In this document: in pieces, positions 1 to 64,000 of the stretch
Layout: the number at the start of each line of letters is the position of its first letter
Numbering within the stretch: position 1 is the first letter of the stretch
Origin: Candidatus Shapirobacteria bacterium
GTDB lineage: Bacteria; Patescibacteriota; Microgenomatia; UBA12405
Assembly: GCA_041659325.1 (NCBI GenBank)
Contig: JBAZYN010000001.1
Location: forward strand, 3,098-67,097
Length of the DNA stretch: 64,000 nucleotides
Reading direction: 5' to 3'
Made by a program: the position numbers and the translations under genes
The notes under the pieces: model-generated
The model's input: only the letters and a program-made list of their open reading frames with translations
What the model was told of the DNA's origin: nothing
The model's database searches: none

Positions 1-1
1 T

Positions 2-469
2 ATCAAAGTTATGATCTATCGTTCTGACAAAACTGAGTTTACCGCCGATAATAGCACCAAGGTCGGTGAAGTTGGTATCAGCCCCGGCCAAGAGGGAAGT
101 TACACAGATATTATCTCAGGGGATTGTAACAAAGATTATTACTACGTTGTCCGCGCTTTCGATGATTCCGGCAATGGTAGCGGTGCTGTCGGAGATTCGG
201 TCACCGTTCATATCGGCTCTGTCCAAGGTACTTCTGCCACCGGCCAGCCAGGTGCCGTTCCCGTCACCGGTGTATATCTTTCAGGAGAAACCACCACCAC
301 TACTACCGGCCAGGGAGAATCGTCTCCGGTCGATTCTGATGGCTCTATTTTAGGTGAAAAAGAAGCTACCGAGGAAGCTGCCAAAGCCACCACCCGATGG
401 GCTATAATCTCCGTTGTTGCCGGTCTTCTGATCATTGGCTATGGCCTCAAAAAAAGATCTGAAAAATAA
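2..469 (+). CDS. Surface protein, 5'-truncated by the window edge; FN3-like segment (YYYVVRAFDDSGNGS), Thr-rich linker, C-terminal TM helix and basic tail (GLKKRSEK)
   Basis: Open frame continues to position 2 with no stop; C-terminal hydrophobic helix plus KKRSEK tail; a sortase gene follows immediately. Confidence 0.5.
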   Translation: MKVMIYRSDKTEFTADNSTKVGEVGISPGQEGSYTDIISGDCNKDYYYVVRAFDDSGNGSGAVGDSVTVHIGSVQGTSATGQPGAVPVTGVYLSGETTTTTTGQGESSPVDSDGSILGEKEATEEAAKATTRWAIISVVAGLLIIGYGLKKRSEK

Positions 470-1052
470 GCTAAATTACCTGCCCATTATTTTTGGGTTA
501 ATTTTATTGGCCGTCGGTCTTTTCATTCCGGCTACCATCTATTTTCCTGTGGCCAAGGCAGAAGTTATATATCAGCTAAAATCAAACTCCCAAATTTCAT
601 TTCCTTCCGTCGAGCCGGTTGATCGGGATTTTTCCATCGTTATCCCAAAGATTGGCGCCAATACCAAAGTTATCAAAAATATCGACCCCCATAACCCCAA
701 GGAATACCAGTTAGCTCTCACTAGGGGAGTTGCTCATGCTCTAAACTCCGGCCTACCCAACGAGCAAGGGAATACCTTTATTTTCGCCCATTCCGCCGGA
801 AATTGGTATCAGGCCAACCGTTACAACGCCGTTTTTTATCTATTAAACAAACTCGTCGAGGGTGATGAAATTATTGTCTATTATCAGAACAAAGATTACC
901 ACTACTTCGTCACCGAAACCAAATTGGTCAACGGTTCGGAGATAAGTTATCTCAGAAACACCTCTTTCGGTCACCAATTAACCCTCATGACTTGCTGGCC
1001 ACCGGGAACCACCCTAAAAAGGCAAATAGTTATTGCCAATCTCTCGCCCTAA
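435..1052 (+). CDS. Sortase family transpeptidase
   Basis: N-terminal TM anchor; His in FIFAHSAGNW, Cys in TLMTCWPPG (TLxTC motif), downstream Arg (TLKRQIV). Confidence 0.7.
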   Translation: MAMASKKDLKNKLNYLPIIFGLILLAVGLFIPATIYFPVAKAEVIYQLKSNSQISFPSVEPVDRDFSIVIPKIGANTKVIKNIDPHNPKEYQLALTRGVAHALNSGLPNEQGNTFIFAHSAGNWYQANRYNAVFYLLNKLVEGDEIIVYYQNKDYHYFVTETKLVNGSEISYLRNTSFGHQLTLMTCWPPGTTLKRQIVIANLSP

Positions 1053-1055
1053 ACC

Positions 1056-1694
1056 CTATTTATAGGTAATTTTAGCGTTTTTGTTCAACTCCGCCAGCCA
1101 TTTGCTGATAGCCTCATTTCCTGCCTGGCTCGTCAATTCCTCCTTGGCGGTACTCTGCATTTCTTCCTTAGTCGTTCCCTTTGGAAACTGATCCTTATTC
1201 TTTTCAATAAAATCATCAATCTGTGCCTGAGTTACTTCAGCATTGGCGTTTGCCATCACTTCTACCATTTTTTGCATTCGGATTTGGTCTTCCAGTTGGG
1301 CTCTGGTTATACCCTCAGCTTTCAGCGCCTCGTCCATCGTTTGCCCCATTGCCGTTATTTGAGTTTCAATTTTTTTAATTTCCTCATCTATTGCCTGCTG
1401 TTGGATTTGCACCCCTTTCTTTTTTGCCTCACTCCGGACCAGAGTTTCCTGCACCATTCTGTCGAGTACGGCCTTTCCGCCCTGTTTTTCCATTGTTTGG
1501 ATATAAGCAATTCTGGAAATTGGTTGCCCATTAACTATTGCCACATTCCAATATCGGTAATAACCATATCCTAAAGCGGCCAAAACTAACACCAAAAGTG
1601 CCAGGTAAACCGACACCGCTTTATTTATATTTTTTTCAGAAATAGTCACCTTTTCAACAGTTTCTATCTCAGGTTTTTTTATCTTTTTTTTCAT
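1056..1694 (-). CDS. Membrane-anchored SurA N-terminal-domain-like chaperone/foldase (PrsA/SurA-like)
   Basis: N-terminal TM helix, then a coiled, Q/E-rich domain resembling the SurA_N architecture; no PPIase motif seen. Confidence 0.4.
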   Translation of the reverse strand: MKKKIKKPEIETVEKVTISEKNINKAVSVYLALLVLVLAALGYGYYRYWNVAIVNGQPISRIAYIQTMEKQGGKAVLDRMVQETLVRSEAKKKGVQIQQQAIDEEIKKIETQITAMGQTMDEALKAEGITRAQLEDQIRMQKMVEVMANANAEVTQAQIDDFIEKNKDQFPKGTTKEEMQSTAKEELTSQAGNEAISKWLAELNKNAKITYK

Positions 1695-2281
1695 TTTTTA
1701 TTAAAATTTATTGTAACAAGGCAAGTATATCATCTCACCCCTTCAGTTTACCTTCAGAAACGATCACTAAAATCCTATTTAAGCTAATTTAACTCAACTT
1801 AGCTTATAAAAGCGCCCGGTTCCACCTGCTGGGCGTTTTTGTTTGCCTGCTCTACATCTCAACACTCGACAAACCAATGTATTATAATGAGTCAGAAACA
1901 ATATGGCTGCAAATATTGAAGTGTGTCGATGTGATCAGAAATTATGCATTAAAACTTTGGTCGGGCGACGTGAAATAAAACTTGATGATGATGCTTATTA
2001 CAACGGGCCAAATTTTCGCGATACTTGGACCATGCATCCTGACTGTCCGCTTCGGGTTGCGTCTGCCGATTCTAAACAAATTTCACCTAGAGGTAGGAAT
2101 TCATCGGGCTAAATATCTACTCTTGTCCTAGTCTCTGGATTGTTGCCACGATATCCCGAAATACCACCCAATCAACAGCAAAAAAAACAATCATAATTTT
2201 AACTACCCACCCCTTTTTCCATATCATCATAAATCACTATAGCCCGAATAAAACCCGAATGTCAATACTCAAATTCCGTCT

Positions 2282-3166
2282 CTAATTTCCACACTTCACG
2301 ATCACTTCATGAGTTTTTGCATTACCCAATTTTACTTCTGTTGTTTTTCCAAGAAGCGATTGCCCGTCATATATAATATCCGTCATTTCCCCGGGTAAAT
2401 TGTAGCTTCGTGATAAATTTAAAGCCGACAAATTAATCTCTCCGCCCTTGGTTGCATCCAGTTTAAAGCTCAATCCTGGCATTTTAGCCACATCCTGCCC
2501 GCCGGTGGCAATAGCACTTCCCGGTAGTCTTAGCCCCGGAATATTAATAACCTGTTCAGTCAATGGTTCAATTGGCCGACACCCCACATTTTTAATGGTA
2601 ATTTCCACCGCCTTGCTGTTCAAAAGTCCCGCTACCGCCACAATTCCTGCTGCCGCAATTGTTAGAGCCCCCAATGGCCCTTTGGCAGTTGCCACTATTT
2701 TTCCCACTCTTACCACCTTTTCTCCTTTGCTAATTTCAGACACCCCCTCCGCCCCGGCCAACGCCGTCTGAAGCCCGCTAATTCTTTTCACTTCGCCCGC
2801 AAGTCCGCGATAATTTCCCAAAAGTAATAACAACATTTTCTTGTACCTCTTTTGTTTTTTCGTCTTTTCCGGAATTTTTTCCAAGCTCAAACTGATTACA
2901 TCTCCGGCCTTAACCTTTTGTATTTTTTCAATAACTTTAAAAGTGGCCTCCAGCTGTTTGTCTATTACCGGGTTAAATCCTTTAATCAGGGCTGAAATTT
3001 TTTGAAATTTATCAAGACTGGTTGTCTCCTCACACAGTAATTCCAATCCTGTCTTAATTTTTTCTTTTTGTTCCGGTGTTAGTTTTTTCATATACCTTGA
3101 ATATATCAGATTTTCAAATATTCTTCGTCTGGCCGGTGTCAAAGACATTTTATAATCTGGTATCAT
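2282..3166 (-). CDS. Hypothetical protein with internal hydrophobic Gly/Ala-rich segment
   Basis: Long ORF with coding-like composition and no overlapping alternative; no recognisable motif. Confidence 0.4.
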   Translation of the reverse strand: MIPDYKMSLTPARRRIFENLIYSRYMKKLTPEQKEKIKTGLELLCEETTSLDKFQKISALIKGFNPVIDKQLEATFKVIEKIQKVKAGDVISLSLEKIPEKTKKQKRYKKMLLLLLGNYRGLAGEVKRISGLQTALAGAEGVSEISKGEKVVRVGKIVATAKGPLGALTIAAAGIVAVAGLLNSKAVEITIKNVGCRPIEPLTEQVINIPGLRLPGSAIATGGQDVAKMPGLSFKLDATKGGEINLSALNLSRSYNLPGEMTDIIYDGQSLLGKTTEVKLGNAKTHEVIVKCGN

Positions 3167-3174
3167 AAAAGCTC

Positions 3175-3624
3175 ATGATTACCAAATTAGGCAAGCAAAA
3201 ACTAGAAAAACACATCTTTGATCTGCGCCAAGAGCTAACCCGCACCGTCGAAGAGCGGGCCAAGGCTGCCTACGAGGGCGATCTGAAAGAAAATTCAGCC
3301 TATATTTTTCTTGGTGAACGTGCCGAAGTATTACGGTCTCAGATAGTAGAGGCCGAAGGAGACCTGAAAATGTCTATAATCCAAGACATGCCCCTAAACA
3401 CTGATTCCGTTAACTTCGGTCATAGCGTAACCATCCGCTACGAGTTAGACAAGAGGGAAATCACGATTACTTTGGTCGGCAAAAACGATGCCCGGCTTAA
3501 ACCGGGTTGGATTTCAGTTGAAAGCCCGGTGGGTTTGGCTCTCAAGGGCAAAAAAATAAATGAACAGGTGACTGTCAACGACCAATTAGTCACCATTCTT
3601 CATATTTCTCAGGGGGATTTGTAA
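3175..3624 (+). CDS. greA: Transcription elongation factor GreA
   Basis: N-terminal coiled coil with EGDLKENSAY (GreA acidic-tip signature); FKBP-like C-terminal domain; about 150 aa. Confidence 0.88.
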   Translation: MITKLGKQKLEKHIFDLRQELTRTVEERAKAAYEGDLKENSAYIFLGERAEVLRSQIVEAEGDLKMSIIQDMPLNTDSVNFGHSVTIRYELDKREITITLVGKNDARLKPGWISVESPVGLALKGKKINEQVTVNDQLVTILHISQGDL

Positions 3625-3638
3625 CCAAAGTCAATTTT

Positions 3639-4253
3639 GTGTCATACTTTTCCATGTCCGCAATTCTTAAATATGTTTTAGGAAGTTTACTGACAATCGA
3701 CCTGCTGATTCTCAATTATGGATTCGTCCGCTCGCTTGAAAATCCCAAGGTTATTCCTCTAAAAACCGAAAGTATACCCACTCCCACCCAAATCCAAAAA
3801 CTCACTCCAACCTTAATCTCACAGCCGGCAAGTACCGCCACCCCCACCAAACCATTACCCAAAAAATTATCCAGTCCAAAGGTTAAAACCGTCGCTTATG
3901 TTCCGATTCCTGGTAGTGGCAGCATCCTCAATCCCCAGTGGACCGATATCCCCGGCACCGAGTTTAGTATCAACACCGATGATTACCCAAATCTTACCGA
4001 TGCCCGGTTTGAGGCCAATATGAAGCTCTTGAACGGAAATGGCAAAGCTTTTCTTCGGCTTTTCGATACCACCGTTGGCATTGAGGTTTGGGGTAGCCAA
4101 ATCGAAACCGGTAGCCAAAATTTTACCTTTGTAACTTCGGGTGAAATCTATATCCGCCCCGGCAATCATCTTTACAAAATTCAGGCCAAAAGCCTGACCG
4201 CCGACACTACCGTATTAAATTCCGCCCGGATTAAGATTGTCTCCGAAAACTAG
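3639..4253 (+). CDS. Membrane-anchored or secreted hypothetical protein
   Basis: N-terminal hydrophobic segment, Thr/Pro-rich linker, beta-rich C-terminal domain. Confidence 0.45.
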   Translation: MSYFSMSAILKYVLGSLLTIDLLILNYGFVRSLENPKVIPLKTESIPTPTQIQKLTPTLISQPASTATPTKPLPKKLSSPKVKTVAYVPIPGSGSILNPQWTDIPGTEFSINTDDYPNLTDARFEANMKLLNGNGKAFLRLFDTTVGIEVWGSQIETGSQNFTFVTSGEIYIRPGNHLYKIQAKSLTADTTVLNSARIKIVSEN

Positions 4254-4411
4254 TATCATTGGTTAATCAAATTGTGTATCAGCAACATCCGTGCTATACT
4301 CCCATCTGATTTATTTTAGGCAATAGAATCGTTAAAACTGCCCTCCGCACTCTGATTGTGCATAATAAAATTTAGGGCAATATTAAGATCCCGCCTTATA
4401 GGCCACGGATT

Positions 4412-5623
4412 TTGCCACAATTTATTTTTATTATGTACTACAACAGCAAGTTTTCCCGTCCCTCATATCCCCGTCACGCTAATTTTCGTGGCGGCTTCAA
4501 AAGTAGGCCCAGAAGTTTTGCCAACCGTATCGATGTTTCAAAATATATCAGAAAATCCGAAGACTTTATAAAGATAGAAGAAACAGAAACCCAAAACAGT
4601 TTCGAGGACTTTGGTTTTAGCGACATCTTATTTCAAAATATCAAAGCCAAAGGTTACATCAAACCTACTCCGATTCAGGATCAGGTTATCCCCCAAATCA
4701 TCGCTGGTCGCGACATTTTGGGTTTAGCCAACACCGGTACTGGCAAAACCGCCGCTTTTGCTCTGCCTCTAATCGAAAAGATTCTCAAAAACCCTAACAA
4801 ACGGATGATAATTCTAGCTCCGACTCGCGAATTAGCCATGCAAATTAAGCAGGATATCCGTGATTTTACCCCAGGCTTAAGAGTCTTTTTGGCTCTAGCC
4901 ATCGGTGGTGCCTACATTCGTGATCAGATTATTGATATTAGACGTGGTCCCCACATTATCATTGGTACCCCCGGCAGAATTAAGGATTTATATGAACGAC
5001 GGATTATTGATTTTTCCAAAATGGATACCGTAGTTTTGGACGAAGTCGATCGAATGTTGGATATGGGATTTATTGATGATATCCGAATGATTCTGGACAA
5101 AATCCCCAAGACCCGTCAAACCCTGTTTTTTTCCGCCACCGTCGATAAAAAAATCGAAAGCTTAATCGATACTTTTCAAAATAATCCTGTCAAAATTTCC
5201 GTCAAAACGGAAAACAGCTCTTCCCATGTTGACCAAAATATCGTTCGGGTTGAAAGAAACAAAAAAGAAGATACTCTTTGTCAATTACTCTCCGGCGATG
5301 ATTTCAAAAAAGTTTTGGTTTTTGGCGCTACCAAAAGAATGGTCGAGAAATTATCTATCACCTTAATCCAAAAAGGTTTCAATGCCGGCGCTATTCATGG
5401 TGACAAAGCCCAGCACCAAAGACAGCAGGTCGTTAAGTTATTCAAAGAAAGCCGGATCAAAATTTTAGTCGCTACCGACGTTGCCGCCCGGGGTTTAGAT
5501 ATTGCCGATATCACCCACGTTATCAACTATGATCAGCCAAACACCTACGACGATTACATACACCGCATTGGTCGTACCGGCCGAGGCAACTGCAAAGGCT
5601 TTGCCTTAACTTTTGTCGAATAG
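4412..5623 (+). CDS. DEAD-box ATP-dependent RNA helicase (RhlE/DeaD-like)
   Basis: Q-motif PTPIQ, Walker A ANTGTGKT, DEVD, SAT, HRIGRTGRG; RG-rich N-terminal extension. Confidence 0.9.
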   Translation: MPQFIFIMYYNSKFSRPSYPRHANFRGGFKSRPRSFANRIDVSKYIRKSEDFIKIEETETQNSFEDFGFSDILFQNIKAKGYIKPTPIQDQVIPQIIAGRDILGLANTGTGKTAAFALPLIEKILKNPNKRMIILAPTRELAMQIKQDIRDFTPGLRVFLALAIGGAYIRDQIIDIRRGPHIIIGTPGRIKDLYERRIIDFSKMDTVVLDEVDRMLDMGFIDDIRMILDKIPKTRQTLFFSATVDKKIESLIDTFQNNPVKISVKTENSSSHVDQNIVRVERNKKEDTLCQLLSGDDFKKVLVFGATKRMVEKLSITLIQKGFNAGAIHGDKAQHQRQQVVKLFKESRIKILVATDVAARGLDIADITHVINYDQPNTYDDYIHRIGRTGRGNCKGFALTFVE

Positions 5624-5701
5624 GTTAAAATTACATTTGTTTTTCAAACCAGTTTAGTTCCCCTCCTTTTTCAAAGCCTGCCCGCCTCTGGAGGGGAGGG
5701 G

Positions 5702-6385
5702 TTAGGGGTGGATTTTAACTCTAAATACCCTGTAGAAATACAGGGTTTTTTCTATCACCATGGTCGCTAGAAGCCAGGCAAATCCGGCCACAAAACCCGC
5801 CGCCACATCCGACGGATAGTGAACCCCCAGGTACACCCGGCTCAATCCGACCAGAGACACAATAGAGATTGCTATTGCCAGATATTTCGACAACACATAC
5901 TGATTTTTTGTGAAACGATAGGAAAAATATGCCAAAGTAAAATAAAAAACAAACGAATTCATGGCGTGGCCTGACGGAAAGCTTGTTGTTTTTTCTTCCA
6001 CCAGGGGAGACAAGTTGGGTCGGGGCCGGTCAATAAAATGTTTCAGGGTCAAGTTTAGTCCGGCACAAACCAACAGACTCAGCCCGAACAATAGAGCCGG
6101 CCTGGTATGTTTTTTATACATTAGATATCCTATGGTCAAAACAGCTATTGTCCCTAACCAATAACCGGACCCCAAAAAGGTAACAAATTTCATCACCTCC
6201 GTCAAAATCGGGTTTCGGAAACTATAAACAAACCAGGACATTGTTTCGTCAATATAAATCATGTTTGCCCTAAAGATCCGTTCCGAAAATTCATAAAAAA
6301 CTCTGATGGATGCCAAAGAAATCACCAAGCCCGCTCCAATCTCCCCCAAAATTACCAAAATGACCCTAATGTTTTTCCACATCAC
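5702..6385 (-). CDS. PAP2 family phosphatase (phosphatidic acid or undecaprenyl-diphosphate phosphatase-like)
   Basis: KHFIDRPRP, PSGHA and SRVYLGVHYPSDV form the three PAP2 signature motifs; multiple TM helices. Confidence 0.8.
   Translation of the reverse strand: MMWKNIRVILVILGEIGAGLVISLASIRVFYEFSERIFRANMIYIDETMSWFVYSFRNPILTEVMKFVTFLGSGYWLGTIAVLTIGYLMYKKHTRPALLFGLSLLVCAGLNLTLKHFIDRPRPNLSPLVEEKTTSFPSGHAMNSFVFYFTLAYFSYRFTKNQYVLSKYLAIAISIVSLVGLSRVYLGVHYPSDVAAGFVAGFAWLLATMVIEKTLYFYRVFRVKIHP
5728..5752 (+). terminator. Rho-independent terminator downstream of the helicase gene (CCCTGTA-GAAA-TACAGGG then T6); lies within the last codons of the convergent PAP2 gene
   Basis: Perfect 7-bp stem, 4-nt loop and T-run read directly from the sequence. 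Confidence 0.5.
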
Positions 6386-6401
6386 TTAATTCTAATACAT
6401 C

Positions 6402-6659
6402 CTATTTTTCTTTTCTCTCTACCTTGATGGTGCATTCGGTCAACAGGGCGGCCAATGTCCCCACCACCGCCAAAATCGGTACCAATACTGCTCCCACCAC
6501 TCCCAGTGTCAGCGGAAATATCACTACAGTCTTACCATTCTTATCAAGAATCGAAATTTGCCGGACATTTCCTTCGCGGATTATCTCTTTAACTTTTTTT
6601 AACAATTCTTCACCCTTGACTTCAAACGTATCATTTTTTTTTGTTTTTTTAATTGCCAT
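6402..6659 (-). CDS. DUF4342 family small protein
   Basis: FEVKGEELLKKVKEIIREGNVRQISILDKNGKTV...PLTLGVVGAVL...ECTIKVER matches the remembered DUF4342 consensus. Confidence 0.55.
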   Translation of the reverse strand: MAIKKTKKNDTFEVKGEELLKKVKEIIREGNVRQISILDKNGKTVVIFPLTLGVVGAVLVPILAVVGTLAALLTECTIKVERKEK

Positions 6660-6660
6660 T

Positions 6661-7083
6661 TTATTTATTCCTTAAATATATATGAGTAATGGTTTTAACA
6701 ATCATCGCTCCACCCAATGCTATCATTATTACCGGGTCAATTTCATTTGTTTGTTTGATAATTCCCATTGCTGTCTGGTAAGCAATACCTATCGTCAACG
6801 CCCCGATCATAAACCACATGGCGTTTCTTTCTGCCTTCGCCTCATGTATCGTTTCCCTCTCATCCTTTTTCATCCGGATCATTATGTCAATTAAATCGAC
6901 CGAGAAAATCAACGCCCAAGTGAAAGTTATTCCTGTTTTCAGTGATTCCGAAACTGGCACTATCTGCAAAAGAAAAATAGGAGCGGCGACCGCCAATATA
7001 TAAAGCCACCCCTGGAGGCAATTTGGGGTAACCCCCCAGCCGCCGTATTTTCTGATACTAAACCATTTTGGGTTTCCGATCAT
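6661..7083 (-). CDS. Integral membrane protein, about 4 TM helices, unknown function
   Basis: Hydrophobic segments; translationally coupled within the minus-strand operon. Confidence 0.45.
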   Translation of the reverse strand: MIGNPKWFSIRKYGGWGVTPNCLQGWLYILAVAAPIFLLQIVPVSESLKTGITFTWALIFSVDLIDIMIRMKKDERETIHEAKAERNAMWFMIGALTIGIAYQTAMGIIKQTNEIDPVIMIALGGAMIVKTITHIYLRNK

Positions 7084-7089
7084 AATTTT

Positions 7090-7278
7090 TTAAAAAATAA
7101 ATAACTCATCAATTTTTGTTTTAAGCGCTATTGCCACATCATGGGCCAACTTCAAAGAGGGAATATATTTCCCCTGTTCTAGAAACACGATAGTTTCCCG
7201 CCTTACTCCCACCGCTTCGGCCAATTGTTCCTGAGTTAGGCCGTGTTTGGCTCGCAGTTCTTTAATTTTGGTTTCCAT
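7090..7278 (-). CDS. XRE-family (Cro/CI-type) helix-turn-helix transcriptional regulator
   Basis: [24 protein letters not shown] is a canonical HTH_XRE segment; 62 aa. Confidence 0.8.
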
Positions 7279-7282
7279 CTAG

Positions 7283-7861
7283 CTATATGTTAGAACTATC
7301 TAACATATTTGTCAAGCACTTCATAATTCCATCATAATTCACCTTCTCAAAATCCGTTGTATCTACTTCAATTAATTCTCCGACGCCCAAAGGTCCCGCT
7401 TTTCCGGCCATAAGTACTTTTTCCTGTTCCGAATAGCACAAACGGTCCACATGCCCGGGGTGGCGAAGACCACTTTCTGCCCTTTTTTTAAATCTCTCAA
7501 ACAATATTTTTCCATCAGCAAAACACAATATTTCAATCACTCTAAATGGATACTTTTTCTGTAAATCCAAAAGCATTTGTCTGTCAATTTCCGGTTTAAA
7601 ATTACTTTCCAAGACGAGCGATCGTCCTGTCTTCAATAAATTTTCCGTAATTTGGTACAAGATTTTATAACTTACTCCTCCCATTTTTTTTGACCAATCT
7701 CTGTCCGAATACCCCAATTCATCAAACAACAATTCCTTAAACATGTCCTTACTAAAATAGGGGATAGAAAATTCTTTTGAAATTTTTCCCGCCAAAGTCG
7801 ATTTTCCGGTACACGAAAGTCCCGAGACTACAATCATAGTTGGTATGCTCACATTTATCAT
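7283..7861 (-). CDS. P-loop kinase-like protein (AAA_33 / chloramphenicol-phosphotransferase-like fold)
   Basis: Walker A GLSCTGKST at the N-terminus; size and layout of small-molecule kinases. Confidence 0.55.
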   Translation of the reverse strand: MINVSIPTMIVVSGLSCTGKSTLAGKISKEFSIPYFSKDMFKELLFDELGYSDRDWSKKMGGVSYKILYQITENLLKTGRSLVLESNFKPEIDRQMLLDLQKKYPFRVIEILCFADGKILFERFKKRAESGLRHPGHVDRLCYSEQEKVLMAGKAGPLGVGELIEVDTTDFEKVNYDGIMKCLTNMLDSSNI

Positions 7862-7948
7862 TATCCCTCAAAGCAGGACTTTAAACCACTCCAATCTCGA
7901 CTAAGCCAGTCATATTGCACTTTCCAAAAATTAACCTAAGATGTAACC

Positions 7949-9318
7949 ATGTGTGGAATTTTTGGAGTTTATAGTAAAAACCTGGAAGCCTCCAGACTGG
8001 TTCATAGCGGTCTGTGGGCCCTTCAACACCGCGGACAAGAGGGTTCAGGCATTGTTTCCTCTGATGGCAGAAAATTACACGTCCATCGGGGTATGGGCTT
8101 GGTTGCTTCCGTTTACAACGAGGAAAACCTTCTCAGCTTACCCGGTCCCATTGCCATCGGCCACAATCGCTATTCAACTTCCGGCGGTGCCGGATGTGAT
8201 CACTTACAGCCGGTAATTAGAGAAGATCGGATACTCGCACTAGCTCATAATGGTAACCTTCCGACTACTGATAAATTAAAATTGTTCTTAACCTCGAAAG
8301 GGATCAATACCAACTCCTGAACGACTCGGAACTCATGAGAAAAGCCGTTGGTTATTACCTGGTCAAGGGCATGAGTTTGGAAAAGGCGGTTGAAAAATCA
8401 TACCCATTATTTACCGGAGTTTTTTCCTGTCTTTTGATGACCGCCGACAAAATCGTTGCCATCCGCGACCGTCATGGAGTCAGACCTCTGTCAATAGGCA
8501 CCCTGGAAGACGGGAGCACCGTCTTTTCATCAGAGACATGTGGTCTCAACATAATTGGTGCCAAATGGAAACGCGACGTTCTGCCCGGGGAAATGGTTTC
8601 AGTTGATCACCATGGCCTCGAATCACAGCAGTTGGTCTCCGGCAAAGAAATGATCGATGTCTTTGAGTTTGTATATTTTTCCCGGCCCGATAGCAATATT
8701 GCCGGGAAAAATGTTAATCAAGTCAGAAAAAATTTAGGACGCCAATTGGCTCATGAAGTTTCAGTTAAGGCCGATTTAGTCATCCCCATCCCTGATTCGG
8801 CCATCCCCGCCGCCATAGGTTTCTCAGAAATATCAAAAATACCCTTCGACATGGGTATCATCAAAAATCGCTATATCCACCGGACCTTTATACGCCCTGC
8901 CCAAAACATTAGGGAAGGCGACATAAAAATTAAACTTAATCCTCTCTCTTCAATAATCAGCGGCAAAAAAATAGCCCTGATGGACGATTCTATCGTCCGG
9001 GGGACTACTTCCCGGGAAATTGTTAGCCTGCTTCGCCAAGCCGGGGCCACAGAAGTCCATTTTTTAGTCAGTTCCCCTCCGGTCAAATACCCGGATTTTT
9101 ATGGTATCGATACCCCGCGCCAGGATCAGCTTATTGCTGCTGTCAAAAATATCAAAGAGACAAAAGAATATATCCGCGCCGATAGTTTAAACTACTTATC
9201 ATACAAAGGTATGCTAAAAGCCGTTGGTTTACCCGAAAATCACCTCTGCACCTCATGTTTTTCCGGTCAATATCCGATTAGTATTGGTTCTCGTCTAAAC
9301 GATATTAAAATAATATAA
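7949..9318 (+). pseudogene. purF: Amidophosphoribosyltransferase PurF interrupted by a -1 frameshift near 8303-8306 (ORF fragments 7949..8320 and 8335..9318)
   Basis: N-terminal MCGIFG Ntn amidotransferase domain runs into a TGA at 8318; the PurF alignment resumes in the -1 frame (QYQLLNDSELM resembling FQTTSDTEVI) and continues to the PRTase domain (MDDSIVRGTTS, SSPPVKYPDFYGIDTP). Confidence 0.75.
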
Positions 9319-9327
9319 TAATCCAAG

Positions 9328-9837
9328 ATGAAAAAAATAATTTTTATTTTAGGCATTAGTTTTATGTTAGTCGGTTGTGGACAGACCCCCATCCCTTCTT
9401 CTTCCGGTCTCTCTGGTCCCACCCAACCTCCCAAAGATATTTTTACGACTATCAAAGATGCTGTCCAAAAACAATTAGTTTTAAAATGCGAATATACCGA
9501 CGAAGATGGTAGTAAAACCCAGACATATATAAAAGGGCAAACCGTCCGAATGATCGGTCAGGGAGACGACAATAAAAAATTAAATGGTCTGATGAAAGAC
9601 GGTAAATTTTATATCTGGAGTGAAGAAAATATGCAGGGAATGGTCATAGACATTGGCAAAATGGAGGGTGCCTCAATGGGTAAAACTCCTATCAACAGTA
9701 TTGACGATGTCATTGGTGTCTTAGAGTCCCAAAAAGATAAATGTATTGTCTCTCCCGAAAGTACGGGCCTTCTGGATCTTCCCGCCGATATCAAGTTTAC
9801 CGATAGCGGCAGTATTTTTGGTGGAACAGAAAACTAG
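9328..9837 (+). CDS. Lipoprotein (signal peptide with lipobox LVGC)
   Basis: MKKIIFILGISFMLVGCGQ lipoprotein signal; hydrophilic mature domain. Confidence 0.55.
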   Translation: MKKIIFILGISFMLVGCGQTPIPSSSGLSGPTQPPKDIFTTIKDAVQKQLVLKCEYTDEDGSKTQTYIKGQTVRMIGQGDDNKKLNGLMKDGKFYIWSEENMQGMVIDIGKMEGASMGKTPINSIDDVIGVLESQKDKCIVSPESTGLLDLPADIKFTDSGSIFGGTEN

Positions 9838-9855
9838 GTTTATCTCGATTAACCC

Positions 9856-9888
9856 AAAAACCCCCCTTCGATAAACTCAGGGGGGTTT
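9856..9888. terminator. Bidirectional intrinsic terminator (CCCCCCT-11nt-AGGGGGG flanked by A5 and T3) between convergent genes
   Basis: 7-bp GC stem; T5 on the minus strand serves the RRM gene, T3 on the plus strand. Confidence 0.55.
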
Positions 9889-9910
9889 AAGTTTACAAAA
9901 TCAAAATAGC

Positions 9911-10252
9911 TTAGTATCTTGAGCTTCCGCCGCGATAACCGCCGCTTCCGCCTCGTGAATCATGACCGCCGCTGGAATAGTTGTCTCTTCGTGGCGCTCT
10001 TTCTTCCATTGGTTTGGCTTCGTTAACTTTTACGCTTCGACCATCCAATTCTTTGTCATTCCACATATCGATTGCTGCTTGAGCCTGTTCATCGGTCTCC
10101 ATTTCTACAAATCCGAATCCCTTGGACCTGCCGGAGAATTTGTCCATGATAATAATTGCGGATACCACGGTTCCCGCTTGAGCAAATGCTGCTCTCAAAG
10201 TGTCCTCGGTTGTCTGAAAAGACAGGCCGCCGACATACAATTTTTTTGCCAT
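9911..10252 (-). CDS. RRM-domain RNA-binding protein with Gly/Arg-rich tail
   Basis: RNP-2 LYVGGL and RNP-1 KGFGFVEM; C-terminal SGGHDSRGGSGGYRGG. Confidence 0.85.
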   Translation of the reverse strand: MAKKLYVGGLSFQTTEDTLRAAFAQAGTVVSAIIIMDKFSGRSKGFGFVEMETDEQAQAAIDMWNDKELDGRSVKVNEAKPMEERAPRRDNYSSGGHDSRGGSGGYRGGSSRY

Positions 10253-10327
10253 TTTTGGTTAAAAAAATTAATAAATGTAGCGACCTTCTGATCAAATTTA
10301 CTTGACTGACATCACTCTACAGTAGGT

Positions 10328-10358
10328 ATTATACCTTATTTAACAAAAAAAATGTCAA
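10328..10358 (-). promoter_or_regulatory. Candidate sigma70-type promoter for the RRM gene (TTGACA, 19-bp spacer, TATAAT on the minus strand)
   Basis: Hexamers read directly; spacer is 2 bp longer than optimal. Confidence 0.35.
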
Positions 10359-10376
10359 GTAGTCGGGGGCTACCGG

Positions 10377-11267
10377 TTACGACATCGTCCGGGTCATTAT
10401 CCACAAAACCATGCATCGGGCGAGATAGTAGGCATTTTCCGGTACCGAAGGAATTTTGTTTACAATTCTTTCCCACCATCTATACTTTTTCGGTAGACTT
10501 TGTTCCCATACGAGGTATTTATTTTTTATCCTTTCCACAATTTCTTTTGGCTCCATGTCCGAATAATTCAAAATTGACTCTCCCTCAGAAAAAGTCACTC
10601 TGCATTGCGGCATTATCATTGAAACTCCCGGAATTAATCTAAAATAATCCCACTCCGATGTCCCCGAAAGATGCGCCATTATTATTTTGGTTTTTCGGTT
10701 AGTCATGGCACTTTTAATCAGATATCCGATCCCCGAAAACCACTTTCCCTTTTTCCCGCCACCTCCCGGAAACATCGAAACCATTCCACCGTTTTTGACT
10801 ATCGAGGCTGCTTTATTAATACTTTCTATATTTTTCAGGTGGGATACTTCCTTCGGAAGACTCTCGCTCGAGTGGATTTTTCGGAAAATTCTCAGCAATA
10901 AATTATTTAGCTTGTCTCTGTTGTCGAGCAATCGGTAATTTATATGAACCGGAATCAAGTGGTTATCAATATTGGACAACATCCCCAAAAAATTTGAGCT
11001 AATTATAAGAAAGCTGTCTTCTCTCGGTTCCTGTGCTGCTGTCAACACCACCACGTCCGTCATCGCCGGGTGATTTGACACTACAATCACCGGCTCACTC
11101 TTAAGAATGGATTTCAGCCGTCTATTTTTATTAAATACTTTCAGTTTTGTGCCTGTTGCCGTCAAAATCTCGCGCATTATCCCCTGATAACCCAACTTTA
11201 GTGATTTCTCGTTAAAATCTCTTACTATTTTCCCCACCAAAGGCAAACAGTCCAATTTTTTCACCAT
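10377..11267 (-). CDS. Lysophospholipid (1-acyl-sn-glycerol-3-phosphate) acyltransferase family protein
   Basis: VVSNHPAMTDV matches NHxxxxD; FPGGGG lies at the FPEGTR-like position. Confidence 0.55.
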   Translation of the reverse strand: MVKKLDCLPLVGKIVRDFNEKSLKLGYQGIMREILTATGTKLKVFNKNRRLKSILKSEPVIVVSNHPAMTDVVVLTAAQEPREDSFLIISSNFLGMLSNIDNHLIPVHINYRLLDNRDKLNNLLLRIFRKIHSSESLPKEVSHLKNIESINKAASIVKNGGMVSMFPGGGGKKGKWFSGIGYLIKSAMTNRKTKIIMAHLSGTSEWDYFRLIPGVSMIMPQCRVTFSEGESILNYSDMEPKEIVERIKNKYLVWEQSLPKKYRWWERIVNKIPSVPENAYYLARCMVLWIMTRTMS

Positions 11268-11333
11268 TATTATAATCTATCATTCTTTGTTTGCCCCCAT
11301 CAAAGATATTTTTATAATGTAAAATACATACAT

Positions 11334-12404
11334 ATGTCGGTCAATCAGGCTAATTTTAACTATTATCTCCCTGCCGAGTTGATTGCTGCCGCTCCATCAA
11401 ATCCCCGTGATAGCTGCAGGTTAATCACTCTAAACAGGCATACCGGTTCAATAAATCAGACTTATTTTTATAAATTGATCGATCAATTAACCGAAAATGA
11501 TGTTTTAGTTCTTAACCAGAGTAAAGTTTTCCCGGCCCGAATTTTTGGCAAAAAAGAAACGGGCGGCCGGATAGAACTATTATTACTGCGATCCCTCAGT
11601 GACTTCACCTGGACAGCTATCTCAAAGCCGGGTGCCAGAATCGACACCCAACTTATCTTCCCACGGAATCTAAAAGGCAAAGTAGTTAGCCGGACTGTCA
11701 GCACGGGAGAGATAGACATCGAATTTAACCAGAACAAAAATGAATTATTAAAAACATTACACGCAATTGGTCACACCCCCCTTCCTCCATATATTAGCTC
11801 AAAAGAGCCAGAAGCCGATCTTCGCCGCAACTACCAGACTGTTTTTGCCACTGATGTCGGTTCTGCGGCTGCTCCCACCGCCGGGCTTCATTTTACCCAA
11901 AAGCTTTTAAAAAAAATAAAAAGTAAAGGCATCCAATTGGAATATCTTACTCTCCATGTCGGACTTGGAACTTTTCAACCGCTTAGGCAGGAAAACATTA
12001 CCAATAAAAAGCTTCATCTCGAGTACTACGAAATTGCCCCGGACGTGTTAGCCCGACTCAATCAGGCCAAGAGTGCCGGCAAAAGAATTATCGCCGTCGG
12101 CACAACTTCGGCCAGAGCTTTGGAATCAGCTTCAACTGATCAGGGCGTACTTATCCGCGGAACTTCTGCTACCGATATTTTTATCTTTCCACCATACAAA
12201 TTTAAATTTGTCGATAGTCTTATTACCAATTTTCATCTCCCGGAATCAAGCCTATTAATGCTAGTTTCTGCTTTTGTGTCATTCCCCAACACGGTTTTTC
12301 AATATAACGACTTTTTGACATCATCTATCGGACAGGTATATTTAAAAGCCATCGAGAGTAAGTATCTTTTTTTCAGCTTCGGTGACGCTTGTTGGATTTA
12401 TTAA
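11334..12404 (+). CDS. queA: S-adenosylmethionine:tRNA ribosyltransferase-isomerase QueA
   Basis: FNYYLPAELIAAAP, GSAAAPTAGLHFT, VGTTSARALES. Confidence 0.9.
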   Translation: MSVNQANFNYYLPAELIAAAPSNPRDSCRLITLNRHTGSINQTYFYKLIDQLTENDVLVLNQSKVFPARIFGKKETGGRIELLLLRSLSDFTWTAISKPGARIDTQLIFPRNLKGKVVSRTVSTGEIDIEFNQNKNELLKTLHAIGHTPLPPYISSKEPEADLRRNYQTVFATDVGSAAAPTAGLHFTQKLLKKIKSKGIQLEYLTLHVGLGTFQPLRQENITNKKLHLEYYEIAPDVLARLNQAKSAGKRIIAVGTTSARALESASTDQGVLIRGTSATDIFIFPPYKFKFVDSLITNFHLPESSLLMLVSAFVSFPNTVFQYNDFLTSSIGQVYLKAIESKYLFFSFGDACWIY

Positions 12405-12459
12405 CGCCCACTTTCCACATAATTGAATTTTTTTACAATCCGTATATCATTAAATTATT

Positions 12460-12990
12460 ATGAAAAAGCGCCAAACTCCCAAAACCAAAAAAATACCTTC
12501 CGGTTCTTCCCTGTTACCTGTCCTATCTCAAGAGACAATTCAGTGGCAGAGACAAAATATCCCCCTTCTGGCTGGTTTTGTAATCATTGCCGCCTGTTTC
12601 GTTCTGACCCTGACAAAGCTATCGGCCGTCAAGCCCGAGCCAATTGCAGCCAACCCTTCGCCCCCAATCGACACCCAGTCGGTTTCCGACTGTACCCCCT
12701 CTCCGGATATCTTTTCCGGTATCGGTGTCAGGTTGGAGCAAGTTGAAAACAAAGTCCGTGTCCAAAAAACAATTCCCGGATCGCCTGCTGAAAAAAACGA
12801 TATTTTGTCGGGTGATGTTATTTACCGGGTAGACGAAACTCCTGTTGTCGACGTAAACGACGCTGTTGCCAGAATCAGGGGAGAAATTGGCGTTCCTGTA
12901 AGAATTATTTTATATCGCAATAACCTCCGTCTGGACAAGACGATTGTCAGGGACAACATTGTCGACGAAGAAAACTTAATCTGCCGGTAG
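12460..12990 (+). CDS. Membrane-anchored PDZ-domain protein
   Basis: N-terminal TM helix; GIGVRLEQVENKVRVQKTIPGSPAEKNDILSGDVIYRVDETPV is a PDZ fold signature. Confidence 0.6.
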   Translation: MKKRQTPKTKKIPSGSSLLPVLSQETIQWQRQNIPLLAGFVIIAACFVLTLTKLSAVKPEPIAANPSPPIDTQSVSDCTPSPDIFSGIGVRLEQVENKVRVQKTIPGSPAEKNDILSGDVIYRVDETPVVDVNDAVARIRGEIGVPVRIILYRNNLRLDKTIVRDNIVDEENLICR

Positions 12991-12998
12991 TTTTAAAA

Positions 12999-15900
12999 AT
13001 GAAAAAGTCGACCAAGCTTTTATTTGTAATAATTTGTATTATTTTATTTCTATCCGGTTCACTGTTTCTTAGGCTAAAAATCAAAAAACCCGTCAACACA
13101 AGTGTTGTGCCAATGGATATCGAGTTTGCTGCCTCAAAAAAAAGTTCATCAGGGGTCGACCCCCAATCACCAATTATTATCTCCAGTAGTCAAACTCTTG
13201 ATGCCCAAGCCATTTCTCAAGCCATAAAAATTACCCCGGAAGCCGATTACTCGGTCAAAAAAATAAACGATAACTCAGCCGAGCTTAACTTTAGAAAACC
13301 TCTCGAAAAATCAACCGTCTATCAAATTAGTCTAAATCGCTCAAGATGGGCTTTTCAAATCGAGTCTCCCCTTGCCGTTACCGGTTCTTTGCCCGGCAAC
13401 AAATCTACCGATGTCAACCCCAATACCTCAATAGAGTTTTATTTGAATAATCCTGATTTTCTTACATCAGCCAACCAATATTTTAATATTCAGCCATCCG
13501 TTTCCGGCCGTTTTGAAAAACATCAAAATTCTCTCGTGTTCATCCCCTCATCTCTTACCGCCGACACCTTATACACCGTTACTCTTAAAAAGGGATTTCC
13601 TCTGGCCGACAATTCCCAAAAATTACCCGATGATTTTTCTTTTCAATTCGAAACAGGCAATACCGACAAAACTCAAGTTTCGCGTTTTGATTTTCAAAAA
13701 CCCATCTTCGAGTCATCTCCCGACAAACCTCCTATCGCCATTATCAGCAATTGGGATCCGCCCTCTCAAAAAGTAAAAGCCAAGCTTTATCAATTCAACA
13801 GTACTGATTTCCAAGACTGTCTGACCCAAAAGATTGCCCTTCCTTCCTGGGCTCGTCATAGCCGATATTATCGTTGCCAAACTACCGGGAAATCAATTTC
13901 TGAGTTTGAGTTGGACACAAAATCCCCCACAGAATATGGCTCGAAATACCTGGAACTTCCTTCAAAATTACCCATCGGGTATTATGCCCTTGAAGTCATC
14001 AACCCCGACACCTCAATCAGCCAAACATTAATTGAAGTATCACCCCTTTCATGGTTTTATTGGATAGGAGTCGATGATTCTTTGTTTTGGGTAAACGATT
14101 TGGTTTCTCAAAAACCACTTGCCGACGTTAAACTCTTTCTCGGCTCAAAAGAGCTTGGTGCTTCAAATACCGAAGGATTAGTCAAGCTCACTACCCACAG
14201 CGATTTAAAATCCCGTCAAAACCAAATACTAACCATAAAAACCGCCCTCTTTACCGCCTATAATCTCATTGAATATCAGAATACCTATGGCGGCTATTTT
14301 GCTTCTTCCGAAGCCGAAATAGAAAAAAACAAATATTGGTCGTATCTGTACACCGATAGAGCGATATATCTTCCTTCCGACAAGATTAGTTTTTGGGGCA
14401 TCGTAAAATCACGAGCCATCCAATCCCAAGAGCCAATTACCGTCGAGCTCTCCCGGAATTCTTACTCTTATTGGCGAGAGGAAAATTCTTCGGACAATAT
14501 AATCAAAAAAATAGAAATCACCCCATCCAATCATGGCACATTTCAGGGGGTCTTTGATTTCTCCAACCTAAACCCGGGATATTACAGTCTCATTGCCAAA
14601 AAAGGGGACACCTTTATCACCCAACAAGGTTTTTCGGTTGAAACTTTTAAAAAACCCATCTTTCGGATTACAGCTAAACCTCAAAAACTTGTCATCTGGG
14701 CCGGTCAGCCAAACAAAGTTGATCTTTCGGTAAAATTTTATGACGGCACTCCTGTTTCCGAGACCCCAATAGTTTGGAATATGTACGATAGCACCGGAAA
14801 TAAAAAAGGTGAAATTATAACCGACAAGGCCGGAAATGCTAGCCTTGAGATCCCAACCGTTTACGACTCAACAAAAAATTATTGGCCGCAAAATGTCTCG
14901 GTCAACTTCCGACCCAAGGGTATGCAGGAAGCCGACATCGACACCTACACTTCCTTCTTTGTGTTTGGGCCGGAATATAATTTGACCGTAGATTCGGAAA
15001 CCATAGACAGTCAATCCCGGATCACTGTCACCGTAAGAAAAAATGACCTAAGTTTATTAGAGAAATCTCCCTGGAAGAATGAAGGAAACCCGGTGGCAAA
15101 CCAGTCCGTTTCTGTCAAAACCGAACGGGTCTGGTACGACAAAGTAGAAACCGGAGACTACTACGATCCTATCAACAAAATCACCTCAAAAAGATATCGG
15201 TACGATAAAAAAACCGAAGGTGTGTCCAGCCAAAACTTAATCACCGATAGCAACGGCAAGGTCACCTATTCTCAGCCGGTTATCTCCGGTCAGCAATACG
15301 AAATTTTCGTCACTGCAATTGACTCCCAAAATCGGCCTACCAAATCCACTATCTATATTTCCGGCTCCAACTCGTCATCATTCGCTGATTTTTATGCCAA
15401 AACTTCAAAAGACAAGTATTCTCTCGGAGATCAAATAGAAGTATCTCTTAATTACGGCAATGATCCGGCTCCGACTTCCGAACCCAACAAATATCTCATT
15501 TTCTTTGTCAGAAATGGAAAAATTTATAACACGACCGTTTCCGAAAATAATAAACTTAGTTTTCAATTCGGAAACGATTACGTTCCAAATATAATTTTGA
15601 AAAGCGTTTGGTTTAGTGGTTCTACCTACAAGATCAGCAACAATGCCCGTAGCTTCTTGACAAACGGCCTCAACCTCACCTTCGACACCTCATCAAAGGA
15701 GCTGAATATTGATGCAAAAACCGACAAGTCAAAATATCAACCAGGGGAAGAAGCCCTGGTTGAATTATCTGTTAAAAATAACGCCAATCAGCCTCAACCC
15801 AATACCAAAGTCCTTCTTTCGGTGGTAGATGAGTCACTCAGTGATATCGGCGGAATCTCTTCTTCCGGCATCCTATCAGAATTATATTCTTCACTCGGTG

Positions 15901-17831
15901 AAGGTCGATTGGTAGATTATTACTCAAATCAAGTACCCGAAAATGGTGGCGGGGCCGAAGGCGGTGGCGGCGGTGGAGAGAGCCGTTCAGTATTCAAAAA
16001 TACTGTTGCTTTTACCGAACTCACCACCGATGCCACGGGGGTCGCTAAGTACAAACTAAAATTTCCCGACAATATTACCTCCTGGCGGGCTACCATGCTA
16101 GCCGTCGGGAATGATCTCTCGGCCGGAGATGGTCAGTTACTTATTCCTGTTACCAAGCCGCTTTTTGTCGACATAGTGACCAACGACGAATTTATCATCA
16201 CCGATAAACCAAAAATTACTGCCATCAGCTACGGCGAGGGCCTCGACACTGATTCGCAAATTAGTTATTCTCTTAACTCTCCCAGCTTAGGGATAAACCT
16301 CAAAAATATCTCCCAAAAAGCTTTTCTTCCGCTCGAATTTGATTTAGGTCAATTAGTCCCCGGGAAGCACCGCCTCGAGGTCAAGACTTCCTCCGGCAGC
16401 TTCAACGATATCCTGATTAAAACCATAGATGTGGTCAAAAGCCGAAACCTATTGCCAAAACAGGAAATAATAAGTTTAGACAAACAGTACAAGCCAATCT
16501 TTACCAGCCAACGCCCGGTGTACTTTACCTTTATCGACAAAGGCCTGAACTCCCTCTACTCAAAATTAAAACAATTTACCGGCCTCAACTCCTATGGTCT
16601 CAATGAGAGAGTAGACCGCCTAGTTGCAGAAAATATTTCTGTCGGACTTTTATCCCAATATTTTTCCGAAGATACGGTGGAAACCGAAGAAAGCTTTAGC
16701 CGGTATATCCACGAAAAAGGTGTCAGTCTCATGCCCAACTCCGATGCCGATCTGGTATTGACAGCCAAGTTCGCCGCCGCCAATCTTCCGCTCGTCAGTA
16801 AATCTCAGCTTTCCTCCGCCCTCTCGACCTACTTTCGTCAAGAAACTTCCATTGAGCGGGCCAGTGCCGCTCTTTGGGGTCTTTCGGAAACCGGCAAATC
16901 TCTTCTTACCTCCATCGATATCTTATCGAAAGAAAAAAATACTCCCCGGGGCCAAATCTATCTCGGGCTAGCTTTAGCTTCCCAGGGTGATCAAATTTCC
17001 GCCGGGAAGATCCTGAATGAAATTATTGCCAAATACGGCGTAAAACAGGATCCATATCTTTTCATCAAAGTCGACAACAATGAGCAAAATACCCTCGAAA
17101 ATACAGCTTTGGCCATGATCTTATCGGCCAAAGTCGGCTCCATTGAACTGCTTGATAAACTGTGGTCATATCTTGATATTGCCAAATCAGAAGAACAACT
17201 TTATGTCTTGGAAAAAGCCATTACCATAAAATCGTCCATCGCCTCATACCCATCATCACTCTCCGAGTTTGAATATCAGTTATTGGGTCAAAAGTTTACT
17301 AAAAAATTATCCGACGATAAAATCCATACAGTCGTGGTTCCTCAAAACGAATTATCCACTTTCTCTGCCACCCCTATTTCCGGTTCAGTCGATATTATTG
17401 TTCGCTGGTGGGAAGATTTTGACTTATCTCAAGTTACGGTTAACCAAAATATTTCTCTCGATGTTTCTACCGCTCCCATATCCAAAATATCCGGTTCTGA
17501 ATACATGGAGTTTATCGTTACCCCCAAAATTTCCAAAAACACCACCAACGAATCATATTTAGTTTCCGTCAATCTCCCCTCCGGGCTCAGACTAATCGAC
17601 AATCCCTACTTCTATAAAACCCTGAGCGGGAAAAATGAATTTTTCAGTTTCCCATCATATATTGAAAATAACCGGCTCATTTTCCGATCAAATTTTACCT
17701 ATCCTATTCGCTTTTTAGCCCGACCAATCAACAAAGGTCAATTTTCTTTCGAGCCGTCATTTCTTTATTCGTCAAGCACTATTAATCAGCTAAATGTCTC
17801 GAAACCTCATCCTGATATCACTATTAATTAG
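12999..17831 (+). CDS. Giant (1610 aa) secreted alpha-2-macroglobulin-family-like protein; MG/A2M_N domains, no visible CxEQ thioester
   Basis: N-terminal signal anchor; KTDKSKYQPGEEALVELSV...VLLSVVDESL resembles A2M_N; FTELTTDATGVAKYKLKFPDNITSWRATMLAV resembles A2M_N_2; size matches bacterial A2M. Confidence 0.5.
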   Translation: MKKSTKLLFVIICIILFLSGSLFLRLKIKKPVNTSVVPMDIEFAASKKSSSGVDPQSPIIISSSQTLDAQAISQAIKITPEADYSVKKINDNSAELNFRKPLEKSTVYQISLNRSRWAFQIESPLAVTGSLPGNKSTDVNPNTSIEFYLNNPDFLTSANQYFNIQPSVSGRFEKHQNSLVFIPSSLTADTLYTVTLKKGFPLADNSQKLPDDFSFQFETGNTDKTQVSRFDFQKPIFESSPDKPPIAIISNWDPPSQKVKAKLYQFNSTDFQDCLTQKIALPSWARHSRYYRCQTTGKSISEFELDTKSPTEYGSKYLELPSKLPIGYYALEVINPDTSISQTLIEVSPLSWFYWIGVDDSLFWVNDLVSQKPLADVKLFLGSKELGASNTEGLVKLTTHSDLKSRQNQILTIKTALFTAYNLIEYQNTYGGYFASSEAEIEKNKYWSYLYTDRAIYLPSDKISFWGIVKSRAIQSQEPITVELSRNSYSYWREENSSDNIIKKIEITPSNHGTFQGVFDFSNLNPGYYSLIAKKGDTFITQQGFSVETFKKPIFRITAKPQKLVIWAGQPNKVDLSVKFYDGTPVSETPIVWNMYDSTGNKKGEIITDKAGNASLEIPTVYDSTKNYWPQNVSVNFRPKGMQEADIDTYTSFFVFGPEYNLTVDSETIDSQSRITVTVRKNDLSLLEKSPWKNEGNPVANQSVSVKTERVWYDKVETGDYYDPINKITSKRYRYDKKTEGVSSQNLITDSNGKVTYSQPVISGQQYEIFVTAIDSQNRPTKSTIYISGSNSSSFADFYAKTSKDKYSLGDQIEVSLNYGNDPAPTSEPNKYLIFFVRNGKIYNTTVSENNKLSFQFGNDYVPNIILKSVWFSGSTYKISNNARSFLTNGLNLTFDTSSKELNIDAKTDKSKYQPGEEALVELSVKNNANQPQPNTKVLLSVVDESLSDIGGISSSGILSELYSSLGEGRLVDYYSNQVPENGGGAEGGGGGGESRSVFKNTVAFTELTTDATGVAKYKLKFPDNITSWRATMLAVGNDLSAGDGQLLIPVTKPLFVDIVTNDEFIITDKPKITAISYGEGLDTDSQISYSLNSPSLGINLKNISQKAFLPLEFDLGQLVPGKHRLEVKTSSGSFNDILIKTIDVVKSRNLLPKQEIISLDKQYKPIFTSQRPVYFTFIDKGLNSLYSKLKQFTGLNSYGLNERVDRLVAENISVGLLSQYFSEDTVETEESFSRYIHEKGVSLMPNSDADLVLTAKFAAANLPLVSKSQLSSALSTYFRQETSIERASAALWGLSETGKSLLTSIDILSKEKNTPRGQIYLGLALASQGDQISAGKILNEIIAKYGVKQDPYLFIKVDNNEQNTLENTALAMILSAKVGSIELLDKLWSYLDIAKSEEQLYVLEKAITIKSSIASYPSSLSEFEYQLLGQKFTKKLSDDKIHTVVVPQNELSTFSATPISGSVDIIVRWWEDFDLSQVTVNQNISLDVSTAPISKISGSEYMEFIVTPKISKNTTNESYLVSVNLPSGLRLIDNPYFYKTLSGKNEFFSFPSYIENNRLIFRSNFTYPIRFLARPINKGQFSFEPSFLYSSSTINQLNVSKPHPDITIN

Positions 17832-18417
17832 TTTTGCCGTTGGAATCTTTGCCTATACCCGAAAATCAGCCGACGGTTTTACGGTTCTCTTGGTTCCCCA
17901 CAACCATATTTTTCAGCCCAAGATAATGGAGTTTATGGACAGACAATACCACCCAAATATTAAAAATATCATAATCCTGGGAACCAATCATGCCGATGCC
18001 GGTCCTGTGATTCTAAAAAGTGACGACGATTACAGCATCCAAAATATTGTCCCAGTTGTCAAAAAAATGTATCCAACCGCCAACATAATGCCTTATATTT
18101 TTCGTCCCGGCCACGATCTTCTCCAAACTCTATCCTTTTCCGAGGATATCAAAAAAATCTACCACCCCGACAACACGGTTATTATCGCCTCAGTTGATTT
18201 CTCTCACTATACCTCCTTGTCGCAGGCAGATGTCTTTGACCAGGAAACCATTACTGCCCTTAGAAACAGGGACTACAACCAATTAATCACCTGGGGGCCG
18301 GAGCACACTGACTGCCCGGACTGTTTAATCGTATCATCGAATTTAGGCGACAGCTTCTCCCTTACCGGCAGAGAGTATCTTGACGGGACTAGCTATATTT
18401 TTGGTATTTTCCGCTGA
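17794..18417 (+). CDS. Memo-like (AmmeMemoRadiSam system protein B / MEMO1 family) protein
   Basis: LLVPHNHIF and ASVDFSHYTSLSQADVFDQETI resemble the Memo-family His and Asp motifs; N-terminal TM helix. Confidence 0.45.
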   Translation: MSRNLILISLLISFAVGIFAYTRKSADGFTVLLVPHNHIFQPKIMEFMDRQYHPNIKNIIILGTNHADAGPVILKSDDDYSIQNIVPVVKKMYPTANIMPYIFRPGHDLLQTLSFSEDIKKIYHPDNTVIIASVDFSHYTSLSQADVFDQETITALRNRDYNQLITWGPEHTDCPDCLIVSSNLGDSFSLTGREYLDGTSYIFGIFR

Positions 18418-19032
18418 TTACTCCTCATCCTCACCGATTTCCTCAAAGTCCGAATTACCATAATCAGAGGTATTTGTCGCTCCTTCGCTTACCGGTTTAT
18501 CACTACTTTCCTCAGGAATAACCATCTTAAATGATTCAATGATTGTTTCAAATACCTCTCCCATTCTCGGTGATGTTAAAAAATTTCCTTCGATGGTAAA
18601 CAAAATCGCCTCGTCGATTGTTCCCACCACCGTTTTCCCGTCATTGAAAGTAATTTTTTTCGCCTTTAATCCCGACAACAAAATATCTTCAACCTTTCCG
18701 CCAACAACCGCTTTGTCGCTCTTCACCCAGGCGTCAACCTTGGCATATTCTGTATCCTTTGCCATTATCAATATTTCTCCACCATTTTCTTGGTCACTAA
18801 TTTTCAGATTGGCATAATTGACTTTATCGTCAGGGTGGTTGTCAATCTTTAGTCTTTCGGGATATTCAAAAACAAATCCGGCCGGATCCTTCCACTCCAC
18901 CAATTTATCTACGATTACGGTAGGTGACGGCGCTATTTCTGTCGGGGTTACCGATGTCTCAGTTTTCTTGCATCCGCCCAAAATTGCTGTAAAAATCATG
19001 GCAATTATTATCAATCCGATTTTATTTTTCAT
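18418..19032 (-). CDS. Lipoprotein with acidic C-terminal tail
   Basis: Lipobox ILGGC; C-terminus EEIGEDEE. Confidence 0.5.
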   Translation of the reverse strand: MKNKIGLIIIAMIFTAILGGCKKTETSVTPTEIAPSPTVIVDKLVEWKDPAGFVFEYPERLKIDNHPDDKVNYANLKISDQENGGEILIMAKDTEYAKVDAWVKSDKAVVGGKVEDILLSGLKAKKITFNDGKTVVGTIDEAILFTIEGNFLTSPRMGEVFETIIESFKMVIPEESSDKPVSEGATNTSDYGNSDFEEIGEDEE

Positions 19033-19056
19033 AATTGTAGGGTATCATAACTCATT

Positions 19057-19485
19057 ATGAAAAAGAATATTCCTTGCCTGATTTTTGTTACACTGGCGAC
19101 ATTGATTTTTTTTACACCTGCCTCTGCTCAGGCAGCAAAAAAAAGGGTATTTAAATCAGGATCGTCTGGCTCTAATTTGTCTACCGGTACACCCGCCGTC
19201 TATCTCAGCCTCCGCCGCGACCGTCTGGCCCTAAACATGTCCTTCGTCAACCTCAAGGCCACCAAATCGGCCACCTACGAGTTAACTTATCAAGGTAGTG
19301 GCAATGATCAGGGGGTATTTGGGTCTGTAAAACCAACGGAGTCGGGCCAGCGCACCCTATATTTTGGTACCTGCTCGCATGCCGTTTGTAACCCCCACAA
19401 AAATATCCAAAATATGAGATTGTCAATAAAATATACCCTAAATAATGGTAAAACCATTTCCAAAAGGTATAAAGTAAAAGTCTAA
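19057..19485 (+). CDS. Secreted hypothetical protein
   Basis: Signal peptide ...FFTPASAQA followed by AKK. Confidence 0.45.
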   Translation: MKKNIPCLIFVTLATLIFFTPASAQAAKKRVFKSGSSGSNLSTGTPAVYLSLRRDRLALNMSFVNLKATKSATYELTYQGSGNDQGVFGSVKPTESGQRTLYFGTCSHAVCNPHKNIQNMRLSIKYTLNNGKTISKRYKVKV

Positions 19486-19781
19486 GACCGAACTTTTTTT
19501 ATCTTAATCCCATACATTATTATCCCTTTCCCGTCGGTATCTGCGATTCGTCTAAATACACACTTTACTTTATCTCCGATTTCCAAAAGCTCGTTATCAA
19601 CACCCATTAATTCCCGGCATTCGTCCCCAAATCTAACCAGAGAAAAGGTATACGGGGCCATATTTTGCAACATCAAGGGCGGCACTCGGATAGTCGTCGT
19701 CGCCACCACCTCTCCCTCTTTACCTATTATTTTTGCCCACCCCTTGTTGGCTCTCCAATATTCTGCCGGATATCCTTTCAC
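19482..19781 (-). CDS. DUF35-like OB-fold protein (partner of the archaeal thiolase/HMG-CoA synthase complex), lacking the Zn-ribbon
   Basis: VPPLMLQNMAPYTFSLVRFGDECRELMGVDNELLEIGDKVKCVF resembles the DUF35 OB-fold; 4-nt overlap with the thiolase gene. Confidence 0.55.
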   Translation of the reverse strand: MKGYPAEYWRANKGWAKIIGKEGEVVATTTIRVPPLMLQNMAPYTFSLVRFGDECRELMGVDNELLEIGDKVKCVFRRIADTDGKGIIMYGIKIKKVRS

Positions 19782-20893
19782 TTTTTACCTCCCAATATAT
19801 GAACTACTGCCGTTGCGCCGCTGCCACCCACGTTCTGTGCCAGTCCGGTTTTTATTTTTTTATCTAAAATCAGCTGCGATAAATAAGCAATTTGTTTTAT
19901 GCCGGTTGCCCCCACCGGATGTCCGTTGGATTTCAACCCTCCCGAAGGATTAATTACAACTTTTCCTCCATATGTAGTTTTCCCCTCAATCGTTGCTTTC
20001 CCCCCCATCCCTTTTTTAAAAAACCCCAGGTCCTCGATTGCCAAAATTTCCGCAATAGAAAAACAATCATGAATTTCTGCTGCCCCAATATCGTCTGGCC
20101 CTACGCCAGCCATTTTGTATGCGATCTTCGCCGCTTTTACCCCGGCCTCGATGGTGGTCAGTGAATTTCTTTTTGCCAAGGACAAGCTGTCCATTCCTTG
20201 TCCAAACCCAATAATTTGCGGGCAATTTAATCCATATTTAGTCGTCAAAATCACCGCGGCCGCCCCGTCCGAAATAGGGGAGCAATCAAACAATCTAAGC
20301 GGGGCAGCAATGATTTCACTTTCATTCACTTCCGCTATAGTTATTTCTTTGTGGAATTGTGCCAGTGGGTTCAAAAGTCCATGTTTATGGTTTTTAACAC
20401 TAACCGCCGACAGCTCATCCCTTGTCGTTCCGAATTCCTTCATGTGTTTCTGAGCCATCAGTGCATATAACCCCGGAAACGTGCTTCCGTATTCCATCTC
20501 CACGTCCGCCGCCCCCACCAAACCTTCTGTCGCCGTCGGGTTTGATACATCAGTCATCTTTTCTGCTCCTACCACCATTACAGTTTTATATCTGCCCGAC
20601 AATAGAGCCAATTCTGCCGCAATCATTGCCAAACCGCCCGAAGCACAGGCCCCCTCAATTCTCATTGCCGGTGGCTGATTTTTTAGTATCTGGCTTGCCA
20701 TTGCTCCCAAATGAAGTTGCCCGTCAAATATTCCGCCGGCCATATTTGAAACAAAAATTGCTTCAACTTCTTTATCATCCAAATTAGAATTTTTTATCAC
20801 TCCCTGTACAGCTTCAGTCAGCAGATCTTTTAAACTCTTCTCCCATAATTCCCCGAATTTAGTAATGTATGATCCGGCCACAAATGTCTTCAT
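19778..20893 (-). CDS. Thiolase (acetyl-CoA C-acetyltransferase, archaeal / SCP-x-like type)
   Basis: GACASGG active-site Cys, CSPISDGAAA, HDCF, NPSGGL...GHPVGATG. Confidence 0.85.
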   Translation of the reverse strand: MKTFVAGSYITKFGELWEKSLKDLLTEAVQGVIKNSNLDDKEVEAIFVSNMAGGIFDGQLHLGAMASQILKNQPPAMRIEGACASGGLAMIAAELALLSGRYKTVMVVGAEKMTDVSNPTATEGLVGAADVEMEYGSTFPGLYALMAQKHMKEFGTTRDELSAVSVKNHKHGLLNPLAQFHKEITIAEVNESEIIAAPLRLFDCSPISDGAAAVILTTKYGLNCPQIIGFGQGMDSLSLAKRNSLTTIEAGVKAAKIAYKMAGVGPDDIGAAEIHDCFSIAEILAIEDLGFFKKGMGGKATIEGKTTYGGKVVINPSGGLKSNGHPVGATGIKQIAYLSQLILDKKIKTGLAQNVGGSGATAVVHILGGKK

Positions 20894-21951
20894 TTTTCCG
20901 TCCTTTTTCTGTATTCACTATAACTTATGAAACGATTACCAATCTGGCTTGATAGAAAATTGTTCCAGTCAGCCTTCCTCTCCTGCATGTTCTCAGCACA
21001 GTTAAAAGCAAAACAATCAGATCCGGCCCCCGATCCGTATGAAGCCATAAAAATTTTCTCTCCCCCCTTCGCCTGGTCAAGTACATTAGTCAGCGCCATC
21101 AAGCTAGCGGCTGCATAGGTATTGCCAATCGTCCGGACGACCAGGCTATGTTTAATTTGGTCTTCCGAGCAGCCCATTGTTTTTGCCACCGCTTTTGGGA
21201 ATTTCCCGTTTGGTGTATGAAAAATACAATAGTCAAAATCACTGATTTTCATATCCAGGTCAGACAAAAGTTTCCTACCGGCAGTCAGGATATGGTTAAA
21301 ATATGCCGGTTCCCCGGAAAATCTGCCTGCATGTTCAGGAAATTCCTGCCTCGGCCGTCTCCAGAAATCAGGCGTATCCGTTGCCACCGATACCGTGCCA
21401 ACCATTTCTGCCAGTAAATTTTCCCTGCCGACAAAAAATGCAGCTCCGCCTGCTCCAGCAGTATATTCCAACACGTCACCAGGCCGCGACTGAGCTGTAT
21501 CTACCCCTATTGCCAGGCCAAAATCTGCCATCTTTGACTTTACATAGGCAAAACACGCCTGCAAACTTTGGGTTCCTGCCTTACAGGCAAACTGCATATC
21601 TGCCATGGCCATATATTTCTGCAACCCCAGGGCCTGAGCCACAATTCCCGAAGTTGGTTTTACCGCATAAGGATGGCTCTCGCTCCCCACAAATATTACC
21701 CCCATTTTTTTCTCCAAAAACTCTCTTTCTGTCAGCCTTAAATATGCCTGATATGCCGCCTCTACGGCAATAGTTGTACTGTCTTCGTCTATTCCTGGTA
21801 CAGTTTTCTGTTCCACTCCCAAAACCGGCCCCATATCCTTACCGTTGTGAGCCTGGGCAATTTCACCGCTTTTGATTACTGATTCCGGAATATACGCGCC
21901 ATAAGACACAATTCCGACACTTTTGTCCATGTAAGTATTATGTCGACTCAC
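20890..21951 (-). CDS. Hydroxymethylglutaryl-CoA synthase, archaeal-type (about 350 aa)
   Basis: GSESHPYAVKP, ACKAGT (catalytic Cys), IFHTPNGKFP, YGSGAGSD. Confidence 0.85.
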   Translation of the reverse strand: MSRHNTYMDKSVGIVSYGAYIPESVIKSGEIAQAHNGKDMGPVLGVEQKTVPGIDEDSTTIAVEAAYQAYLRLTEREFLEKKMGVIFVGSESHPYAVKPTSGIVAQALGLQKYMAMADMQFACKAGTQSLQACFAYVKSKMADFGLAIGVDTAQSRPGDVLEYTAGAGGAAFFVGRENLLAEMVGTVSVATDTPDFWRRPRQEFPEHAGRFSGEPAYFNHILTAGRKLLSDLDMKISDFDYCIFHTPNGKFPKAVAKTMGCSEDQIKHSLVVRTIGNTYAAASLMALTNVLDQAKGGEKIFMASYGSGAGSDCFAFNCAENMQERKADWNNFLSSQIGNRFISYSEYRKRTEK

Positions 21952-21995
21952 TCTCCAAAATCATTCTCCTAGTGTTAAAATTATAATTCAACTCT

Positions 21996-22457
21996 ATGAT
22001 CAACTTAAAAGATGCCATTCATTGGTATAGAAAACTACCAGAGAAAAAGCTCTATCTCGAATCTATCAGCGCTTTACTGACTATCCCGGTCTTGGTTACA
22101 GTCATCCTCTCAAATGTCATCAATCTTAAAAAAACCGCCCTATCAACTGCTACACCCATTACCTCTTCGCCGACGGTTATCCCCACTCATGTGGATACTG
22201 TATCTCCGACACTAGCTCCGGTTGTTACCGTCCAAATCGTTTATGTTACTCCTACCGGCGTTTCGACGATAGTTCCAACTAGCACAATAGTTCCTACCCC
22301 CACCGCCACCTTCACCCCCACCCACACCTCGACACCCTCTCCCAGCCCTACCACGATCCTCAATACTCCTACTCCTAGTTCAACTTCTACCCCGACTCCC
22401 ACAGCGGCATTAATACCATCGGACACTCCGACCGTTCAACCAAGCCCGACTATTTGA
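21996..22457 (+). CDS. Membrane-anchored Thr/Pro/Val-rich low-complexity protein
   Basis: TM helix, then PTPTATFTPTHTSTPSPSPT-type low complexity. Confidence 0.45.
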   Translation: MINLKDAIHWYRKLPEKKLYLESISALLTIPVLVTVILSNVINLKKTALSTATPITSSPTVIPTHVDTVSPTLAPVVTVQIVYVTPTGVSTIVPTSTIVPTPTATFTPTHTSTPSPSPTTILNTPTPSSTSTPTPTAALIPSDTPTVQPSPTI

Positions 22458-22476
22458 TTTCTTCTCTCCTTCCCCG

Positions 22477-22486
22477 CCCCCCCCCC
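22477..22486. repeat. C10 homopolymer (CCCCGCCCCCCCCCC context) in the intergenic region
   Basis: Read directly from the sequence; unusual in an AT-rich genome. Confidence 0.9.
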
Positions 22487-22492
22487 TCAGGC

Positions 22493-22520
22493 TTGTTATT
22501 TTTCCCCCTCTCCCTATAAT
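22493..22520 (+). promoter_or_regulatory. Candidate promoter (TTGTTA, 16-bp spacer, TATAAT) 11 nt upstream of the ATG; near-leaderless
   Basis: Hexamers read directly from the sequence. Confidence 0.3.
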
Positions 22521-22531
22521 AATTATTACCC

Positions 22532-23134
22532 ATGAAAACCGAAGTAATCTTTGATATTGAAACCAAAAAATTATTTGAAGATATCAGTTCGTTTAACCCC
22601 GCCGACCTTGGTGTTTCTATCGTCTCTTTGTATTTCCGCCAGGTAGACGAAAATTTAATCGAAAAGGAGGGCCAAATATATAGTTTCTGGGAAAACGAAT
22701 TTTCGAATATGTGGGATTATTTTTCCAAGGCGGATCGGATAATCGGTTTTAATTCCCTTGGTTTTGACATACCGGCGCTAGTTCCGATCTCCCCTCTGAA
22801 TTTTAAGAAACTGCCCCATTTCGATCTGATGGACAAGATTAAGCAAAATTTGGGTTTTCGCCTTGGGCTCGACGCTGTTGCCAAAGAATGTTTAGGGCAT
22901 GGGAAAACGGATATCGGCACCAATGCCGTAGTTTATTGGAACGAAAATACCGCCGAAAGTCTGGCAAAATTAAAAAAATACTGTGAAATGGACGTGTTTG
23001 TTACCAAAGATATTTATGACTATGGTCTCAAAAATAAACATTTAAAATACAAAGATAAATGGAACACATCCCGGGTTTTCCCCATAGACTTTTCTTATCC
23101 GCAGTCAGAAAAAAATCAGATTAGTCTTTTTTAG
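22532..23134 (+). CDS. RNase H-like 3'-5' exonuclease (DEDDy, PolB-exonuclease-like / YprB-like)
   Basis: Exo I IFDIET, Exo II IIGFNSLGFDIPAL, Exo III YCEMDVFVTKDIY. Confidence 0.55.
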   Translation: MKTEVIFDIETKKLFEDISSFNPADLGVSIVSLYFRQVDENLIEKEGQIYSFWENEFSNMWDYFSKADRIIGFNSLGFDIPALVPISPLNFKKLPHFDLMDKIKQNLGFRLGLDAVAKECLGHGKTDIGTNAVVYWNENTAESLAKLKKYCEMDVFVTKDIYDYGLKNKHLKYKDKWNTSRVFPIDFSYPQSEKNQISLF

Positions 23135-23724
23135 CTATTCATGAGTATGGATGTCTCACCCTGAACCCTTTTCAAAACTGCCGCCATTTCTTCAGATATT
23201 TTACTATATGATCTTTTTTGAAGAATTTTAAGTATTTCCCCATAAAACCAAAATAATTTGTTTGATGCAACTCCCATTTTATTCCACAATTCCTTGCCCG
23301 TTGTTTTCATCGAGTTGGAAATTACCGTCAGGGTTACAATCTTGTCTGCTGCGCAAATCAACATTGCCTCCTGGCTCATCGTCTCTGCGTGTTGAAGGTA
23401 CTTATTTTTTCTTTCCTCCCACGATGCCTGTCCCTTCAATTCGGATCCGGCCTCTTTGTCCTCGCTCACATCGAACACCATGGCCATAACCAATTCTCCA
23501 AAATCATTTTTAATATCAACAAACGAATAATCATCAACATTGTTTACCACGTTATGAACCAAACCGGCCACAATTACATTTTCGTCATTCGAATAATTAG
23601 AGAGTACCCAGGCAACCTCAAGTAAGTGCACGATAAAAGGTAAATTATCACCCTGGCGGACTTGCCCGGCATGTTTCTCTGCCGCAATCTTAATTGCCTT
23701 TTGAATTTTCGGTGTTAATTGCAT
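23131..23724 (-). CDS. HD-domain protein related to the RelA/SpoT (p)ppGpp-hydrolase domain, with degenerate HD (HN) dyad
   Basis: KHAGQVRQGDNLPFIVHLLEVAWVL, then AGLVHNVVNN where SpoT has GLLHDVVED. Confidence 0.55.
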   Translation of the reverse strand: MQLTPKIQKAIKIAAEKHAGQVRQGDNLPFIVHLLEVAWVLSNYSNDENVIVAGLVHNVVNNVDDYSFVDIKNDFGELVMAMVFDVSEDKEAGSELKGQASWEERKNKYLQHAETMSQEAMLICAADKIVTLTVISNSMKTTGKELWNKMGVASNKLFWFYGEILKILQKRSYSKISEEMAAVLKRVQGETSILMNS

Positions 23725-23745
23725 TACTTATATTTAAACATGAAT

Positions 23746-24627
23746 CTAGAGAATTTTACTGTCAGCCTCGTTCTTCTGAATTACTTCAAGGATATAGGTA
23801 TCAGCCCCATATTCATCATTTCCCACAAACCGACCCTCTCCATTCAAAATTCTTTCAAACGGCAGACATTCCCGACATCCGTCCCCTTGCGGACATTTAA
23901 AAATTTGCATTTTTCTGGATAATTTTATCTTTCTGGCAATTTTGAGGATTTTACTCTTTGACACCTCCAAATCGGGCAATGGTTTGGGTGTTAGCTCATC
24001 ATTCTTTTCCAGATACCAATAACTTGCTTTTGTAGTCTCCCGTTTTTGGCAATTAGCCACCAACAATCGGTAAATGGGAAGTTGCAGCGACTCGGCCCCC
24101 TCTTCATTTTTACTGGTTTTAAAATCAATAATATGGACACTGTCCGTCTCCGGCAAATATTCAAGCCAGTCAATCTTTCCGCACAGGATTATATTATCTT
24201 CTTCGGATAGCCAATAATATGGTAAATCCTGGTTTATTTTTCCTGCTAAGCCTGCAATTGGCCCCGGGTTTTTCATCACCCGCCGTATCATTTCTTCACC
24301 CCGACTTTTATATTTATACTCTGTTTCGGCATCACCAAAACCACCTTTTTCTGCCGAAATATTTATCCAAGCTCGCTCATATTTATCCAAAAGTGATTCC
24401 TTAAATCTGCTGCTCACCGGCAGCACTGATAGTGACTCTATAACTTGATGAACCGCTTGCCCCAAAGCCAGAGGAGGGGACATAATTTTAATTTTATGGC
24501 CGGTCTTTGGGTCCTTATAAACATTTTTAAGATAATACGATCGGGGACACGACTGAAACGCACTGATTGATGAATGCGACACCCACACTGCGCTATATTT
24601 ATCCTTGGTCACACCTCTATGATACAC
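23746..24627 (-). CDS. PD-(D/E)xK nuclease superfamily protein, Cas4/RecB-like with a 4-Cys (Fe-S) cluster
   Basis: ISAFQSCPRSYYL; D...IIDFKTSK core; C-terminal CPQGDGCRECL. Confidence 0.6.
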   Translation of the reverse strand: MYHRGVTKDKYSAVWVSHSSISAFQSCPRSYYLKNVYKDPKTGHKIKIMSPPLALGQAVHQVIESLSVLPVSSRFKESLLDKYERAWINISAEKGGFGDAETEYKYKSRGEEMIRRVMKNPGPIAGLAGKINQDLPYYWLSEEDNIILCGKIDWLEYLPETDSVHIIDFKTSKNEEGAESLQLPIYRLLVANCQKRETTKASYWYLEKNDELTPKPLPDLEVSKSKILKIARKIKLSRKMQIFKCPQGDGCRECLPFERILNGEGRFVGNDEYGADTYILEVIQKNEADSKIL

Positions 24628-24629
24628 TA

Positions 24630-26120
24630 ATGACTATGTCTAGACCTGAAGCAGGAAACGCCTTGCTACTAGTTGGTCCTCAATACTTTGACAATAGACT
24701 CCCTATTAGCTCTATAAGCCGTAGAGTTTTGGAACGAACAGATCCTTTGGGGATAGGAATTGTTAGCGCCGTTTTAAAAAAACATGGTTTAAAAACCCAT
24801 CTGGAAATTATGAGACCGGGCCATATTAACGATCTACAGTCTTATATTGAAGCCGCCGGTTCTGTTTTTATCTCTTCCAGATTCTATGATACAAGTTCAG
24901 CCCAAGAGGCTATAAGAATTGCCAATAAAGCCGGAAAAACAGTGATTACCGGCGGTTACGGTCCCACCCTCGACCCCGCTTCTTTTGATCGCTCAACCGC
25001 CATTGTCCAAGGTGAGGCGGAACCGGTATTAGATCAGTTAGTTGATGACTTAAAAAGTGGTCATCTGGAACCGGTTTACGATTCTACTAAACTTCCTCCG
25101 TTTGATCTTGACCAGTATATTTGGCCGGATAGAAGTATTTATCCAAGACCTGGTTTCGGAATTCCCAAAAAACACTCCCAGGAATTGGCTAGGGGCTGTG
25201 AAGAAGGGCACTGTATCTTTTGTTCCGGAGTACAATTGCAACGGACGTTTCGCTCAAGAGATTCCCGAGATACAATCGCTGAAATCGAGTCAATGGGAAT
25301 TAGAAAAAGTGATTTTTTATTTTTTGTCGATTTAAACACGTTTTCTGTTCCCAGGGAAAGGTTGGTACCCCTTTTTACTTACTTAAAACAAAACAGAATC
25401 AAGTGGATATCAGAGGGCACGGTTGCCCCGTTATTGGCAGACTTAGAACAGTGTGGGAAAGACGACAGCCTTCTTGCACTCATGTCTCCTCAGGATGGGC
25501 TAGGTGGCTGTTATTCATTTTTATATGGCGCCGATGATCTAATCAGTACCAGAGTTAAAGGTTCCCGTGACAAGGAAAAGACAATGTTGGCACAAACGGT
25601 TAAAGTTTTCAGTGAATTCGGGATCCCCCTAAATCTTTCTGTAGTTGTTGGTTTAGACAACCATACTTTTCCTGATTCATTCTTCCAAATAGCCGATACC
25701 CTGAGGGAAATACGGGCTCCGTATACTTTTTTTCACATTGCCACTCCATACCCCGGTACTGTTTGGGGAGACAAAGTGTCGCAGCAAGGTAGAGTCACTG
25801 ATTTGGATTCCACCCATTTTAACCACCGCAGAGTCGTTGCTGCCCCCAAAAATATGTCGGCCGATGAACTACAACAAGGTTACTTTTGGTTACAGAGAAA
25901 ACTTTACAACCCGGGAGAAATTGCAGAAACGTTTAAAGCACATCATAGAAAACGGTCACCCAACGTTGTTCTCGATGCCTTTTCATCCGGTCTCCCTTTT
26001 GCTGTTGACACATTTTTAAGCAATCTTGAATTAGACGCCAGGGGATTCGTAGACCATAGGGCTTTAAGAAATCTGGACGAGGGATATACTAGATGGAAGA
26101 GTGCCAGTCATGAGAATTAA
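24630..26120 (+). CDS. B12-binding-like plus radical-SAM-like protein with non-canonical Cx4Cx2C motif
   Basis: N-terminal Rossmann-like segment (LLLVGPQYF...IGIGIVSAVLKKHG); CEEGHCIFCSG; start set at the internal Met to avoid overlapping the convergent gene. Confidence 0.5.
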   Translation: MTMSRPEAGNALLLVGPQYFDNRLPISSISRRVLERTDPLGIGIVSAVLKKHGLKTHLEIMRPGHINDLQSYIEAAGSVFISSRFYDTSSAQEAIRIANKAGKTVITGGYGPTLDPASFDRSTAIVQGEAEPVLDQLVDDLKSGHLEPVYDSTKLPPFDLDQYIWPDRSIYPRPGFGIPKKHSQELARGCEEGHCIFCSGVQLQRTFRSRDSRDTIAEIESMGIRKSDFLFFVDLNTFSVPRERLVPLFTYLKQNRIKWISEGTVAPLLADLEQCGKDDSLLALMSPQDGLGGCYSFLYGADDLISTRVKGSRDKEKTMLAQTVKVFSEFGIPLNLSVVVGLDNHTFPDSFFQIADTLREIRAPYTFFHIATPYPGTVWGDKVSQQGRVTDLDSTHFNHRRVVAAPKNMSADELQQGYFWLQRKLYNPGEIAETFKAHHRKRSPNVVLDAFSSGLPFAVDTFLSNLELDARGFVDHRALRNLDEGYTRWKSASHEN

Positions 26121-26820
26121 CAAATATTTATCCTCAATCGGAGTTGCCTCGCGACGGGCTGTTGATAAACTTATTTCTGAGAATAGAGTCAGGATAAACA
26201 AAAATTATGCCCGGCTAGGGGATCAGGTTGATCCCCAAAAAGATGGAATAGAAGTAGACAACAAACCGGTCAGCAAAACAAACCCCTTTTTTGAGTACAT
26301 TATTTTAAACAAACCCGAAGGAGTAATTTCCTCTACCGTCGACACTCACGATCGCCAAACCGTTCTCGATCTGGTCCCAAACAAATCACGCCTATACCCC
26401 GTAGGCCGCCTGGATTACGATTCCTCTGGGTTAATCTTGTTGACCAACGATGGTGATCTGGCGTTAAAGCTCACTCATCCCCGATTTCATTTACCAAAAA
26501 CTTATCACGTCACAGTCACTGGGTTAGTTGATGACCGAAAAATTAATAAGCTCAAAAAAGGGGTAGATCTGGAAGACGGTAAAACTCTCCCCTGCGATAT
26601 TTCCATCATCACTCGTCACCCGGGCAATACAGTTTTAGAAATTATCCTGTATCAGGGCAAAAAACGTCAAATAAGACGAATGTGTGAATCAGTTTCGCTA
26701 AAGGTCTGGAAATTGCATCGGGTAGCCATCGGCCCGATCACAATTGGCGAGCTTAAATCGGGAAAATATCGTCATCTTAAAAAGGATGAAATCTCCCGTC
26801 TAAAACAAATCAGCATTTAA
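26101..26820 (+). CDS. Pseudouridine synthase, RsuA/RluB family, with S4 domain
   Basis: MRINKYLSSIGVASRR (S4); VGRLDYDSSGLILLTNDG catalytic Asp motif. Confidence 0.85.
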   Translation: MPVMRINKYLSSIGVASRRAVDKLISENRVRINKNYARLGDQVDPQKDGIEVDNKPVSKTNPFFEYIILNKPEGVISSTVDTHDRQTVLDLVPNKSRLYPVGRLDYDSSGLILLTNDGDLALKLTHPRFHLPKTYHVTVTGLVDDRKINKLKKGVDLEDGKTLPCDISIITRHPGNTVLEIILYQGKKRQIRRMCESVSLKVWKLHRVAIGPITIGELKSGKYRHLKKDEISRLKQISI

Positions 26821-26836
26821 TGTAATATACTTTTTT

Positions 26837-27646
26837 ATGTTTTCGATATTCAAAAAACCGCCGGTAATTGGCCTTGCTCTTGGAAGCGGTGGTGCCCGTG
26901 GACTGGCGCACATTGGGGTTATTAGATCTCTTTTAGAAAACGATATTTATCCCGGAGTTATTACCGGTTCTTCAGCCGGTGCCCTAATCGGTGGGCTATA
27001 CTCCGCCTTTGGGAGGCTTAACGAAATCAATAAAATCGTTGATTCTATTGATTACCGTTTTATTCTAAAACTCATACTTGAGAGGCCAAGCAAGCAGGGA
27101 GTTGTCCGTGGTAATAAACTCGAGTCTTTTATAAACGAACAGGTGGGCAGTTTATCCGTCGAAAACACAAAAATACCCTTTTACGCGGTTGCTTCTGATC
27201 TGGTCTCCGGCCAGCCTTACGTTTTTAAAAAGGGCCCTCTCTCGATCGCCATTCGGGCATCAATATCGATTCCGCTATTTTTTTCCCCGGTTAAACTAGC
27301 CAATACTATTTTGGTCGATGGCGGTGCTTCCGTCCCCGTCCCGGTAGACATTGCCCGACAAAACGGGGCGGATTTTGTAATCGGTGTAAATCTTTATAAG
27401 TCATATTTTCCTCTTCCCCACGAAAAAGTAGACAAATCTAATATTTCAAAACTAGCTTTTTATTCCTCCCAAATAGTTCTAAATAGTCTATCGCAGGAAA
27501 ACAATTCCCACGCCGATTTCCCTCTGGATCTCGAGATTCCCATCCAAAATACTCTTGATTTTGTCAAGGCCAAAAAATTTGTTGATATGGGTTATGAACA
27601 GACTCAATCAAAAATCCGGGATATTCTAAAAAAACTTTACAAATAA
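26837..27646 (+). CDS. Patatin-like phospholipase
   Basis: GLALGSGGARG oxyanion motif, GSSAG nucleophile elbow, DGG. Confidence 0.85.
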   Translation: MFSIFKKPPVIGLALGSGGARGLAHIGVIRSLLENDIYPGVITGSSAGALIGGLYSAFGRLNEINKIVDSIDYRFILKLILERPSKQGVVRGNKLESFINEQVGSLSVENTKIPFYAVASDLVSGQPYVFKKGPLSIAIRASISIPLFFSPVKLANTILVDGGASVPVPVDIARQNGADFVIGVNLYKSYFPLPHEKVDKSNISKLAFYSSQIVLNSLSQENNSHADFPLDLEIPIQNTLDFVKAKKFVDMGYEQTQSKIRDILKKLYK

Positions 27647-27669
27647 TCAACTGTGATAAAATTAACCTA

Positions 27670-28554
27670 ATGATAAACTGGCTAAAGAAAAATTGGGCAT
27701 TGGCTATTCTTATTATTATTGTTTTGAGTTTTCTAAAAGAGCGATTTTTGGGCTCAGGAAATCTTTCTCTTCGTAATTCTGCCTCATATGACATGGCTAT
27801 GGGAGGTGTTGCCCCCGCCCCAGCCGCCAAAATATCATCCCTGTCAAGCCGCACTGATTTTGTCCCTGAGTCAATTGCTCCCTCCGATGCGGTTGACCGC
27901 ATGGTTATACAAGATACTAGCTTATCGCTTGTTGTAAAGGATGTGTCTACTGTAATTTCTCAAATCGAAACCGCCGCCAAAGGTTTTGGGGGCTATCTTG
28001 TTAACTCTTATCTGTCAAAACCTGAAGCCGCCGCAAGCGGCAACATAGTTATTCGTGTCCCCGAGGGAAAACGCACCGAAGCTCTAAGCGCCTTAAAAGG
28101 ATTTGCTATCAAAGTCGTTTCCGAATCAGTCTCCGGCACCGATGTTACCGACGAGTATGTTGACCTTCAGGCCCGTTTGGATATTTTATATAAAACCAAG
28201 GCAAAATTCGACGAAATCTCTGCTAAAGCCTATACGGTAAATGATCTTCTGGAGGTCAATCGTGAGCTAATCAATGTTCAGTCGCAAATTGACTCTATCA
28301 AAGGTCGGCAAAAATATTACGAACAATCTGCAAAACTCAGCAAAATTACCGTCTATCTGTCGACCGATGAAATGTCTCTGCCCTACGCGCCCACCAACGA
28401 ATGGCGCCCGGCCGTCATTTTTAAAGAAGCCGTCAGATCCCTGGTTGGTGCCTTGAGAAATATTGGGACACTCGCCATTTGGCTTGTTGTTTTCTCTCCG
28501 GTAATTATCCCTGCTGTCTTGCTCTATCGGTGGTACAGAAGTAAAAAGAAATGA
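27670..28554 (+). CDS. DUF4349-domain protein (TM, extracytoplasmic domain with coiled coil, C-terminal TM)
   Basis: Architecture and IVIRVPEGK...VSGTDVTDEYVDLQARLD resemble DUF4349. Confidence 0.5.
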   Translation: MINWLKKNWALAILIIIVLSFLKERFLGSGNLSLRNSASYDMAMGGVAPAPAAKISSLSSRTDFVPESIAPSDAVDRMVIQDTSLSLVVKDVSTVISQIETAAKGFGGYLVNSYLSKPEAAASGNIVIRVPEGKRTEALSALKGFAIKVVSESVSGTDVTDEYVDLQARLDILYKTKAKFDEISAKAYTVNDLLEVNRELINVQSQIDSIKGRQKYYEQSAKLSKITVYLSTDEMSLPYAPTNEWRPAVIFKEAVRSLVGALRNIGTLAIWLVVFSPVIIPAVLLYRWYRSKKK

Positions 28555-29750
28555 ACCGTCGGGCAATTTTTACGATCTTTACCATCGTCCTCACTGATCT
28601 GATTGGTTTTGGAATAATTATTCCTATCTTGCCAGCTATTAGTCAAAGTATGGGTGTCAGAGGTTTTTGGTTGGGCTTGTTGATATCCTCTTACGCCATT
28701 GCCCAATTTATTTCAGCCCCGATTCTGGGAAATCTATCTGACCGTTACGGCCGCAAACCGATTTTGGTAATCAGCAAACTCGGTACGGTCATTGCTTATA
28801 TAATCTTTGCCTTTTCGAGAAGTTTTTCTGTCCTACTAATTTCCCGCCTGATTGATGGTTTTACCGGGGGGAATATCCCTGCCGCCCGTGCCTATATAAG
28901 TGATATCACCACCAAAGAAAACCGCTCTCGTGGTATGGCAATCATTGGGATTTCTTTCGGGTTAGGCTTTATCATTGGCCCGGCCCTTGGTGGTATTTTT
29001 TTTACAATCGGAAAATCACACACCCTTCCTGCCCTTGTCGGAGCCCTGCTTAGTTTTATTTCTTTGGTACTCACTCAAGTCTTTCTGGATGAATCACACC
29101 GCCTCAGTAAACCGGTTGTTTCCCGTACTTTTTCCATAAAAAACTTTCTAAAAGTGTTTGAAAACAAAACTATCCAGCAGATACTTATAATTCAATTCAT
29201 TATTATGACGGCCACCTCAGGTTTTCAAACCACTATTTCCTTTTTTACGGATAAAATTTTCCGCTACACTCCTCAACAAAATAGCCTCATGTTTGTGTAT
29301 TTCGGGGTACTCGGATTAGTAGTTCAGGGCTATCTTGCCAGCCGTCGTGGACCAAATGTTCACAGGATGATAAAAATTGGAATTATCGTTAATGCTGCCG
29401 GTATTATTTTTCTCTCTCTTAGCCCCACCTCCTCGCTATTTCTAGCTTCAATTGCCTTAACCTCGGCCGGTGGTGGTTTAATCGGGGTATTTTTACCGAC
29501 TCTACTTTCAACTGTCGACAGCAAAGATCCGGAAGGGGAAGTTATGGGTGCATATGAGGGTATTGGCAGCCTTGGTAGAGTCATTGGTCCGGCCATTATC
29601 GGCAGTCTTATTGTAATTTTTCCCAGGCAAATTTATTTCACTTGCGGAATAGCAGTTCTTGCTACTATATTCTTTCTAAAAAAAATTAACCTAAAACCGC
29701 AATATTCCAAACCCTATCAAGGCAGTCACGATCAGATATATTCCGATTAG
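28551..29750 (+). CDS. MFS transporter (drug:H+ antiporter-like)
   Basis: 12 predicted TM helices; GNLSDRYGRKP MFS motif A. Confidence 0.85.
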   Translation: MNRRAIFTIFTIVLTDLIGFGIIIPILPAISQSMGVRGFWLGLLISSYAIAQFISAPILGNLSDRYGRKPILVISKLGTVIAYIIFAFSRSFSVLLISRLIDGFTGGNIPAARAYISDITTKENRSRGMAIIGISFGLGFIIGPALGGIFFTIGKSHTLPALVGALLSFISLVLTQVFLDESHRLSKPVVSRTFSIKNFLKVFENKTIQQILIIQFIIMTATSGFQTTISFFTDKIFRYTPQQNSLMFVYFGVLGLVVQGYLASRRGPNVHRMIKIGIIVNAAGIIFLSLSPTSSLFLASIALTSAGGGLIGVFLPTLLSTVDSKDPEGEVMGAYEGIGSLGRVIGPAIIGSLIVIFPRQIYFTCGIAVLATIFFLKKINLKPQYSKPYQGSHDQIYSD

Positions 29751-29904
29751 TGTCGACAACAACTTCGGGTTCAAAAGAATCAAAATCCCAAATATTAAAG
29801 ACATTATCGGGCTTAAATTTTTTAGTATCATAAAAAATAATATCACTTCCTTGACATTTTTGTCCAATATTTATATCCTTTCAATACCCAAACAAAACCC
29901 AAAT

Positions 29905-31092
29905 ATGACTCTTTCCCAACCACTGGCTTCAATTCTTCGACCCAAAAATCTCGCCGAATTTATTGGTCAGTCACACCTTGTCGGTCCCGGCAAGCCGCTT
30001 CGTTTAGCCATAGAAACTCGTCAGCTTTTTTCTATGATTTTTTGGGGGCCGCCGGGGGTGGGAAAAACTACCTTAGCCCGGATTATTGCCAAAGAATGCG
30101 GGGTTGAAATATACGATCTTTCCGCCGTATCAGCCGGTAAAGACGACATCAAAAAAATCATCGGTTCTTCGGCTCCGGACCTTTATCAAAAAGTATTGTT
30201 TCTTGATGAAATTCATCGTTTCAACAAAGCTCAACAGGATTTCCTTCTGCCCTACGTCGAAAGTGGCAAGTTAACCCTGATCGGCGCCACCACCGAAAAT
30301 CCCAGTTTTGAAATTATTTCTCCTCTCCTTTCTCGTTGTCGTGTTTTTGTTTTAAAGGAACTTTCTGCCGATGAAATGAATCAAATAATTGAACGGGCCC
30401 TGCCCGTCATTGCGAGGAGCTCCGCAACGAAGCAATCTATAAAAATTAACCCTCCCACTCGTGAATGGCTGATCAACATGGCCAATGGTGATGCCCGTCA
30501 ATGCCTAACCATGATTGATAATGCCTTCACCCTTTATGGCAAATTAACCATCGATACCCTAAAATCTACTCTGCAAAATTCTTATCTCCGTTTCGACAAA
30601 AAAGGCGAGGAGCACTACAACACCATTTCCGCCTTTATAAAATCTATGCGGGCCTCAAACGTTGATGCCGCGGTTTATTATTTAGCCCGGATGATTGAAG
30701 CCGGTGAAGACCCAAAATTTATTGCCCGCCGCATGGTTATCTTTGCCTCCGAAGATATTGGTATTACCAACTCCTCGGCTCTAATGTTGGCCAATCAGGT
30801 CTTTCAATCAGTTACCTTAATTGGCTACCCAGAATGCGCTATTAATTTAGTCCATGGTGTAGTTTATTTGGCCAAATCCGCCAAAAATAGATCAGCCTAC
30901 GATGCCCTCCGCTCCGCCCAAACAGACGTCAGACAGTTGGGTAATCTGCCGATTCCCCTCGAACTCCGCAATGCCGAAACCAAGTTAATGGAAGATTTAG
31001 GTTATGGCAAAGGCTACGAAAAATATTCTCAAAAAGATCTGCTTCCTGATAAACTAAAAGGTAAAAAATATTTTAAAGATTTAAAAAAATAA
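29905..31092 (+). CDS. rarA: Replication-associated recombination protein A (RarA/MgsA AAA+ ATPase)
   Basis: Walker [10 protein letters not shown], Walker [12 protein letters not shown], sensor [10 protein letters not shown]; the track ORF starts at a TTG at 29851, and ATG 29905 is taken as the start. Confidence 0.88.
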
Positions 31093-31098
31093 TCCAAT

Positions 31099-31488
31099 AT
31101 GAAAACAATACTTGTGGATGCAGTTGGGACTTTTGTTATTGAAGGTGAGGGTGTCAATCAGCCAATGTTTGAACTACTCGAAAAATATCCGAACAAGAAA
31201 ATAATTTTAACCAATGCCAATGATGAGCAGCTAGTCCCATTCAGCTTAGTTAATCTTCCTTATGAAATGTTTACTATGAAACACAACCCAGATAAGGTTG
31301 AGCCGGTATATTTCGAGACCATGTTAAAACAATATAATCTAACCGCGGACGATGTGATTTATTTTGAGCACAATCCAGATGCAGTCAAAAGCGCTGGGTC
31401 TGTTGGTATAAAATCGTATTTTTATGACTCGGAGAAAAAAGATTTAGATGGATTAAAATTTTTTCTTGATAACAATGGAGGAAATTGA
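31099..31488 (+). CDS. HAD-like hydrolase domain protein with degenerate motif I
   Basis: ILVDAVGTF at the motif I position (DxD replaced by DAV); small HAD-like fold. Confidence 0.4.
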   Translation: MKTILVDAVGTFVIEGEGVNQPMFELLEKYPNKKIILTNANDEQLVPFSLVNLPYEMFTMKHNPDKVEPVYFETMLKQYNLTADDVIYFEHNPDAVKSAGSVGIKSYFYDSEKKDLDGLKFFLDNNGGN

Positions 31489-31966
31489 GCGAAAATTTTT
31501 AGTAAAACAATTACCCGATTTATCCAGTATTCAGGTCGTAAATTATGAACGATATTATCTATTTGTTGGCAATGGTATTGAACTTAGAATACAGAGAAAG
31601 AATCATAAATATGAATTAGAGCGTAAAGTCACTACTGGTGATTTGACTCGCACTGGTAATTCTTGTCCATTGTCTCCTGAAGAGTTTAATTTGCTAAAAC
31701 AATTATCAAGTAAATCAATTATTCGAGATGCTTATCGACTAAGTGAGTCTCCTAATGTATCAATAAAGATTTATCATGGAGATTGTGAGGGTCTAGTTCG
31801 GGCTGAATTTGAATTTGAGTCAGAGATCGAGGCAAAATCATTTATCCCACCTGAATGGTGTGGTGACGAAGTAACAAACACGGCTTTGGGTCGTGACTCT
31901 CGACTCTTGGCATTATCTAGGCAAGATTTATTAAAAGAACTAAAAGTAGTTGAGTCGAAGGTATGA
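31475..31966 (+). CDS. CYTH-domain protein (triphosphate tunnel metalloenzyme / class IV adenylyl cyclase-like)
   Basis: N-terminal EIERKFLV signature; acidic patches EFEFESE. Confidence 0.7.
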   Translation: MEEIERKFLVKQLPDLSSIQVVNYERYYLFVGNGIELRIQRKNHKYELERKVTTGDLTRTGNSCPLSPEEFNLLKQLSSKSIIRDAYRLSESPNVSIKIYHGDCEGLVRAEFEFESEIEAKSFIPPEWCGDEVTNTALGRDSRLLALSRQDLLKELKVVESKV

Positions 31967-32616
31967 AACTACTCTTAACTTCTGCCGGATTATCAAATCT
32001 CTCAATAGTCAAAGCCATTGAAAGGTTGTTGGGGAAATCTGCCAAAGGGGTTAAGCTGGCCTTTATCCCCACTGCGGCCAACGTTGAGCCTGGTGATAAA
32101 AGCTGGATGATTGAAGATTTGAACAATTTCCAAAAAACTGGTTTTGAGGTAGATATTGTTGATATTTCAGCTCTACCGAAAGAGATATGGTTGCCAAGAA
32201 TTGAGAAAGTCGATGTATTGGTCTTTAGCGGTGGCAATACTTTTCACCTGATGTACTGGCTAAGAAAATCTGGCTTAAACCAACTGCTCCCAGAACTACT
32301 TAAAAGTAAAGTTTATGTAGGGATTAGTGCAGGCAGTATGGTTGTTTCAAAAAGTATTTTTCTAACCTCTGACAAACCAATTTTTGGTGAAGACAGATTG
32401 GGTGTGGCTGATGACAGAGGTCTGGGTCTTGTCAATTTTTACGTTCGCCCTCATTATAATTCCCCACTTTTTCCAAAGGCAAAAGAAAATGTGATTGCAA
32501 AGTCGGCCAAAACAGTCACCGAGCCAGTTTATGCTCTGGATGATAACGGTGCCATTGAGGTTGCGGACGATAAAATCGAAGTCGTTTCAGAAGGGGAATA
32601 TAAGATATTTAATTAA
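31963..32616 (+). CDS. Peptidase S51 (dipeptidase E / cyanophycinase-like), copy 1
   Basis: FSGGNTF, GISAGS (Ser nucleophile), RPHY (His). Confidence 0.7.
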   Translation: MKLLLTSAGLSNLSIVKAIERLLGKSAKGVKLAFIPTAANVEPGDKSWMIEDLNNFQKTGFEVDIVDISALPKEIWLPRIEKVDVLVFSGGNTFHLMYWLRKSGLNQLLPELLKSKVYVGISAGSMVVSKSIFLTSDKPIFGEDRLGVADDRGLGLVNFYVRPHYNSPLFPKAKENVIAKSAKTVTEPVYALDDNGAIEVADDKIEVVSEGEYKIFN

Positions 32617-33419
32617 TTTTTACTTCTTCTCTCAATCTCTTTGTTCGCCATTTCAATTCTCACATGATACGGTGTACTTCGATATAAAACTGGCCAAAGC
32701 GGGCTGTAATCATCTAGAGGTGGAAAGTGAGCATTTCTGAACTTTTCAGTCACCGTAATCATCCCTTTGGGGTCGGTTATATGACTTACTGCAAATCTGT
32801 CAGCCTCGTACTCACTTCGCATTGCATACTGAATATTAAAAAGTCCCAAAGCAATCCCAATTATAGGAATAATATACAAAGGTAGCTTGCGAACAATAAA
32901 ACAAGAAATTATAAAAAAGGTTATAAAAAATATCAGTTCTTTAATAGTATGGTGTAATTGATAGTGGCCAGTTTCATGAAGAACTACATACTCCTTTTCA
33001 CTGTCGGTAAAATCTTGATTAAGTTGGCTTGATAGCATCATGAATGGTTTATTGGGAATTCCAATCATTACAGCATAAGGTCGAGGGGAGGCAATAATTC
33101 TAAAAGAACTTAGCAATAATCCAGTCTTCGATTGGATTAGGGTGATAAGAGGCGACTCCTTGATTTCTGTCAGTAACTTTTGTTTTTGTCCAATGCCCGT
33201 CAAATATAGGTTTATACCCATCCACTGAGTTACATATCCCATGACCAAAAATAAAAGAAGATAGCGCACCAATGGCTTAAAGCGAGTAAGCATATCAAAA
33301 TTATATCCCCATCCGTCAGTTTGAGGTAGAATACCCCTGAACCTTCGATACCACGAAGTAAAAAATATTTTAAAGAAGTGAAAAAATAATGGATAGATTT
33401 GCGGAGAAGTATTCGACAA
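32613..33419 (-). CDS. Membrane Zn-metallopeptidase, HExxH type (M48/M56-like)
   Basis: HETGHY plus downstream EYEAD third ligand; several TM helices. Confidence 0.5.
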   Translation of the reverse strand: MSNTSPQIYPLFFHFFKIFFTSWYRRFRGILPQTDGWGYNFDMLTRFKPLVRYLLLFLVMGYVTQWMGINLYLTGIGQKQKLLTEIKESPLITLIQSKTGLLLSSFRIIASPRPYAVMIGIPNKPFMMLSSQLNQDFTDSEKEYVVLHETGHYQLHHTIKELIFFITFFIISCFIVRKLPLYIIPIIGIALGLFNIQYAMRSEYEADRFAVSHITDPKGMITVTEKFRNAHFPPLDDYSPLWPVLYRSTPYHVRIEMANKEIERRSKN

Positions 33420-33988
33420 AATCGTCCCGCCTTTTTAATTACAATTATTCATCTCCGGGAATTTATTTCATCACCATTTGTACTCTACGCCATAACAATT
33501 TTTTTGGAAAAATTATTGACAATAAAATCAAATTTACCAAAATGGGAATAATTGCCAAAGATGAATTGCTAAAAACAATTATAATTCGTGATAATTTAAC
33601 AATTAACCCGTGGGTGATAATGCCCAACCATATTCATTTACTAATCACACTTCCGAACACCCATGTAGAGACGCCCCGCGGGGCGTCTCTACATAAAAAT
33701 CAAATATTTCCGCCAATTATCCCATCGCATAAAAACCACCCGGAATATTTTTCCAGACTAAATGTCAAGTCAAACCAGGAAATCCCAAAATTAATCAATC
33801 AATTTAAATCAAGAGTTACTATAATCTGTAGAGAAAACAAGTTATTTTTTGCCTGGCAACCACGGTATTACGATGAAATTGTGAAAGATCAGGGAAGATT
33901 CAAAAAAATTAAAACTTATATAATTAATAACCCCTTAAATTGGCAAAAAGATAAATATTATTTTAATAATTTAAAAAATAATCTATGA
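33389..33988 (+). mobile_element. IS200/IS605-family Y1 transposase-like (RAYT-like) gene carrying an in-frame palindromic insert
   Basis: GIYFITICT, HUH motif IMPNHIHLLI, catalytic Tyr region FAWQPRYYD, NPLNW; about 200 aa, RAYT-sized. Confidence 0.65.
33663..33694. repeat. Perfect 32-bp GC-rich palindrome ATGTAGAGACGCCCCG|CGGGGCGTCTCTACAT inside the transposase ORF
   Basis: Left half is the exact reverse complement of the right half; encodes HVETPRGASLH in frame. Confidence 0.95.
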
Positions 33989-34127
33989 AAGAAAGAATAA
34001 TATTTCAAAATTCCCGCTTTAAAATATCATTTGCTTGGTATGATCTTTGGATCGGGCTATTTGTCGATACAAATAAAAAACGGATTTATTTTTGTCCAAT
34101 TCCGACGTTATTATTTACAATTAATTT

Positions 34128-34733
34128 GTGAAGCTCTTTTTAACTTCTACCGGTCTCTCCCCTCAAGTTGCTCCATTCTTTCTAAAGTTAATCTCAAAAC
34201 CACCAAAACAATTCAAAGTTGCTTTTATTCCAACCGCTGCCGATCCTTACGATGATAAATGGTTTATGGAAAAAGATATCCAAACCCTTTCTGATTTTGG
34301 TTTTCCGGTTAACATTGTTGACCTTAAGGCTGATATCACTTTTATCCGCTCTCAGCTTGAAAAAAGTCAAATTATTTTTGTTGGTGGGGGAAATACTTTT
34401 TATTTACTTCACTGGATTCGTCAATCAGGAGTCGATAAATATCTTTCTCAACTTCTGGAAGACCGTTACTATATCGGTGCCAGTGCCGGTAGTGTTTTAG
34501 CCGGTCCCGATATTGCCATATCCGGCTGGGATCCCTCTTGGGATACCAACGACGTTAAGTTGCAAGACACTACCGGTCTCAATCTTGTCCCCTTCGCTGT
34601 TTCTCCCCACTATACCGAAAAACATAAAGAGATCTTAGCTATCAAAAGTCGGGAAGTTAATTACAAAGTTATTCCGATTACTGATACTCAAGCTGTTTAT
34701 TTTAACAATGACAAATACATAATTATTAATTAA
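34128..34733 (+). CDS. Peptidase S51 (dipeptidase E-like), copy 2, diverged paralogue
   Basis: FVGGGNTF, GASAGS, SPHY; same domain order as the gene at 31963. Confidence 0.7.
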   Translation: MKLFLTSTGLSPQVAPFFLKLISKPPKQFKVAFIPTAADPYDDKWFMEKDIQTLSDFGFPVNIVDLKADITFIRSQLEKSQIIFVGGGNTFYLLHWIRQSGVDKYLSQLLEDRYYIGASAGSVLAGPDIAISGWDPSWDTNDVKLQDTTGLNLVPFAVSPHYTEKHKEILAIKSREVNYKVIPITDTQAVYFNNDKYIIIN

Positions 34734-34740
34734 TTAATCC

Positions 34741-35166
34741 ATGATCGACAAAAATACCGTCTTTCAGTTTATTAAATCTCAGGACCTTTGCATCCTATCT
34801 ACCGCGTCAAAATCCGGCAAAACCGAATCAGCTGTCATGGCTTTCGCTGTCGACGACAACTTTGTTATTTATATGTCTACCGAAAATACTACCCGCAAGT
34901 TTAAAAATATATTAAAAAATAATTTTGTTTCTGTCATCGTCGGTGGTCTTAAAAGCGATCCTTCAGTCCAGCTCGACGGGACCACCATAATATTAACCGA
35001 TACCGAAATTGCCGCGGCCAAAGATTTTATGCTTTCCCTTCACCCTGAACTTAAAGACTATTTCAACACTCCAAACTCAATGTTTTTCACTGTCACTCCC
35101 TCCTGGCTTCGTTATTCCGATTTTTCACAGAATCCACCCGAAGTTATCGAGTTATCTCAATTCTAA
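34741..35166 (+). CDS. Pyridoxamine 5'-phosphate oxidase-like FMN-binding split-barrel protein
   Basis: Size and pattern (LCILSTASKSGKTESAVMAFAVDDNFVIYMST) of the general-stress-protein-26 / PNPOx-like fold. Confidence 0.5.
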   Translation: MIDKNTVFQFIKSQDLCILSTASKSGKTESAVMAFAVDDNFVIYMSTENTTRKFKNILKNNFVSVIVGGLKSDPSVQLDGTTIILTDTEIAAAKDFMLSLHPELKDYFNTPNSMFFTVTPSWLRYSDFSQNPPEVIELSQF

Positions 35167-35206
35167 TAACCAAGTCCGGATACTGGGAGATATCCAGCCT
35201 TGGTGC

Positions 35207-36355
35207 TTAATCTTTCTGCTTCAGCGTCCAGATCGCCACTAATAACAGAATCACTGCCGATATTGTCCACACTTCCTGTGGGGGGAATATTTTGGTTAGC
35301 AATCCCGATATTATCAAACCGCTGGCCGCCCCGATCGTTCCCGATGCACTGCGGAGTGAGTTAACTGTCGACCGGACATGTGGTGCTATGTAGCGGTTGC
35401 TGTAATTAAACACCGCCAACGGCCACATTCCCCGGCCCAATTCATGTAAAAAGAACAAGGTCATAATCACCCATAGATTCACCAAAAAACCTGTTCCTAC
35501 CATTGGCACCCCTATAAGGATTATCGGAATGGCCAATGTCCTCAACCCATCTCTGATCTTTGTCGACAACTTCGCGCCAAGAGCGGAAAATACAGCCACT
35601 CCTATCCACACGCTGCCCATCCACTCCGTTTTACCTCCGGCATCACTAAACACTATTTGCCAAAACATGTTGAAGGGCATCACACAAGCAGATACTAACG
35701 CATACAAAACGACCACTTGTCTTAATTTCTTATCTTTGGCAATAACTTTCGCCATGCTCCACACACTTGGGACGGGTTCACTTGGGTAGTTGTCCGGTTT
35801 TTCCGGTACATTTCGCCCTAAAAACCAGATTAACCCCAAAGCCAGAAACGATGAAATTCCCGCCAAAAGCCACGGCCATTGCAAGCCATATTTAGCCCCA
35901 ATCAACCCTCCGAGTATCGCCGCCGGTATGGTGGCTAGTTTTGCCCAAAGTTGAGCCTTTGCTTGAGTTCTTTTGGTTACCTCTTCGTCTGTGTGATTTC
36001 GTAACCAGCTTTCCAGCGCTTCCGATTGCAGAGCATGCCCGATAGCGCCTATCCCCTCAGCTAGGGCAAACATCCAAATCGTCCGATTTAGCCCGTATAT
36101 CGTCATTCCCACCCCCCAAAAAAATAGTCCCGATAAATAGACTCGTTTTTGTCCGATTCTATCAGCCAGGTTACCCGTAAATGGGTCAAAGATCGTTGAG
36201 GTGGTCATAAAAATCACATTCAGGATATTGACCTGGAGGAGTGTCAGGCCGGTTGCCGTCAGAAACAGCACGTATGTCCCAAAAAACCAGGCACTCGCCG
36301 CTTGCTCCAACACCTTTGCTACCAGAAACAAATTCACAATCCTCTTGTTCATCAT
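35207..36355 (-). CDS. MFS transporter
   Basis: 12 TM helices; GNLADRIGQKR motif A. Confidence 0.8.
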   Translation of the reverse strand: MMNKRIVNLFLVAKVLEQAASAWFFGTYVLFLTATGLTLLQVNILNVIFMTTSTIFDPFTGNLADRIGQKRVYLSGLFFWGVGMTIYGLNRTIWMFALAEGIGAIGHALQSEALESWLRNHTDEEVTKRTQAKAQLWAKLATIPAAILGGLIGAKYGLQWPWLLAGISSFLALGLIWFLGRNVPEKPDNYPSEPVPSVWSMAKVIAKDKKLRQVVVLYALVSACVMPFNMFWQIVFSDAGGKTEWMGSVWIGVAVFSALGAKLSTKIRDGLRTLAIPIILIGVPMVGTGFLVNLWVIMTLFFLHELGRGMWPLAVFNYSNRYIAPHVRSTVNSLRSASGTIGAASGLIISGLLTKIFPPQEVWTISAVILLLVAIWTLKQKD

Positions 36356-36441
36356 TGCCTCCTTTGAACTTAAATTTTTAACGTACCGACCTAAACTGCT
36401 CCCAGTCTTGTTAAGTCGGTTAAACTTCCGAAAAGATCACT

Positions 36442-36465
36442 AAAAAAGCCTCCTTTCGGAGGCTT
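36442..36465 (-). terminator. Intrinsic terminator on the minus strand (AAGCCTCC-GAAA-GGAGGCTT then T6) inside the 5' leader of the MFS gene; candidate attenuator
   Basis: Perfect 8-bp stem and T6 lying 87 nt upstream of the MFS start codon on the same strand. Confidence 0.4.
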
Positions 36466-36670
36466 ATCTGATTTAATAAAATGTTTATTTAAAAGTTAGA
36501 TGTTACCTCCATGTTGGTTTCAGGGTAAATAGACCAAAGCATTACCCCGCCGTTTTTACCGGTTTCCGCCACAACAGGTGTAAAATAACATCTGTAATTT
36601 TTCATAACCCAAACATATTACACCTTATAGGATATATTTGTAAAGTACCCAAATTCGCTATAATGTTTCT

Positions 36671-37417
36671 ATGAAAAATACCACCTCAATTTATCAGGAA
36701 ATAAATAATAAACTGGATAGCCTCGGTAACAAAGGCACCCCGAAAGACCGAGCCTGGGTGCAAAAATATCTTGGTTCTGACAAGACCACTCTGTGCGTCA
36801 AAACCGGTGATATCAAAAAAATTGCCAAGGATATTTCCAAAAAATATGACTTTGACAAAAATTCGCTCGTAAATCTTCTGGACTTAATTTATTCAAAAGC
36901 TACCACCTTTGAAGAAATGGCAGTTGCCGCAAGTTTGTTGGGTGCTCTTCCAAAAATTAAATCCCGTCTCGACCCCGAAAGCCTCGATAATTGGCTTTTA
37001 TTTACCGTTGGTTGGGCCGAAACAGATGTTCTATGTCAGTCAAACTTTACTGCCGATGATCTTTTAAACAATTGGCATAGGTGGCAAAAATTTTTAAGAT
37101 ATTTGGCAAAATCCGATAATATCCACAAAAGACGGGCTTCAATGGTCCTTCTTTGCAAATCGCTGCGCCAATCGGACGATCCAAGATTGATGAATTTTGC
37201 ATTCGAACAAATCGAGAAACTAAAACATGAAAAAGAGATTCTTATCACCAAAGCCGTTTCCTGGTTGCTTCGTTCTCTGGTTAAATTCCACCCCCGCGAA
37301 TTGTCTGAGTATTTAAATAACCATCAAACCACTTTGCCAAAAATCGCCTACCGTGAAGCCAACAGCAAACTACTGACAGGCAAAAAATATGTCAACAAAT
37401 CCAAAAAATTTAATTAA
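36671..37417 (+). CDS. DNA alkylation repair (AlkD-like HEAT-repeat) family protein
   Basis: About 240 aa alpha-helical repeat protein resembling the DNA_alkylation family; TATAAT 12 nt upstream. Confidence 0.45.
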   Translation: MKNTTSIYQEINNKLDSLGNKGTPKDRAWVQKYLGSDKTTLCVKTGDIKKIAKDISKKYDFDKNSLVNLLDLIYSKATTFEEMAVAASLLGALPKIKSRLDPESLDNWLLFTVGWAETDVLCQSNFTADDLLNNWHRWQKFLRYLAKSDNIHKRRASMVLLCKSLRQSDDPRLMNFAFEQIEKLKHEKEILITKAVSWLLRSLVKFHPRELSEYLNNHQTTLPKIAYREANSKLLTGKKYVNKSKKFN

Positions 37418-37736
37418 CTTTTTCCGGGAATAGTTTTCCTTTTGGTTTATGGAGCTTGTCACCAATTTCAAATTTATCCCACATTTCTTTGGATAAGCCA
37501 ATTTTTCTGTCTCGCCCTACCGACATTTTAACTACCAAAAAATAAAAATGGTTGACTTTGTGGTTGTCATCAAAATCCCGGGTCTCATTGTGTTTTTTGT
37601 CAATTACTTCTCCTGTCCATTCTTCATTTTTTGATTTCATAACCAACTTAACAATAAAGCCCAAAAAGGCCAGTATCAAAACTAAAAAAACTCCAAAAAA
37701 CAAGATCATCGGTCCGAAAACTACTGCTTTTTCCAT
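37410..37736 (-). CDS. Small membrane-anchored protein
   Basis: N-terminal TM helix, charged C-terminal domain. Confidence 0.35.
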   Translation of the reverse strand: MEKAVVFGPMILFFGVFLVLILAFLGFIVKLVMKSKNEEWTGEVIDKKHNETRDFDDNHKVNHFYFLVVKMSVGRDRKIGLSKEMWDKFEIGDKLHKPKGKLFPEKVN

Positions 37737-37969
37737 AATTTTATGTATGGTTTATATAAATTAATAATGTTTTCAATAAATTTTTGATGTCCGGGGATTA
37801 GTCTGATAATCGAGTAATGAACACCTATAACCATAAAAGTTGCCCCTATCGGAATCAAAAAAAAGCCAATCAGTATTGGTAACAAAAAAAATCCCAACAT
37901 AAGCAAAACAAATCCGATAATCGTGTATCTATTCGGCGCAAAAATAAATTGTAAAATAGTCATTATCAT
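37721..37969 (-). CDS. Small 2-TM membrane protein
   Basis: Two hydrophobic helices; 16-nt overlap with the downstream gene. Confidence 0.35.
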   Translation of the reverse strand: MIMTILQFIFAPNRYTIIGFVLLMLGFFLLPILIGFFLIPIGATFMVIGVHYSIIRLIPGHQKFIENIINLYKPYIKLWKKQ

Positions 37970-38002
37970 AGGGTGAGCAAATAATTATATCACCGCTCAG
38001 TT

Positions 38003-38260
38003 ATGTACTATCTTTACATCTTAAAATGCGCGGACAAAACCCTGTATACCGGCATCACCACCAATCTGGATCGAAGGCTCAAAGAACACAACTCATCTGC
38101 CCTGGGCTCAAAATATACTCGTACTCGGCGGCCGGTTGTCCTCATCTATTCACAAAAATTCCCCGACCGTTCCTCTGCCACAATTGAGGAATCGCGGATA
38201 AAAAAATTATCGAGACGGGAAAAACTAATCTTCAGCCAAATTTCAGCTTCGGGGGTATAA
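38003..38260 (+). CDS. GIY-YIG nuclease family protein (UPF0213-like)
   Basis: YLYILKCADKTLYTGITTNLDRRLKEHN. Confidence 0.8.
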   Translation: MYYLYILKCADKTLYTGITTNLDRRLKEHNSSALGSKYTRTRRPVVLIYSQKFPDRSSATIEESRIKKLSRREKLIFSQISASGV

Positions 38261-38270
38261 TAAGCCCTGT

Positions 38271-38945
38271 ATGAGAATTTTAGTAGTCGAAGACGAGCAC
38301 CGGATAGCCAACTCAATTAAAAAAGGTTTGGAACAGGAAAAATATGTCGTCGATGTTAGCTATGACGGTGAAGAAGGTTTTGACCTTGCCTCCTCCGAAA
38401 GTTATGACCTACTAATTCTTGATTTGATGCTTCCAAAAATGGACGGCTTGCAGATTTGCAAAAAGATAAGACTTGGCGGTAACCATGTCCCGATTTTAAT
38501 TCTCACTGCCAAAAGCCAGATCGAAGATAAAGTGGGTGGGCTAAATAGCGGCGCCGATGATTATCTGACAAAACCCTTTGCTTTCGAAGAATTACTAGCC
38601 AGAATTAGAGCCCTGACAAGACGCCCGAAAAATATAATGGACCCTACCCTGAAAGTAGATGATTTGGTCTTAAACACGATAAACTTCGAAGTAAAAAGGA
38701 ATGGAAGATTAATAAAATTATCAAGCAAAGAATACACTCTTTTGGAGGTGTTAATGAGACATCCCCGTCAGATTCTAACCAAGGAACAAATTATCAGTCA
38801 CGTTTGGGATTATGAAGCCGATGTCCTGCCAAACACCGTCGAAGTCTATATCAGAAACCTACGAAACAAAATTGATAAGCCGTTTTCTACCTCACTTATT
38901 CAAACGATTAGAGGTTTTGGTTACAAAATAGGGAAAAATGTTTAA
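38271..38945 (+). CDS. OmpR-family response regulator
   Basis: Receiver domain (phospho-acceptor D in LLILDLMLP, LTAKS) plus winged-helix domain. Confidence 0.9.
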   Translation: MRILVVEDEHRIANSIKKGLEQEKYVVDVSYDGEEGFDLASSESYDLLILDLMLPKMDGLQICKKIRLGGNHVPILILTAKSQIEDKVGGLNSGADDYLTKPFAFEELLARIRALTRRPKNIMDPTLKVDDLVLNTINFEVKRNGRLIKLSSKEYTLLEVLMRHPRQILTKEQIISHVWDYEADVLPNTVEVYIRNLRNKIDKPFSTSLIQTIRGFGYKIGKNV

Positions 38946-39912
38946 AGCCGCCAGACTCAAGCTAACTTTGTGGTATTTGCTAATCATTATGTTTATAAGT
39001 ATCGCTTTTAGTGGTGTCATTTATCGCCTAGTCAGTATCGAAATCGAAAGGTTTGCCAGATCACCCCGCTTTCGGCTAGATAATATGATGATCTACGAAT
39101 CAATGATCGATGAAGCCCAAGGTAGAGTGGCTTTATCCCTGATAGAACTAAATGGGGTGATCCTGGTTGTTTCCGGCACCCTCGGTTACGTTTTAGCCGG
39201 TATTACCCTGGCCCCGATTCAAAAAATGGTCGAGGAGCAAAAAAGATTCGTCGGCGATGCCTCTCATGAACTCAGGACTCCTCTGACCGCCCTTAAGTCC
39301 ATGTTGGAAGTCGGCCTAAGGGACAAGAAGATGACTCTAAAAGACGCCAGAAAGCTAATCAGAGAAGGCATAGAAGAGGGTGACAAGCTGACAAATCTTT
39401 CCGACTCGTTACTGGAACTGGCCAGGCTTGAAAGTAATGGTAACAAAATAGATTCCGTAAAATTAAAAGTCTCTGAAATCGTAGAAGAAGCCATAAAAAA
39501 AATCTCCCCCCAGGCCAAAAAGAAAAATATAAAAATCGTCAAACTGACAAACCATGTCCAAATTAAAGGCAATAAGGAAAAAATAACTGAACTCCTCTTG
39601 ATACTGTTGGATAATGCCGTCAAGTACAGCCCTGACAATACGAAAATTACCATTCAAGCCAAACAGATCAAAAATTATGTAGTCATCAAAGTAATTGATC
39701 GCGGGATTGGTATAAGTACCACAGATTTACCCCACATCTTCGAAAGATTTTATAGATCAGATTCGGCCAGAAGCAAGACGGGCGAAGGTGGTTACGGGTT
39801 AGGTTTGGCTATTGCCAAAAAGATAGTCGACCAACATTCTGGTAGTATAGCCGTGATAAGCTCCGTCGGCCATGGCACTGAGTTCAAAATCACCTTACCA
39901 CTTTTCAGCTAA
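38938..39912 (+). CDS. Sensor histidine kinase
   Basis: 2 TM helices, H-box HELRTPLTALK, N/G boxes (GYGLGLAIAK). Confidence 0.9.
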   Translation: MFKAARLKLTLWYLLIIMFISIAFSGVIYRLVSIEIERFARSPRFRLDNMMIYESMIDEAQGRVALSLIELNGVILVVSGTLGYVLAGITLAPIQKMVEEQKRFVGDASHELRTPLTALKSMLEVGLRDKKMTLKDARKLIREGIEEGDKLTNLSDSLLELARLESNGNKIDSVKLKVSEIVEEAIKKISPQAKKKNIKIVKLTNHVQIKGNKEKITELLLILLDNAVKYSPDNTKITIQAKQIKNYVVIKVIDRGIGISTTDLPHIFERFYRSDSARSKTGEGGYGLGLAIAKKIVDQHSGSIAVISSVGHGTEFKITLPLFS

Positions 39913-39941
39913 ATTTCAGTCATTATAAATAAACTCGGGCC

Positions 39942-41168
39942 ATGAAAATGAACATAAAAATTAAGATTATACTAATAACTGCACTAATCATTACTGCTAG
40001 CCTTTTTGCATATAATAAATTCAAATCCGGTCAAATAGCCAAGCCCCAATATCAAACCGCCAAAGTTGAAAGAGGTTCCCTCATCGTATCCCTTGCCACT
40101 TCAGGCCAAGTTGCCGCTACCAACAGCCGAACCGTTACCACCACCGCCTCGGGTGTGGTAAAAAAGATATTTGTAAAAGAAGGGCAAACTGTCAAAACCG
40201 GTACTCCGATTCTGGAAATTGATCTTGATCTAAATGGCCGGCAAAAACTACAAGCCGCCTACTCCTCTTATCAGTCTGCTCAAAACAGTCTCAAGTCAGC
40301 CCAGGATAAAATATGGAGTTTGGAAAGCGATCTTGTTGGCGCAAAAAATGTTTTTGAAAATCAGTGGGCAAACCAATCTCCCGACGACCCGACCTATATT
40401 CAAAAACACAATGCTTATCTGACTGCTCAGGCAAGTTACGACAATCTCAAAAATACTATCAAGCAATCCCAGGCTTCTCTCGAATCAAGCCGTCTCTCCT
40501 ATCAGTTGGCCGGAGCCACTGTTTATGCTCCGATTTCCGGCACTGTTTCCGCTATTTCTCTGACGCCTGGAATGATTTTAAATCCGACCAGTGATTCCGG
40601 TAATAGCAGCAACATCGAAAATAAAATTGCTATTGTTAAGACAAATGCTACCCCCGCCATCACTGTTAGCCTTACCGAAATTGACGTCCCCAAAGCCAAA
40701 GTCGGCAATAAAGCCACAATTACCATCGACGCTTTGCCTGACAAAACTTTTACCGGCAAAATTATCGCCATCGATACTGCCGGAATCGTCAGTTCAGGAG
40801 TAGTAAGTTATCCGACCACCATCCAGCTTGACTCAGAAGCCCCCGGGGTTTTGTCAAACATGTCCGCCTCAGCTAATATTATTACTAATTTTAAAGATGA
40901 TGTCCTTATTGTTCCAAACAGCGCGGTTCAGGGAAGTGGTGGTGACACCGCTGTTAGAGTTATGGTCGGTGGTGAAGTTCAAAATAAAACTATCGAAATT
41001 GGAATTCAATCCGAAAGCCAGACAGAAATAATCGCCGGTCTAAACGAAGGAGAGGATGTTGTAACCTCGGTCACAAATTCAACCACGAATACTACCACCT
41101 CAACCACCACCTCTCCGTTTGGCAATATTAGAGGCGCCGGCGGCGGAATGATAATGAGGCGGGATTAG
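39942..41168 (+). CDS. Efflux periplasmic adaptor (HlyD/MacA membrane fusion protein family)
   Basis: N-terminal TM helix, lipoyl/barrel segments and long coiled coil (Q/S-rich); Thr/Asn-rich tail. Confidence 0.8.
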   Translation: MKMNIKIKIILITALIITASLFAYNKFKSGQIAKPQYQTAKVERGSLIVSLATSGQVAATNSRTVTTTASGVVKKIFVKEGQTVKTGTPILEIDLDLNGRQKLQAAYSSYQSAQNSLKSAQDKIWSLESDLVGAKNVFENQWANQSPDDPTYIQKHNAYLTAQASYDNLKNTIKQSQASLESSRLSYQLAGATVYAPISGTVSAISLTPGMILNPTSDSGNSSNIENKIAIVKTNATPAITVSLTEIDVPKAKVGNKATITIDALPDKTFTGKIIAIDTAGIVSSGVVSYPTTIQLDSEAPGVLSNMSASANIITNFKDDVLIVPNSAVQGSGGDTAVRVMVGGEVQNKTIEIGIQSESQTEIIAGLNEGEDVVTSVTNSTTNTTTSTTTSPFGNIRGAGGGMIMRRD

Positions 41169-41170
41169 CT

Positions 41171-41875
41171 ATGAACCCAGATTCGATCATCAAAGTAACC
41201 AAGCTCTCAAAAACTTACCGGAATGACTCGGTGGAAACCGTTGCCCTCAGAAATGTTTCATTCGAAGTTAAAAAAGGGGAATTTGTCGCCATCATGGGGC
41301 CATCCGGCTCCGGAAAATCGACCTTGATGCATATTTTGGGGGCTCTCGATACCCCGACTTCGGGCGAATATATTTTAGACGGCGAAAATGTTGGCATTCT
41401 GTCAGACGACGATCTGGCCACCATTAGAAACAAAAAAATTGGTTTTATTTTCCAATCTTTCAATCTCTTACCACGCACCACCGCTCTCAAAAATGTCATG
41501 TTACCCATGGCCTATGCCGGAGTCGACAAGGATGTCCGGGAAATTATAGCCAAAAAGTATCTTAAACTGGTCGGACTTGAAGACAGAATGCAACACACCA
41601 GTAACCAGCTTTCCGGTGGCCAACAACAGCGGGTTGCCATTGCCCGTGCTCTGGTCAACGATCCGGCCATGATCTTAGCTGATGAACCGACTGGTAATAT
41701 CGCCTCCGACCAGGCCGAAGAAATAATGAAAATATTTCAAAAGCTAAATTCCGAGGGCAGAACCGTAATTCTAATTACTCACGAGCCCGACATCGCCCAC
41801 TATGCTAAAAGGGTTATCGTCATTAAAGACGGAAACATCGTCCAGGATCGGCTTAATGGAAGGAAAAAAATATGA
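41171..41875 (+). CDS. ABC transporter ATP-binding protein (MacB/LolD-type)
   Basis: Walker [10 protein letters not shown], signature [15 protein letters not shown], Walker B ILADEPTG. Confidence 0.9.
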
Positions 41876-43092
41876 AACTTTGGGAAACAATTATCGAAAG
41901 TATTAGCACTTTAAGTTTAAACAAAATGAGAACCGGTTTGGCGGCTCTGGGAATTATCATCGGTATCGGCAGTGTCATCGCTCTGGTTTCCATTGGTCAG
42001 GGGAGTCAAAAAGCCATCGAAACCCAAATTCAATCACTCGGTGCTAATTTGCTGACAGTCATGCCGGGTAGTCAACGCAGCGGAAATGTCCGGACATCTT
42101 CCGGCAATACTACCCTTACCCTTGAAGATGCCAATGCCATTATGTCCTCTTCGCAGATCACCGCCGTCCAGAGTGTCTCCCCCGAATTATCCAGAAGATT
42201 CCAAATAATTGCCGGTAAAAATAATACCAATACACAGGTATATGGAGTATATCCTGCGTATTCTCAAATCAGAAAGGTAAATCTGACCAGTGGTGTTTTT
42301 ATCAGTCAAATGGATGTAGATTCACTGTCCAGAGTAGCTGTTCTGGGGCCTACTACTGCCACCAATCTTTTTGGCGAAGGTGTCGATCCCCTCGGCCAAA
42401 CTATCCGAATCAACAAGCAGAGCTTTAGAGTTGTCGGTGTTACCGAAAGTAAGGGCGGCAGCGGTTTCAACAATCAGGACGACATCATTTTTGCCCCGCT
42501 TTCTACCGTTCAAAAACAGTTGGCCGGAGTTGACTATCTTAGCTCTATCGCCGTTGAAGCCAAATCACAAAATCTGATGACTGAAGCGCAAAATCAAGTC
42601 GGCTATTTCCTGTTGGAGCGTCACAAGTTAAGTGATCCTGTTGATGCTGATTTTTCTATTATGTCTCAAAGTGATATTTTAAACACCGCTTCACAAGTCA
42701 CGGGAACTTTTACCACCCTTTTAAGCGGTATTGCGGCCATATCCCTACTGGTTGGGGGAATCGGCATTATGAATATCATGTTGGTTACCGTTACCGAACG
42801 GACTCGGGAAATTGGTCTCCGCAAAGCCTTGGGCGCCAAACGGAAAACAATTATTACCCAATTTTTAGTCGAATCAGTTATTTTGACCTTCTTCGGAGGA
42901 TTAATCGGGATGATTTTCGGTATTGCAATATCGCTTATCCTTTCAAAGCTTTTAAATTTTCCCAGCGCTATTTCTCTGTCCTCAATTCTCCTGGCTGTCA
43001 GCGTCTCCGGATTTATTGGCATTGTTTTTGGTTGGTATCCGGCCCAACGAGCTTCAAAACTTGCTCCGATTGAAGCTCTCCGTTATGAATAA
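41872..43092 (+). CDS. ABC transporter permease (MacB/FtsX family)
   Basis: N-terminal TM helix, large periplasmic domain, C-terminal 3-TM FtsX-like region. Confidence 0.85.
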   Translation: MKLWETIIESISTLSLNKMRTGLAALGIIIGIGSVIALVSIGQGSQKAIETQIQSLGANLLTVMPGSQRSGNVRTSSGNTTLTLEDANAIMSSSQITAVQSVSPELSRRFQIIAGKNNTNTQVYGVYPAYSQIRKVNLTSGVFISQMDVDSLSRVAVLGPTTATNLFGEGVDPLGQTIRINKQSFRVVGVTESKGGSGFNNQDDIIFAPLSTVQKQLAGVDYLSSIAVEAKSQNLMTEAQNQVGYFLLERHKLSDPVDADFSIMSQSDILNTASQVTGTFTTLLSGIAAISLLVGGIGIMNIMLVTVTERTREIGLRKALGAKRKTIITQFLVESVILTFFGGLIGMIFGIAISLILSKLLNFPSAISLSSILLAVSVSGFIGIVFGWYPAQRASKLAPIEALRYE

Positions 43093-43149
43093 CTTTTAAG
43101 CTTCACTTCAGTTTCAAACAATATGATTAATTATTAACAAAAAAAAACT

Positions 43150-43593
43150 ATGGCAAAACAAAACAACATAATTTGGGTTCTTTTAATCGTTTTATTTACT
43201 GGGGCTGGTTTTTTTGGTGGCACAAAGTATCAACTTAGTAAAATCGTTTCCCAAAGGGGTCAATTTGGTGACCGGATGTTATCCGGAGCGGTCGGTAATA
43301 ATACTCAGGCCAATAGAATGCGTCTCGGTGGGGGGCAAATAGTTGGTGAAATTTCCGCTCAGGACGAAAACACCATAACAGTAAATTTACCCGACGGTAG
43401 CTCAAAAATTATTCTCCTATCCGAAAAAACTGCCATCAACAAAGCTAGCCAGGGTTTATTAACTGACCTAAAAGTCGGCGAAAAAGTCGCTATTTTCGGT
43501 TCAGTAAACACCGATGGAAGCGTTACGGCTCAAAACATTCAGCTCAATCCTATTGTCGGGAATACCCAAATTACCCCCCCGGTTCAACCTTAA
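43150..43593 (+). CDS. Small membrane-anchored hypothetical protein
   Basis: N-terminal TM helix; beta-rich C-terminus. Confidence 0.4.
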   Translation: MAKQNNIIWVLLIVLFTGAGFFGGTKYQLSKIVSQRGQFGDRMLSGAVGNNTQANRMRLGGGQIVGEISAQDENTITVNLPDGSSKIILLSEKTAINKASQGLLTDLKVGEKVAIFGSVNTDGSVTAQNIQLNPIVGNTQITPPVQP

Positions 43594-43597
43594 TTTT

Positions 43598-44080
43598 TTA
43601 TGCACTCAAATTTTGTTGCAGTTTCTTTCGTACAGCATCAGCCTCGGTTTTAGTCACATAAGAGAATTCATTTACCAGGTGTGTCATTATGGACTCCAAA
43701 ATTTCCTGATCACTTCTGGAAAAAGTCTCGTTCATTTCTTTCTTCTTGAGCCACAAAGCTTTCAAAAGCGGTAACGTCTTTACGGGATCGTTTAGGCACA
43801 GTATGTCCTTATAAAGTTTATAGTCAATAACTTCCAGAGGGCTCGTTTTTTTTATCGTTTTCATAAATGCTTCTATTTCACTTTTCGACATTAATTTCCT
43901 CAAGCCCGCCTTCTGCGCATTATTGGTAGGGATTGCTCCGGTCATCCTGGGCCCCGAATTATTTAGAGGTTTGTAATAGAGATATTCACGGCTTTCAGAG
44001 GCAGATATTTTCTGGTTTTTAATCTCGTAAACCAAATAAATATGATCCGAATCAATTATTTTTTCTCCAACCTTAAACAT
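43598..44080 (-). CDS. CarD/CdnL-like RNA-polymerase-interacting regulator
   Basis: N-terminus MFKVGEKIIDSDHIYLVYEIKNQ...REYLYYKP resembles the CarD_CdnL_TRCF domain; start set at MFKVGEK. Confidence 0.45.
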   Translation of the reverse strand: MFKVGEKIIDSDHIYLVYEIKNQKISASESREYLYYKPLNNSGPRMTGAIPTNNAQKAGLRKLMSKSEIEAFMKTIKKTSPLEVIDYKLYKDILCLNDPVKTLPLLKALWLKKKEMNETFSRSDQEILESIMTHLVNEFSYVTKTEADAVRKKLQQNLSA

Positions 44081-44164
44081 ACCAGTACTCTTCATATATA
44101 GAAACAAGCTCGGTCAAAAAATAAACTATCTCAAATCTTGTGACCTATTATACCATTTTTCCGC

Positions 44165-45943
44165 TCAATTTGGCGTCATCAGCCCCCCACTTTCCTGTTC
44201 TAGTTTTCCTCGAGCCTGAAGTTCCCACAACTTCCTATATATCCCATTGTCAATTTCCAGTAATTCCTGATGCGTTCCTGTTTCCGCAATTTTCCCTTTA
44301 TCCATGACAATAATTTTATCTGCCCTTCTGATAGTTGAAAACCGATGGGCAATTATCAAAACCGTCCTGTTGGCAGCCGTTTTCCATAAAGCGTCCTGTA
44401 CTAGACCTTCTGATTCTGAATCCAGGTTACTGGTCGCCTCATCAAAAATTAATACTTTAGGGTTAATAAGCATGGCCCTGGCGATGGCCAATCTTTGTTT
44501 TTGTCCCCCCGAGAGCTTGATTCCTCTTTCTCCGACCTGAGTCTCATATTTTTCCGGTAGCTCCTCGATAAATTTATCCAAATTAGCTAATTTTGCCGCC
44601 GCTTTAATAGAACCAAGGCCGACATCTTTGTTTCCATAACCGATGTTAAAACCGATGGTATTATTAAACAATACAGGCTCCTGCGGAACCACCCCCATAA
44701 ACGATCGCAAATAACTCTTATCCATGTCTCTGATATCTATTCCGTCTAGCATTATTTTCCCGGAAGTCAGATCATAAAATCTTAATATCAGTTTAACCAG
44801 TGTGGTTTTCCCGGCTCCGGATCTTCCCACAAAAGCCACCGACTGTCCCGGCTCAATCAATAAATTAATTTTTCCCAAAACCTTCTTTTTGTTTCCCGGA
44901 TATGAAAACTCGGCATCTTCGAGTTCTATTTTTCCTCTCACAAGCTCGATTTTTTTTGATACACCGGGGTCTTTAACGATAATGTCATCGTCAAGAATAT
45001 CAAAATATTTTCCCAAATCAATAAAACTCTTGGCGATATTTCTAAACTGGAAAAATAGTCCGAAAAATCGATAATAAAACCCGGATACGAAACTGGATAC
45101 CATCACAAAATCGCCAAGGCCAATCTGTTGTTTAGTCAACATTCTCACCATAACTGCCAATATTACAAATAACCCTAGGTTGGAGATGGTGCCGATTGAT
45201 ATATCCATCAAACGGAAGCTATTACTAAAGCGCCACATTTTAATAAACCAGTCTTTGAATTCAGTCCTCAATCGGTTTTCCTCCTGATCTTCCTGGGCAA
45301 AAAATTTTACAGTTTCGTAATTTATTAAATTATCGGTAATAATGCCGGAAATTCTGTCTTCCGAATCATTAAATTCCTTTCTTGTTTTAAGATTAAACTT
45401 TATCAGCAAACTCATCACCGCGACATTAATTACGAATAGTCCGAGCATTACAACCAATATTACCGAGTTGATTTTTGAAAAGAAAAAAAGTACCACCCCC
45501 AGGCTGACTATGGTTTTTAATACCTCGTGGTGAAAGTTCTGGAACAGATTAAAAAACGCCCCGTCGCCTCTTTTAAAAGCCGAGATCAGTGATCCGGTAT
45601 TTTTATTTACATGAAAAGCAAAGTCCAAATCCTGGATTTTTTTAAACACCGCTATCCTGGCATCCCTTGCCGCCGGTATCTGAATTTTATCGCCCAAATA
45701 AATCGACAATGCATCGATAAAGTTCGATGTTATTCTCATCCCAACCAGCCCCAAAAGTAAGCCAAAAAGTACTTCAAAGTTTCCTTTACTGGCGTTATCA
45801 ATTAACAGCTTTAATATATATGGGCTCAGGTTTTCCAATATCCCCGACGCCACCAAAGTGACTATAAAAACCAAAAAACTGGTTTTATATCTAAAAATAA
45901 ATTGGTAGAATTTAACAAAAGTTTTGGCCATAAAACCCCACAA
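44165..45943 (-). CDS. ABC exporter, fused permease-ATPase (MsbA-like type I exporter)
   Basis: 6 TM helices; Walker A GRSGAGKTT, LSGGQKQRLAIARAM, IFDEATSNLD. Confidence 0.9.
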   Translation of the reverse strand: MWGFMAKTFVKFYQFIFRYKTSFLVFIVTLVASGILENLSPYILKLLIDNASKGNFEVLFGLLLGLVGMRITSNFIDALSIYLGDKIQIPAARDARIAVFKKIQDLDFAFHVNKNTGSLISAFKRGDGAFFNLFQNFHHEVLKTIVSLGVVLFFFSKINSVILVVMLGLFVINVAVMSLLIKFNLKTRKEFNDSEDRISGIITDNLINYETVKFFAQEDQEENRLRTEFKDWFIKMWRFSNSFRLMDISIGTISNLGLFVILAVMVRMLTKQQIGLGDFVMVSSFVSGFYYRFFGLFFQFRNIAKSFIDLGKYFDILDDDIIVKDPGVSKKIELVRGKIELEDAEFSYPGNKKKVLGKINLLIEPGQSVAFVGRSGAGKTTLVKLILRFYDLTSGKIMLDGIDIRDMDKSYLRSFMGVVPQEPVLFNNTIGFNIGYGNKDVGLGSIKAAAKLANLDKFIEELPEKYETQVGERGIKLSGGQKQRLAIARAMLINPKVLIFDEATSNLDSESEGLVQDALWKTAANRTVLIIAHRFSTIRRADKIIVMDKGKIAETGTHQELLEIDNGIYRKLWELQARGKLEQESGGLMTPN

Positions 45944-46060
45944 AAACTCTTAAATGGGCAAGGAAAATTATAATCCCAAAATCATCCAATACAATAGGCA
46001 AATTATAATCAAAAAAAGTTATTTTGTGTTTTAACAAAATCCATCTAGTACAATAGCATT

Positions 46061-47740
46061 ATGCCATCGCAAGTCTTTACCATAAAAATTGCCGCTCCGG
46101 CCGGGCTTGGGGTCAAGTCCGGCGGCCAGCTTCTATCAAAAGCGTTGGTCGCTCATGGATTTAACATCAAAGACTACAATGAATATCCGTCGTTGGTTCG
46201 GGGTGGCCACAATACTTATCAGGTCAGCGCTTGTATTGACAAAATCTATGCTCCCCATTTTTCCGTTGACCTCTTTTTCTCCGTCCAAAGCGGCCATTGG
46301 CAGCCACATGTAGACGAATTTCACGATGATTCCTTGATCTTTGGGGACGAACCATTTGAGAATACTTCCACCAAAGGTCATTATATTAATCTCCCCATTA
46401 AAGAACTATCTACTTCGGTAGGAAACAATTTGGTGGGCAATACTATTTGTTTGGGAGTGGCGGCTTTTCTTTTAGGTCTCAGTACAGAGATTGCAAAAAA
46501 TAGTATTACGAGTCAATACGGCAAAAACGCGGAGATAAATCATCAGGCTTTTAATGTCGGTTACACTTACGCCAAAAACAATTACTCCCAATTTGTTCAA
46601 AAATTAAATTTACCAAAGGTAGATAATAAAAATGGTCTAATCTGCGACGGCAACGAATCACTCGGATGGGGTTTTCTACAATCAGGCGGGAATTTTTATG
46701 CTGCTTATCCCATGACTCCGGCCACAGGGATTTTGCATTTTCTGGCCGAAAAACAAAAAGATTATAAGCTGACTGTACTTCATCCCGAAGATGAGATTGC
46801 CGTTGCCAATATTGGAGCCGGTGCCGCCTTTGCCGGTGCCCGTGTTGCAGTTGGAACATCGGGTGGGGGATTCGTCCTTATGGATGAAGCCATCAGTTTT
46901 TGCGGCATTGCGGAAATTGGCATGGTTTATTATTTGGTTTCCCGCCCGGGCCCGGCTACTGGTTTGCCCACCTGGACTGCTCAGGGCGATTTGCTCCATG
47001 CCATTTATGCCGGTCATGGCGAATTTCCAAAAATTGTTTTAGCCCCGGGAAGCCATCAGGAATGTTTTGATTTTTCTGCCCTGGCTTTGAACCTTGCCGC
47101 TCAACTACAAACGCCGATTATCGTCCTAAGCGACAAATATCTTGGTGAGTCCTGTAGCAATGTCGCTGATTTTTCAAAATCAAAGGTAGCTATAGAAGAG
47201 GGTTCTGTCGTCAAAGCTCCGGACAATAACTTTCGCCGATATTCCCTAAAAACCCAAAGTGGAGTTTCCCCATTAACCCTTCCGGGTACGGTCAACGGTG
47301 AATTTCTAAGCAATAGCTATGAGCACGACGAAAGAGGTTTTTCGACAGAATTACCTGAAATGTCCAAGCAAATGATGGAAAAAAGAATGACAAAACTAAA
47401 AACTGCTCTGGATCTTCTTCCCGGCCCCATGCTTTATGGCAACACAAACGCCAAGAAACTAATAATAAGCTGGGGGTCAACCACACAGCCGGTTCTTGAG
47501 GCTTTAAAGAACTTACCCGATTATGCCTTTTTACAAATCCGCAGTCTTTGGCCGATTGGCCAAGAAGTCTCAAATATTGTCGAAAAATATCAATCTGTCG
47601 CCGTCATTGAAGCCAACCAAACCGGTCAGTTAACCACTCTTTTAAAATCTCAATTTAATTTTCATCCCACCTCTCAAATATTAAAATTTAACGGCCGCCC
47701 CTTTTACCCCGAAGAGATAGCCAAACTTTTAACTTTATGA
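46061..47740 (+). CDS. 2-oxoacid:ferredoxin oxidoreductase alpha subunit (KorA/PorA-like with fused gamma domain)
   Basis: Gamma-domain-like N-terminus (IAAPAGLGVKSGGQ); alpha domain GTSGGGFVLMDEA. Confidence 0.75.
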   Translation: MPSQVFTIKIAAPAGLGVKSGGQLLSKALVAHGFNIKDYNEYPSLVRGGHNTYQVSACIDKIYAPHFSVDLFFSVQSGHWQPHVDEFHDDSLIFGDEPFENTSTKGHYINLPIKELSTSVGNNLVGNTICLGVAAFLLGLSTEIAKNSITSQYGKNAEINHQAFNVGYTYAKNNYSQFVQKLNLPKVDNKNGLICDGNESLGWGFLQSGGNFYAAYPMTPATGILHFLAEKQKDYKLTVLHPEDEIAVANIGAGAAFAGARVAVGTSGGGFVLMDEAISFCGIAEIGMVYYLVSRPGPATGLPTWTAQGDLLHAIYAGHGEFPKIVLAPGSHQECFDFSALALNLAAQLQTPIIVLSDKYLGESCSNVADFSKSKVAIEEGSVVKAPDNNFRRYSLKTQSGVSPLTLPGTVNGEFLSNSYEHDERGFSTELPEMSKQMMEKRMTKLKTALDLLPGPMLYGNTNAKKLIISWGSTTQPVLEALKNLPDYAFLQIRSLWPIGQEVSNIVEKYQSVAVIEANQTGQLTTLLKSQFNFHPTSQILKFNGRPFYPEEIAKLLTL

Positions 47741-48342
47741 ACTTTAAAACAAACATAATCCCCACCTGGTGTCCGGGGTGCAGCAACTACTTACTTTCTT
47801 CGGGAATTCAGCAAACTCTAACAAAGCTTAATGTTTCGACCTCTGACTTGGTTATCGCCTATGATATCGGCTGTGCCGGTAATATGGCTGATTTTATTAA
47901 TTCTTTTGGTGCCCACACCCTTCATGGCCGGTGCATCCCTTTCGCAATCGGTGCAAAAGTTGCCAATCCGTCACTGACCGTTTGTGCGGTTGGGGGTGAC
48001 GGAGGAATATATGGTGAGGGGTTAAATCATTTAATCGCTGCTGCCCGGATGAACATAGACATTACCGTTTTTGTCGCCAATAACCATCTTTATTCATTAA
48101 CCACCGGCCAGACCAGCCCCACTACCGCCAAGGGGACCAAAACTAAATCAACTCCACTTGGTGCTCCCGGCGTTCCACTTGACCCGGTTAAATTAGTCAA
48201 GGCAGTCAACCCGGAAGTTTTTGCCGAAACTGTTGATTCAAAAGATGTTGGTAAACTAAACGAATTAATCGAATCAGCCATGAAGTTCAGGGGGTTCTCC
48301 CTTCTTGATACTGCCCAATTTTGCCTTGCCTTCGGTAAATAG
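47737..48342 (+). CDS. 2-oxoacid:ferredoxin oxidoreductase beta subunit (TPP-binding), C-terminally truncated (201 aa)
   Basis: WCPGCSN, GGDGG...NN TPP motif; ends at FSLLDTAQFCLAFGK, where homologues continue about 60-80 aa further. Confidence 0.7.
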   Translation: MNFKTNIIPTWCPGCSNYLLSSGIQQTLTKLNVSTSDLVIAYDIGCAGNMADFINSFGAHTLHGRCIPFAIGAKVANPSLTVCAVGGDGGIYGEGLNHLIAAARMNIDITVFVANNHLYSLTTGQTSPTTAKGTKTKSTPLGAPGVPLDPVKLVKAVNPEVFAETVDSKDVGKLNELIESAMKFRGFSLLDTAQFCLAFGK

Positions 48343-48357
48343 CCAACTACCCGAATC

Positions 48358-49131
48358 CTATTTTATAATTCTTGCCACAATCGCCATAAATAACGGTATT
48401 TCCATCCTCGCCTTGTCTTCAGTTTTTGCCATCCCACCCTCACTTTTTTTATCCGATATCCACTCCTCAATTTTTTCTATTACGAATCCATTGTCCGATA
48501 GCATTTCGCAGTAAGCCGATAGGGGATAGTGAAAAGTATAGGTCAGTTGGTTATTTTTTTTATCAAAGGGGCTACTCTCGATGGGGATTTCCAAGGGCGA
48601 CATATAAGCCTCGATTTTCCGGTACTGGATACCCCTTTCTTTGTCTACCCCCCATCCACTGTGTTGGGGTATTCGGAAAGCCGGATGGTTTAAAACTATG
48701 AAAAAACGTCCATCTTTTTCGAGTAATCTACTGGCGTTTCTTACCACTCTAAAAGCGTGTTTAATGTTTTGTAAAGCCAAAATTATGGCGACGTGGCTAA
48801 AGAAACTATTTAATTTTATCTCCTTTGAAACATCCTCGACAAAATATTTATGGTTAATATTTTTATCAAGCTTCACCGCCTCTTGAATTAAATTCTTTGC
48901 CGCATCCAGCCCGATATATTTTGGCCCAACCGGCAAATACCTGCCCAAAATTCCCTGCCCGCAAGCCAAGTCAATCACCCTATCGTTTGTTTTTAGGTCC
49001 ATCAGCCTCAAAAGGTTTGGCAAAATCACGTGTTGGTGATAATAATGCCCACTTTCCGAAACCAACTCGGAATACCACTTTCCGACTTTCTGCCATGAAG
49101 TATCTTTATTCATAAATGTTATAAAATACAT
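48358..49131 (-). CDS. Class I SAM-dependent methyltransferase
   Basis: Motif I VIDLACGQGILG. Confidence 0.75.
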   Translation of the reverse strand: MYFITFMNKDTSWQKVGKWYSELVSESGHYYHQHVILPNLLRLMDLKTNDRVIDLACGQGILGRYLPVGPKYIGLDAAKNLIQEAVKLDKNINHKYFVEDVSKEIKLNSFFSHVAIILALQNIKHAFRVVRNASRLLEKDGRFFIVLNHPAFRIPQHSGWGVDKERGIQYRKIEAYMSPLEIPIESSPFDKKNNQLTYTFHYPLSAYCEMLSDNGFVIEKIEEWISDKKSEGGMAKTEDKARMEIPLFMAIVARIIK

Positions 49132-49156
49132 TAATTATCAACACACATATTTTACT

Positions 49157-49882
49157 ATGAAAGGTTTTATCAGATTTATATTAATCGTTTTAGTTCTTTT
49201 AATCGCTACCCCCATTCTGATTTTAGGCTATCTTGGATTTATTCCAAAATTATCCTCTGTTCTGGGATCCGATAAACCCCGTAACTTAGGAGTTGTCTAT
49301 ACTGATTCCGATCTTAATTCTGTTGTCCAAAAAAACGGGATAGAGATGTCAGAAATGGCCACTTCTTCGGCCGAACCAAAAAATAGTATCAAATATTCCG
49401 GGAGCAAAACTGTCTCCGTTAGCCTTACTTCGGAAGAAATTACTGCATTAAGTAACAGTCCGACCTGGAAATATTACCCCGTCTCAGACATCCAAATAAA
49501 ATTAAACAGTGATGGTTCCGGCGAAGCATCCGGAATCTTAATTCTTGATCGACTCACCGGTTATTTGGGCGCTATTGGTATCTCGCCCGATGTTGCCCAG
49601 ACAGCGGCCGACTATCTAAAAATAAAAGGCAGCACTCCCTTTTATTTCAAAGGTATAGTTTCCGTCCAAAATAACAAAGTATCTCTTGACACTCAAAAAA
49701 TAGAGATAGGTAAACTACCAATCCCTGTCAATTTAGTAAAAGAAAATCAGCATTACTTGGCTCAACTGGCTGAGATCAGAATCGACAGTGTTCCTGGTTT
49801 ATCGGTTAAGTCCTTTAACCTGGTAGGCGGCCGTGTGAATTTTGAAGGTACTTTACCTGAAAAAATTAGCTGGTCCAAATAA
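49157..49882 (+). CDS. Membrane-anchored hypothetical protein
   Basis: N-terminal TM helix; beta-rich extracytoplasmic domain. Confidence 0.4.
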   Translation: MKGFIRFILIVLVLLIATPILILGYLGFIPKLSSVLGSDKPRNLGVVYTDSDLNSVVQKNGIEMSEMATSSAEPKNSIKYSGSKTVSVSLTSEEITALSNSPTWKYYPVSDIQIKLNSDGSGEASGILILDRLTGYLGAIGISPDVAQTAADYLKIKGSTPFYFKGIVSVQNNKVSLDTQKIEIGKLPIPVNLVKENQHYLAQLAEIRIDSVPGLSVKSFNLVGGRVNFEGTLPEKISWSK

Positions 49883-49883
49883 T

Positions 49884-50519
49884 ATGAAGAAAAACATTCC
49901 AATTTTTATTATCGCCCTTTCTTTCTTGTTGGGTTTTTATTTTTACCCCAAGGTTCCTGAACTGGTTGCTACCCACTGGGGAGCCTCCGGCCAGGTCGAT
50001 GGTTATTCCCCAAAGGCATTTGGCCTGTTTTTTATGCCAATTCTTTTAATTGGGCTATATCTGCTTTTTCGTTTCCTGCCATCGACTGATCCCTACAAAA
50101 AAAACTTTAAGCAATTCGAACATCATTTTAACAATTTTGTTGTTATCATCTTTATTTTTTTATTCTACTTATTTTGCCTTACTTTAATTTGGAATTCAGG
50201 TTATCAATTTAATATGGTTCAGTTTCTGGCGCCGGCCTTTGCCCTTCTTTTTTATTACACCGGCGTTTTGACTTCTGTTGCCAAACGTAACTGGTTTGTC
50301 GGCATCCGTACTCCCTGGACCATGAGTAGTGATATCGTTTGGGATAAAACCCATGCTATTGGCGGAAAATTGTTTAAGGCCGTTGGAGTAATATCTCTTG
50401 CCGGTATTCTTTTCCCCGGCTCCGCCGCTCTCCTAATTTTTCTCCCCGTTATTTTTGCCAGTATTTTCGTCTTCGCTTACTCATATTATCTTTATCAAAA
50501 AGAAAACCATGAATCTTAA
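49884..50519 (+). CDS. SdpI/YhfL-family membrane protein (DUF1648 plus SdpI immunity-like)
   Basis: NWFVGIRTPWT signature; 4-6 TM helices. Confidence 0.6.
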   Translation: MKKNIPIFIIALSFLLGFYFYPKVPELVATHWGASGQVDGYSPKAFGLFFMPILLIGLYLLFRFLPSTDPYKKNFKQFEHHFNNFVVIIFIFLFYLFCLTLIWNSGYQFNMVQFLAPAFALLFYYTGVLTSVAKRNWFVGIRTPWTMSSDIVWDKTHAIGGKLFKAVGVISLAGILFPGSAALLIFLPVIFASIFVFAYSYYLYQKENHES

Positions 50520-50910
50520 TGATCTAAAAGAATCAATCGAATCGTCGATTTTAGCCCTGGCTACTTCAACTCCCGACGGCCGGCCAAATTGTATTGCCGT
50601 TGCTTGTTGCAAGGTCATTTCAGACAATCAGGTTTTAATCTCTGATAATTTTTTCAATAAAACCCGGCAAAATTTATTAATCAACAGTCAAGTATCTGTT
50701 GCTTTTTGGGATCCAGAGGACAATCCGGCCGGGAATCGTGGTTATCAACTAAAGGGAGTTGCCCAATATTTAACGCAAGGCAAGTGGAAACAAATTGTAG
50801 ACGCAGATCCCGACAATGAAGGTCTTGCCCACAAGGCCGCCGTTTTAGTAACAGTTACAGAAATTTGGGACCTGGCTAATCCAAAATTACTTTTTAAACA
50901 AGAGGTTTAG
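50509..50910 (+). CDS. Pyridoxamine 5'-phosphate oxidase-like FMN-binding protein
   Basis: Split-barrel pattern (ALATSTPDGRPNCIAVACCKVI...); about 133 aa. Confidence 0.5.
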   Translation: MNLNDLKESIESSILALATSTPDGRPNCIAVACCKVISDNQVLISDNFFNKTRQNLLINSQVSVAFWDPEDNPAGNRGYQLKGVAQYLTQGKWKQIVDADPDNEGLAHKAAVLVTVTEIWDLANPKLLFKQEV

Positions 50911-51873
50911 ATGATTAAACTAGGATCAACTAATATTTCGAAAATTTTCAATCAATCCGGCATGGATGAGTTTGTCCTGAGTCTTGGGTTAACCTCAAAA
51001 AAGGTAATCATCAAACCGAATTGGGTGGACGGTCTGGAAGGTAGCCACACCGAATCAAAAGCCCTTGATATGCTCCTAACATCACTGAATCGTCCCACTG
51101 TCGTCGTCGAGAGCTACACTTTTTGGCGTACCGACAAAGTGTTTCGTAAAGAAGGTGATTATTTTTCTTCTAAAGAGGCCACCATCGAAACCGGAAAAAT
51201 ACACTGGGACTTTTTCAAAAAGCAGGATGAATGGTTTCTTGAAAAAGAAGGTATTGATAAAGTACTAAAAAAACATCAAGCAGAATATTTGAATATCACA
51301 AACGAAGTTTGGTCTGGCGATGTTGTCGATTCAGCAACTATCAAATCTATAGTTGAAGCAAGGTACCCACCCGTAGAATCTAAAGAGTTATATTCCCGTG
51401 TTCCTCAAAAACTTTTTGATCTCCGAGGTTCTAATTTTATTAGTTTTGCTAAAGCCAAAAAAGAACGAGAATACGGAGCCTCTCTGTCTATAAAAAATAA
51501 TTTTGGGCTTATTCCCGATCCACACCGGGGCAAGTATCACGATGGTAATCAACCCGAATCAAAAGTTGCCATTTCTATCTTAGATATCAACAAAATTTAT
51601 CAATCTCTCTTTAAATATCATTTTGTTATCGACGGTATTTACTCTGTCGGCGATATGGATTTTGATACTTTTACTTGTCAAAATTGCCAAAATTGGGGGG
51701 TCATCCTTGGTGGCTCTAATGGTTTAGAAGTTGACCACCTTGGTCTTGCTCTCTTAAATAGCCGGTTCAACGGGCCGATGATTGAAATGGCCAAAAGTTA
51801 TAAATCAATTATTGGTAATTTTGACGAATCAATTCTTGGCCAGATCCCCCCGGAATTAATTATTAAAAATTAA
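50911..51873 (+). CDS. DUF362-like protein
   Basis: VIIKPNWV and KNNFGLIPDPHRGKYH patterns resemble DUF362. Confidence 0.4.
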   Translation: MIKLGSTNISKIFNQSGMDEFVLSLGLTSKKVIIKPNWVDGLEGSHTESKALDMLLTSLNRPTVVVESYTFWRTDKVFRKEGDYFSSKEATIETGKIHWDFFKKQDEWFLEKEGIDKVLKKHQAEYLNITNEVWSGDVVDSATIKSIVEARYPPVESKELYSRVPQKLFDLRGSNFISFAKAKKEREYGASLSIKNNFGLIPDPHRGKYHDGNQPESKVAISILDINKIYQSLFKYHFVIDGIYSVGDMDFDTFTCQNCQNWGVILGGSNGLEVDHLGLALLNSRFNGPMIEMAKSYKSIIGNFDESILGQIPPELIIKN

Positions 51874-51877
51874 ACTA

Positions 51878-52798
51878 ATGAAAATATATCTTCTTTCTCC
51901 TGTTGCTCAGACAATTTTTTCTTCTGACTTTATTGATCAGCTCAAGCCATTTGGTGAAATTATCATCGACAAAGATAGCAAGCCCGTTTCCCAGATCAAA
52001 GATATTACCACTAATGAAGAAAAAATAATTGCCCTCGACCCCGATTTTTGCAGTTGGAAACTAGACAAAACCGACCTAGAGTCAATCCCCAACATCAAAG
52101 CCATTTGCATTCAATCCACCTCATTTAGTTGGATAGATATAGCCTATTGCCAATCGGTTAACATTCCGGTCATTAATATCCGAAATTATTCTACCGAATC
52201 TGTTGCCCAATGGGCCGTCATGATGGCATTAATGGTTGCCCGAAAATTACCTCTTGTCATAAAAAATAATTGGATTGCTGATTTTTCCCTCCACCCCGGT
52301 TTGGAGTTAAAAGACAAAGTTGTTGGGATTATCGGTCTTGGAAATATTGGGAAAAGAATCGCTGAAATTTGTCAAGGTTTTGGCATGAAAGTAATATACT
52401 GGTCAAAAAACTCTGTTGATAGCCGTTTCCAAAAAGTCGAATTGACAGAACTTATGTCTGCGGCAGATGTTATCTTTCCCTGTCTAGCCCAAAATTCTGA
52501 CACCCAAGATATAATTACAGACAACTTAATAATGACCATGAAACCAGTATCAATATTTATAAGCATTGTCCACAAAATTTACAACCATGAACTCTTGCTC
52601 ACTCTGGTTTCTGACAAAAAGATTTACGGTTACGCCTTTGAAGAATCGGAGGGGAATTTTTCAAAATATGACGGTAATATTTTTGCTTCCCCCGAGCTTG
52701 CCTGGTGTACTTCCGAATCCCTGGAACGTAATTTAAAATTTTGGTTGGAAAATATCAAAAATGCAATTAACAATGATTTTTCTAATCGTGTAAATTAA
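51878..52798 (+). CDS. D-isomer-specific 2-hydroxyacid dehydrogenase family protein
   Basis: NAD-binding GIIGLGNIGKRIA; catalytic-domain layout. Confidence 0.7.
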   Translation: MKIYLLSPVAQTIFSSDFIDQLKPFGEIIIDKDSKPVSQIKDITTNEEKIIALDPDFCSWKLDKTDLESIPNIKAICIQSTSFSWIDIAYCQSVNIPVINIRNYSTESVAQWAVMMALMVARKLPLVIKNNWIADFSLHPGLELKDKVVGIIGLGNIGKRIAEICQGFGMKVIYWSKNSVDSRFQKVELTELMSAADVIFPCLAQNSDTQDIITDNLIMTMKPVSIFISIVHKIYNHELLLTLVSDKKIYGYAFEESEGNFSKYDGNIFASPELAWCTSESLERNLKFWLENIKNAINNDFSNRVN

Positions 52799-52801
52799 CC
52801 T

Positions 52802-54265
52802 ATGCACACCAAAAAATTCACCATCATCCACTCAAACGACATGCATGGGGATTTTCTGGCTGAAGTACAGGGAAAAGAGGGGACCACCATTGGTGGCCTG
52901 GCCCTTCTTTCGGGTTATTTAAACAAAGTCAGGTCCGAAGAAAAAAACGTTTTGTATGTTATATCGGGGGATATGGTTCAGGGGTCGTTAATCGATACCG
53001 AATACAAGGGGATTTCCACCATGGAAATTATGAATTATCTTTCCCCTGACGTCGTCGCTCTGGGTAACCACGAGTTCGACTATGGCCTTCCGCACCTTCT
53101 TTTCTTGGAAAAAATGGCCAATTTCCCAATAGTAAATGCCAATCTTTATATCAAAAACTACAACAAGCGCCTGATGAATCCTTATGTAATTCTTAAAAAA
53201 GCCGGATTTCAAATTTTGTTTACCGGTATTATTACCGAAAAGGTAATCGATTCTATTTCCCAGGACAAACTTATTGGCTCCTTTGTCACTCTGGAAGACG
53301 CCTCCAAAGAAGTCGGCAAAATCAGTAACGCCTACAAAAATGATGACATCGACCTTACCATCCTGTTGACTCATATCGGTATCGAATCCGACAAGCAATT
53401 GGCCGGCCTAATAGATCCAAGTTGGGGAGTAGACATAATAATCGGGGGGCACTCTCACACAATTTTGGAAAAACCGGAAAAAATAAACAATATTCTGATT
53501 ACTCAAGCCGGGACTTCTACCAATCAAGTCGGTCGTTTTGACATTACGGTCGACGACGATACAAATTCAATTGTTGACTACAAATGGCAAATGGTCGACA
53601 TTACCTCTGATATCGCTTCGCCCGACCATAAACTTTTAGAGTTTATAGAATCTTTTAAAAACGAAGTCGATTCCAAATATAGTGCCATTATTACCAAGTT
53701 TTCTCAGAAACTTGTCCACCCGGAAAGAACGATTGAAACTCCTCTCGGCAACTTAATCGCTGATATTTTTGCCCAAAATGCCCAGTGCGATGTTATGTTT
53801 TGCGGTAGCGGTGCCGTCAGGTCAAAAGAACTGGGTCCGATTGTCACCTTAAGCGACATTATCAGTTGTTTCCCTTACAACGATTCCATTACCCGATATA
53901 CTATTCAGGGCAGTAAATTAAAAAGAATCTTTTCGCATACAATGAGAATTGAAAACCGCGACGGAGAAGGCGAATGTTATCAGGTTAGTCGTGGTATACA
54001 GGCTACTTACGATGACGGAAATAAGAAACTTGCTTCGCTTACATATAACGGCATACCGGTCGATGATCACAAAACCTACACTATTGCCATGAGTAGCTAT
54101 ACTTTTAATGGTTGTAGTAAATTTCTAAATATTTCGCCCGACGAGATGCTTCAAGATGGCCCGTCAAAAGTAGTTACCACTTCATCGCAGGATGTCCTTA
54201 TCGAGTATCTTCGGTCAAATCAAAATCAGGATTCAAAAATCGAAGGCCGGCTGATTTACAAATAA
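52802..54265 (+). CDS. Bifunctional metallophosphatase / 5'-nucleotidase (UshA-like)
   Basis: HSNDMHG, GNHEFD, GGHSH calcineurin-like motifs; C-terminal 5'-nucleotidase substrate domain. Confidence 0.8.
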   Translation: MHTKKFTIIHSNDMHGDFLAEVQGKEGTTIGGLALLSGYLNKVRSEEKNVLYVISGDMVQGSLIDTEYKGISTMEIMNYLSPDVVALGNHEFDYGLPHLLFLEKMANFPIVNANLYIKNYNKRLMNPYVILKKAGFQILFTGIITEKVIDSISQDKLIGSFVTLEDASKEVGKISNAYKNDDIDLTILLTHIGIESDKQLAGLIDPSWGVDIIIGGHSHTILEKPEKINNILITQAGTSTNQVGRFDITVDDDTNSIVDYKWQMVDITSDIASPDHKLLEFIESFKNEVDSKYSAIITKFSQKLVHPERTIETPLGNLIADIFAQNAQCDVMFCGSGAVRSKELGPIVTLSDIISCFPYNDSITRYTIQGSKLKRIFSHTMRIENRDGEGECYQVSRGIQATYDDGNKKLASLTYNGIPVDDHKTYTIAMSSYTFNGCSKFLNISPDEMLQDGPSKVVTTSSQDVLIEYLRSNQNQDSKIEGRLIYK

Positions 54266-54286
54266 AAAAGTCGTATAATCAGCCCA

Positions 54287-55045
54287 ATGGTGATTATCAA
54301 AACACCCGGGCAAATCATAGGGATCAGACTCTCTAGCCGGTTGGCAGCAGAGACTCTTAACTATCTGGCCGATTTTTTAAAGCCCGGAATTACTACCGGG
54401 GAACTCAACACCTTGGCCCACGACTTTATTCTGTCAAAAGGAGCCATTCCGGCTCCGCTTAATTACAACGGGTTTCCCAAAAGCATTTGTACCTCTGTCA
54501 ACAACGTCGTTTGTCATGGTATTCCTTCAGACACAACTGTTTTAAAAAATGGTGATTTAATCAATCTCGACATCACTACCATCCTAAACGGTTTTTATGG
54601 TGATGTCTCCGCTTCTTATCCGATAGGTCGAGTCTCCCCTCTGGCAACCAAATTATTGCAAGTCACACGGCAATCGCTTGATCTTGCCATAAAATGTTTA
54701 AAGCCGGGACGCTACCTAAACGATTGTATCGGCAAAATAATTGAGCCGTTTGTAAAAAAACACGGTTTCAGCGTTGTTAGGGATTTGGGTGGTCATGGAA
54801 TTGGTTTAAACTTCCACGAAGACCCCTTTGTATTCCACTTTGATACCCACAAAAATGACGTCATTCTAAAACCTGGAATGGTTTTTACCATTGAACCCAT
54901 GGTAAATGCTTCTCCAGAATGGCGGATCACCGTCGACAAAAACGACGGATGGACCATTCGTACTGCCGATGGCTCCTTGTCTTGTCAGTTCGAACACACC
55001 ATTTTAATTACTCCGAATGGTTCGGAAGTATTAACTAAGTTATAA
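54287..55045 (+). CDS. map: Type I methionine aminopeptidase
   Basis: Pita-bread fold with metal ligands in DLINLDIT, GGHGIG, FTIEPM, EHT. Confidence 0.9.
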   Translation: MVIIKTPGQIIGIRLSSRLAAETLNYLADFLKPGITTGELNTLAHDFILSKGAIPAPLNYNGFPKSICTSVNNVVCHGIPSDTTVLKNGDLINLDITTILNGFYGDVSASYPIGRVSPLATKLLQVTRQSLDLAIKCLKPGRYLNDCIGKIIEPFVKKHGFSVVRDLGGHGIGLNFHEDPFVFHFDTHKNDVILKPGMVFTIEPMVNASPEWRITVDKNDGWTIRTADGSLSCQFEHTILITPNGSEVLTKL

Positions 55046-55051
55046 TAAATC

Positions 55052-55891
55052 ATGACCATCCTCGACGGCAAAGCTACTTCTGATAAAATTCTTCGTCACC
55101 TAAAGTCAGAAATTCCAAAATTACAAATTTCACCCTGTTTAGACATAATTCTTATTGGCAAAAATTTGTCTAGCATTAAATATGTGAAAATGAAAGAAAA
55201 AAAAGCCAAAGAGATTGGTATCAATACCAGACTATTTTCTTTTGTCGGTCAAGTCAGCACTCAGGAAATTATTGAAAAAATCAAAAAACTCAATCTTGAT
55301 CCGACATCATCAGGCATTATGGTTCAGCTTCCGCTACCACCGGAATTAGATACCTCACAGATTTTAAACTCCATCGACCCCACCAAAGATGTCGACGGCC
55401 TAACCGCCACCAATCTTGGACTTTTATTTCAAAGAAACCTCTCCGCCATCGCTTCCGCCACCCCGCTTGGTGTTATAAAACTGTTGGAAGAATATAAAAT
55501 TCAAATAAGCGGTAAGAACGCCGTTGTTATTGGTCGTAGTTCAGAAGTGGGTCTTCCGCTTGTGGCCTTATTAATGGCCCAAAATGCCACTGTCACCCTT
55601 TGTCATAGTTTCACCACAGATCTGAAATCAGTATGTAAAAACGCGGATATCTTAATCTCTGCTATCGGCAAGGGTGGATTTATTACCTCCGAATATGTCA
55701 AAAAAGGCGCTGTTGTGGTTGATATTGGGCTAAGCCCAGACGTTCAAACCGGCAAACTAATCGGGGATATCGATTTTGAAAGTGTGGCTACTGTTGCCGG
55801 ATATATAACCCCGGTTCCCGGAGGTGTCGGGCCGATGACAGTTGCATCACTTCTCTGGAATCTCATAAAAGTTGCGTCAACAAATGGGTAA
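55052..55891 (+). CDS. folD: Bifunctional methylenetetrahydrofolate dehydrogenase/cyclohydrolase
   Basis: MTILDGKATSDKI...; VIGRSSEVGLPL, PVPGGVGPMT. Confidence 0.9.
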   Translation: MTILDGKATSDKILRHLKSEIPKLQISPCLDIILIGKNLSSIKYVKMKEKKAKEIGINTRLFSFVGQVSTQEIIEKIKKLNLDPTSSGIMVQLPLPPELDTSQILNSIDPTKDVDGLTATNLGLLFQRNLSAIASATPLGVIKLLEEYKIQISGKNAVVIGRSSEVGLPLVALLMAQNATVTLCHSFTTDLKSVCKNADILISAIGKGGFITSEYVKKGAVVVDIGLSPDVQTGKLIGDIDFESVATVAGYITPVPGGVGPMTVASLLWNLIKVASTNG

Positions 55892-56105
55892 TAGAGATAC
55901 AGAACGTTTTCGCATGTCGTTAGCAGAACTTCATCAACTTCCGGTAGCACAAAGACTGACCAATATAAAACAACTTGACGGAACTATCATTGCCGCAAAT
56001 GCTCTTGGGAGGCTGTCCAACACGGAGTTTGCTAAATTACAGTTGAGACTACAGGTCGAGGCGTCAGAAGCCAACTTACTCTTGTGGCAGCAAGATGACA
56101 TCTGA
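55872..56105 (+). CDS. Small hypothetical protein (77 aa)
   Basis: ORF overlapping the folD 3' end by 20 nt; no motif. Confidence 0.25.
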   Translation: MRQQMGNRDTERFRMSLAELHQLPVAQRLTNIKQLDGTIIAANALGRLSNTEFAKLQLRLQVEASEANLLLWQQDDI

Positions 56106-56126
56106 CGTTATTTGTTAAAATAAATC

Positions 56127-56369
56127 ATGCGAATCCAACTTTTTGATCGCGGTAGCCCCAGAGGCAAACAACTTTTTACCAATTTAGCAGCTTTGTGTAA
56201 ACGTCTCCAAATTGATTATGATCCGGAATATATCAAAGACATGAGCCGCATCTATAGCCAAGGCATCCAGGGAAGCACAGTTCTTATGATTGATAATGAA
56301 GTTGCTTTCGTCGACAAATACCCGTCAATCAAGGAATTAGAGAATATTATTTCTGATTTTATGAAGTAA
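56127..56369 (+). CDS. Thioredoxin-fold small protein (MTH895/TM0980-like) lacking the CxxC motif
   Basis: MRIQLFDRGSPRGKQL where homologues have GTGCxxC; C-terminal VLMIDNEVAFVDKYPSIKELENII resembles the family. Confidence 0.4.
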   Translation: MRIQLFDRGSPRGKQLFTNLAALCKRLQIDYDPEYIKDMSRIYSQGIQGSTVLMIDNEVAFVDKYPSIKELENIISDFMK

Positions 56370-56392
56370 GTCTCCCTTGTCAAAGGGAGATT
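56370..56392. terminator. Hairpin TCTCCCTT-GTCA-AAGGGAGA between convergent genes; weak T-run
   Basis: Perfect 8-bp stem; only TTT follows. Confidence 0.35.
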
Positions 56393-57162
56393 TAGAGGGA
56401 TTTTATCTTAAATAGTCTTCTAGCATTATTGTCAATTATTTTTTCTGCTTCTTCTAAATTAGTTTGCCAAATTTCCGCCACCTTGTTGTATACAAATTTA
56501 ACGTATTCCGGTTTATTTATTTCTCCCCGGTGGGGAACCGGCGTCAGACACGGGCAATCAGTCTCTGCCAACAACCTGTCCCTGGGAATTTCGGATACTA
56601 CCTCATTCAATCCGACCTCATAAGTTATATTCCCGTCAAATCCAAAGTACCAACTTTCTCCCAATCCCAAGACATTTTTAATCCTTTTTTTTCCTCCGGC
56701 ATAACAATGAAAAACCCCGCCGATATCTTTATAATCTTTTAATATCAAAACTACCTCATCCACCGCTTTTCTGGCATGAATAATCAAAGGCAATTTGTAT
56801 TCTTGGGCAATTTCAATTTGTCCCCTGAACAATGCCTCCTGTTCATTCCTACTTCTTTCCTTCTCATTCGGAGGTGGGGTAGAAAAATCAAGTCCACACT
56901 CCCCAATTGCCACGATTACTTTATTGGCTTTTACTAATTCTTCGAGTAACAATAGTTGATCTTTTATAGACTCCCGATTTTGCGGATCGGTACATTGTGG
57001 GTGAATTCCCACACTTGCCCAAAATTGCTTTTTGTCAGCCTGAGCCAGCTCTATGTTTTCTTTTGAATCTTCCAGATTACTCGCCGCCAAAATCACACGG
57101 ACACCGTCAACCTCAACGGATTCACAGAATCTTTTCGATAAATGGGCATGAGTATCAATCAT
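56392..57162 (-). CDS. tatD: TatD-family metal-dependent hydrolase / DNase
   Basis: MIDTHAHL; His/Glu/Asp ligands along the TIM-barrel. Confidence 0.88.
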   Translation of the reverse strand: MIDTHAHLSKRFCESVEVDGVRVILAASNLEDSKENIELAQADKKQFWASVGIHPQCTDPQNRESIKDQLLLLEELVKANKVIVAIGECGLDFSTPPPNEKERSRNEQEALFRGQIEIAQEYKLPLIIHARKAVDEVVLILKDYKDIGGVFHCYAGGKKRIKNVLGLGESWYFGFDGNITYEVGLNEVVSEIPRDRLLAETDCPCLTPVPHRGEINKPEYVKFVYNKVAEIWQTNLEEAEKIIDNNARRLFKIKSL

Positions 57163-57200
57163 GGTACAATCAATATATTACCGTATTCTAACCTATTTTT

Positions 57201-57440
57201 ATGTCTAGAATAGAAGAATTACAAGAAAGGATTAGGCGTCTACTGCCAACCGCACGGAACTGTCCACCTTATCGTCTTGATCGCGATGACTTAATACATT
57301 TTCAAGAGCTACTCGCCAACCCTGATTTAATGGCGACTGCCCGAACGCACACCGCCACCCTTGCAGAGGTACCTGAAACTACCAGAGAAGTAGTTCTGAC
57401 AAGAATAGAACAGAAGCTAAATATAATTGAAAATAGATAG
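57201..57440 (+). CDS. Small hypothetical protein; locally GC-richer
   Basis: ORF with Arg-rich N-terminus; no motif. Confidence 0.3.
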   Translation: MSRIEELQERIRRLLPTARNCPPYRLDRDDLIHFQELLANPDLMATARTHTATLAEVPETTREVVLTRIEQKLNIIENR

Positions 57441-57537
57441 GGCTAATTCTCCCTAAATCGTTCTAATTATCACAGAATATACCAATTGTGATGCAGATAT
57501 AATACACCAAACCAATCTCTATAATTAAATTAAAACA

Positions 57538-58011
57538 ATGTATAAAACTCCAAAAAATAAACGTAACAAAATTTGGGCGGAGTTTGAGGCCGATATCCAA
57601 TCCCGTGCCACCCAAAAAGATAAGAAATTTATTCTATCCGGTAAATGGAAGAAATTTATCAGATTTCAGGACGGTTTCAAGGTTTATGCCGTCGACGGTA
57701 CTTGGATTAGAAACAACATCAGCATTATGTTTGGTCACGGCGGACATGGTTATGTCCATGAGTTTATCCCGCAAAACGAGATATGGATAGCGACTCACCA
57801 TCCCGGGGATAGCCCCAAAGATTTATGCGGCTGTAAAAATGTTTCCGACAGCAAAAAAGTCTCACAAAATTTTTTCGACAGCACCACCCTTCACGAAATC
57901 ACCGAATTTCGTGAAATGAAAAAAGGTAAATCATTTAAAGCCGCTCACCATACTGCTCTGGAAAAAGAAATTGAATCTGGCCTGCTTCCCGACCCTTACA
58001 CGGAGATTTAG
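57538..58011 (+). CDS. Hypothetical protein (His-rich patch HGGHGYVHEF...THH)
   Basis: Coding-like ORF; no confident family. Confidence 0.4.
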   Translation: MYKTPKNKRNKIWAEFEADIQSRATQKDKKFILSGKWKKFIRFQDGFKVYAVDGTWIRNNISIMFGHGGHGYVHEFIPQNEIWIATHHPGDSPKDLCGCKNVSDSKKVSQNFFDSTTLHEITEFREMKKGKSFKAAHHTALEKEIESGLLPDPYTEI

Positions 58012-58319
58012 CTCTTCTTTACTACCTTTTTTACGGCTTTCTTTACTTTTTTCTTAGCCGGATTTTCAATTTTGATCTCAGCTTTCACCGAAACCATTTT
58101 GGAAAACCTGGATTTCATCCGGTTCACTTTATTGTGATGAAAAAGATGACCTTTATCCAATTTATCGAGGAGAGATACGACTTTTATCAGGCCCTCCGAG
58201 GTCGGCTTCTCCTGGAATTTTTTGGCCGTAGATTTAAATTTTTGTTTTAAGACAACATTCGTCTTATGATTTCTTTTGGCTACTCTTAAGGATTTTTTTG
58301 CAGAAAGGCTTATTGGCAT
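58008..58319 (-). CDS. rpsT: 30S ribosomal protein S20 with Lys-rich C-terminal extension
   Basis: SAKKSLRVAKRNHKTNVVLKQKFKSTAKKF; start set at the internal Met (MPISLSAKKS). Confidence 0.8.
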   Translation of the reverse strand: MPISLSAKKSLRVAKRNHKTNVVLKQKFKSTAKKFQEKPTSEGLIKVVSLLDKLDKGHLFHHNKVNRMKSRFSKMVSVKAEIKIENPAKKKVKKAVKKVVKKS

Positions 58320-58392
58320 ATCGGGTATTCTACCCCATATCCAAATTAAATTCAAGAATTCATTGTTACAATTAATCACATATAATTAGCCT

Positions 58393-60003
58393 ATGACCAT
58401 CAGAGAGCGTGTTGCTATCTTTTCTATCAAGAAACAAAACAGCATCCTTTCGGCGTCTCTGGTTCTCGGGATAACTTTTGCCATCTCGGCCCTCCTTGGC
58501 TTTTTGAGGAGTCGTTTCCTTTACGCCCACTTTTTCAAGTGCTGTGTGCTTGAGCTGGATGTATACAATGCTGCCTTCCGCCTACCCGATCTGGTTTTCA
58601 AGCTTTTGGTAACCGGGGCTCTGTCTGCCTCATTTATTCCCGTATTTTCAAGTTATTTACACAAAGACAAGGAAACTGCTGATAAAATCGGGTCAACTGT
58701 CATTAACCTACTTTTCATCGTTTTTTTATTTTGCTCCATTTCTATCTTTATCTTTGCCCGTCCACTAACGAGAATTATTGCCAGCGGATTCTCCGCCGAT
58801 CAGCTAGCTTTAATGGTCGATCTTACACGGATACTTCTTGTTGCCCAGGTGTTTTTTCTTATCAGTAACTTCGTCACGGCCATCCTGCAAGTTAACCAAA
58901 TATTTATCATCCCAGCCCTCTCCCCGATTACCTACAATATCTTCATCATTCTTGGTATTTTCACTCTCGCTCCCACCTTTGGTATATATGGAGTAGTTTA
59001 TGGCGTAGTTATAGGATCTTTTTTCCACCTTGCTATTCAAATCCCTGTGCTAAGAAAAATCGGTTTTAATTACACCCGCCTGATAAATATTCGGCTGAAG
59101 GGAGTCAAAGAAGTATTTAGGCTTATGGTTCCCCGGAGCCTCTCTCTTGGCCTTGGGGAAATTGAAAACACGGTAACTTTATTTTTTGCTTCTAGCCTGG
59201 CCGCCGGATCAATTTCTCTTCTAAATCTATCACTCCAGTTAATGTATCTTCCCAGTAGAATTTTTGGCACCACCATCGGGCAGGCATCACTTCCCATTCT
59301 TTCAAAAAATATTGCCCGAAACGAAATGGATATTTTTAGACAAACCGTCAAAAAAACTTTATTGCAAAGTGTTTTTATTGCTCTGCCTATCACCACCCTC
59401 ATTCTGATCCAAAGAGTTTCTATTGTCAGGATTGCTTTTGGCAGTCGAGAATTTCCTTGGACGGCAACGCTGCTAACCGCAAGGATTTTGGCTTTTTTGA
59501 CCCCGGCCATTGTCTGTCAGGCTGTTAGCCAGATTTTAATTAGGTCGTTTTATGCCATGCACAACACCAAAATCCCCCTTTATGTTTCTTTTTTCTCGCT
59601 TGTATTAAACATTTCTTCAAGTTACTACCTAATTAACTTCACTAGCCTCGGCGTAATCGGTCTGGCTATCAGCGCTTCTCTGAGTAATATTGTCCAATTT
59701 GTTGGTCTCTTCTGGCTTTTTATCAAAAAAGTTGATGGCTTTTATTGGGACGATGTCTTTAAGAGATTCGGGAAAATGGTTTTCGCTTCTCTTTTGACCG
59801 GGTTAATTTCATGGGGGTTGGTCAAGTTATTAGATGTCTTCGTCCTGGATACAAGTAAAACAACAAATCTGGTTATGCTTTTTTCCGTCTCTACATTTTT
59901 TGGAATTTTCGTGTATTTTGTCATCTCCCATTGGCTTATGGTCCAAGAATGCCGTGATTTTGAAAAATATTTCATAAAACTGAAACAATTAGTTTTAAAG
60001 TAA
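58393..60003 (+). CDS. murJ: Lipid II flippase MurJ (MviN family)
   Basis: 14 TM helices; N-terminal pattern SASLVLGITFAISALLGFLRSRFLYAHF; about 536 aa. Confidence 0.85.
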   Translation: MTIRERVAIFSIKKQNSILSASLVLGITFAISALLGFLRSRFLYAHFFKCCVLELDVYNAAFRLPDLVFKLLVTGALSASFIPVFSSYLHKDKETADKIGSTVINLLFIVFLFCSISIFIFARPLTRIIASGFSADQLALMVDLTRILLVAQVFFLISNFVTAILQVNQIFIIPALSPITYNIFIILGIFTLAPTFGIYGVVYGVVIGSFFHLAIQIPVLRKIGFNYTRLINIRLKGVKEVFRLMVPRSLSLGLGEIENTVTLFFASSLAAGSISLLNLSLQLMYLPSRIFGTTIGQASLPILSKNIARNEMDIFRQTVKKTLLQSVFIALPITTLILIQRVSIVRIAFGSREFPWTATLLTARILAFLTPAIVCQAVSQILIRSFYAMHNTKIPLYVSFFSLVLNISSSYYLINFTSLGVIGLAISASLSNIVQFVGLFWLFIKKVDGFYWDDVFKRFGKMVFASLLTGLISWGLVKLLDVFVLDTSKTTNLVMLFSVSTFFGIFVYFVISHWLMVQECRDFEKYFIKLKQLVLK

Positions 60004-60030
60004 ATACATTATGTATATACTTAATTCAAT

Positions 60031-60600
60031 ATGCCTGCCAAAAAGGAAATTTCTTTGCTCCCGGACGAAGAAAATCCAAACTCACCTTCGGCTAGATTTC
60101 TCAGATGGATTACCACAATTGGTCGTTTCATAATTGTCTTTACTGAGTTGATTGTTATTAGTGCTTTTCTTTCCCGTTTCTGGTTAGATCGAAAGAATTC
60201 GGATTATTCAGAAGTCCTCCGTCAACATAAGGCAATATTGGAAAGTACCCAGGAATTCGAACAAGAATATTCCCTCCTTCAGCAAAGGCTAAAAGTAATC
60301 AAAGACTTCTATTCAAAAACTCCCGAATACAACAGCAAGATAGCCTCACTTGCCGAAAGCACCCCGAATGGTATCGTCTTTAACAACCTTACCCTGGAAA
60401 ACAACACCGACAAAAAAAGCATTGTCGCCAACATTGACCTGATATCCCTTAGGGAAGAATCAATAATCGATCTAATCACCAATTTAACTGTTAACGAAAA
60501 TATCAAGACCGTGGACGTAAAAAGTATCGAAAAAAAGCCAAAAGAAAATAAATACTCTGTAAAACTGTATCTAGTGTTTAAGCCGGACAAAAAAACATGA
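60031..60600 (+). CDS. PilN-like type IV pilus assembly protein
   Basis: N-terminal ISLLP (INLLP-like) motif, single TM helix, coiled-coil periplasmic domain; 189 aa. Confidence 0.5.
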   Translation: MPAKKEISLLPDEENPNSPSARFLRWITTIGRFIIVFTELIVISAFLSRFWLDRKNSDYSEVLRQHKAILESTQEFEQEYSLLQQRLKVIKDFYSKTPEYNSKIASLAESTPNGIVFNNLTLENNTDKKSIVANIDLISLREESIIDLITNLTVNENIKTVDVKSIEKKPKENKYSVKLYLVFKPDKKT

Positions 60601-61250
60601 TTCAAACAAACATATTTTCTAAGGGGCGTCCGCTAACTGAATACCTCAAAAAACAAGTTGAAAATAGGAAATTCGTAAAATCCTTAGAAACAAGCGGAAC
60701 CTTTGCCCTAATAACCTTTTTTCTTTTCTTTGCTATCAGGCCGACGGCCTTGACTATTTCCGCACTGATTGGAGAAATAAATGCAAAAGAGAAAATGATT
60801 TCAGAGATGAAGGGCAAGATTAGCGACCTGGTCTTAGCTCAGGACGCGTTCTCTCAGGTCCAGGAAAGATATGGCGTTATAAACTCAGCCCTTCCCGACA
60901 ATCCCGACTATCGTCAATCTATGGTTCAGATGGTTTCTGCCGCAAAAGAATCCGGCATAACCCTCGATAAGCTGAGCTACAATCTTATGGAAAATCCTAA
61001 AAATAGTCCTTTTCCTACGCAATTAGAATTTTACACGGTTGCCATAAGCAGAAAGACATCCTACGCATCAGCCCTGGATATAATCGACAAGTTACTTCAC
61101 AACCGCCGGCTAATTAGCCTTAAATCAGTCAGAATCGGCTCTGCCAAGGACGATACCGATACCACCGAAAATTCATCATCAGACAACTTGATAAACGTCA
61201 GTTTTACCAACGAAATATATTATTGGAAAAAAACTCAAAATGAAAAATAA
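60597..61250 (+). CDS. PilO-like pilus assembly protein
   Basis: Cytoplasmic N-terminus, TM helix, coiled coil then alpha/beta domain; 4-nt overlap with the PilN-like gene. Confidence 0.4.
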   Translation: MIQTNIFSKGRPLTEYLKKQVENRKFVKSLETSGTFALITFFLFFAIRPTALTISALIGEINAKEKMISEMKGKISDLVLAQDAFSQVQERYGVINSALPDNPDYRQSMVQMVSAAKESGITLDKLSYNLMENPKNSPFPTQLEFYTVAISRKTSYASALDIIDKLLHNRRLISLKSVRIGSAKDDTDTTENSSSDNLINVSFTNEIYYWKKTQNEK

Positions 61251-61494
61251 TAAGGTTGTTGGATATTTTCTCCTCATATCGATTTTTTCATTTTTAGCCA
61301 TCTTTGTTTATCTGGTTCAGAAGAGTTACAGCAACTTAATTGGGCCAATCGGTGAAACCAAGGCAAGTAATCTGACAAAACCAATTGATCCTGTCCTTGA
61401 TGTCGAAACAATTAACCTTATAGAACAAAGAAAAGAATACACCCAAGATAGTATAGTGTTACCTATTCCTATGATACCTACCCCATCTTCATAA
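61240..61494 (+). CDS. Small single-TM protein (PilP-like position)
   Basis: TM helix; coupled to flanking genes. Confidence 0.35.
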   Translation: MKNNKVVGYFLLISIFSFLAIFVYLVQKSYSNLIGPIGETKASNLTKPIDPVLDVETINLIEQRKEYTQDSIVLPIPMIPTPSS

Positions 61495-62771
61495 TGAAAA
61501 AAGAAAAAAAGATTCCTACGATTTTAGGTCTGATTTTTTTACTCATTAGTATCGTAGCTGGTGTTTACCTTTCTTCAACTACTATCAACACCAGATCCAA
61601 AGCAAGCGGTGATTGCAACCCAATCAACATCCAGACAACCAATATAACTCATACTTCTTTTGCCATTTCCTTCAGCACCTCGACCGATTGTCCCTCCCTG
61701 ATTTCCTTAGACAGTCGTATCATCAACAACTTCGTTCAAACTTCAAAAATCCATTATTTTTCCGTAGATAATTTAAAAGAAAGTACCGAATACAGCTATT
61801 CGATAGTTTCAGGCGGGGCAACTTATGAAGAACCGTCCTTTACGGTAAAAACTGCCAAAAAACCTTCCGGAACTGCTCCCTCGGCCGATATCGCCTGGGG
61901 GAAGGTATACAATCCCGATAAAAGCCCTGGAGCCTACTCTTTGGTCTATCTAATTATTCCCGATGGATCACCTCTGTCGGCCCTTGTTACCAGTAATGGT
62001 AACTGGAACATCACCTTCGCCAATAGTTACAACACGGAGAAAGAAGACTGGTTTACACCACAGCCCAATATAGATGAAGAAATATACATTGTTTCAGAGG
62101 ATGGTCATATAACCCAGATCATCGGAAATACTTCTAGGAATAATCCTGTTCCGGACATTATCATCGGACAAGACGTCTTTACCTCCGAGCAAATTGTACC
62201 GGAATCTATAGGAAATGTCGGCCTCGGATCCGACTACCCTTCTTCCTCGGCGGTAACTATATTAAATCCAAAAAACGGTGAAACTCTTTCTACCCTTAGG
62301 CCCGATTTTTTTGGCACGGCAAGTCCAAACTATACATTGACGGTAAGCATTTCCGGGCCGACCAACGCTTCCGGTAGCCCGGTTTCTGACTCTACCGGCA
62401 CTTGGCATTGGTCACCAGTTTCAAACTTAATTCCGGGTAATTATGTGATCAAGGCGGAGACCGCTGAACACAACTTTTCTGTTTCAGGGGAATCTGACTC
62501 ATTGGCTTATACTGCCAGTGGCAGTGGCAGTTTGACCACTCCTACTCAGATCCCGATTCCCAGTCCGACGGAGACCCCGGTTTCAATTTCCCAAACACCT
62601 ACCCCGGTTTCTACCTTATTCCCGACTCCAAGTTCCACTATAGAACCCACTTCTAGAACATATAAACCAAGCACTGACTCCGGCGTACCAAAAACAGGGA
62701 CCTCCTTCCCGACAATCCTACTTGGTGTTCTGTCAGTTTCTTTATTAGTATTTGGATTCTTACTAATTTGA
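61494..62771 (+). CDS. Surface protein with FN3-like domain, TP-rich stalk and C-terminal VPKTG plus hydrophobic tail
   Basis: Signal anchor; TNITHTSFAISFST FN3-like; C-terminus SGVPKTGTSFPTILLGVLSVSLLVFGFLLI. Confidence 0.5.
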   Translation: MKKEKKIPTILGLIFLLISIVAGVYLSSTTINTRSKASGDCNPINIQTTNITHTSFAISFSTSTDCPSLISLDSRIINNFVQTSKIHYFSVDNLKESTEYSYSIVSGGATYEEPSFTVKTAKKPSGTAPSADIAWGKVYNPDKSPGAYSLVYLIIPDGSPLSALVTSNGNWNITFANSYNTEKEDWFTPQPNIDEEIYIVSEDGHITQIIGNTSRNNPVPDIIIGQDVFTSEQIVPESIGNVGLGSDYPSSSAVTILNPKNGETLSTLRPDFFGTASPNYTLTVSISGPTNASGSPVSDSTGTWHWSPVSNLIPGNYVIKAETAEHNFSVSGESDSLAYTASGSGSLTTPTQIPIPSPTETPVSISQTPTPVSTLFPTPSSTIEPTSRTYKPSTDSGVPKTGTSFPTILLGVLSVSLLVFGFLLI

Positions 62772-62815
62772 TGTTGTAAAAACTTTATTTTTCTATAGAC
62801 TGAATACAAATAGCC

Positions 62816-64000
62816 ATGCAAAGCCAAAAGGTTAATAGATTTTATCGGGTTTTTAGTACCATATTTCTTGGTCTCTCCCTTGTAGGCGCGGTTGTCTTAG
62901 TAAAAAGGAATCAGGATCTTCGTAATTTTGCCCAAAATTGCAATGAAGGTTTTTGTAATAATGTTACCAATGAATCTACCTGTTGGACCCACGCGGGAAG
63001 CGGCTGTGCTTGGATAAGCAGTAGGTGCACCTGCAATAGCTCCACTCCCGGAGTTACCATTACCGGTAACTGTGATAGTTTTACTGTTTCCGGGGGGACT
63101 GCCACCTTATCCGTCGCTAATTGTAAACAGGAATATTTCCCGGGTAAAAATAAAAACCAATGTCAATCAGATGCCAATCAGGGTGTCGGCTGTGCCACCC
63201 AAACCAAACAATACGGTCCCGGTACCCATAGTATCTCCACCAGTGTCCAATGTGGCATTTACCAGGTTGATGCCACCGGTAATGGTTGGAACTGTGCCAA
63301 AACCGGTTGTAAGTGGGATGATAGTAAATGTACTACCGTCACTCCCACCAACACCCCGCCGCTCACTCCGACTCCTGCTATTCCGGACTTTTCGTGTAAA
63401 GGCTTAACTCTAAATGGCCAAAGTTCCGACATAACTATTACGATTGGAGAAACTGTTAAAATTTTGGCAACTGTCAGCCATTACGGAATTATTAGTAGCG
63501 CCAAAGTACCTGAGATCGGGGGTAGGGTAGGCAACGGCACGGATATCCGTCGTCTCTCCGAATCAACCAATCCCTCCTCCAATTTCACCCCCCCCACAAT
63601 CGGTGTATATGCAATTGAAGCAAATGCGTACGATTGTACCCAATGTAACTATCTCTGTTCTGCAGGAAAAACTCTTTACAAAAACGTCATTGGCCCAAAC
63701 CGTTGCACCACCGACGTTAATGATTGGAAAAACTTAAGCAAAGAATGTGTCAGTAATAACTGTATTCATTGGATTACGGTGATATCTCCAATTTCTACTC
63801 CCACCAAAACTCCTACACCAACCAGAACCCCCACAAATACTCCTACACCAACTAGAACTCCAAGTCCCACCAAGACACCTACACCAACCAGAACTCCCAC
63901 CCCGACCAAAACCCCCGTTCCTACCAAAACTCCCACTGGCACCCGCACCCCCACTCCGACCAACACTCCAGTTCCCACCAATACCCCCACCCCCACCGCC
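62816..64000 (+). CDS. Cys-rich secreted or membrane-anchored protein with C-terminal (TPTPTRTP)n repeat linker; 3'-partial, continues beyond the window
   Basis: ATG at 62816; open frame with no stop through 64000, translated by hand ([30 protein letters not shown]... about 28 Cys ...[18 protein letters not shown]); absent from the ORF track because no stop codon falls inside the window. Confidence 0.6.
63797..64000 (+). repeat. Tandem imperfect codon repeats encoding a T-P-T-P-T-(R/K/N)-T-P linker
   Basis: Repeated ACTCCTACACCAACCAGAAC-like units read directly from the sequence. Confidence 0.85.

Follow-up and report, generated by a model that had tools for sequence, protein, structure and literature searches.

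The best solved relative of the protein considered here is the amidophosphoribosyltransferase PurF of Bacillus subtilis (1AO0, 1GPH). The [4Fe-4S] ligands of the B. subtilis type are Cys236, 382, 437 and 440, a trait of the subfamily and not a criterion for PurF membership, and Asp127 of this enzyme is a glutamine-binding residue. Pseudogenes of reductive evolution are known for biosynthetic genes of Mycobacterium leprae and of insect symbionts. Here, we analyze a purF gene that is deposited in two pieces, in a 64,000-nt stretch of DNA (hereafter, the window) from a 573,898-bp contig of a Candidatus Shapirobacteria metagenome-assembled genome (MAG).

The protein encoded at this locus is collinear with B. 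subtilis PurF (419 bits, query 2-446 against chain 1-449). The two share the N-terminal Cys nucleophile, the HNGN motif, the equivalent of Asp127 (Asp126 once the reading frame is repaired), the DDSIVRGTT motif and a C-terminal CxxCF(S/T)GxYP. The catalytic Cys follows directly on the initiator Met (MCGIFG at 7949) and aligns with Cys1 of mature B. subtilis PurF, and the PRPP-binding loop of type I phosphoribosyltransferases, an acidic pair before S-I-V-R-G-T-T, is present, with ALMDDSIVRGTTS aligning with VMVDDSIVRGTTS of 1AO0. Unlike the B. subtilis enzyme, the window protein starts with Met-Cys and has no propeptide, carries Asp237 and Asp383 in place of the cluster ligands Cys236 and Cys382, and is encoded by a copy that is short of one base in codon 124. 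When the two ORFs are joined, their product reaches 451.1 bits with the NCBIfam equivalog TIGR01134 purF (curated cut-off, 350 bits) and covers profile positions 1-432 of 432. Judged by these matches, the window gene is an ordinary full-length amidophosphoribosyltransferase gene of the B. subtilis type and a regular PurF member, with a class II/Ntn glutamine amidotransferase and a type I phosphoribosyltransferase.

The gene occupies positions 7949..9318 of the + strand, that is, 1370 nt, one base fewer than the 1371 nt (456 codons and a stop) of its orthologues. ORF1 (7949..8320, +; 123 aa, starting MCGIFGVYSK and ending at the TGA at 8318-8320) consists of PurF codons 1-123. It covers the glutamine amidotransferase domain in its N-terminal portion only, where both the MCGIFG Cys nucleophile and HNGN lie, and is deposited as MFA5827742.1, 'hypothetical protein WC841_00065'. 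The remainder of PurF, codons 125-456 and the TAA, lies in the -1 frame at 8320..9318 (+) and comprises what is left of the amidotransferase domain, followed by the phosphoribosyltransferase domain (PRPP loop DDSIVRGTT) and a C-terminal CxxC. ORF2 (8335..9318, +; 327 aa) begins at the first ATG of this -1 frame and is deposited as MFA5827743.1, 'amidophosphoribosyltransferase'. Taken singly, the two ORFs yield partial domain matches with scores near the cut-offs. ORF1 alone matches the glutamine amidotransferase domain only, and the -1-frame part matches the remaining amidotransferase domain together with the phosphoribosyltransferase domain (Pfam Pribosyltran). Residues 124-129 (CNDSEL) fall outside both ORFs; among them, Asn125 and Asp126, which are invariant in 121 of 121 homologues, lie downstream of the TGA and upstream of the ATG that opens ORF2. 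Thus, the residues of the glutamine site (the Asn-Gly of HNGN and the equivalent of Asp127 in the S/N-D-S/T-E motif) are all encoded by the window DNA, as they are by the intact allele described below, and are not found together on one polypeptide of the window. For annotation, the consequence is that MFA5827742.1 and MFA5827743.1 are the halves of one ordinary purF.

The lesion itself is the absence of one C between positions 8319 and 8320 (+), at the third base of the TGC codon for Cys124. In a DNA alignment with the three closest orthologous loci, the only gap lies at the stop codon, where the window reads TCC TG-AAC against CTT TGC AAT or CCT TGC AAC, and it is on this basis that the missing base is assigned to the third position of the Cys codon. 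Compared base by base with L004, a contig of the same population that is otherwise identical (see below), the window shows its gap at the same site (CTCCTG^AACGAC against CTCCTGCAACGAC), with the first difference at window position 8320 (CTCCTGAACGAC in the window) and all downstream sequence identical. Loss of the C turns TGC AAC into TGA AC and moves the 332 following codons to the -1 frame. The missing C is not part of a homopolymer (CTG^AAC). The true junction reads SKGINTNS[C]NDSELM, corresponding to SKGINTRLCNDSELM or SKGININPCNDSELI in the orthologues.

These results support an earlier note on this DNA in its central claim that purF is split by a -1 shift, given that the 123-aa and 327-aa ORFs jointly cover the whole TIGR01134 profile, and correct it in its details. 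The note had placed the shift at 8303-8306, about 15 nt away from the only gap that is found, at 8319/8320, against both the orthologues and L004. It had also read the junction as KGI followed by QYQLL; three-frame translation shows that the 0 and -1 frames are both open over 8275..8317 (+), a stretch that takes in the note's proposed site, and 'QYQLL' is the out-of-frame translation within this stretch, where the orthologues and the intact allele read KGINTNSC. The note's preference for a 1-nt indel over programmed frameshifting also stands, the alignments showing a single-base gap and the overlap no in-phase slippery site.

The relatives of this gene are intact. The closest ones in the databases (P0001-P0003, 80-84% identity) are single 456-residue proteins, and their loci (L001-L003), which we aligned with the window gene at the DNA level, are single 456-codon ORFs of 1371 nt each with TGC at the lesion site, so that the comparison with orthologous loci that the note had called for yields no second instance of the two-ORF arrangement. 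Intact PurF is found at 58-84% identity in the 119 full-length relatives listed, and the named ones come from Shapirobacteria, Daviesbacteria, Levyibacteriota, Microgenomates and Patescibacteria. Among alignment columns that are at least 97% conserved in 121 homologues (37 encoded by ORF1 and 85 by the rest of the gene), the repaired protein keeps 121 of 122, the sole exception being an Ala to Gly replacement at residue 199. Against the three orthologues, non-synonymous change (pN) is 0.09-0.13 and synonymous change (pS), which is saturated, 0.68-0.78 in both halves of the gene, values that match those between the intact orthologues themselves. The window purF is under strong purifying selection.

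The same population also carries an intact allele of the gene. ORF1 shares its 90%-identity cluster with one other protein, P0122, a 456-aa product from the Logan assembly of run SRR18595301, which equals ORF1, plus Cys, plus the -1-frame remainder, residue for residue; insertion of a C after position 8319 gives a translation that equals P0122 at all 456 residues. The Logan contig that encodes it, SRR18595301_87358 (L004, 18.7 kb), aligns with window positions 1..16162 with 0 mismatches and one gap, the missing C. Further contigs of the same run cover 18551-30240 with one mismatch, at 24242, and 50295-55649 and 56374-64000 with complete identity. In total, the MAG and the Logan contigs differ by one indel and one single-nucleotide polymorphism (SNP) over 40,834 compared nucleotides, and the MAG and the four contigs are therefore taken to represent one population. 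When five other window proteins were looked up by exact sequence, four were found in SRR18595301 and the MAG only and one returned nothing. The split form of purF is on record only in the NCBI/IMG deposit. Exact-protein look-up of ORF1 and of ORF2 gave no record, an exact 40-mer across the junction had no match in genome_contigs, and a junction pattern allowing either allele had none in metagenome_contigs. Neither allele has further independent copies in these two collections, and only the deposited consensus lacks the base. The converse assignment, with the error placed in the Logan contig, was considered and rejected, as the extra base restores both the TGC codon and the gene length of the three orthologues.

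The SNP at 24242 is a C in the window and an A in the Logan contig (L007); on the coding strand, GGA (Gly) becomes GTA (Val), within a - strand gene (23746..24483) of the PD-(D/E)XK nuclease family. This SNP points to micro-heterogeneity or to different source samples. The ends of the contigs can also be compared. L004 extends 2,052 nt beyond window position 1, inside an ORF of more than 1000 aa whose C-terminus lies at window 11..469, and gene order and locus-tag numbering suggest, short of proof, that the window start is also the start of the MAG contig, which would cut this ORF. At its other end, L004 stops at window position 16162, inside a 1610-aa ORF (12999..17831), possibly at internal repeats.

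The break in purF is therefore either a consensus error or a very recent mutation, and 'pseudogene or assembly error', as the earlier note put it, is still the correct pair of options. We infer, with slightly better than even confidence, that a base was dropped from the MAG consensus. The deposited consensus would have lost one C through an assembly or polishing error, or by capturing a minority read variant, and, if the missing base is such an artefact, the organism would make a normal single-chain PurF. Several lines of evidence favor this cause: a gene length of 1370 nt, where the three orthologues have 1371 nt and the alignment a single gap, at the TGC codon; the otherwise mismatch-free contig L004 with its intact 456-aa product; the identity of the population, as judged from one indel and one SNP over 40,834 nt; the confinement of the split form to the NCBI/IMG deposit; and the intactness of PurF in the 119 full-length relatives listed. 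If the window start is indeed the MAG contig start, the two assemblies broke at different points. Furthermore, a null allele of so constrained a gene should seldom become the majority form, and no other split gene was found among the window ORFs scanned. A window-wide error signature was looked for and rejected, there being no further split gene among these ORFs and one indel in 40.8 kb. The note had regarded reads with an additional base at the junction as the mark of an assembly error, and the independent, read-derived Logan assembly has the C, which leans toward an assembly error or a minor variant. Conversely, the site is not a homopolymer, unlike that of the classic long-read or 454-type error; were the MAG assembled from short reads, a deletion that no read supports would be unusual; and the non-synonymous SNP at 24242, with the micro-heterogeneity or difference of samples that it implies, makes a genuine deletion allele entirely possible.

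Such an allele, a genuine and very recent null purF present in some or most cells and coexisting with the intact form, is the one serious competitor of the consensus error, and we give it appreciable credence while doubting it on balance. One non-synonymous SNP in 40.8 kb fits allelic variation within or between samples, and, the site being outside a homopolymer, sequencing error is not an obvious cause of the gap. The deletion allele would be null because residues 124-129, with Asn125 and Asp126, are in neither ORF. Loss of purF might be tolerable, since incomplete de novo nucleotide pathways are reported to be frequent in CPR bacteria (PMC8407418). However, only one run was found to contain the organism, and its direct assembly gave the intact allele; moreover, all full-length relatives retrieved have an intact, strongly conserved PurF. 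The gene also has no second lesion, no relaxed constraint and a single changed conserved residue (Ala to Gly); the deletion, if real, is extremely young. Should the null allele be genuine, it would represent the first step of gene loss in a lineage with an otherwise universally intact, solitary PurF, and the cells may dispense with the enzyme, for example, by taking purines from a host or the community; within CPR populations, it would then serve as a modest case of null-allele polymorphism.

Three further explanations, which together retain only a small share of the probability, differ from both of these. The first, which was the reading of the earlier note, is that the window purF is an old pseudogene, a sign that de novo purine synthesis is decaying in a reduced genome. 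The host is indeed a small-genome CPR bacterium, and the note's observation that no other pur genes lie nearby proved accurate: purF stands alone, with no other pur gene among the window ORFs scanned or in the gene tables of the matching Logan contigs (64 kb). Nevertheless, a decayed gene is very improbable here. There is only one lesion in 1371 nt, of 122 near-invariant columns, distributed over both sides of the break, 121 are retained, and pN (0.09-0.13, against pS of 0.68-0.78) is as low relative to pS as between intact orthologues in both halves. The lesion is not fixed either, as the otherwise identical SRR18595301 contig has the intact gene. The conserved gene neighborhood is another argument against decay, along with the more than 100 Microgenomates and Patescibacteria relatives in which PurF is intact. 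In L001, the one relative with a contig long enough for neighborhood comparison, the order is AAA_33 kinase, intact purF, a small ORF, an RRM protein, an acyltransferase and QueA; the small ORF has no Pfam match, and its window counterpart begins like a lipoprotein. Because L001 has the same arrangement with the gene intact, a solitary purF is the normal, conserved state and not a symptom of loss. The break is accordingly unfit as evidence for the loss of PurF or for the decay of purine synthesis in this organism.

A purF neighborhood scan of genome_contigs seeded with P0122 returned distant non-CPR PurF genes only, at 42-50% identity, which were uninformative on synteny and served for the Cys/Asp comparison below. 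Literature searches for purF or amidophosphoribosyltransferase in CPR/Patescibacteria, for purine metabolism in Shapirobacteria and for the run accession yielded no specific report. Besides purF, the only genes related to one-carbon or nucleotide metabolism that were found in the window are FolD (methylene-THF dehydrogenase/cyclohydrolase, 55052..55891) and a 5'-nucleotidase/metallophosphatase (52802..54265), both of which bear on purine salvage versus synthesis in this organism.

Programmed recoding, in which ribosomes would slip by -1 or hop 2 nt at the TGA and so make full-length PurF, is extremely unlikely. The ORFs do overlap in a 0/-1 arrangement, and a hairpin of 9 bp is predicted 9 nt beyond the TGA. 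However, as the earlier note had recognized for its own site, there is no canonical slippery heptamer: the sole XXXYYYZ sequence in 8270-8320 is AAAGGGA at 8297, which is out of phase, and the overlap contains no in-phase X_XXY_YYZ. The downstream fold has a z of -1.48, with 14 of 200 shuffles folding equally well, and the hairpin sequence is also present in the intact allele, where no shift is needed. P0001-P0003, P0122-P0124 and the 119 full-length homologues listed are all single ORFs, and the full-length relatives have a sense codon where the window has the TGA. The required shift is -1/+2, to which a prfB-like +1 shift at a stop codon is inapplicable. Recoding of the TGA itself (genetic code 4 or 25) was also considered and rejected, as read-through would stay in the wrong frame. 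Just as little credence is due to the idea that the two products (123 aa and 327 aa), deposited though they are as separate proteins, assemble into an active split PurF, given that the break interrupts the N-terminal amidotransferase domain instead of falling at a domain boundary, that six residues, including the invariant Asn125 and Asp126, are in neither piece, and that none of the full-length relatives retrieved is split.

A feature of this PurF that is separate from the lesion concerns the positions of the cluster ligands. Asp237 (window 8657-8659) and Asp383 (9095-9097) stand at the positions of B. subtilis Cys236 and Cys382, and both are invariant in 121 of 121 close (CPR/Microgenomates) homologues; the equivalent of position 382 is Cys in 80 of 80 more distant non-CPR homologues. 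In the repaired protein, only the C-terminal ligand pair is Cys (C434 and C437), and these two positions are mostly Cys among the close homologues as well (97/121 and 112/121). The Asp/Asp replacement is a clade-wide trait and suggests that, across this clade, the cluster either is ligated by Asp or has been lost. The more interesting biology of this locus lies here, in a Microgenomates PurF that is intact, conserved and apparently solitary, with an unusual Asp/Asp at two ligand positions.

Two other features of the window were observed. An M48 peptidase gene and an ORF (33389..33988) whose match to the IS200-like Y1 transposase profile is confined to the C-terminal half lie between two peptidase S51 paralogues (31963..32616 and 34128..34733); the G+C content of 31963-34733 is 0.36, versus about 0.42 elsewhere, and this segment may be a mobile-element remnant or contain a REP-associated transposase. 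Of the 32 2-kb bins of the window (1-64000), 31 have a negative GC skew (cumulative -4.3), and most long ORFs lie on the + strand, so the gene-rich strand is C-rich, the reverse of the usual leading-strand pattern.

The window purF can be set beside the known kinds of interrupted gene. As in the -1 frameshifting of dnaX and of IS3-family transposases, overlapping 0 and -1 ORFs jointly encode one protein; in contrast to these systems, the window has no in-phase heptamer, no significant structure and no conserved arrangement, and an in-frame allele exists. With the pseudogenes of M. leprae and insect symbionts it shares the interruption of a biosynthetic gene in a small-genome organism, but it has one lesion, shows no relaxed selection and has an intact copy in the population. 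It also resembles the frameshift 'pseudogenes' of draft genomes and MAGs, which stem from consensus errors or minor alleles and in which, likewise, one indel interrupts a conserved gene, the halves are annotated separately and an independent assembly holds the intact version. The commonest context of these is a homopolymer run, and the window lesion lies outside one. The lesion belongs to this familiar class of single-indel 'pseudogenes' in draft and metagenome assemblies and is nothing new in kind.

Follow-up and report, generated by a model that had tools for sequence, protein, structure and literature searches.

What is an operon of archaeal-type enzymes for the entry into the mevalonate pathway doing in a CPR bacterium, and what is to be made of its smallest subunit, a DUF35 protein that has no zinc ribbon? 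The question is raised by three neighboring genes in a 64-kb stretch of DNA (64,000 nt; hereafter "the window") that belongs to a Candidatus Shapirobacteria MAG, from the Microgenomates group of the CPR. The genes encode an HMG-CoA synthase (HMGS), an acetoacetyl-CoA thiolase (ACAT), and a DUF35 protein. We consider it probable that the three genes make up a working operon of a CPR bacterium, that their products form a thiolase/HMGS/DUF35 complex feeding the mevalonate pathway, and that the triad has been inherited within the CPR.

Layout of the operon

The three ORFs lie consecutively on the minus strand, and both the ORF list and a reading of the sequence give a 4 nt overlap for each pair. 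The archaeal-type HMGS gene (20890..21951; maximum ORF 353 aa, with a GTG start at 21951) shares an ATGA between its stop codon and the start codon of the gene for the SCP2/archaeal-type ACAT (19778..20893; 371 aa, ATG start), whose stop codon in turn shares a GTGA with the start of the short-form DUF35 gene (19482..19781; 99 aa, GTG start). A Shine-Dalgarno-like sequence, AAGGA or GGGAGG, precedes each overlap junction. The junctions confirm the layout given in the preliminary description, which had read the three minus-strand genes as one coupled transcript. HMGS translation probably begins at the ATG at 21930, for a protein of 346 aa, because no ORF extends beyond this point on the upstream side in the relative L001, because a gene caller gave 346 aa on another assembly, and because the homology to PDB entry 6ESQ starts at residue 10.

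On the 5' side of the operon is a divergent intergenic region (21952..21995, minus strand), a putative promoter and leader in which TATAAT (21985-21980) and AGGAGA (21970-21965) can be read from the sequence. A consensus scan of this region found no full −35/−10 pair, there are no terminator-like sites between the three genes beyond shuffle expectation, and the promoter and terminator scans as a whole gave nothing exceeding the shuffle level. The order HMGS-ACAT-DUF35 also occurs in archaeal and bacterial loci, and the DUF35 start is tightly coupled to the thiolase stop in every locus compared. Relative to L001, dN/dS is 0.045–0.047 for each of the three genes (0.046 for DUF35); all three are under strong purifying selection.

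Identity of the catalytic subunits

Is the largest protein really an HMGS? It scores 438.9 bits against NF003274 (cut-off 244) and 389.4 bits against the archaeal-type model TIGR00748 (cut-off 353.35), and it falls far under the bacterial, eukaryotic, and FabH models, with only 69.2 bits for FabH against a cut-off of 292.1. These HMM scores rule out a FabH/KAS-III identity. Its best PDB match is 6esq_I (E 1.9e-98), with the GSES, FACKAGT, FHxPNG, and GNTY motifs all aligned. The catalytic tetrad, E91, C123, H245, and N277 in the 353-aa numbering (E84/C116/H238/N270 in the 346-aa numbering), aligns with its 6esq_I counterparts, and Cys123 is the cysteine of FACKAGT. In archaeal HMGS, the corresponding tetrad, E82/C114/H238/N270, is experimentally essential (PMC12960953).

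The thiolase passes the subfamily model NF004720 (426.3 bits; cut-off 420) and the Pfam models Thiolase_N (91.6 bits) and Thiolase_C_1 (109 bits), and it is under the cut-off of the strict equivalog NF053570 (397.2 vs 600 bits). Its best PDB match is 6esq_A (E 6.5e-86). The nucleophile, Cys83, lies in GACASG (the CxS motif being C83-A-S), the HDxF motif reads H275-D-C-F, and the GHx motif reads G-H325-P; the HDxF histidine of ACAT is experimentally essential (PMC12960953). Running the HMM searches, in which HMGS, thiolase, and DUF35 models were all passed, and matching the proteins to 6ESQ thus bore out the identities first proposed for the triad: an HMGS with an ACKAGT site in place of a FabH/KAS-III relative, an archaeal/SCP-x-type thiolase, and a DUF35 protein.

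A DUF35 subunit without a zinc ribbon

The 99-aa protein passes PF01796, the model for the DUF35 OB domain (30.6 bits; cut-off 27.1), and has no Pfam match to a zinc-ribbon domain. It contains exactly two Cys (C55 and C74) and no CxxC. In alignment, a clean deletion of ~32 residues exactly spans the CxxC-x10-CxxC zinc ribbon, while the short protein keeps the N-terminal helix, with its conserved P..YWR motif, followed by the five-strand OB barrel. Residues 21–95 align to residues 50–126 of chain 6esq_E (E 2.1e-5). Since the ORF cannot be longer than 99 aa, the protein has no hidden N-terminal extension; the ORF list and the domain scan led us to reject such an extension as well as a split zinc-ribbon gene nearby. 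A first AF2 run on a shallow 8-sequence alignment (pLDDT 55) was replaced by a run on 113 sequences, which gave a five-strand model with a pLDDT of 89.0 and a pTM of 0.78. The top Foldseek matches of this model are 6esq_F, 6esq_G, and 6esq_E (E 4e-6 and TM 0.70 for 6esq_F), followed by MucC, BbsA, and ChsH2-DUF35. The earlier view of the protein therefore holds on two counts: PF01796, AF2, and Foldseek agree on an OB fold, and the deletion alignment together with the structural matches supports a minimal variant with two Cys and a missing zinc ribbon.

The short form is not peculiar to this genome. The protein can be aligned over its full length to the representatives of more than 100 clusters (at 50% identity), which are 94–108 aa long and have no zinc motif, and across these diverged clusters R10, Y90, and six other positions are at least 90% conserved. 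The exhaustive search also matched an 815-aa protein (P0089) repeatedly, but this is a surface protein with Ig-like repeats and does not belong to DUF35. On a neighbor-joining (NJ) tree, each HMGS in the CPR clade is paired with a zinc-less DUF35; this form is common to all CPR-clade loci, no archaeal locus has it, and all non-CPR loci seen are zinc-bearing. L071, at the base of the clade, has a zinc-bearing DUF35. The alignments thus indicate that the loss of the zinc ribbon is lineage-wide in the CPR clade and came about by clean internal deletion.

To our knowledge, every characterized DUF35 carries a zinc ribbon, and we know of no demonstrated case of complex assembly with a zinc-less one; hence, scaffolding and channeling by the short form are extrapolated here. 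It would follow from a bolder reading, which we regard as unlikely, that the zinc ribbon is dispensable for the thiolase-HMGS channeling complex, with the CPR form as a natural minimal scaffold, and that the Shapirobacteria triad may be a stand-alone, non-mevalonate module.

Metabolic context and proposed mechanism

Where does the HMG-CoA go? According to Hoshino and Gaucher 2018 (PMC6107057), most Microgenomates carry mevalonate genes with archaeal-type AACT and HMGS, and later-step genes co-occur with early-step genes in the CPR. The full cluster in relatives reads HMGR-HMGS-ACAT-DUF35-GHMP-GHMP-MVD-UppS/NUDIX. In loci L011 and L005 the short DUF35 gene is followed by two GHMP kinase genes and a diphosphomevalonate decarboxylase gene, and then by a gene for undecaprenyl-diphosphate synthase in L011 and for a NUDIX protein in L005. 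HMGR is directly upstream of HMGS in all nine of the other CPR loci, a count that takes in only loci not retrieved through HMGR itself. Among the CPR loci seen, only the window and its close relatives, L001 and L002, have the triad alone, with HMGR not upstream. Neither the window nor the 20–27-kb contigs of the relatives encode HMGR, GHMP kinase, decarboxylase, IDI, or UppS (best tblastn E 0.12). On the 573,898-bp parent contig, HMGR is absent from the best 120 matches in two protein searches, one with a profile of eight CPR HMGRs and one with the single L005 HMGR sequence, and from the best 80 metagenome loci; an exact look-up of ten NCBI-sourced matches also placed none on this contig. The MAG may hold further contigs.

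Elsewhere, the window encodes a pyruvate:ferredoxin-oxidoreductase-type enzyme, a possible source of acetyl-CoA. Two other products of the window, MurJ and a PAP2 phosphatase, use the polyprenyl carrier, and their presence implies a need for polyprenyl phosphate.

By analogy with the Methanothermococcus complex, the thiolase would condense two acetyl-CoA to acetoacetyl-CoA, an endergonic step, and the product would be handed without release to HMGS, held alongside by DUF35. Exergonic formation of HMG-CoA would then pull both reactions forward, and the HMG-CoA would enter the mevalonate pathway, which in the CPR may serve chiefly to make IPP for the undecaprenyl-phosphate carrier of the cell wall. 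A connection with the channeling complex of archaea had been proposed at the outset, and 6ESQ/6ET9 is indeed the best solved-structure match for all three proteins. Complex formation and channeling in the Shapirobacteria triad are thus predicted by analogy. A thiolase-HMGS interface with a shared CoA-binding site is expected from homology, and we infer both the fate of HMG-CoA in this genome and its end use in the cell wall.

Origin of the operon and alternative explanations

The module was initially described as horizontally flavored for its bacterial setting, a suggestion that did not survive the comparison with the rest of the window and with other CPR genomes. The three genes deviate in GC and GC3 by only 0.2–1.4 sd from the window's other genes, which led us to reject a compositional signal of transfer. 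The HMGS phylogeny that had been proposed was run as NJ trees; it grouped the CPR sequences in a separate clade, distinct from those of archaea and Chloroflexota. The horizontal-transfer reading is therefore unsupported, given the ordinary base composition and the separate CPR clade. The operon and its neighbors are also syntenic in a relative, with 76%–89% protein identity over the three genes, and archaeal-type entry enzymes are the published norm for Microgenomates: PMC6107057 reports AACT and HMGS trees congruent with the CPR species tree and infers presence in the CPR ancestor. Recent acquisition from an archaeon could still be argued from the "archaeal" equivalog model that the HMGS passes, from the DPANN archaea among the closest non-CPR matches (47%–49% identity), and from the GC of the 20–22-kb bin (0.457, the second highest in the window). 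However, the closest relatives are CPR genomes (54%–59% identity), and the CPR sequences are monophyletic in the NJ trees; the GC3 z-scores are only 0.2–0.95; the flanking synteny is kept in a relative at dS >1; zinc-less DUF35 is found in all CPR loci and in 0 archaeal ones; and the inferred presence in the CPR ancestor speaks against recent arrival. We consider this origin highly improbable, and the triad would instead have been inherited within the CPR.

Three further explanations differ on what the operon does. If the 99-aa ORF were a decaying remnant, the thiolase and HMGS would function without a scaffold; a whole domain is missing from the protein, one gene caller skipped the ORF on a Logan contig, and the shallow AF2 model was poor. 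Yet the gene has a dN/dS as low as those of its neighbors, the tight coupling of its start to the thiolase stop is seen in every case, length and conserved positions, including R10 and Y90, are maintained across more than 100 diverged clusters, and the model from the deep alignment is good (pLDDT 89), so that decay is extremely improbable. It is also very improbable that the triad is a Friedel-Crafts C-acyltransferase of the PhlABC/MucABC kind, working on a secondary metabolite instead of forming HMG-CoA. The PDB sequence matches of the HMGS and thiolase include chains of the PhlA and PhlC type, MucC is among the structural matches of the DUF35 model, and many bacterial HMGS/ACAT/DUF35 triads are of the Phl/Muc or an intermediate kind (PMC12960953), but Phl and Muc lack the HMGS tetrad and the HDxF histidine, both of which the Shapirobacteria proteins keep. 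Moreover, the matches to 6ESQ are far stronger for both HMGS (E 1.9e-98 vs 2e-44 for PhlA) and thiolase (E 6.5e-86 vs 3.3e-18 for PhlC), and PKS/NRPS genes or domains are absent from the window. The last explanation, which is unlikely, is that the triad has been split from the mevalonate cluster, that the downstream pathway is absent, and that the enzymes form or break down acetoacetyl-CoA or HMG-CoA to some other end, such as balancing acetyl-CoA and acetoacetate or making a different acyl-CoA product. It draws on the fact that, of the CPR loci, only the window, L001, and L002 have neither HMGR directly upstream nor GHMP kinases downstream, on the lack of HMGR among the best 120 protein matches and best 80 metagenome loci for the 573,898-bp contig, and on a Pseudomonas HMGS/ACAT/DUF35 triad without pathway neighbors that only cleaves acetoacetyl-CoA (PMC12960953). 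However, that Pseudomonas triad lacks the E-C-H-N tetrad that is intact in Shapirobacteria, purifying selection acts strongly on each of the three genes, the HMGR searches cover the best-listed matches on one contig only, and early and late mevalonate genes co-occur in the CPR (PMC6107057). The need for polyprenyl phosphate implied by MurJ and PAP2 also speaks against it, although scavenging from a host is conceivable.

Implications

What are the implications of a complex that probably feeds the mevalonate pathway from such an operon? Overall, the operon is ordinary for its lineage and agrees with published accounts in which Microgenomates make isoprenoid precursors through archaeal-type entry enzymes. 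The operon type has thus already been published for Microgenomates, and the zinc-less CPR form of DUF35 is apparently the undescribed part. A scaffold role has been described for DUF35, whose zinc finger helps to shape the active site in some systems. A diverse and strongly conserved DUF35 family without a zinc ribbon, with its catalytic partners intact, may define a minimal unit that suffices for assembly. The 99-aa scaffold, which is predicted to be metal-free, is also an experimental handle for studying or engineering thiolase-HMGS channeling. With zinc-less forms in all CPR-clade loci and zinc-bearing ones in every other locus seen, the missing zinc ribbon can serve as a simple sequence marker. 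If the Shapirobacteria triad does turn out to stand apart from a downstream pathway that the genome lacks, this would bear on where reduced symbionts get their cell-wall lipid carrier.

Comparison with known systems

The closest known system is the thiolase/HMGCS/DUF35 channeling complex of Methanothermococcus thermolithotrophicus, reportedly described by Vögeli et al. 2018 (PDB 6ESQ and 6ET9). It supplies the best PDB match for all three Shapirobacteria subunits, the gene order is shared, and the HMGS tetrad and the CxS, HDxF, and GHx motifs of ACAT are conserved. In contrast to the archaeal system, the host is a CPR bacterium, the thiolase is ~20 residues shorter, with a C-terminal loop missing, and the DUF35 protein has 99 aa and no ribbon, whereas that of M. 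thermolithotrophicus has 130 aa and a four-Cys zinc ribbon.

The mevalonate pathway of CPR/Microgenomates (PMC6107057) belongs to the same lineage and has the same archaeal-type AACT and HMGS in a CPR clade; the window's triad differs in being detached from HMGR and all later genes. Neither the DUF35 subunit nor its zinc-less form is mentioned in the available part of that report. A homologous tripartite HMGS-like/ACAT-like/DUF35 architecture is found in PhlABC of Pseudomonas, MucABC of Streptococcus, and the P. fluorescens ACAT/HMGS-DUF35 "intermediate" (PMC12960953). None of the three still has the E-C-H-N tetrad or makes HMG-CoA, each has a DUF35 with its zinc ribbon, and HDxF is gone as well from Phl and Muc (PMC12960953). 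The Shapirobacteria triad is the reverse case, with its catalytic residues intact and its zinc ribbon gone.

More distant are BbsAB (7PXP/7PYT), ChsH2(DUF35)-Ltp2 (6OK1), Shy(DUF35)-Sal (9MYR), and the Sulfolobus ketothiolase/DUF35 pair Saci_1121/1120, in each of which an OB-fold DUF35 sits on a thiolase-fold partner; these complexes rank 6–11 among the structural matches of the DUF35 model. Their partners and chemistry differ from those of the Shapirobacteria triad, and their DUF35 proteins bind zinc through C4 or C3H1 sites, with the zinc finger shaping the substrate cleft in the case of Sal (PMC12329534). In CtShy-CtSal, the main interface with the thiolase-fold partner is formed by the N-terminal helix and the OB barrel, both of which are kept in the short DUF35.

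Gene organization and protein identities

Three minus-strand ORFs lie where the preliminary description placed them: HMG-CoA synthase (HMGS; 20890-21951, 353 aa), thiolase (19778-20893, 371 aa), and DUF35 (19482-19781, 99 aa). The HMGS/thiolase and thiolase/DUF35 junctions read ATGA and GTGA, so that stop and following start share 4 nt at each, and AAGGA and GGGAGG precede the two internal starts. This layout is classic for translationally coupled genes, and it argues for a single transcript, as had been proposed. The likely HMGS start is the ATG at 21930, giving 346 aa, and not the GTG at 21951, because the orthologue in L001, a close relative's locus, has no longer ORF, the gene caller used on another assembly chose 346 aa, and likeness to the solved archaeal enzyme starts at residue 10. 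Divergent from the operon is a gene for a 153-aa protein (21996-22457) that has a single hydrophobic segment and a long tail rich in Pro, Thr, and Ser; it has no Pfam match and is missing from the corresponding L001 position. On L066, a Logan contig identical to the window across the operon, the 99-aa DUF35 ORF (2113-2412), whose GTG start overlaps the thiolase stop, was left uncalled by the assembly's gene caller. Short-form DUF35 genes, i.e., those without the zinc ribbon, may be under-annotated in CPR genomes.

HMGS scores 438.9 bits against the curated HMGS equivalog NF003274 (cut-off 244) and 389.4 bits against the "archaeal" equivalog model TIGR00748 (cut-off 353.35). A FabH identity was rejected, with merely 69 bits on the FabH model (cut-off 292). 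Thiolase passes NF004720 and Pfam Thiolase_N and Thiolase_C_1, and the sole model passed by the 99-aa protein is the DUF35 OB-domain model PF01796. Among all PDB sequences, the best match of all three proteins is the solved Methanothermococcus thermolithotrophicus channeling complex, 6ESQ/6ET9 (E-values of 1.9e-98 for HMGS, 6.5e-86 for thiolase, and 2.1e-5 for DUF35). The identities first assigned to the three proteins therefore stand.

Thiolase also varies across the compared loci. The window thiolase (residues ~340-345), L001, and L006 are missing a ~16-residue loop before the GLxQNVGG motif; the loop (consensus GE..AGKRQVxxAK) is kept in every other lineage, the remaining CPR included. Thiolase-like subunits beside HMGS are without the nucleophile Cys in Anaerolineae (L013, L017, L018, L024) and in Sulfolobales/Desulfurococcales (L049, L036), with SAS, GAS, ESS, or DNS where CAS is expected. 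Those of Anaerolineae are also without the GHx histidine, and HDS/HDA replaces HDCF. Such subunits look catalytically dead from their sequences, with their HMGS intact.

Role of the triad

What is the triad for? [quoted passage not shown] HMG-CoA would then enter a mevalonate (MVA) pathway encoded elsewhere in the genome, with the C55 cell-wall carrier as the main end product. The data themselves show the gene identities, the complete set of catalytic residues, the OB fold, the DUF35 deletion and where it occurs, purifying selection, and the pathway linkage of relatives; assembly of the complex, channeling, and what becomes of HMG-CoA in this genome are inferred. In relatives, the linkage is direct. 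HMG-CoA reductase (HMGR) is immediately upstream of HMGS at the eight CPR genome loci found via HMGS and one found via the short DUF35, and the order HMGR-HMGS-ACAT-short DUF35 recurs in eleven further metagenome loci, which were found via HMGR. After the short DUF35, L011 has two GHMP kinases, diphosphomevalonate decarboxylase, and undecaprenyl-diphosphate synthase (UppS); L005 has two GHMP kinases, a decarboxylase, and a NUDIX protein. The window itself offers context for the pathway, not proof: a two-subunit pyruvate/2-oxoacid:ferredoxin oxidoreductase (POR/POR_N plus a TPP-binding subunit; 46061-48342) is a plausible acetyl-CoA source, and the MurJ lipid II flippase (58393-60003) and a PAP2-family phosphatase (5702-6385) imply use of a polyprenyl-phosphate carrier.

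The triad could instead be an orphan or re-routed module, which we consider unlikely. HMGR, GHMP kinases, decarboxylase, UppS, and NUDIX are all absent from the window and from L001 and L002, two close relatives' loci (best tblastn E 0.12); in this Shapirobacteria lineage, the triad no longer sits with HMGR and the other MVA-cluster genes. Protein and metagenome searches gave no HMGR on the window's parent contig among the matches listed, and the genome may have other contigs. Set against re-routing is the study of Hoshino and Gaucher (PMC6107057), which reports mevalonate-pathway genes in the majority of Microgenomates, with later-step genes distributed exactly like early-step genes. A Phl/Muc-type acyltransferase, built from the same three kinds of subunit, is very improbable. 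HMG-CoA formation requires the HMGS E-C-H-N tetrad and the thiolase HDxF histidine, which are lost in the repurposed complexes PhlABC, MucABC, and the Pseudomonas "intermediate" (PMC12960953, a 2026 study of bacterial HMGS/ACAT/DUF35 triads). Unlike in those complexes, the residues are kept here: the tetrad is complete (E91, C123, H245, N277 in the 353-aa numbering; H245/N277 become H238/N270 in the 346-aa numbering, the same numbers as in the archaeal enzyme), and thiolase has C83 (CAS), H275-D-C-F, and G-H325-P.

A further rival is recent transfer from archaea. The window is bacterial: among the genes characteristic of bacteria are those for an OmpR-type two-component pair, a MacB/HlyD efflux set, sortase, GreA, and MurJ. 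The window DUF35 shares a 90% cluster with MFA5827753.1, [quoted passage not shown], encoded on a 573,898-bp contig (lineage: Patescibacteria group, Microgenomates group, Candidatus Shapironibacteriota), and the nearest genomic HMGS relatives are all CPR MAGs: HK-STAS-PATE-15 (59% identity), Woesebacteria (57%), and Gottesmanbacteria (47%). In PMC6107057, Microgenomates AACT and HMGS group with the archaeal type and make up a CPR clade of their own, in trees congruent with the CPR species tree. Our neighbor-joining HMGS trees likewise set a CPR clade apart from the archaeal and Chloroflexota sequences and from a small Aminicenantes/Ignavibacteria group. The triad genes lie within 0.2-1.4 sd of the window's 68 ORFs in GC and GC3, and the operon and its neighbors (an HD-domain protein, a PD-(D/E)XK nuclease, a Memo-like protein, a 1610-aa alpha-2-macroglobulin-like protein, and QueA) are syntenic in L001 at dS >1. 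Because of the published clade, the trees, the ordinary composition, and the synteny, the module is native to the lineage; recent transfer is not what this evidence indicates, and we give it very little weight, so that the description of the module as "horizontally flavored" is best dropped. Such an operon is typical of Microgenomates and has been described before, which makes the main finding a known one. Decay of DUF35, as its shortness might suggest, is the least probable explanation; dN/dS against L001 is 0.046, indicative of strong constraint.

Several incidental observations concern taxonomy and the rest of the window. MAGs L005, L006, and L010 are titled Pseudomonadales or Gammaproteobacteria; their MVA loci are CPR-type, grouping with Woesebacteria and Gottesmanbacteria, and the L005 isolate name contains "PATE", so their taxonomy is probably mislabeled. 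The alpha-2-macroglobulin-like protein (12999-17831) has A2M, bait-region, MG2, and Big_5 domains and a signal-anchor N-terminus, with the same length and position in L001. Two Peptidase_S51 paralogues (31963-32616 and 34128-34733) flank an IS200-like Y1 transposase fragment (33389-33988) and an M48 peptidase gene; at 0.36, the GC of this region (31963-34733) is lower than anywhere else in the window.

A DUF35 protein without a zinc ribbon

The DUF35 ORFs after thiolase were aligned for 24 loci. Archaeal, Chloroflexota, Aminicenantes, Ignavibacteria, and Polyangiaceae DUF35 proteins are 129-159 aa long, all with CxxC-x10-CxxC. CPR DUF35 proteins are all 96-102 aa, with a single internal gap of ~32 residues that is exactly the zinc ribbon; the P..(Y/H)WR helix motif before the gap, the OB domain, and the C-terminal G-x-I-x-YG-x-KF still align. 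HMMER, run exhaustively against 1.84 billion cluster representatives, gave 253 proteins at E <= 0.001. Among 156 sequences examined from these matches, 130 are <=112 aa and without the zinc motif, mostly aligning end to end; 107 of the 130 have zero or one Cys, and no substitute metal site is conserved among them. Across an alignment of 113 sequences, R10 and Y90 never vary, and conservation is at least 90% at G23, Y44, G69, V72, R77, and K93. The AF2 model built from that alignment (pLDDT 89.0, pTM 0.78) shows five strands after an N-terminal helix, and its top Foldseek matches in the PDB are the 6ESQ DUF35 chains (E 4e-6, TM 0.70, rmsd 2.4 Å), followed by MucC, BbsA, and ChsH2-DUF35. The predicted structure supports an OB fold, and the suggestion of a minimal DUF35 variant is borne out.

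Mapped on an enlarged HMGS tree, the zinc-less state occurs in 27 of 27 CPR-clade tips. The zinc form is kept in L071, a metagenomic sequence at the base of the clade (contig Ga0155153_142) with the CPR-like order HMGR-HMGS-ACAT-DUF35 and a 135-aa DUF35; this could represent an early CPR state or one resembling Dependentiae. Outside the clade, DUF35 proteins all have zinc motifs, with one possible exception, L117 (order thiolase-DUF35-HMGS), whose 138-aa DUF35 is without the paired CxxC motif. A separate situation is seen in Anaerolineaceae/Brevefilum, where no DUF35 ORF was found after thiolase at L020-L023, L026, L028, L029, and L037; other Anaerolineae retain a 132-159-aa zinc-bearing DUF35.

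Among the papers searched, none pairs DUF35 with any CPR term. The zinc-less DUF35 is real and lineage-wide; as a variant of a known scaffold protein, it has apparently not been described before, and its interest to enzymologists is moderate. All structurally characterized DUF35 domains coordinate zinc via C4 or C3H1 sites (PMC12329534), whereas the CPR form has lost the zinc ribbon. [quoted passage not shown]

Follow-up and report, generated by a model that had tools for sequence, protein, structure and literature searches.

Four adjacent genes in a Candidatus Shapirobacteria genome: a conserved gene order with probable accessory insertions

The locus and its genes

The locus considered here belongs to a Candidatus Shapirobacteria MAG and lies within a 64-kb window, i.e., the whole stretch of DNA that was analysed. 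It comprises four adjacent genes, which encode an exonuclease, an HD protein, a nuclease, and a radical-SAM protein (Table 1). All four ORFs are real in the window, and the identical sequence of all four is present in an independent Logan assembly.

Table 1. Genes of the locus and of its flanks, with coordinates in the window
Gene product	Position	Strand	Length	Evidence
DEDDy exonuclease, stand-alone, family-B-polymerase exo-like	22532..23134	+	200 aa	PF13482, PF10108, Exo motifs
RelH/Mesh1-type small alarmone hydrolase homologue, degenerate active site	23131..23724	-	197 aa	PF13328 HD_4
PD-(D/E)XK nuclease, Cas4/AddB/AdnAB fold, Fe-S staple-type cysteines	23746..24627	-	293 aa	PF12705
Radical-SAM protein, B12-binding-like domain	24630..26120	+	496 aa	CX4CX2C, homologues, AF2 model
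Flank: RluB-type pseudouridine synthase, patatin, DUF4349, MFS transporter, RarA/MgsA ATPase	26101..31092	+		Pfam
Other flank: DUF35-type OB protein, thiolase, HMG-CoA-synthase-like gene	19482..21951	-		Pfam

In an earlier sequence-only reading of this DNA, the four genes were described as lying on alternating strands, but the actual order (exonuclease, HD, nuclease, radical SAM) is + - - +. The exonuclease and HD genes are convergent; the HD gene shares its strand with the nuclease gene and follows it after a gap of 21 nt; the nuclease gene and the radical-SAM gene are divergent, their start codons being separated by 2 nt. Such an orientation counts against a single unit. The stop codon of the radical-SAM gene overlaps the start of the co-oriented RluB-type pseudouridine synthase gene by 20 nt. 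Promoter and terminator signals do not rise above chance. The start of the radical-SAM gene, previously placed at TTG 24567, should be moved 63 nt further downstream to ATG 24630, in agreement with homologues of 487–508 aa.

Domains, motifs, and structural likenesses of the four proteins

The domains and motifs ascribed to the four ORFs from the sequence are confirmed: an RNase H-fold exonuclease with intact Exo I/II/III motifs, a SpoT-like HD protein with an HN dyad, a PD-(D/E)XK nuclease with four cysteines, and a protein of about 500 aa with a B12-binding-like N-terminus and a CEEGHCIFC motif. As for the HMM annotation proposed as a check, PF13482 and PF12705 score above cutoff, whereas PF01930 and PF02310 remain below it and PF04055 gives no match.

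The exonuclease matches PF13482 RNase_H_2 with 40.1 bits (cutoff 22) and PF10108 DNA_pol_B_exo2 with 35.3 bits (cutoff 24), and its weak PDB and PHROG matches are Pol delta and polymerase exonuclease regions. The Exo I (DxE; D8, E10), Exo II (Nx4D; N74, D79), and Exo III (Yx3D; Y150, D154) residues are invariant across five orthologues; the protein is a member of the DEDDy 3′–5′ exonuclease family, with the activity itself predicted from these motifs. It ends in QISLF, and its orthologues end in QIGLF, QLGLF, or QMGLF. Moreover, a penta- or hexapeptide resembling a clamp motif is found within the last nine residues in 25 of the 79 stand-alone exonuclease representatives, against 0.55 expected. 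E. coli Pol II ends in QLGLF. The exonuclease resembles the exo domain of family-B DNA polymerases both in its DEDDy motifs and in a C-terminal QxxLF of the kind found in clamp-binding motifs of bacterial polymerases, but differs from these enzymes in its small size and in having no polymerase domain. The tail matches the β-clamp-binding peptide consensus QL[S/D]LF / QxxLF (PMC12309361), and its conservation fits a predicted binding to the β-clamp (DnaN). Judging from the motifs, the exonuclease would be tethered to the clamp via QxxLF and probably trims 3′ ends or mismatches in the course of replication or repair; a PolB-exo-like enzyme with such a tail may be a trans-acting proofreader or a 3′-end trimmer and is one of three modest leads.

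The nuclease matches the AddB/RecB-type model PF12705 with 77 bits (cutoff 22) and the Cas4 model PF01930 with 17.6 bits, i.e., under the cutoff of 22.7. The RecB motifs GKID, DFK, and QLPIY are invariant, as are the staple-type cysteines C27 and C245-x5-C251-x2-C254. For the AF2 model (pLDDT 83.6), the best Foldseek matches are ACE1 (an Argonaute-associated Cas4), AdnAB, AddAB, and Dna2, with a probability of 1.00 and TM of 0.53–0.61 for ACE1 and AdnAB. With Cas4, ACE1, and the AddB–AdnAB–Dna2 group, the protein shares the RecB-type PD-(D/E)XK core and the cysteines that an Fe-S staple would need, one of them N-terminal and three C-terminal. However, the cysteine spacing CX2CX5C of Cas4, AddB, and Dna2 is reversed here to CX5-6CX2C (CX5CX2C in the window protein). 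Unlike all these relatives, the nuclease is a stand-alone protein lacking a cas, Argonaute, or helicase partner, and it is a highly conserved, near-universal core gene of Patescibacteria rather than an accessory one. Its homologues number more than 6,600, the best of them sharing 65–73% identity across Woese-, Shapiro-, and Magasanikbacteria, and the alignment has a mean column identity of 76%. Comparison with the related locus L005 (dN 0.09, synonymous sites saturated) indicates purifying selection. The fold and motifs suggest that this core Fe-S enzyme of the RecB/AddB/Cas4 type would process DNA ends. A stand-alone core nuclease of such high conservation, with no solved or characterised orthologue, is a modest lead. 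Of the features of a CRISPR-associated Cas4, it shows the RecB motifs and the four cluster cysteines, but not a PF01930 score above the cutoff, cas1/cas2 neighbours (the flanks being housekeeping genes), or a CRISPR-type repeat array in the 64-kb window.

The HD protein scores 51.6 bits against PF13328 HD_4 (cutoff 27.2), and in the PDB it is matched best by two RelH small alarmone hydrolases, 7QOC and 7QOE (E 1.6e-27, residues 3–187). Like the RelH proteins of C. glutamicum (7QOC/7QOD) and L. levettii (7QOE) and like Mesh1, it is a single domain of about 195 aa, and it keeps the HD1 Arg (R23), HD2 His (H33), HD3 His (H57), and HD5 Asp-Lys (D127-K128). It differs from them in the active site: the HD3 His-Asp pair of Mn2+ ligands reads H57-N58, the HD4 catalytic Glu-Asp pair reads N61-N62, and the HD6 Asn that contacts the base is replaced by T131 in the window, while Asn is kept in close relatives. 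With these replacements, the Mn2+ site and catalytic pair described for small alarmone hydrolases (PMC9293644) are incomplete. Catalytic alteration had already been suspected from the HN dyad, and the substitutions at the catalytic pair extend it. The form H[N/S]..[N/E]N is common to a clade of HD-protein clusters at 72–82% identity, and wider Patescibacteria homologues retain HD..ED. It should be mentioned that four catalytic residues are gone from the HD protein notwithstanding purifying selection (dN 0.18 against L005, synonymous sites saturated). The protein is a small alarmone hydrolase homologue that has probably lost the hydrolase function, i.e., a RelH-like protein that, with neither the Mn-binding Asp nor the catalytic Glu-Asp pair, is unlikely to hydrolyse (p)ppGpp. 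Most plausibly, it would bind nucleotides or have a regulatory role, and it may be co-transcribed with the nuclease.

The radical-SAM protein scores 20.3 bits against the B12-binding model PF02310 (under the cutoff of 32.1), and no PF04055 match was obtained at E ≤ 0.1 in the Pfam search of the window protein; according to precomputed domains, many members of the family carry both. The AF2 model (pLDDT 90.3) finds AprD4, TsrM, MgmA, CysS, and MiaB as best Foldseek matches, with E-values of 4e-16 to 1e-12 against B12-domain radical-SAM enzymes. The domain of AprD4 equivalent to the B12-binding one is not known to use cobalamin. With AprD4, TsrM, MgmA, CysS, and OxsB, the protein shares a Rossmann domain at the N-terminus, a radical-SAM barrel, and a helical domain at the C-terminus, but the identity to these enzymes is only 13–17%, and the family of the window protein (about 45 clusters at 90% identity) is restricted to Patescibacteria. 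In the model, the protein has the class-B radical-SAM architecture (Rossmann domain plus barrel), with the binding of cobalamin, SAM, and [4Fe-4S] being putative. A dN/dS of 0.13 against L005 is indicative of purifying selection. The protein is probably a sporadically distributed enzyme of this architecture, co-oriented with RluB in this genome.

The cluster motif of the window protein, RGCEEGHCIFC (CX4CX2C), deviates from the CX3CX2C present in all 44 homologue clusters covering the cluster loop; it represents a one-residue insertion found, within the radical-SAM family, in this genome only. The same CX4CX2C is used by OxsB, where it is functional (PMC9204698).

Gene neighbourhoods and the origin of the cluster

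The nuclease neighbourhood was inspected at 12 loci (about six distinct lineages) out of thousands of homologues. In Woesebacteria and Shapirobacteria, the backbone consists of the exonuclease gene convergent with the nuclease gene, the latter being divergent from RluB-patatin-DUF4349-MFS-RarA. In Woesebacteria (L034/35 and L039/40), the ends of the convergent genes overlap by 4 nt, with neither HD nor radical-SAM gene present; in another Shapirobacteria locus (L036), the exonuclease gene lies 0.9 kb from the nuclease gene, and in Magasanikbacteria (L037/38), the nuclease gene is alone, the exonuclease gene missing from the locus. A Pol IV (IMS-family) gene adjoins the exonuclease gene in L034/35 and is found within 4 kb in L036.

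Only in its own lineage, in the window (with L001) and in L005, do the four genes stand side by side. In L041, where the nuclease is 88% and RarA 90% identical, the exonuclease, HD, and nuclease genes are present without the radical-SAM gene, and RluB directly adjoins the nuclease gene; L042 and L043 retain only nuclease and HD, the exonuclease and radical-SAM genes being absent. In L041 to L043, the block of DUF35-type OB protein, thiolase, and HMG-CoA-synthase-like genes abuts the HD or exonuclease gene. The HD gene occurs at the nuclease locus in one Shapirobacteria sublineage only, and at each of the five loci of that sublineage (the window with L001, L005, L041, L042, and L043) the two genes are co-directional with a gap of 21–22 nt. 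In L044 and L045, canonical small alarmone hydrolase homologues lie away from the nuclease gene. At some 27 distinct other radical-SAM loci, the other three genes are all missing, and the genes next door are diverse (FemAB, NUDIX, H+-PPase, cytochrome b5, RNHCP, GT4, VanW, aminoacyl-tRNA synthetase, RecO, flippase, 5′–3′ exonuclease).

These data are best explained, with a probability of about 0.8, if the four genes represent, rather than a single system, part of a conserved housekeeping backbone of Microgenomates-type Patescibacteria with two accessory insertions in one Shapirobacteria sublineage. The older order would be an exonuclease gene convergent with the PD-(D/E)XK nuclease gene and the latter divergent from RluB-patatin-DUF4349-MFS-RarA; later, the degenerate HD gene would have been inserted between nuclease and exonuclease, and the radical-SAM gene between nuclease and RluB, and each of the four genes most likely works alone. 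What survives is a weaker pattern: the adjacency of exonuclease and nuclease genes, conserved in Microgenomates, and a co-directional nuclease–HD pair specific to one lineage. The earlier interpretation is partly supported. Its statement that no defined CRISPR, restriction–modification, or defence layout is matched holds true, and its suggestion of a DNA repair set or an uncharacterised defence-like module is not supported, since gene membership varies among relatives; the lack of co-conservation and the unrelated housekeeping orthologues, named at the time as grounds for giving the grouping up, are essentially what has been found.

Can the cluster nevertheless be an anti-phage defence-like module? 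Nuclease, HD, and radical-SAM domains are each known from defence systems, ACE1 is the best structural match of the nuclease, and PADLOC (PADLOC-DB 2.0) gives weak matches of the nuclease to Argonaute-associated Cas4-like nucleases and Cas4. However, PADLOC matches neither the other three genes nor eight of the ten flanking ones (the remaining two show weak generic patatin and P-loop matches), the cluster conforms to no defined system layout in PADLOC-DB 2.0, no Argonaute or cas genes are annotated around it among the housekeeping flanks, and no CRISPR-type repeat array is found among the tandem repeats of the window. Moreover, the nuclease and exonuclease are strongly conserved core genes, unlike defence genes, the full set is unstable even among close relatives, and convergent and divergent genes do not form one operon. 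This reading is very improbable and largely refuted already. Inherited gene order with two insertions explains the cluster, and therefore there is no candidate defence system to carry forward; the main value of the analysis lies in a negative result on a nuclease-rich-looking cluster in a compact Patescibacteria genome.

Among the other alternatives, the one with most in its favour, albeit unlikely, is that the exonuclease and the PD-(D/E)XK nuclease constitute a conserved DNA-repair pair, sometimes with Pol IV, the HD and radical-SAM genes being passengers. Functional coupling of the two in DNA repair may exist because their adjacency recurs across several Microgenomates lineages: a clamp-tethered 3′–5′ exonuclease and an Fe-S end-processing nuclease, both highly conserved, are neighbours or nearly so in the window, L005, L041, L034/35, L039/40, and L036, at times with Pol IV close by, and the clamp-binding tail points to the replication fork or repair. 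Against this, the locus lacks the exonuclease in L042/43 and L037/38, the whole 64-kb window contains no IMS gene, and the two genes, being convergent, are not co-transcribable; besides, synteny extends equally to the flanking block from RluB to RarA, so that the adjacency is accounted for by inherited gene order without a functional link. It is more doubtful still that the nuclease and the dead alarmone-hydrolase homologue make up a two-gene operon peculiar to the lineage, in which the latter would sense (p)ppGpp/(p)ppApp-type ligands, their binding being putative, and regulate or partner the nuclease. The constant spacing and co-direction are compatible with an operon, and the altered motif is clade-wide under purifying selection while the HD1, HD2, and HD5 residues are kept, but the pairing is confined to one narrow sublineage, thousands of genomes have the nuclease without an HD partner, canonical homologues elsewhere are unlinked to it, and promoter or terminator signals do not exceed chance.

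A bolder version, a shade less probable than the operon itself, would have the alarmone hydrolase of one Shapirobacteria sublineage, its catalytic residues lost, recruited directly downstream of the nuclease as a nucleotide-sensing partner without catalysis, so that, together with the clamp-tethered exonuclease, DNA-end processing is linked to alarmone levels. If true, this would mean alarmone-linked processing of DNA ends in an organism whose repair repertoire is minimal. Apart from any such link, the small clade of alarmone-hydrolase homologues that have lost catalytic residues and are still under purifying selection is a modest lead.

Gene layout and neighbourhood of the core nuclease

The sequence-only reading placed a DEDDy exonuclease, an HD protein, a PD-(D/E)XK nuclease and a B12-domain radical-SAM protein in one cluster on alternating strands. 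The four ORFs are real and are also called in an independent Logan assembly of the same organism, and the actual strand order is + - - +. The radical-SAM gene starts at the ATG (496 aa) and not at TTG 24567, as judged from homologue lengths of 487-508 aa. The long start of the nuclease gene is backed by the length of its homologues (about 290 aa) and by a Pfam alignment beginning at profile position 2. The region has an ordinary composition (GC about 42-43%), and the scan for promoters and terminators returned counts at the chance level. The 64-kb window contains no tRNA genes by a tRNA scan, no matches in an Rfam scan and no CRISPR-type repeat array. A phage origin was rejected because similarities in PHROGs are generic only (exonuclease, polymerase, phosphohydrolase), with none for the radical-SAM protein.

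Coordinates of the genes and of other features in the window and in compared loci
Feature	Position	Strand	Remarks
DEDDy exonuclease gene	22532-23134	+	convergent with HD gene, 4-nt overlap
Exonuclease C-terminus QISLF	23117-23134		
HD gene	23131-23724	-	21 nt from nuclease gene, same strand
PD-(D/E)XK nuclease gene	23746-24627	-	21 nt upstream of HD gene
Radical-SAM gene	24630 (start)	+	divergent from nuclease gene, 2 nt between start codons
Alpha-2-macroglobulin-like gene	12999-17831	+	1,610 aa; A2M_BRD, A2M, MG2, Big_5
DUF35-type OB protein, thiolase and HMG-CoA-synthase-like genes	19482-21951	-	compact operon, stops and starts overlap
Pro/Thr/Ser-rich protein gene	21996-22457	+	153 aa; C-terminal half very rich in these residues
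Tandem 18-36-nt repeats	63795-63997		near the window end
Broken radical-SAM orthologue	L024, 1546-2892		three reading frames
Restriction-modification-like island	L032, 1-4900		SNF2 helicase, N6_Mtase/Eco57I, HSDR_N
Nucleotide-housekeeping run	L045, 1-12579		canonical small alarmone hydrolase, NUDIX, HD_3, Ham1p, two CTP_transf_like

Presence of the four genes in the compared loci (<>, divergent; ><, convergent; >, same direction)
Locus	Lineage	Exonuclease	HD	Nuclease	Radical SAM	Gene order
Window (with L001), L005	own lineage	yes	yes	yes	yes	
L041	close relative (RarA 90%, nuclease 88%)	yes	yes	yes	no	RluB <> nuclease > HD >< exonuclease
L042/L043	close relatives	no	yes	yes	no	patatin <> nuclease > HD > HMG-CoA synthase
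L034/35, L039/40	Woesebacteria	yes	no	yes	no	MFS-DUF4349-(PMT_2)-patatin-RluB <> nuclease >< exonuclease
L036	Shapirobacteria	yes (0.9 kb away)	no	yes	no	
L037/38	Magasanikbacteria	no	no	yes	no	
About 27 other radical-SAM loci	various Patescibacteria	no	no	no	yes	

It follows from the comparison of neighbourhoods that the constant element is the core nuclease within a syntenic housekeeping block, which has thiolase/HMG-CoA synthase at one flank and RluB, patatin, DUF4349, MFS and RarA at the opposite flank. The exonuclease is a long-standing neighbour of the nuclease, the HD gene is an insertion common to one sublineage, and the radical-SAM gene either was inserted later still or was lost in the closest relatives. 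In L041, RluB directly adjoins the nuclease gene; in L042/L043, RluB is missing too.

The proposal of a DNA repair set or an uncharacterised defence-like module made of all four genes does not survive this comparison, as the membership of such a unit varies across relatives, an outcome that the sequence-only reading had itself named as refuting it; the cluster as a system is not real. PADLOC found no defence component in eight of the ten flanking genes, the other two giving weak generic patatin and P-loop matches. Two apparent links were also considered. Pol IV adjoins the exonuclease gene in the Woesebacteria loci L034/35, and this linkage was rejected because the window has no IMS gene. In L032/L033, a PDDEXK_1 gene lies beside the radical-SAM gene, yet its product belongs to a different family and gives no support for a link, since the core-nuclease HMM did not detect it at E<=0.01. 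Most likely, the four genes have functions independent of each other. All four proteins belong to known superfamilies, as members or as variants, and public records already give them generic names. The variant details are modest: an HN/NN small-alarmone-hydrolase clade, a reversed cysteine spacing in the nuclease, a CX4CX2C motif in a single genome and a putative clamp-binding tail on the exonuclease.

The core nuclease and the exonuclease

The nuclease matches PF12705 with 77 bits, while the Cas4 model PF01930 stays under its cutoff and PADLOC gives weak Cas4-like matches only (best 2e-08). The family is very large (6,628 hits) and highly conserved (mean column identity 76%), and its best matches, in Woesebacteria, Shapirobacteria and Magasanikbacteria, share 65-73% identity. 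Its invariants include the GKID, DFK and QLPIY motifs and six cysteines (C27, C149, C193, C245, C251, and C254), and the acidic, conserved C-terminal tail ends in S[K/R][I/V]L with an invariant last Leu. C27 and C245-x5/6-C251-x2-C254 make up a staple-type set; the usual staple is CX2CX5C, whereas the order here is reversed, CX5-6CX2C. A sequence search of the PDB found no solved structure for the protein, and structural matches came from a fold search with a confident AF2 model (pLDDT 83.6). The Argonaute-associated Cas4 protein ACE1 ranked first, ahead of the nuclease domains of AdnAB, AddAB, Dna2, RecB and Cas4. The RecB/Cas4 fold, the catalytic motifs and the conserved cysteines suggest Fe-S-stabilised processing of DNA ends, probably as a core maintenance function.

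The exonuclease scores above the cutoffs of both PF13482 and PF10108, and its weak matches in the PDB and PHROGs are to family-B polymerases, in their exonuclease regions. Its orthologues (60-74% identical) all have the DEDDy residues D8, E10, N74, D79, Y150 and D154. Overlooked by the sequence-only reading, the C-terminal QISLF fits the bacterial β-clamp-binding consensus QL[S/D]LF, more generally QxxLF (PMC12309361), and the orthologues end in QIGLF, QLGLF, QMGLF or QISLF. Among 79 stand-alone exonuclease representatives (50% identity), 25 carry a clamp-like motif in the last nine residues, 13 of the QxxLF type and 12 hexapeptide-like (QMTLGL, NLTLPF and similar), against 0.55 on average in shuffled tails; none was seen in the homologue sets of the HD, nuclease and radical-SAM proteins. 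Together, the DEDDy motifs and the conserved QxxLF tail point to clamp-tethered 3'-5' trimming or proofreading.

The HD and radical-SAM proteins

The HD protein matches PF13328, and among solved structures it is closest to two RelH small alarmone hydrolases, 7QOC (E 1.6e-27) and 7QOE (E 3.4e-25). The catalytic residues of RelH from C. glutamicum are R24, H34, H58-D59, E62-D63, D122-K123 and N126 (PMC9293644). R23, H33, H57 and D127-K128 are kept in the window protein, whereas the Mn-ligand Asp is replaced by N58, the catalytic Glu-Asp pair by N61 and N62, and the base-contacting Asn by T131. Clusters at 72-82% identity form a clade that has the altered H[N/S]..[N/E]N in common, while Patescibacteria homologues at 40-48% identity retain HP…HD..ED. 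The gene is maintained and not decaying, since dN relative to L005, which also has all four genes, is 0.18 with synonymous sites saturated. With four catalytic residues lost and purifying selection acting on the gene, the protein would probably not hydrolyse alarmones and may have a binding or regulatory role, possibly being co-transcribed with the nuclease gene; that a dead alarmone hydrolase acts as a partner of the core nuclease is improbable. Canonical small alarmone hydrolase homologues in the loci L044 and L045 are not close to the nuclease. In L045, the Patescibacteria homologue belongs to a nucleotide-housekeeping run that sits downstream of an SMODS/AGS_C (CBASS-type cyclase) gene.

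For the radical-SAM protein, PF02310 is under its cutoff and PF04055 gives no match; weak NCBIfam matches are to B12 radical-SAM models, BchE and HpnJ among them. The family is small (about 45 clusters, 40-53% identical to the window protein), and its source-named members are labelled Patescibacteria or Candidatus Beckwithbacteria, with one genome record titled Gammaproteobacteria. The AF2 model (pLDDT 90.3) combines a Rossmann domain with a radical-SAM barrel and, at the C-terminus, a helical domain, and its fold matches AprD4, TsrM, MgmA (9CCB), CysS and MiaB/RimO. The canonical RGCxxxCxxC is found in all 44 motif-covering homologue clusters and in the closest relative, L005 (70% identity), and the one-residue insertion RGCEEGHCIFC is seen only in the window among the homologues compared. 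The resulting CX4CX2C is shared with the active cobalamin-dependent enzyme OxsB (PMC9204698). An assembly error is unlikely, as the insertion is in frame and the independent Logan assembly is identical. A decaying gene was likewise rejected: apart from the insertion the protein is intact, four of the 98 highly conserved columns are altered, as against 1-17 in other members, and dN/dS relative to L005 is 0.13. The protein would carry out SAM-radical chemistry, and its use of cobalamin is uncertain.

Radical-SAM neighbourhoods were collected by a profile scan of genome contigs (3 loci), a metagenome scan (25 loci) and exact-protein look-ups. The immediate neighbours at the other loci are all different, and the gene is co-oriented with RluB in this genome only. 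In L024, L025, L026, L028 and L029, contigs from several metagenome samples, the orthologue breaks into three reading frames at the same places; it may be a pseudogene or reflect a shared frameshift or assembly feature. The restriction-modification-like island of L032 lies 5 kb upstream of the radical-SAM orthologue P0031, and after the island come some ten small ORFs without Pfam matches.

Other features of the window

The alpha-2-macroglobulin-like gene is kept beside the same block in L042/L043. In this Patescibacteria genome, the three-gene operon encodes an acetoacetyl-CoA/HMG-CoA synthase complex of the archaeal style. The tandem repeats apparently encode a Pro/Thr-rich sequence.

Follow-up and report, generated by a model that had tools for sequence, protein, structure and literature searches.

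An intact REP-associated tyrosine transposase gene of a Candidatus Shapirobacteria bacterium that probably carries its own double-foot REP in frame

We analyzed a stretch of 64,000 nucleotides from a Candidatus Shapirobacteria bacterium (hereafter the window), and found that the open reading frame at 33389-33988 is very probably an intact REP-associated tyrosine transposase (RAYT) gene of TnpA_REP subclass 2.4 (group 4 in the earlier numbering), and that its internal palindrome is one copy of the 28-nt double-foot REP of this subclass, lying in frame in the loop between the HuH strand and helix alphaC. The arrangement of a gene with its own REP was already published in 2018 for TnpA_REP subclass 2.4 (PMC6006769); what is new is the CPR member. 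The positions of the features are collected in Table 1.

Table 1. Positions in the window of the RAYT gene, its motifs and the palindrome
Feature	Position	Strand	Basis or remark
RAYT / TnpA_REP gene, subclass 2.4 type, intact	33389..33988	+	ORF, 199 aa
HuH motif N80-H81-I82-H83	33626..33637	+	Sequence reading; fits NH[IFV]H of subclass 2.4
Variable low-confidence linker, aa 91-130, from the HuH strand (beta3) to helix alphaC, holding the REP	33659..33778	+	AlphaFold model, homologue lengths
Perfect 32-nt palindrome	33663..33694	either strand	28-nt REP plus two more pairs
28-nt double-foot REP GTAGAGACGCCCCGCGGGGCGTCTCTAC	33665..33692	either strand	5' GTAG foot, 3' CTAC foot
W156-Q157-P-R-Y-Y segment	33854..33871	+	Aligned (phmmer) to the GTAG-guide-binding WQPRFW of E. 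coli TnpA_REP
WQ of the W motif, W156-Q157	33854-33859	+	Sequence reading
Catalytic tyrosine motif Y177-I-I-N-N-P	33917..33934	+	Sequence reading; fits YIxNNP of subclass 2.4

An alignment of 84 homologous sequences showed that P79, H81 and H83, as well as W156, Q157, Y177 and N181, are invariant. H81 and Y177 are 96 aa apart, and the protein stops 17 aa past YIINNP (P182 to L199), so the C-terminal extension domain is absent. The original prediction had taken HIH and RYYD as the two transposase motifs; HIH stands as the HuH motif, but RYYD is not the catalytic tyrosine motif, since it lies within WQPRYYD, the aligned counterpart of WQPRFWEH, the segment by which E. coli TnpA_REP binds the GTAG guide, and the catalytic tyrosine is Y177. 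The profile searches with the 199-aa protein gave 32.5 bits for Pfam Y1_Tnp (cutoff 23, with the match in two stretches), 54.4 bits for NCBIfam NF047646 REP_Tyr_transpos (under its cutoff of 80, and the highest-scoring model by far) and 13.4 bits for NCBIfam transpos_IS200 (cutoff 55). The sub-cutoff NF047646 score is consistent with a divergent subclass with a linker insertion. The AlphaFold model of the protein had a pLDDT of 82.5, and its top Foldseek match was 4ER8_A (TnpA_REP with REP; E = 8.9e-7, rmsd 3.1 Å, target-normalised TM 0.62), whereas most IS200, IS608 and ISDra2 transposases fitted the model at about 7-9 Å rmsd. In sequence, the similarity to E. coli TnpA_REP was marginal (phmmer against 4ER8, E = 0.0015). 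A total of 2079 homologues were found; an identical protein from Candidatus Shapirobacteria bears the JGI name 'REP element-mobilizing transposase', and the homologues among the matches listed in a family-alignment profile search of genome contigs were 26-42 % identical. These results support the earlier RAYT-like reading of the protein, which is not IS200-like.

The palindrome was as originally predicted: its arms (33663-33678 and 33679-33694) are 100 % complementary with zero spacer, and it is read in frame as H92-V-E-T-P-R-G-A-S-L-H102 (HVETPRGASLH). The number of perfect 32-nt palindromes expected by chance is 2.1e-5 per 64-kb window of equal composition. Relatives do not conserve the A-T and T-A pairs at the outer ends, which lengthen the element from 28 to 32 nt, and the biological unit is the 28-nt GTAG...CTAC element, not the 32-mer. 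This element has the layout GTAG-AGACGCCC-CGCG-GGGCGTCT-CTAC, with a 12-bp stem including the feet and a self-complementary 4-nt centre CGCG. It thus shows the 5' GT[AG]G foot, GC-rich stem, short loop and complementary 3' C[TC]AC by which REPs are recognised, which supports its identification as a GTAG-footed REP. It starts 10 residues after H83 and codes, in frame 0, for V93-L101 and the first base of H102. The GC content was 0.71 in the 28-nt core, 0.62 in the 32-mer and 0.30 in the remainder of the gene, which bears out the claim of a core much richer in GC than its surroundings, and the codon set of the hairpin has a probability of about 1e-7 under the codon usage of the window. RNA folding of the hairpin region, one of the checks proposed for the palindrome, gave -27 kcal/mol (z = -6.3), a stability matched by 0 of 200 shuffles. 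A restriction-site explanation for CCGCGG in the hairpin centre was rejected because the centre varies freely among relatives.

The hairpin lies in a loop that is itself variable. Linker residues 91-130 were modelled as coil with a pLDDT of 55-71, between a strand (81-88) and helices (120-149), and both the Pfam and the 4ER8 alignments break there. The distance from HuH to WQ is 76 aa here vs 36-56 aa in minimal homologues without the linker region, and its median is 69 aa in hairpin-less homologues (minimum 36), 73.5 aa with one hairpin and 102 aa with two. The linker had no hairpin in 69 of the 156 scored homologues. Only 17 of these 69 retained a loose motif remnant there, so palindrome-less homologues do not generally keep the same residues, and all catalytic motifs are kept in homologues without the hairpin. 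These results support the proposal that the hairpin is an insertion after HxH, in an insertion-prone loop.

Searches of the surrounding DNA showed that the in-gene REP is the only copy in the window, with none in the 33 kb upstream or the 30 kb downstream; the half-site has no second copy in the window even at 3 mismatches, and no further GTAG-footed hairpin of the same kind occurs in it. Therefore, the REPtron layout of REPs within +/-1000 nt of the gene is absent here, and it is present at loci L283, L288, L289, L202, L204 and L205. Among the 35 loci of at least 15 kb with an in-gene hairpin, 21 likewise had no outside copy. The element does occur elsewhere in related genomes: a 28-mer identical to the in-gene REP is intergenic in the related Shapirobacteria contig L286, copies outside the gene were also found in L288, L283 and L289, and sister REPs are multi-copy in L289. 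This agrees with the prediction of a REP-type hairpin captured within its own RAYT-like gene. Within a locus, the in-gene and flanking copies match completely or almost completely, and the in-gene copies differ from locus to locus. The hairpin density per kb was 0.90 inside the ORFs, 0.45 within 300 bp and 0.005 beyond 1 kb; the ORFs thus hold hairpins at twice the density of the 300 bp next to them and at about 180 times the density found past 1 kb. The element was found intergenically and within genes on either strand, and REPs of the same family are also in frame in unrelated phage genes (portal, capsid and tape-measure), always outside the domain cores. No RAYT-like ORF was detected with the family HMM at 120 viral-contig loci with the hairpin (positive control, 297 bits), which means that these copies have no RAYT gene close to them.

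The gene is the one family ORF in the window. It is solitary, as had been noted, with no TnpB among the neighbouring genes, which are ordinary ones (MgsA, S51 peptidases, M48 peptidase, PNPOx and MFS); the RAYT gene is near mgsA here, in L287 and in L288. This fits RAYT genes in general, which are single-copy, inherited vertically and not carried on an IS. A search around the gene for IS ends or terminal inverted repeats gave AT-rich imperfect repeats only and no LE/RE hairpins. The best repeat pair (33336-33375 and 34017-34056, 40 nt at 70 %) was judged to be due to chance and not IS ends. Recent transfer as a compositional island was also considered and set aside, because the GC dip is only mild and without sharp bounds.

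Across homologues, a footed hairpin was present inside the open frame at 90 of 161 loci. The in-gene hairpins numbered 108, of which 89 are exactly 28 nt long and 92 lie between HuH and WQ; they are read in two frames at 89:19. At the protein level, VET...AS or RD...VST was found in 113 of 120 homologues, which is one DNA in two frames, and the second-frame reading (C/R)RD...VST was found in 24 of the 120; the two-frame reading was seen directly on the DNA in L289. Stems vary by lineage with compensatory changes. Two-copy forms were seen in L283 and L216; they may be ancestral to the double-foot monomer through a deletion between the copies, a route suggested by Quentin et al. (PMC6006769), or may be derived from it. 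In the covariation count, stem pairs changed on both sides in 138 cells vs 33 +/- 4.5 in shuffles, and pairing dropped to 32-52 % once the partner was slid by 1-3 columns; the figure of 96 % paired is partly circular because the hairpins in this count were selected for pairing. Self-complementarity also extended to the hairpin centre in 48 of 57 cases, a feature not called for by a simple model of hairpin binding. The same alignment columns host the hairpin in six Shapirobacteria-type genes whose proteins are 60-67 % identical, and the 28-mer is identical in four of them; L281, L285 and L287 have the identical 28-mer at the orthologous position. The upper stem differs in L288, where the change is fully compensated and common to the adjoining extragenic copy. 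In six close relatives, nucleotide identity was 0.92 in the hairpin vs 0.67 in the rest of the gene, and codon pairs for the same amino acid were identical in 116 of 116 cases in the hairpin vs 64 % in the rest of the gene. Because of the two frames, the identical 28-mer, the 116 identical codon pairs and the compensated stems, the conserved object is the DNA and not the peptide.

We propose that the REP acts as DNA. In a single-stranded region it would fold into the 12-bp hairpin with the 5' GTAG at its foot, and since the palindrome is complete and footed at both ends, either strand would yield the same hairpin. By analogy with the TnpA_REP enzymes studied in vitro, the enzyme would bind the folded hairpin and GTAG, then cleave single-stranded DNA at a CT or CA close by, by way of a Tyr-5'-phosphate link, and could rejoin strands. 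Binding of a single-stranded hairpin with GTAG, cleavage at CT or CA and the Tyr-5'-phosphate link are known for TnpA_REP enzymes, and this in vitro work was confined to groups 2 and 3 and did not include subclass 2.4 (group 4) (PMC8266576); we infer by this analogy that the 199-aa protein binds or cleaves its REP hairpin. The ten REP-encoded residues (VETPRGASL and part of H102) would be a tolerated passenger in a disordered loop. As the hairpin sequence rather than the peptide would be kept, the gene would always travel with at least one cognate site. We entertain, as a tentative and rather unlikely extension, that the in-gene REP is an essential cis partner, with the RAYT and its single REP forming a self-contained two-part unit in streamlined CPR genomes and the REP copy serving as a master or seed, or as an auto-addressing site for the enzyme on its own gene. 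If so, a self-acting enzyme could yield the observed dimers, extra half-sites and N/Q-rich linker expansions, and selection would hold the hairpin at the nucleotide level even without an extragenic REP population.

A reading in which the REP does nothing for enzyme or cell, being a selfish insertion in a permissive loop that is tolerated like the Rickettsia palindromic elements, appears improbable to us. It fits the disordered host loop of the AlphaFold model, the hairpin-free linkers of many scored homologues and the in-frame copies in unrelated phage genes outside domain cores, and Quentin et al. view such insertions as probably of little protein impact (PMC6006769). However, a GC-rich palindrome in a gene of 30 % GC should decay if neutral, and instead the hairpin occupies the same columns in six genes with complete codon identity and a 28-mer shared by four, the upper-stem change in L288 is compensated in common with its extragenic neighbour, and the hairpin is denser inside the ORFs than in the DNA around them. 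The identity of the 28-mer across species could also stem from conversion or re-insertion and not from selection on the in-gene copy. The in-gene copy is presumably held by selection for the enzyme-REP interaction, not by repeated conversion from other copies.

The original prediction had offered a regulatory hairpin as an alternative. Such a hairpin in the mRNA could pause ribosomes, block 3'-5' exonucleases or give an RNase site, limiting full-length transposase as hairpins restrain IS200 tnpA expression. The predicted RNA hairpin is indeed very stable, REPs affect mRNA stability, and it has been suggested that REP hairpins close to RAYT genes act in down-regulation (PMC3733652). We found no support for this alternative and hold it to be very improbable as the main explanation, since sense-strand stem mismatches have no G:U excess (4 G:T, 8 A:C, 4 other), the common self-complementarity of the centre is not needed for an RNA loop, and the element is also intergenic and within genes on either strand. 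Moreover, the hairpin has no T-tract behind it and is passed over by the terminator scan; the sole terminator-like site in the terminator/promoter scan (33758-33738, minus strand) does not exceed what chance would give. The Rfam scan of 33000-34400 at E <= 10 gave nothing above noise, with miRNA and sRNA models at 15-24 bits only against cutoffs of 48-230. An RNA-level role is compatible with a DNA role, and the two are not mutually exclusive. A function of VETPRGASLH as a conserved protein motif, with the palindrome as a by-product, would explain the near-invariance of V93 and T95 among the aligned close homologues, but it is effectively refuted by the use of the second frame in 24 of the 120 homologues and 19 of the 108 in-gene hairpins; codons are identical wherever the amino acids are, the region is low-confidence coil, and homologues without it keep all catalytic motifs, so that its probability is close to nil. 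Equally negligible is a chance palindrome or an assembly artefact: fold-back chimeras can create palindromes as a general possibility, but this one is refuted by a chance expectation of 2e-5 per window and by independent assemblies (JGI, ENA and NCBI) that have the identical element at the same position.

The cellular role of RAYTs and REPs is still unsettled. Here a tiny-genome lineage keeps an intact RAYT whose only nearby REP is in its own gene, and this REP has not changed at any synonymous site between species whose proteins differ at 33-40 % of their residues. These results suggest that selection acts on the pair of enzyme and site rather than on a large REP population. The locus offers a clean natural test case, and the first biochemical work on subclass 2.4 would have in it a minimal pair of substrate and enzyme. 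As for annotation, VET...ASL(Q/H) and (C/R)RD...VST in thousands of database proteins are a translated DNA repeat, not protein motifs.

Among known systems, Ogata et al. reportedly described Rickettsia palindromic elements in frame in protein-coding genes in 2000. REPs in frame in protein-coding genes were described by Di Nocera et al. in 2013 (PMC3733652). Both share with the present case a short, frame-preserving palindrome that adds a tolerated peptide, often in a loop. The Rickettsia elements differ in being about 100-150 bp long and unrelated in sequence, whereas here the host gene is that of the element's own presumed mobilising enzyme, and the insertion is family-wide and position-biased, not sporadic. 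The IS200/IS605 TnpA proteins (IS608, ISDra2, IS200) share the HUH/Y1 fold and the logic of a subterminal single-stranded hairpin with a 5' tetranucleotide guide, but their motifs DH[VI]H, W[TS] and Y[IV]ENQ are absent from the protein here, and the locus has no LE/RE hairpins, no TnpB, one copy in the window and a much worse structural fit to these enzymes.

Closer is the E. coli TnpA_REP/REP-BIME system (4ER8; Messing et al. 2012; Ton-Hoang et al. 2012; Corneloup et al. 2021, PMC8266576), which shares the HUH/Y1 fold as the best structural match, the WQPR(F/Y) segment reading the GTAG guide, a presumed substrate in the form of a GTAG-footed hairpin, and a single-copy, non-IS-like gene (here, one copy in the window). 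W94, Q95 and R104 of TnpA_REP have a role in GTAG guide binding (PMC6006769). In contrast, the REPs of E. coli have a single foot and an imperfect palindrome in which a bulge is essential; they are extragenic and present in hundreds, and the E. coli enzyme carries a C-terminal tail, has DHLH and YIHYNP as its motifs and lacks the beta3-alphaC insertion.

The closest relatives are the subclass 2.4 REPtrons, equal to group 4 (Quentin, Siguier, Chandler and Fichant 2018, BMC Genomics 19:475, PMC6006769). The paper gives for subclass 2.4 the motifs NH[IFV]H, WQ and YIxNNP and a median length of 194 aa (Table 1 of PMC6006769), a variable beta3-alphaC insertion, an 8-aa insertion at the end of alphaB, an enlarged HuH-to-Y distance with a median of 88 aa and no C-terminal extension domain; the REPs are double-foot, those in frame between HuH and Y are termed a 'unique feature', and an example in its Table S1, GTAGAGACGCACGGCCGTGCGTCTCTAC, has 28 nt, a 12-bp stem, a 4-nt loop and a double foot. 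It reports REPs within +/-1 kb of the gene for the large majority of members and names Cyanobacteria, Bacteroidetes and 'various phyla' as hosts, whereas our gene has no flanking REP and its host is the CPR bacterium Candidatus Shapirobacteria; the parts of the paper available to us do not state the two-frame reading, the synonymous-site conservation or a dimer-to-double-foot series. RAYT Group 4 was described by Bertels et al. in 2017, with about 14 occurrences of the flanking 16-mer per replicon. Our gene shares with subclass 2.4 the key motifs, the length class (199 aa vs the median of 194 aa), the beta3-alphaC insertion, the 28-nt double-foot REP design and the in-frame REP between HuH and Y, and within the window it shares with subclass 2.4 and Group 4 the low REP copy number.

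The palindrome within the RAYT gene is a real and well-defined feature. It is translated in frame as H92-VETPRGASL-H102, and only 2.1e-5 perfect 32-nt palindromes are expected by chance from the base composition of the window. The GC content of the 28-nt core is 71 %, versus 30 % for the remainder of the gene, and RNA folding of the stretch gave a stable hairpin (-27 kcal/mol, z = -6.3). The original prediction of a perfect, GC-rich, in-frame palindrome in a transposase ORF was thus borne out on all these points. We found no second copy of the half-site in the 64-kb window with up to 3 mismatches allowed, and a hairpin scan of the window detected no other GT[AG]G-footed hairpins of the same kind.

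Coordinates of the features in the window and in homologous or viral loci (L numbers)
Feature	Position	Strand	Remark
RAYT ORF	33389-33988	+	199 aa
Palindrome arms	33663-33678 / 33679-33694		perfectly complementary, zero spacer
Hairpin centre	33677-33680		four nt
mgsA/rarA-type AAA+ ATPase gene	29851-31092		~2.3 kb upstream of RAYT gene
mgsA/rarA-type gene in relatives	L287:2586-3827; L288:2914-4083		one gene upstream of RAYT
Peptidase_S51 gene, upstream	31963-32616	+	E = 1.5e-35
M48 peptidase gene	32613-33419	-	
Peptidase_S51 gene, downstream	34128-34733	+	E = 1.2e-33
Imperfect inverted repeat	33336-33375 / 34017-34056		40 nt, 70 % complementary, AT-rich
48-aa ORF	33985-34131	+	
Local GC minimum	33350-34250		0.26-0.35
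REP with repeated 3' arm	L289:10314-10420		frame 1
BIME-like array	L150:8078-10751		chromosome OY762463.1
Viral genes with REP	L060:11754-13847; L111:911-2326; L120:2139-3425	+	
Viral genes with REP	L034:8467-10596; L068:2558-4336; L093:3116-4822; L106:3668-5356; L115:6207-7715	-	

The RAYT protein matched Pfam Y1_Tnp above threshold in two stretches with a linker between them. The RAYT model was the top NCBIfam match at 54 bits, below its cutoff of 80, and the match to the IS200 model was negligible (13 bits). A protein identical to it has been recorded on a 573,898-bp contig of a Candidatus Shapirobacteria MAG, where JGI names it 'REP element-mobilizing transposase'. The AlphaFold model (pLDDT 82.5) has a confident core and a low-confidence coil at residues 91-130; its top PDB match was 4ER8_A, E. 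coli TnpA_REP with a bound REP hairpin (rmsd 3.1 Å), whereas most IS200/IS608/ISDra2 transposases aligned at ~7-9 Å. The protein has 2079 homologues, and because P79, H81, H83, W156, Q157, Y177 and N181 are invariant across an alignment of 84 homologues, the enzyme looks intact. The predicted HUH motif stands, whereas RYYD is part of WQPRYYD, the counterpart of WQPRFWEH in an alignment with E. coli TnpA_REP, and Y177, within YIINNP, is the catalytic tyrosine.

Nearly all relatives (113 of 120 homologues) carry VET-xxx-ASL or (C/R)RD-xxxx-VST after HuH, and both peptides are the same DNA, GTAGAGACG...CGTCTCTAC, translated in two frames; TAG occurs in the third. The DNA of 160 homologous loci among the matches listed, 161 with the window, bore this out: 90 of the 161 have a footed hairpin within the family open frame. 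Among these matches, 89 of 108 hairpins were exactly 28 nt, 92 lay between HuH and WQ, and 89 were in frame 0 (VET...ASL) and 19 in frame 1 ((C/R)RD...VST). The stems vary by lineage (GTAGAGACG, GTAGGGGCG, GTAGGGACA, GTAGAGAAA, GTAGATTCG and others), and the opposite arm always changes to match. Both sides of a pair were altered in 138 cells versus 33 ± 4.5 in shuffles, and pairing dropped to 32-52 % once the partner was slid; since the hairpins were pre-selected for pairing, the diversity of compensated stems is informative rather than the 96 % paired. The cleanest evidence comes from close relatives. At only 60-67 % protein identity, the window and its relatives L281, L285 and L287 carry one and the same 28-mer at matching alignment columns, and in six close genes all 116 same-amino-acid codon pairs in the hairpin used the same codon, versus 64 % in the remaining gene. 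The hairpin codon set has a probability of ~1e-7 under window codon usage. A further CPR relative, L288, has another upper stem, fully compensated and common to an extragenic copy 231 bp downstream.

The hairpin is an insertion. The HuH-to-WQ spacing is 36-56 residues in minimal hairpin-less homologues and 76 in the window, with medians of 73.5 for one hairpin and 102 for two, and only 17 of 69 hairpin-less genes have even a loose linker remnant of the motif. Outside genes, we found 100 copies in the 160 loci among the matches listed, mostly within 300 bp of the gene and in many cases with exactly the sequence that the gene at that locus carries inside it; REP density per kb was 0.90 in ORFs, 0.45 within 300 bp and 0.005 beyond 1 kb. 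In CPR relatives, the window's exact 28-mer is found between genes in L286, at a distance of 7.2 kb from the RAYT gene. Near the L289 gene lie four further copies, three of which belong to the family of its in-gene copy, and one extra copy sits just downstream of the gene in each of L283 and L288. The hairpin is a REP, in keeping with the proposed REP-type element inside its own RAYT-like gene. The genes of L283 and L216 hold two single-foot REPs with feet facing outward, GTAG...CTAA and, 120-123 nt later, AAAG...CTAC, a layout that fits the published idea that double-foot REPs arise by deletion within a REP dimer (PMC6006769).

Other arrangements were also observed. In L289 the 3' arm of a complete REP recurs twice after it as a further copy or part-copy, CTACGTCTCTAC and then the degenerate ACGTTTCTAC (peptide ...CRDVARYVST-YSN-YVST-INDN-VST...). 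The pattern resembles the outcome of partial duplications repeated at the REP 3' end and perhaps corresponds to the 'short repeats' shown in PMC6006769, Figure S6. In L150, a Candidatus Cloacimonadales chromosome, a homologous RAYT gene that lacks an in-gene hairpin has a BIME-like array of ~20 single-foot REPs, which alternate between GTAGAGACACAA...TCTCTGA and TTTGAGCCACAAG...GGCTCTAC; the array lies immediately upstream of the gene and also just downstream of it. The 28-nt GTAGAGACG-N10-CGTCTCTAC REP is also abundant among viral contigs of IMG/VR, with at least 120 loci, and lies in frame within phage structural genes (Mu-like/lambda-family portal, tape measure, capsid, Mu F-like). Among the matches listed it is never within a Pfam domain core, and no ORF resembling a RAYT was found in these loci; phages or prophages may acquire it from RAYT-bearing hosts.

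The hairpin could be constrained as mRNA, as DNA or through its peptide. Because the same DNA is used in two frames, VETPRGASLH as a functional protein motif is excluded. Against constraint at the mRNA level, stem mismatches show no G:U excess (4 G:T versus 8 A:C), the REP occurs intergenically and on either strand, and a terminator scan found no terminator features at the hairpin. The central four nucleotides, moreover, are self-complementary in 48 of 57 unique in-gene hairpins (CATG, TGCA, CGCG, GGCC, AATT and others; chance, 1 in 16). A hairpin loop does not need such a centre, which suggests that one arm serves as the template for the other when REPs form or are repaired, or that REPs act as symmetric duplex or cruciform sites. 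Constraint thus seems to act on DNA rather than mRNA. In work by others, TnpA_REP of groups 2 and 3 bind the folded single-stranded REP with its GTAG guide and cleave at CT/CA via a Tyr-5'-phosphate intermediate, and strand transfer is possible. The Shapirobacteria enzyme would bind and cleave its own 28-mer likewise, and since this element is palindromic over its whole length and has two feet, either DNA strand would offer the enzyme the same hairpin. Selection for this interaction of enzyme and site may be what keeps the in-gene copy, or else other copies may restore it by conversion.

The RAYT neighbours are ordinary (MgsA, two S51 peptidases, M48 peptidase, PNPOx, MFS); as predicted, there is no TnpB among them, and no IS ends were found around the gene. 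Partial mgsA synteny with two relatives suggests that the RAYT gene has been inherited vertically in this lineage. The two S51 genes are paralogous and enclose the M48 and RAYT genes; this pair could have inserted into an S51 tandem duplication, or RAYT activity could be linked to the origin of the duplication. Local GC around RAYT reaches a mild minimum (window, 41.6 %; gene without REP, 30 %; relatives' contigs, 31-37 %), which could reflect N/K/I-rich amino-acid composition or acquisition from a lower-GC relative. TIR-flanked relatives (TIRYTs) are known from the literature; the inverted repeat that brackets the RAYT gene nearly exactly was judged a chance product of AT-rich DNA. The 48-aa ORF begins at the RAYT stop (ATGA overlap), ends at the downstream S51 start, had no match in a Pfam search and may not be a gene.

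TnpA_REP subclass 2.4, as defined by Quentin, Siguier, Chandler and Fichant in 2018 (PMC6006769), is marked by the motifs NH[IFV]H, WQ and YIxNNP, by proteins with a median of 194 aa, by an insertion of variable size between beta3 and alphaC, and by 'long' and 'double foot' REPs. Uniquely for this subclass, the paper reports REPs within genes, generally between HuH and Y, with the frame undisturbed, and its Table S1 gives 28-nt double-foot REPs such as GTAGAGACGCACGGCCGTGCGTCTCTAC. The window gene agrees with the subclass in every sequence feature compared, and differs only in lacking flanking REPs, which are likewise missing in 21 of 35 comparable long loci among the matches listed. Bertels et al. 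2017 found RAYT Group 4 common in Cyanobacteria, Chlorobia and Caldilineae, with low-abundance flanking 16-mers. Our literature search found no later papers on in-gene REPs or on RAYTs in CPR. The original interpretation of the palindrome was correct. What we add is quantitative: conservation at the nucleotide level, reading in two frames, a series from dimer to monomer, and how often no extragenic copy lies nearby. With these results, RAYT plus internal REP as a self-contained selected unit is a possible, and a more interesting, reading. The window gene and its REP are a CPR case of the published kind, not a new kind.
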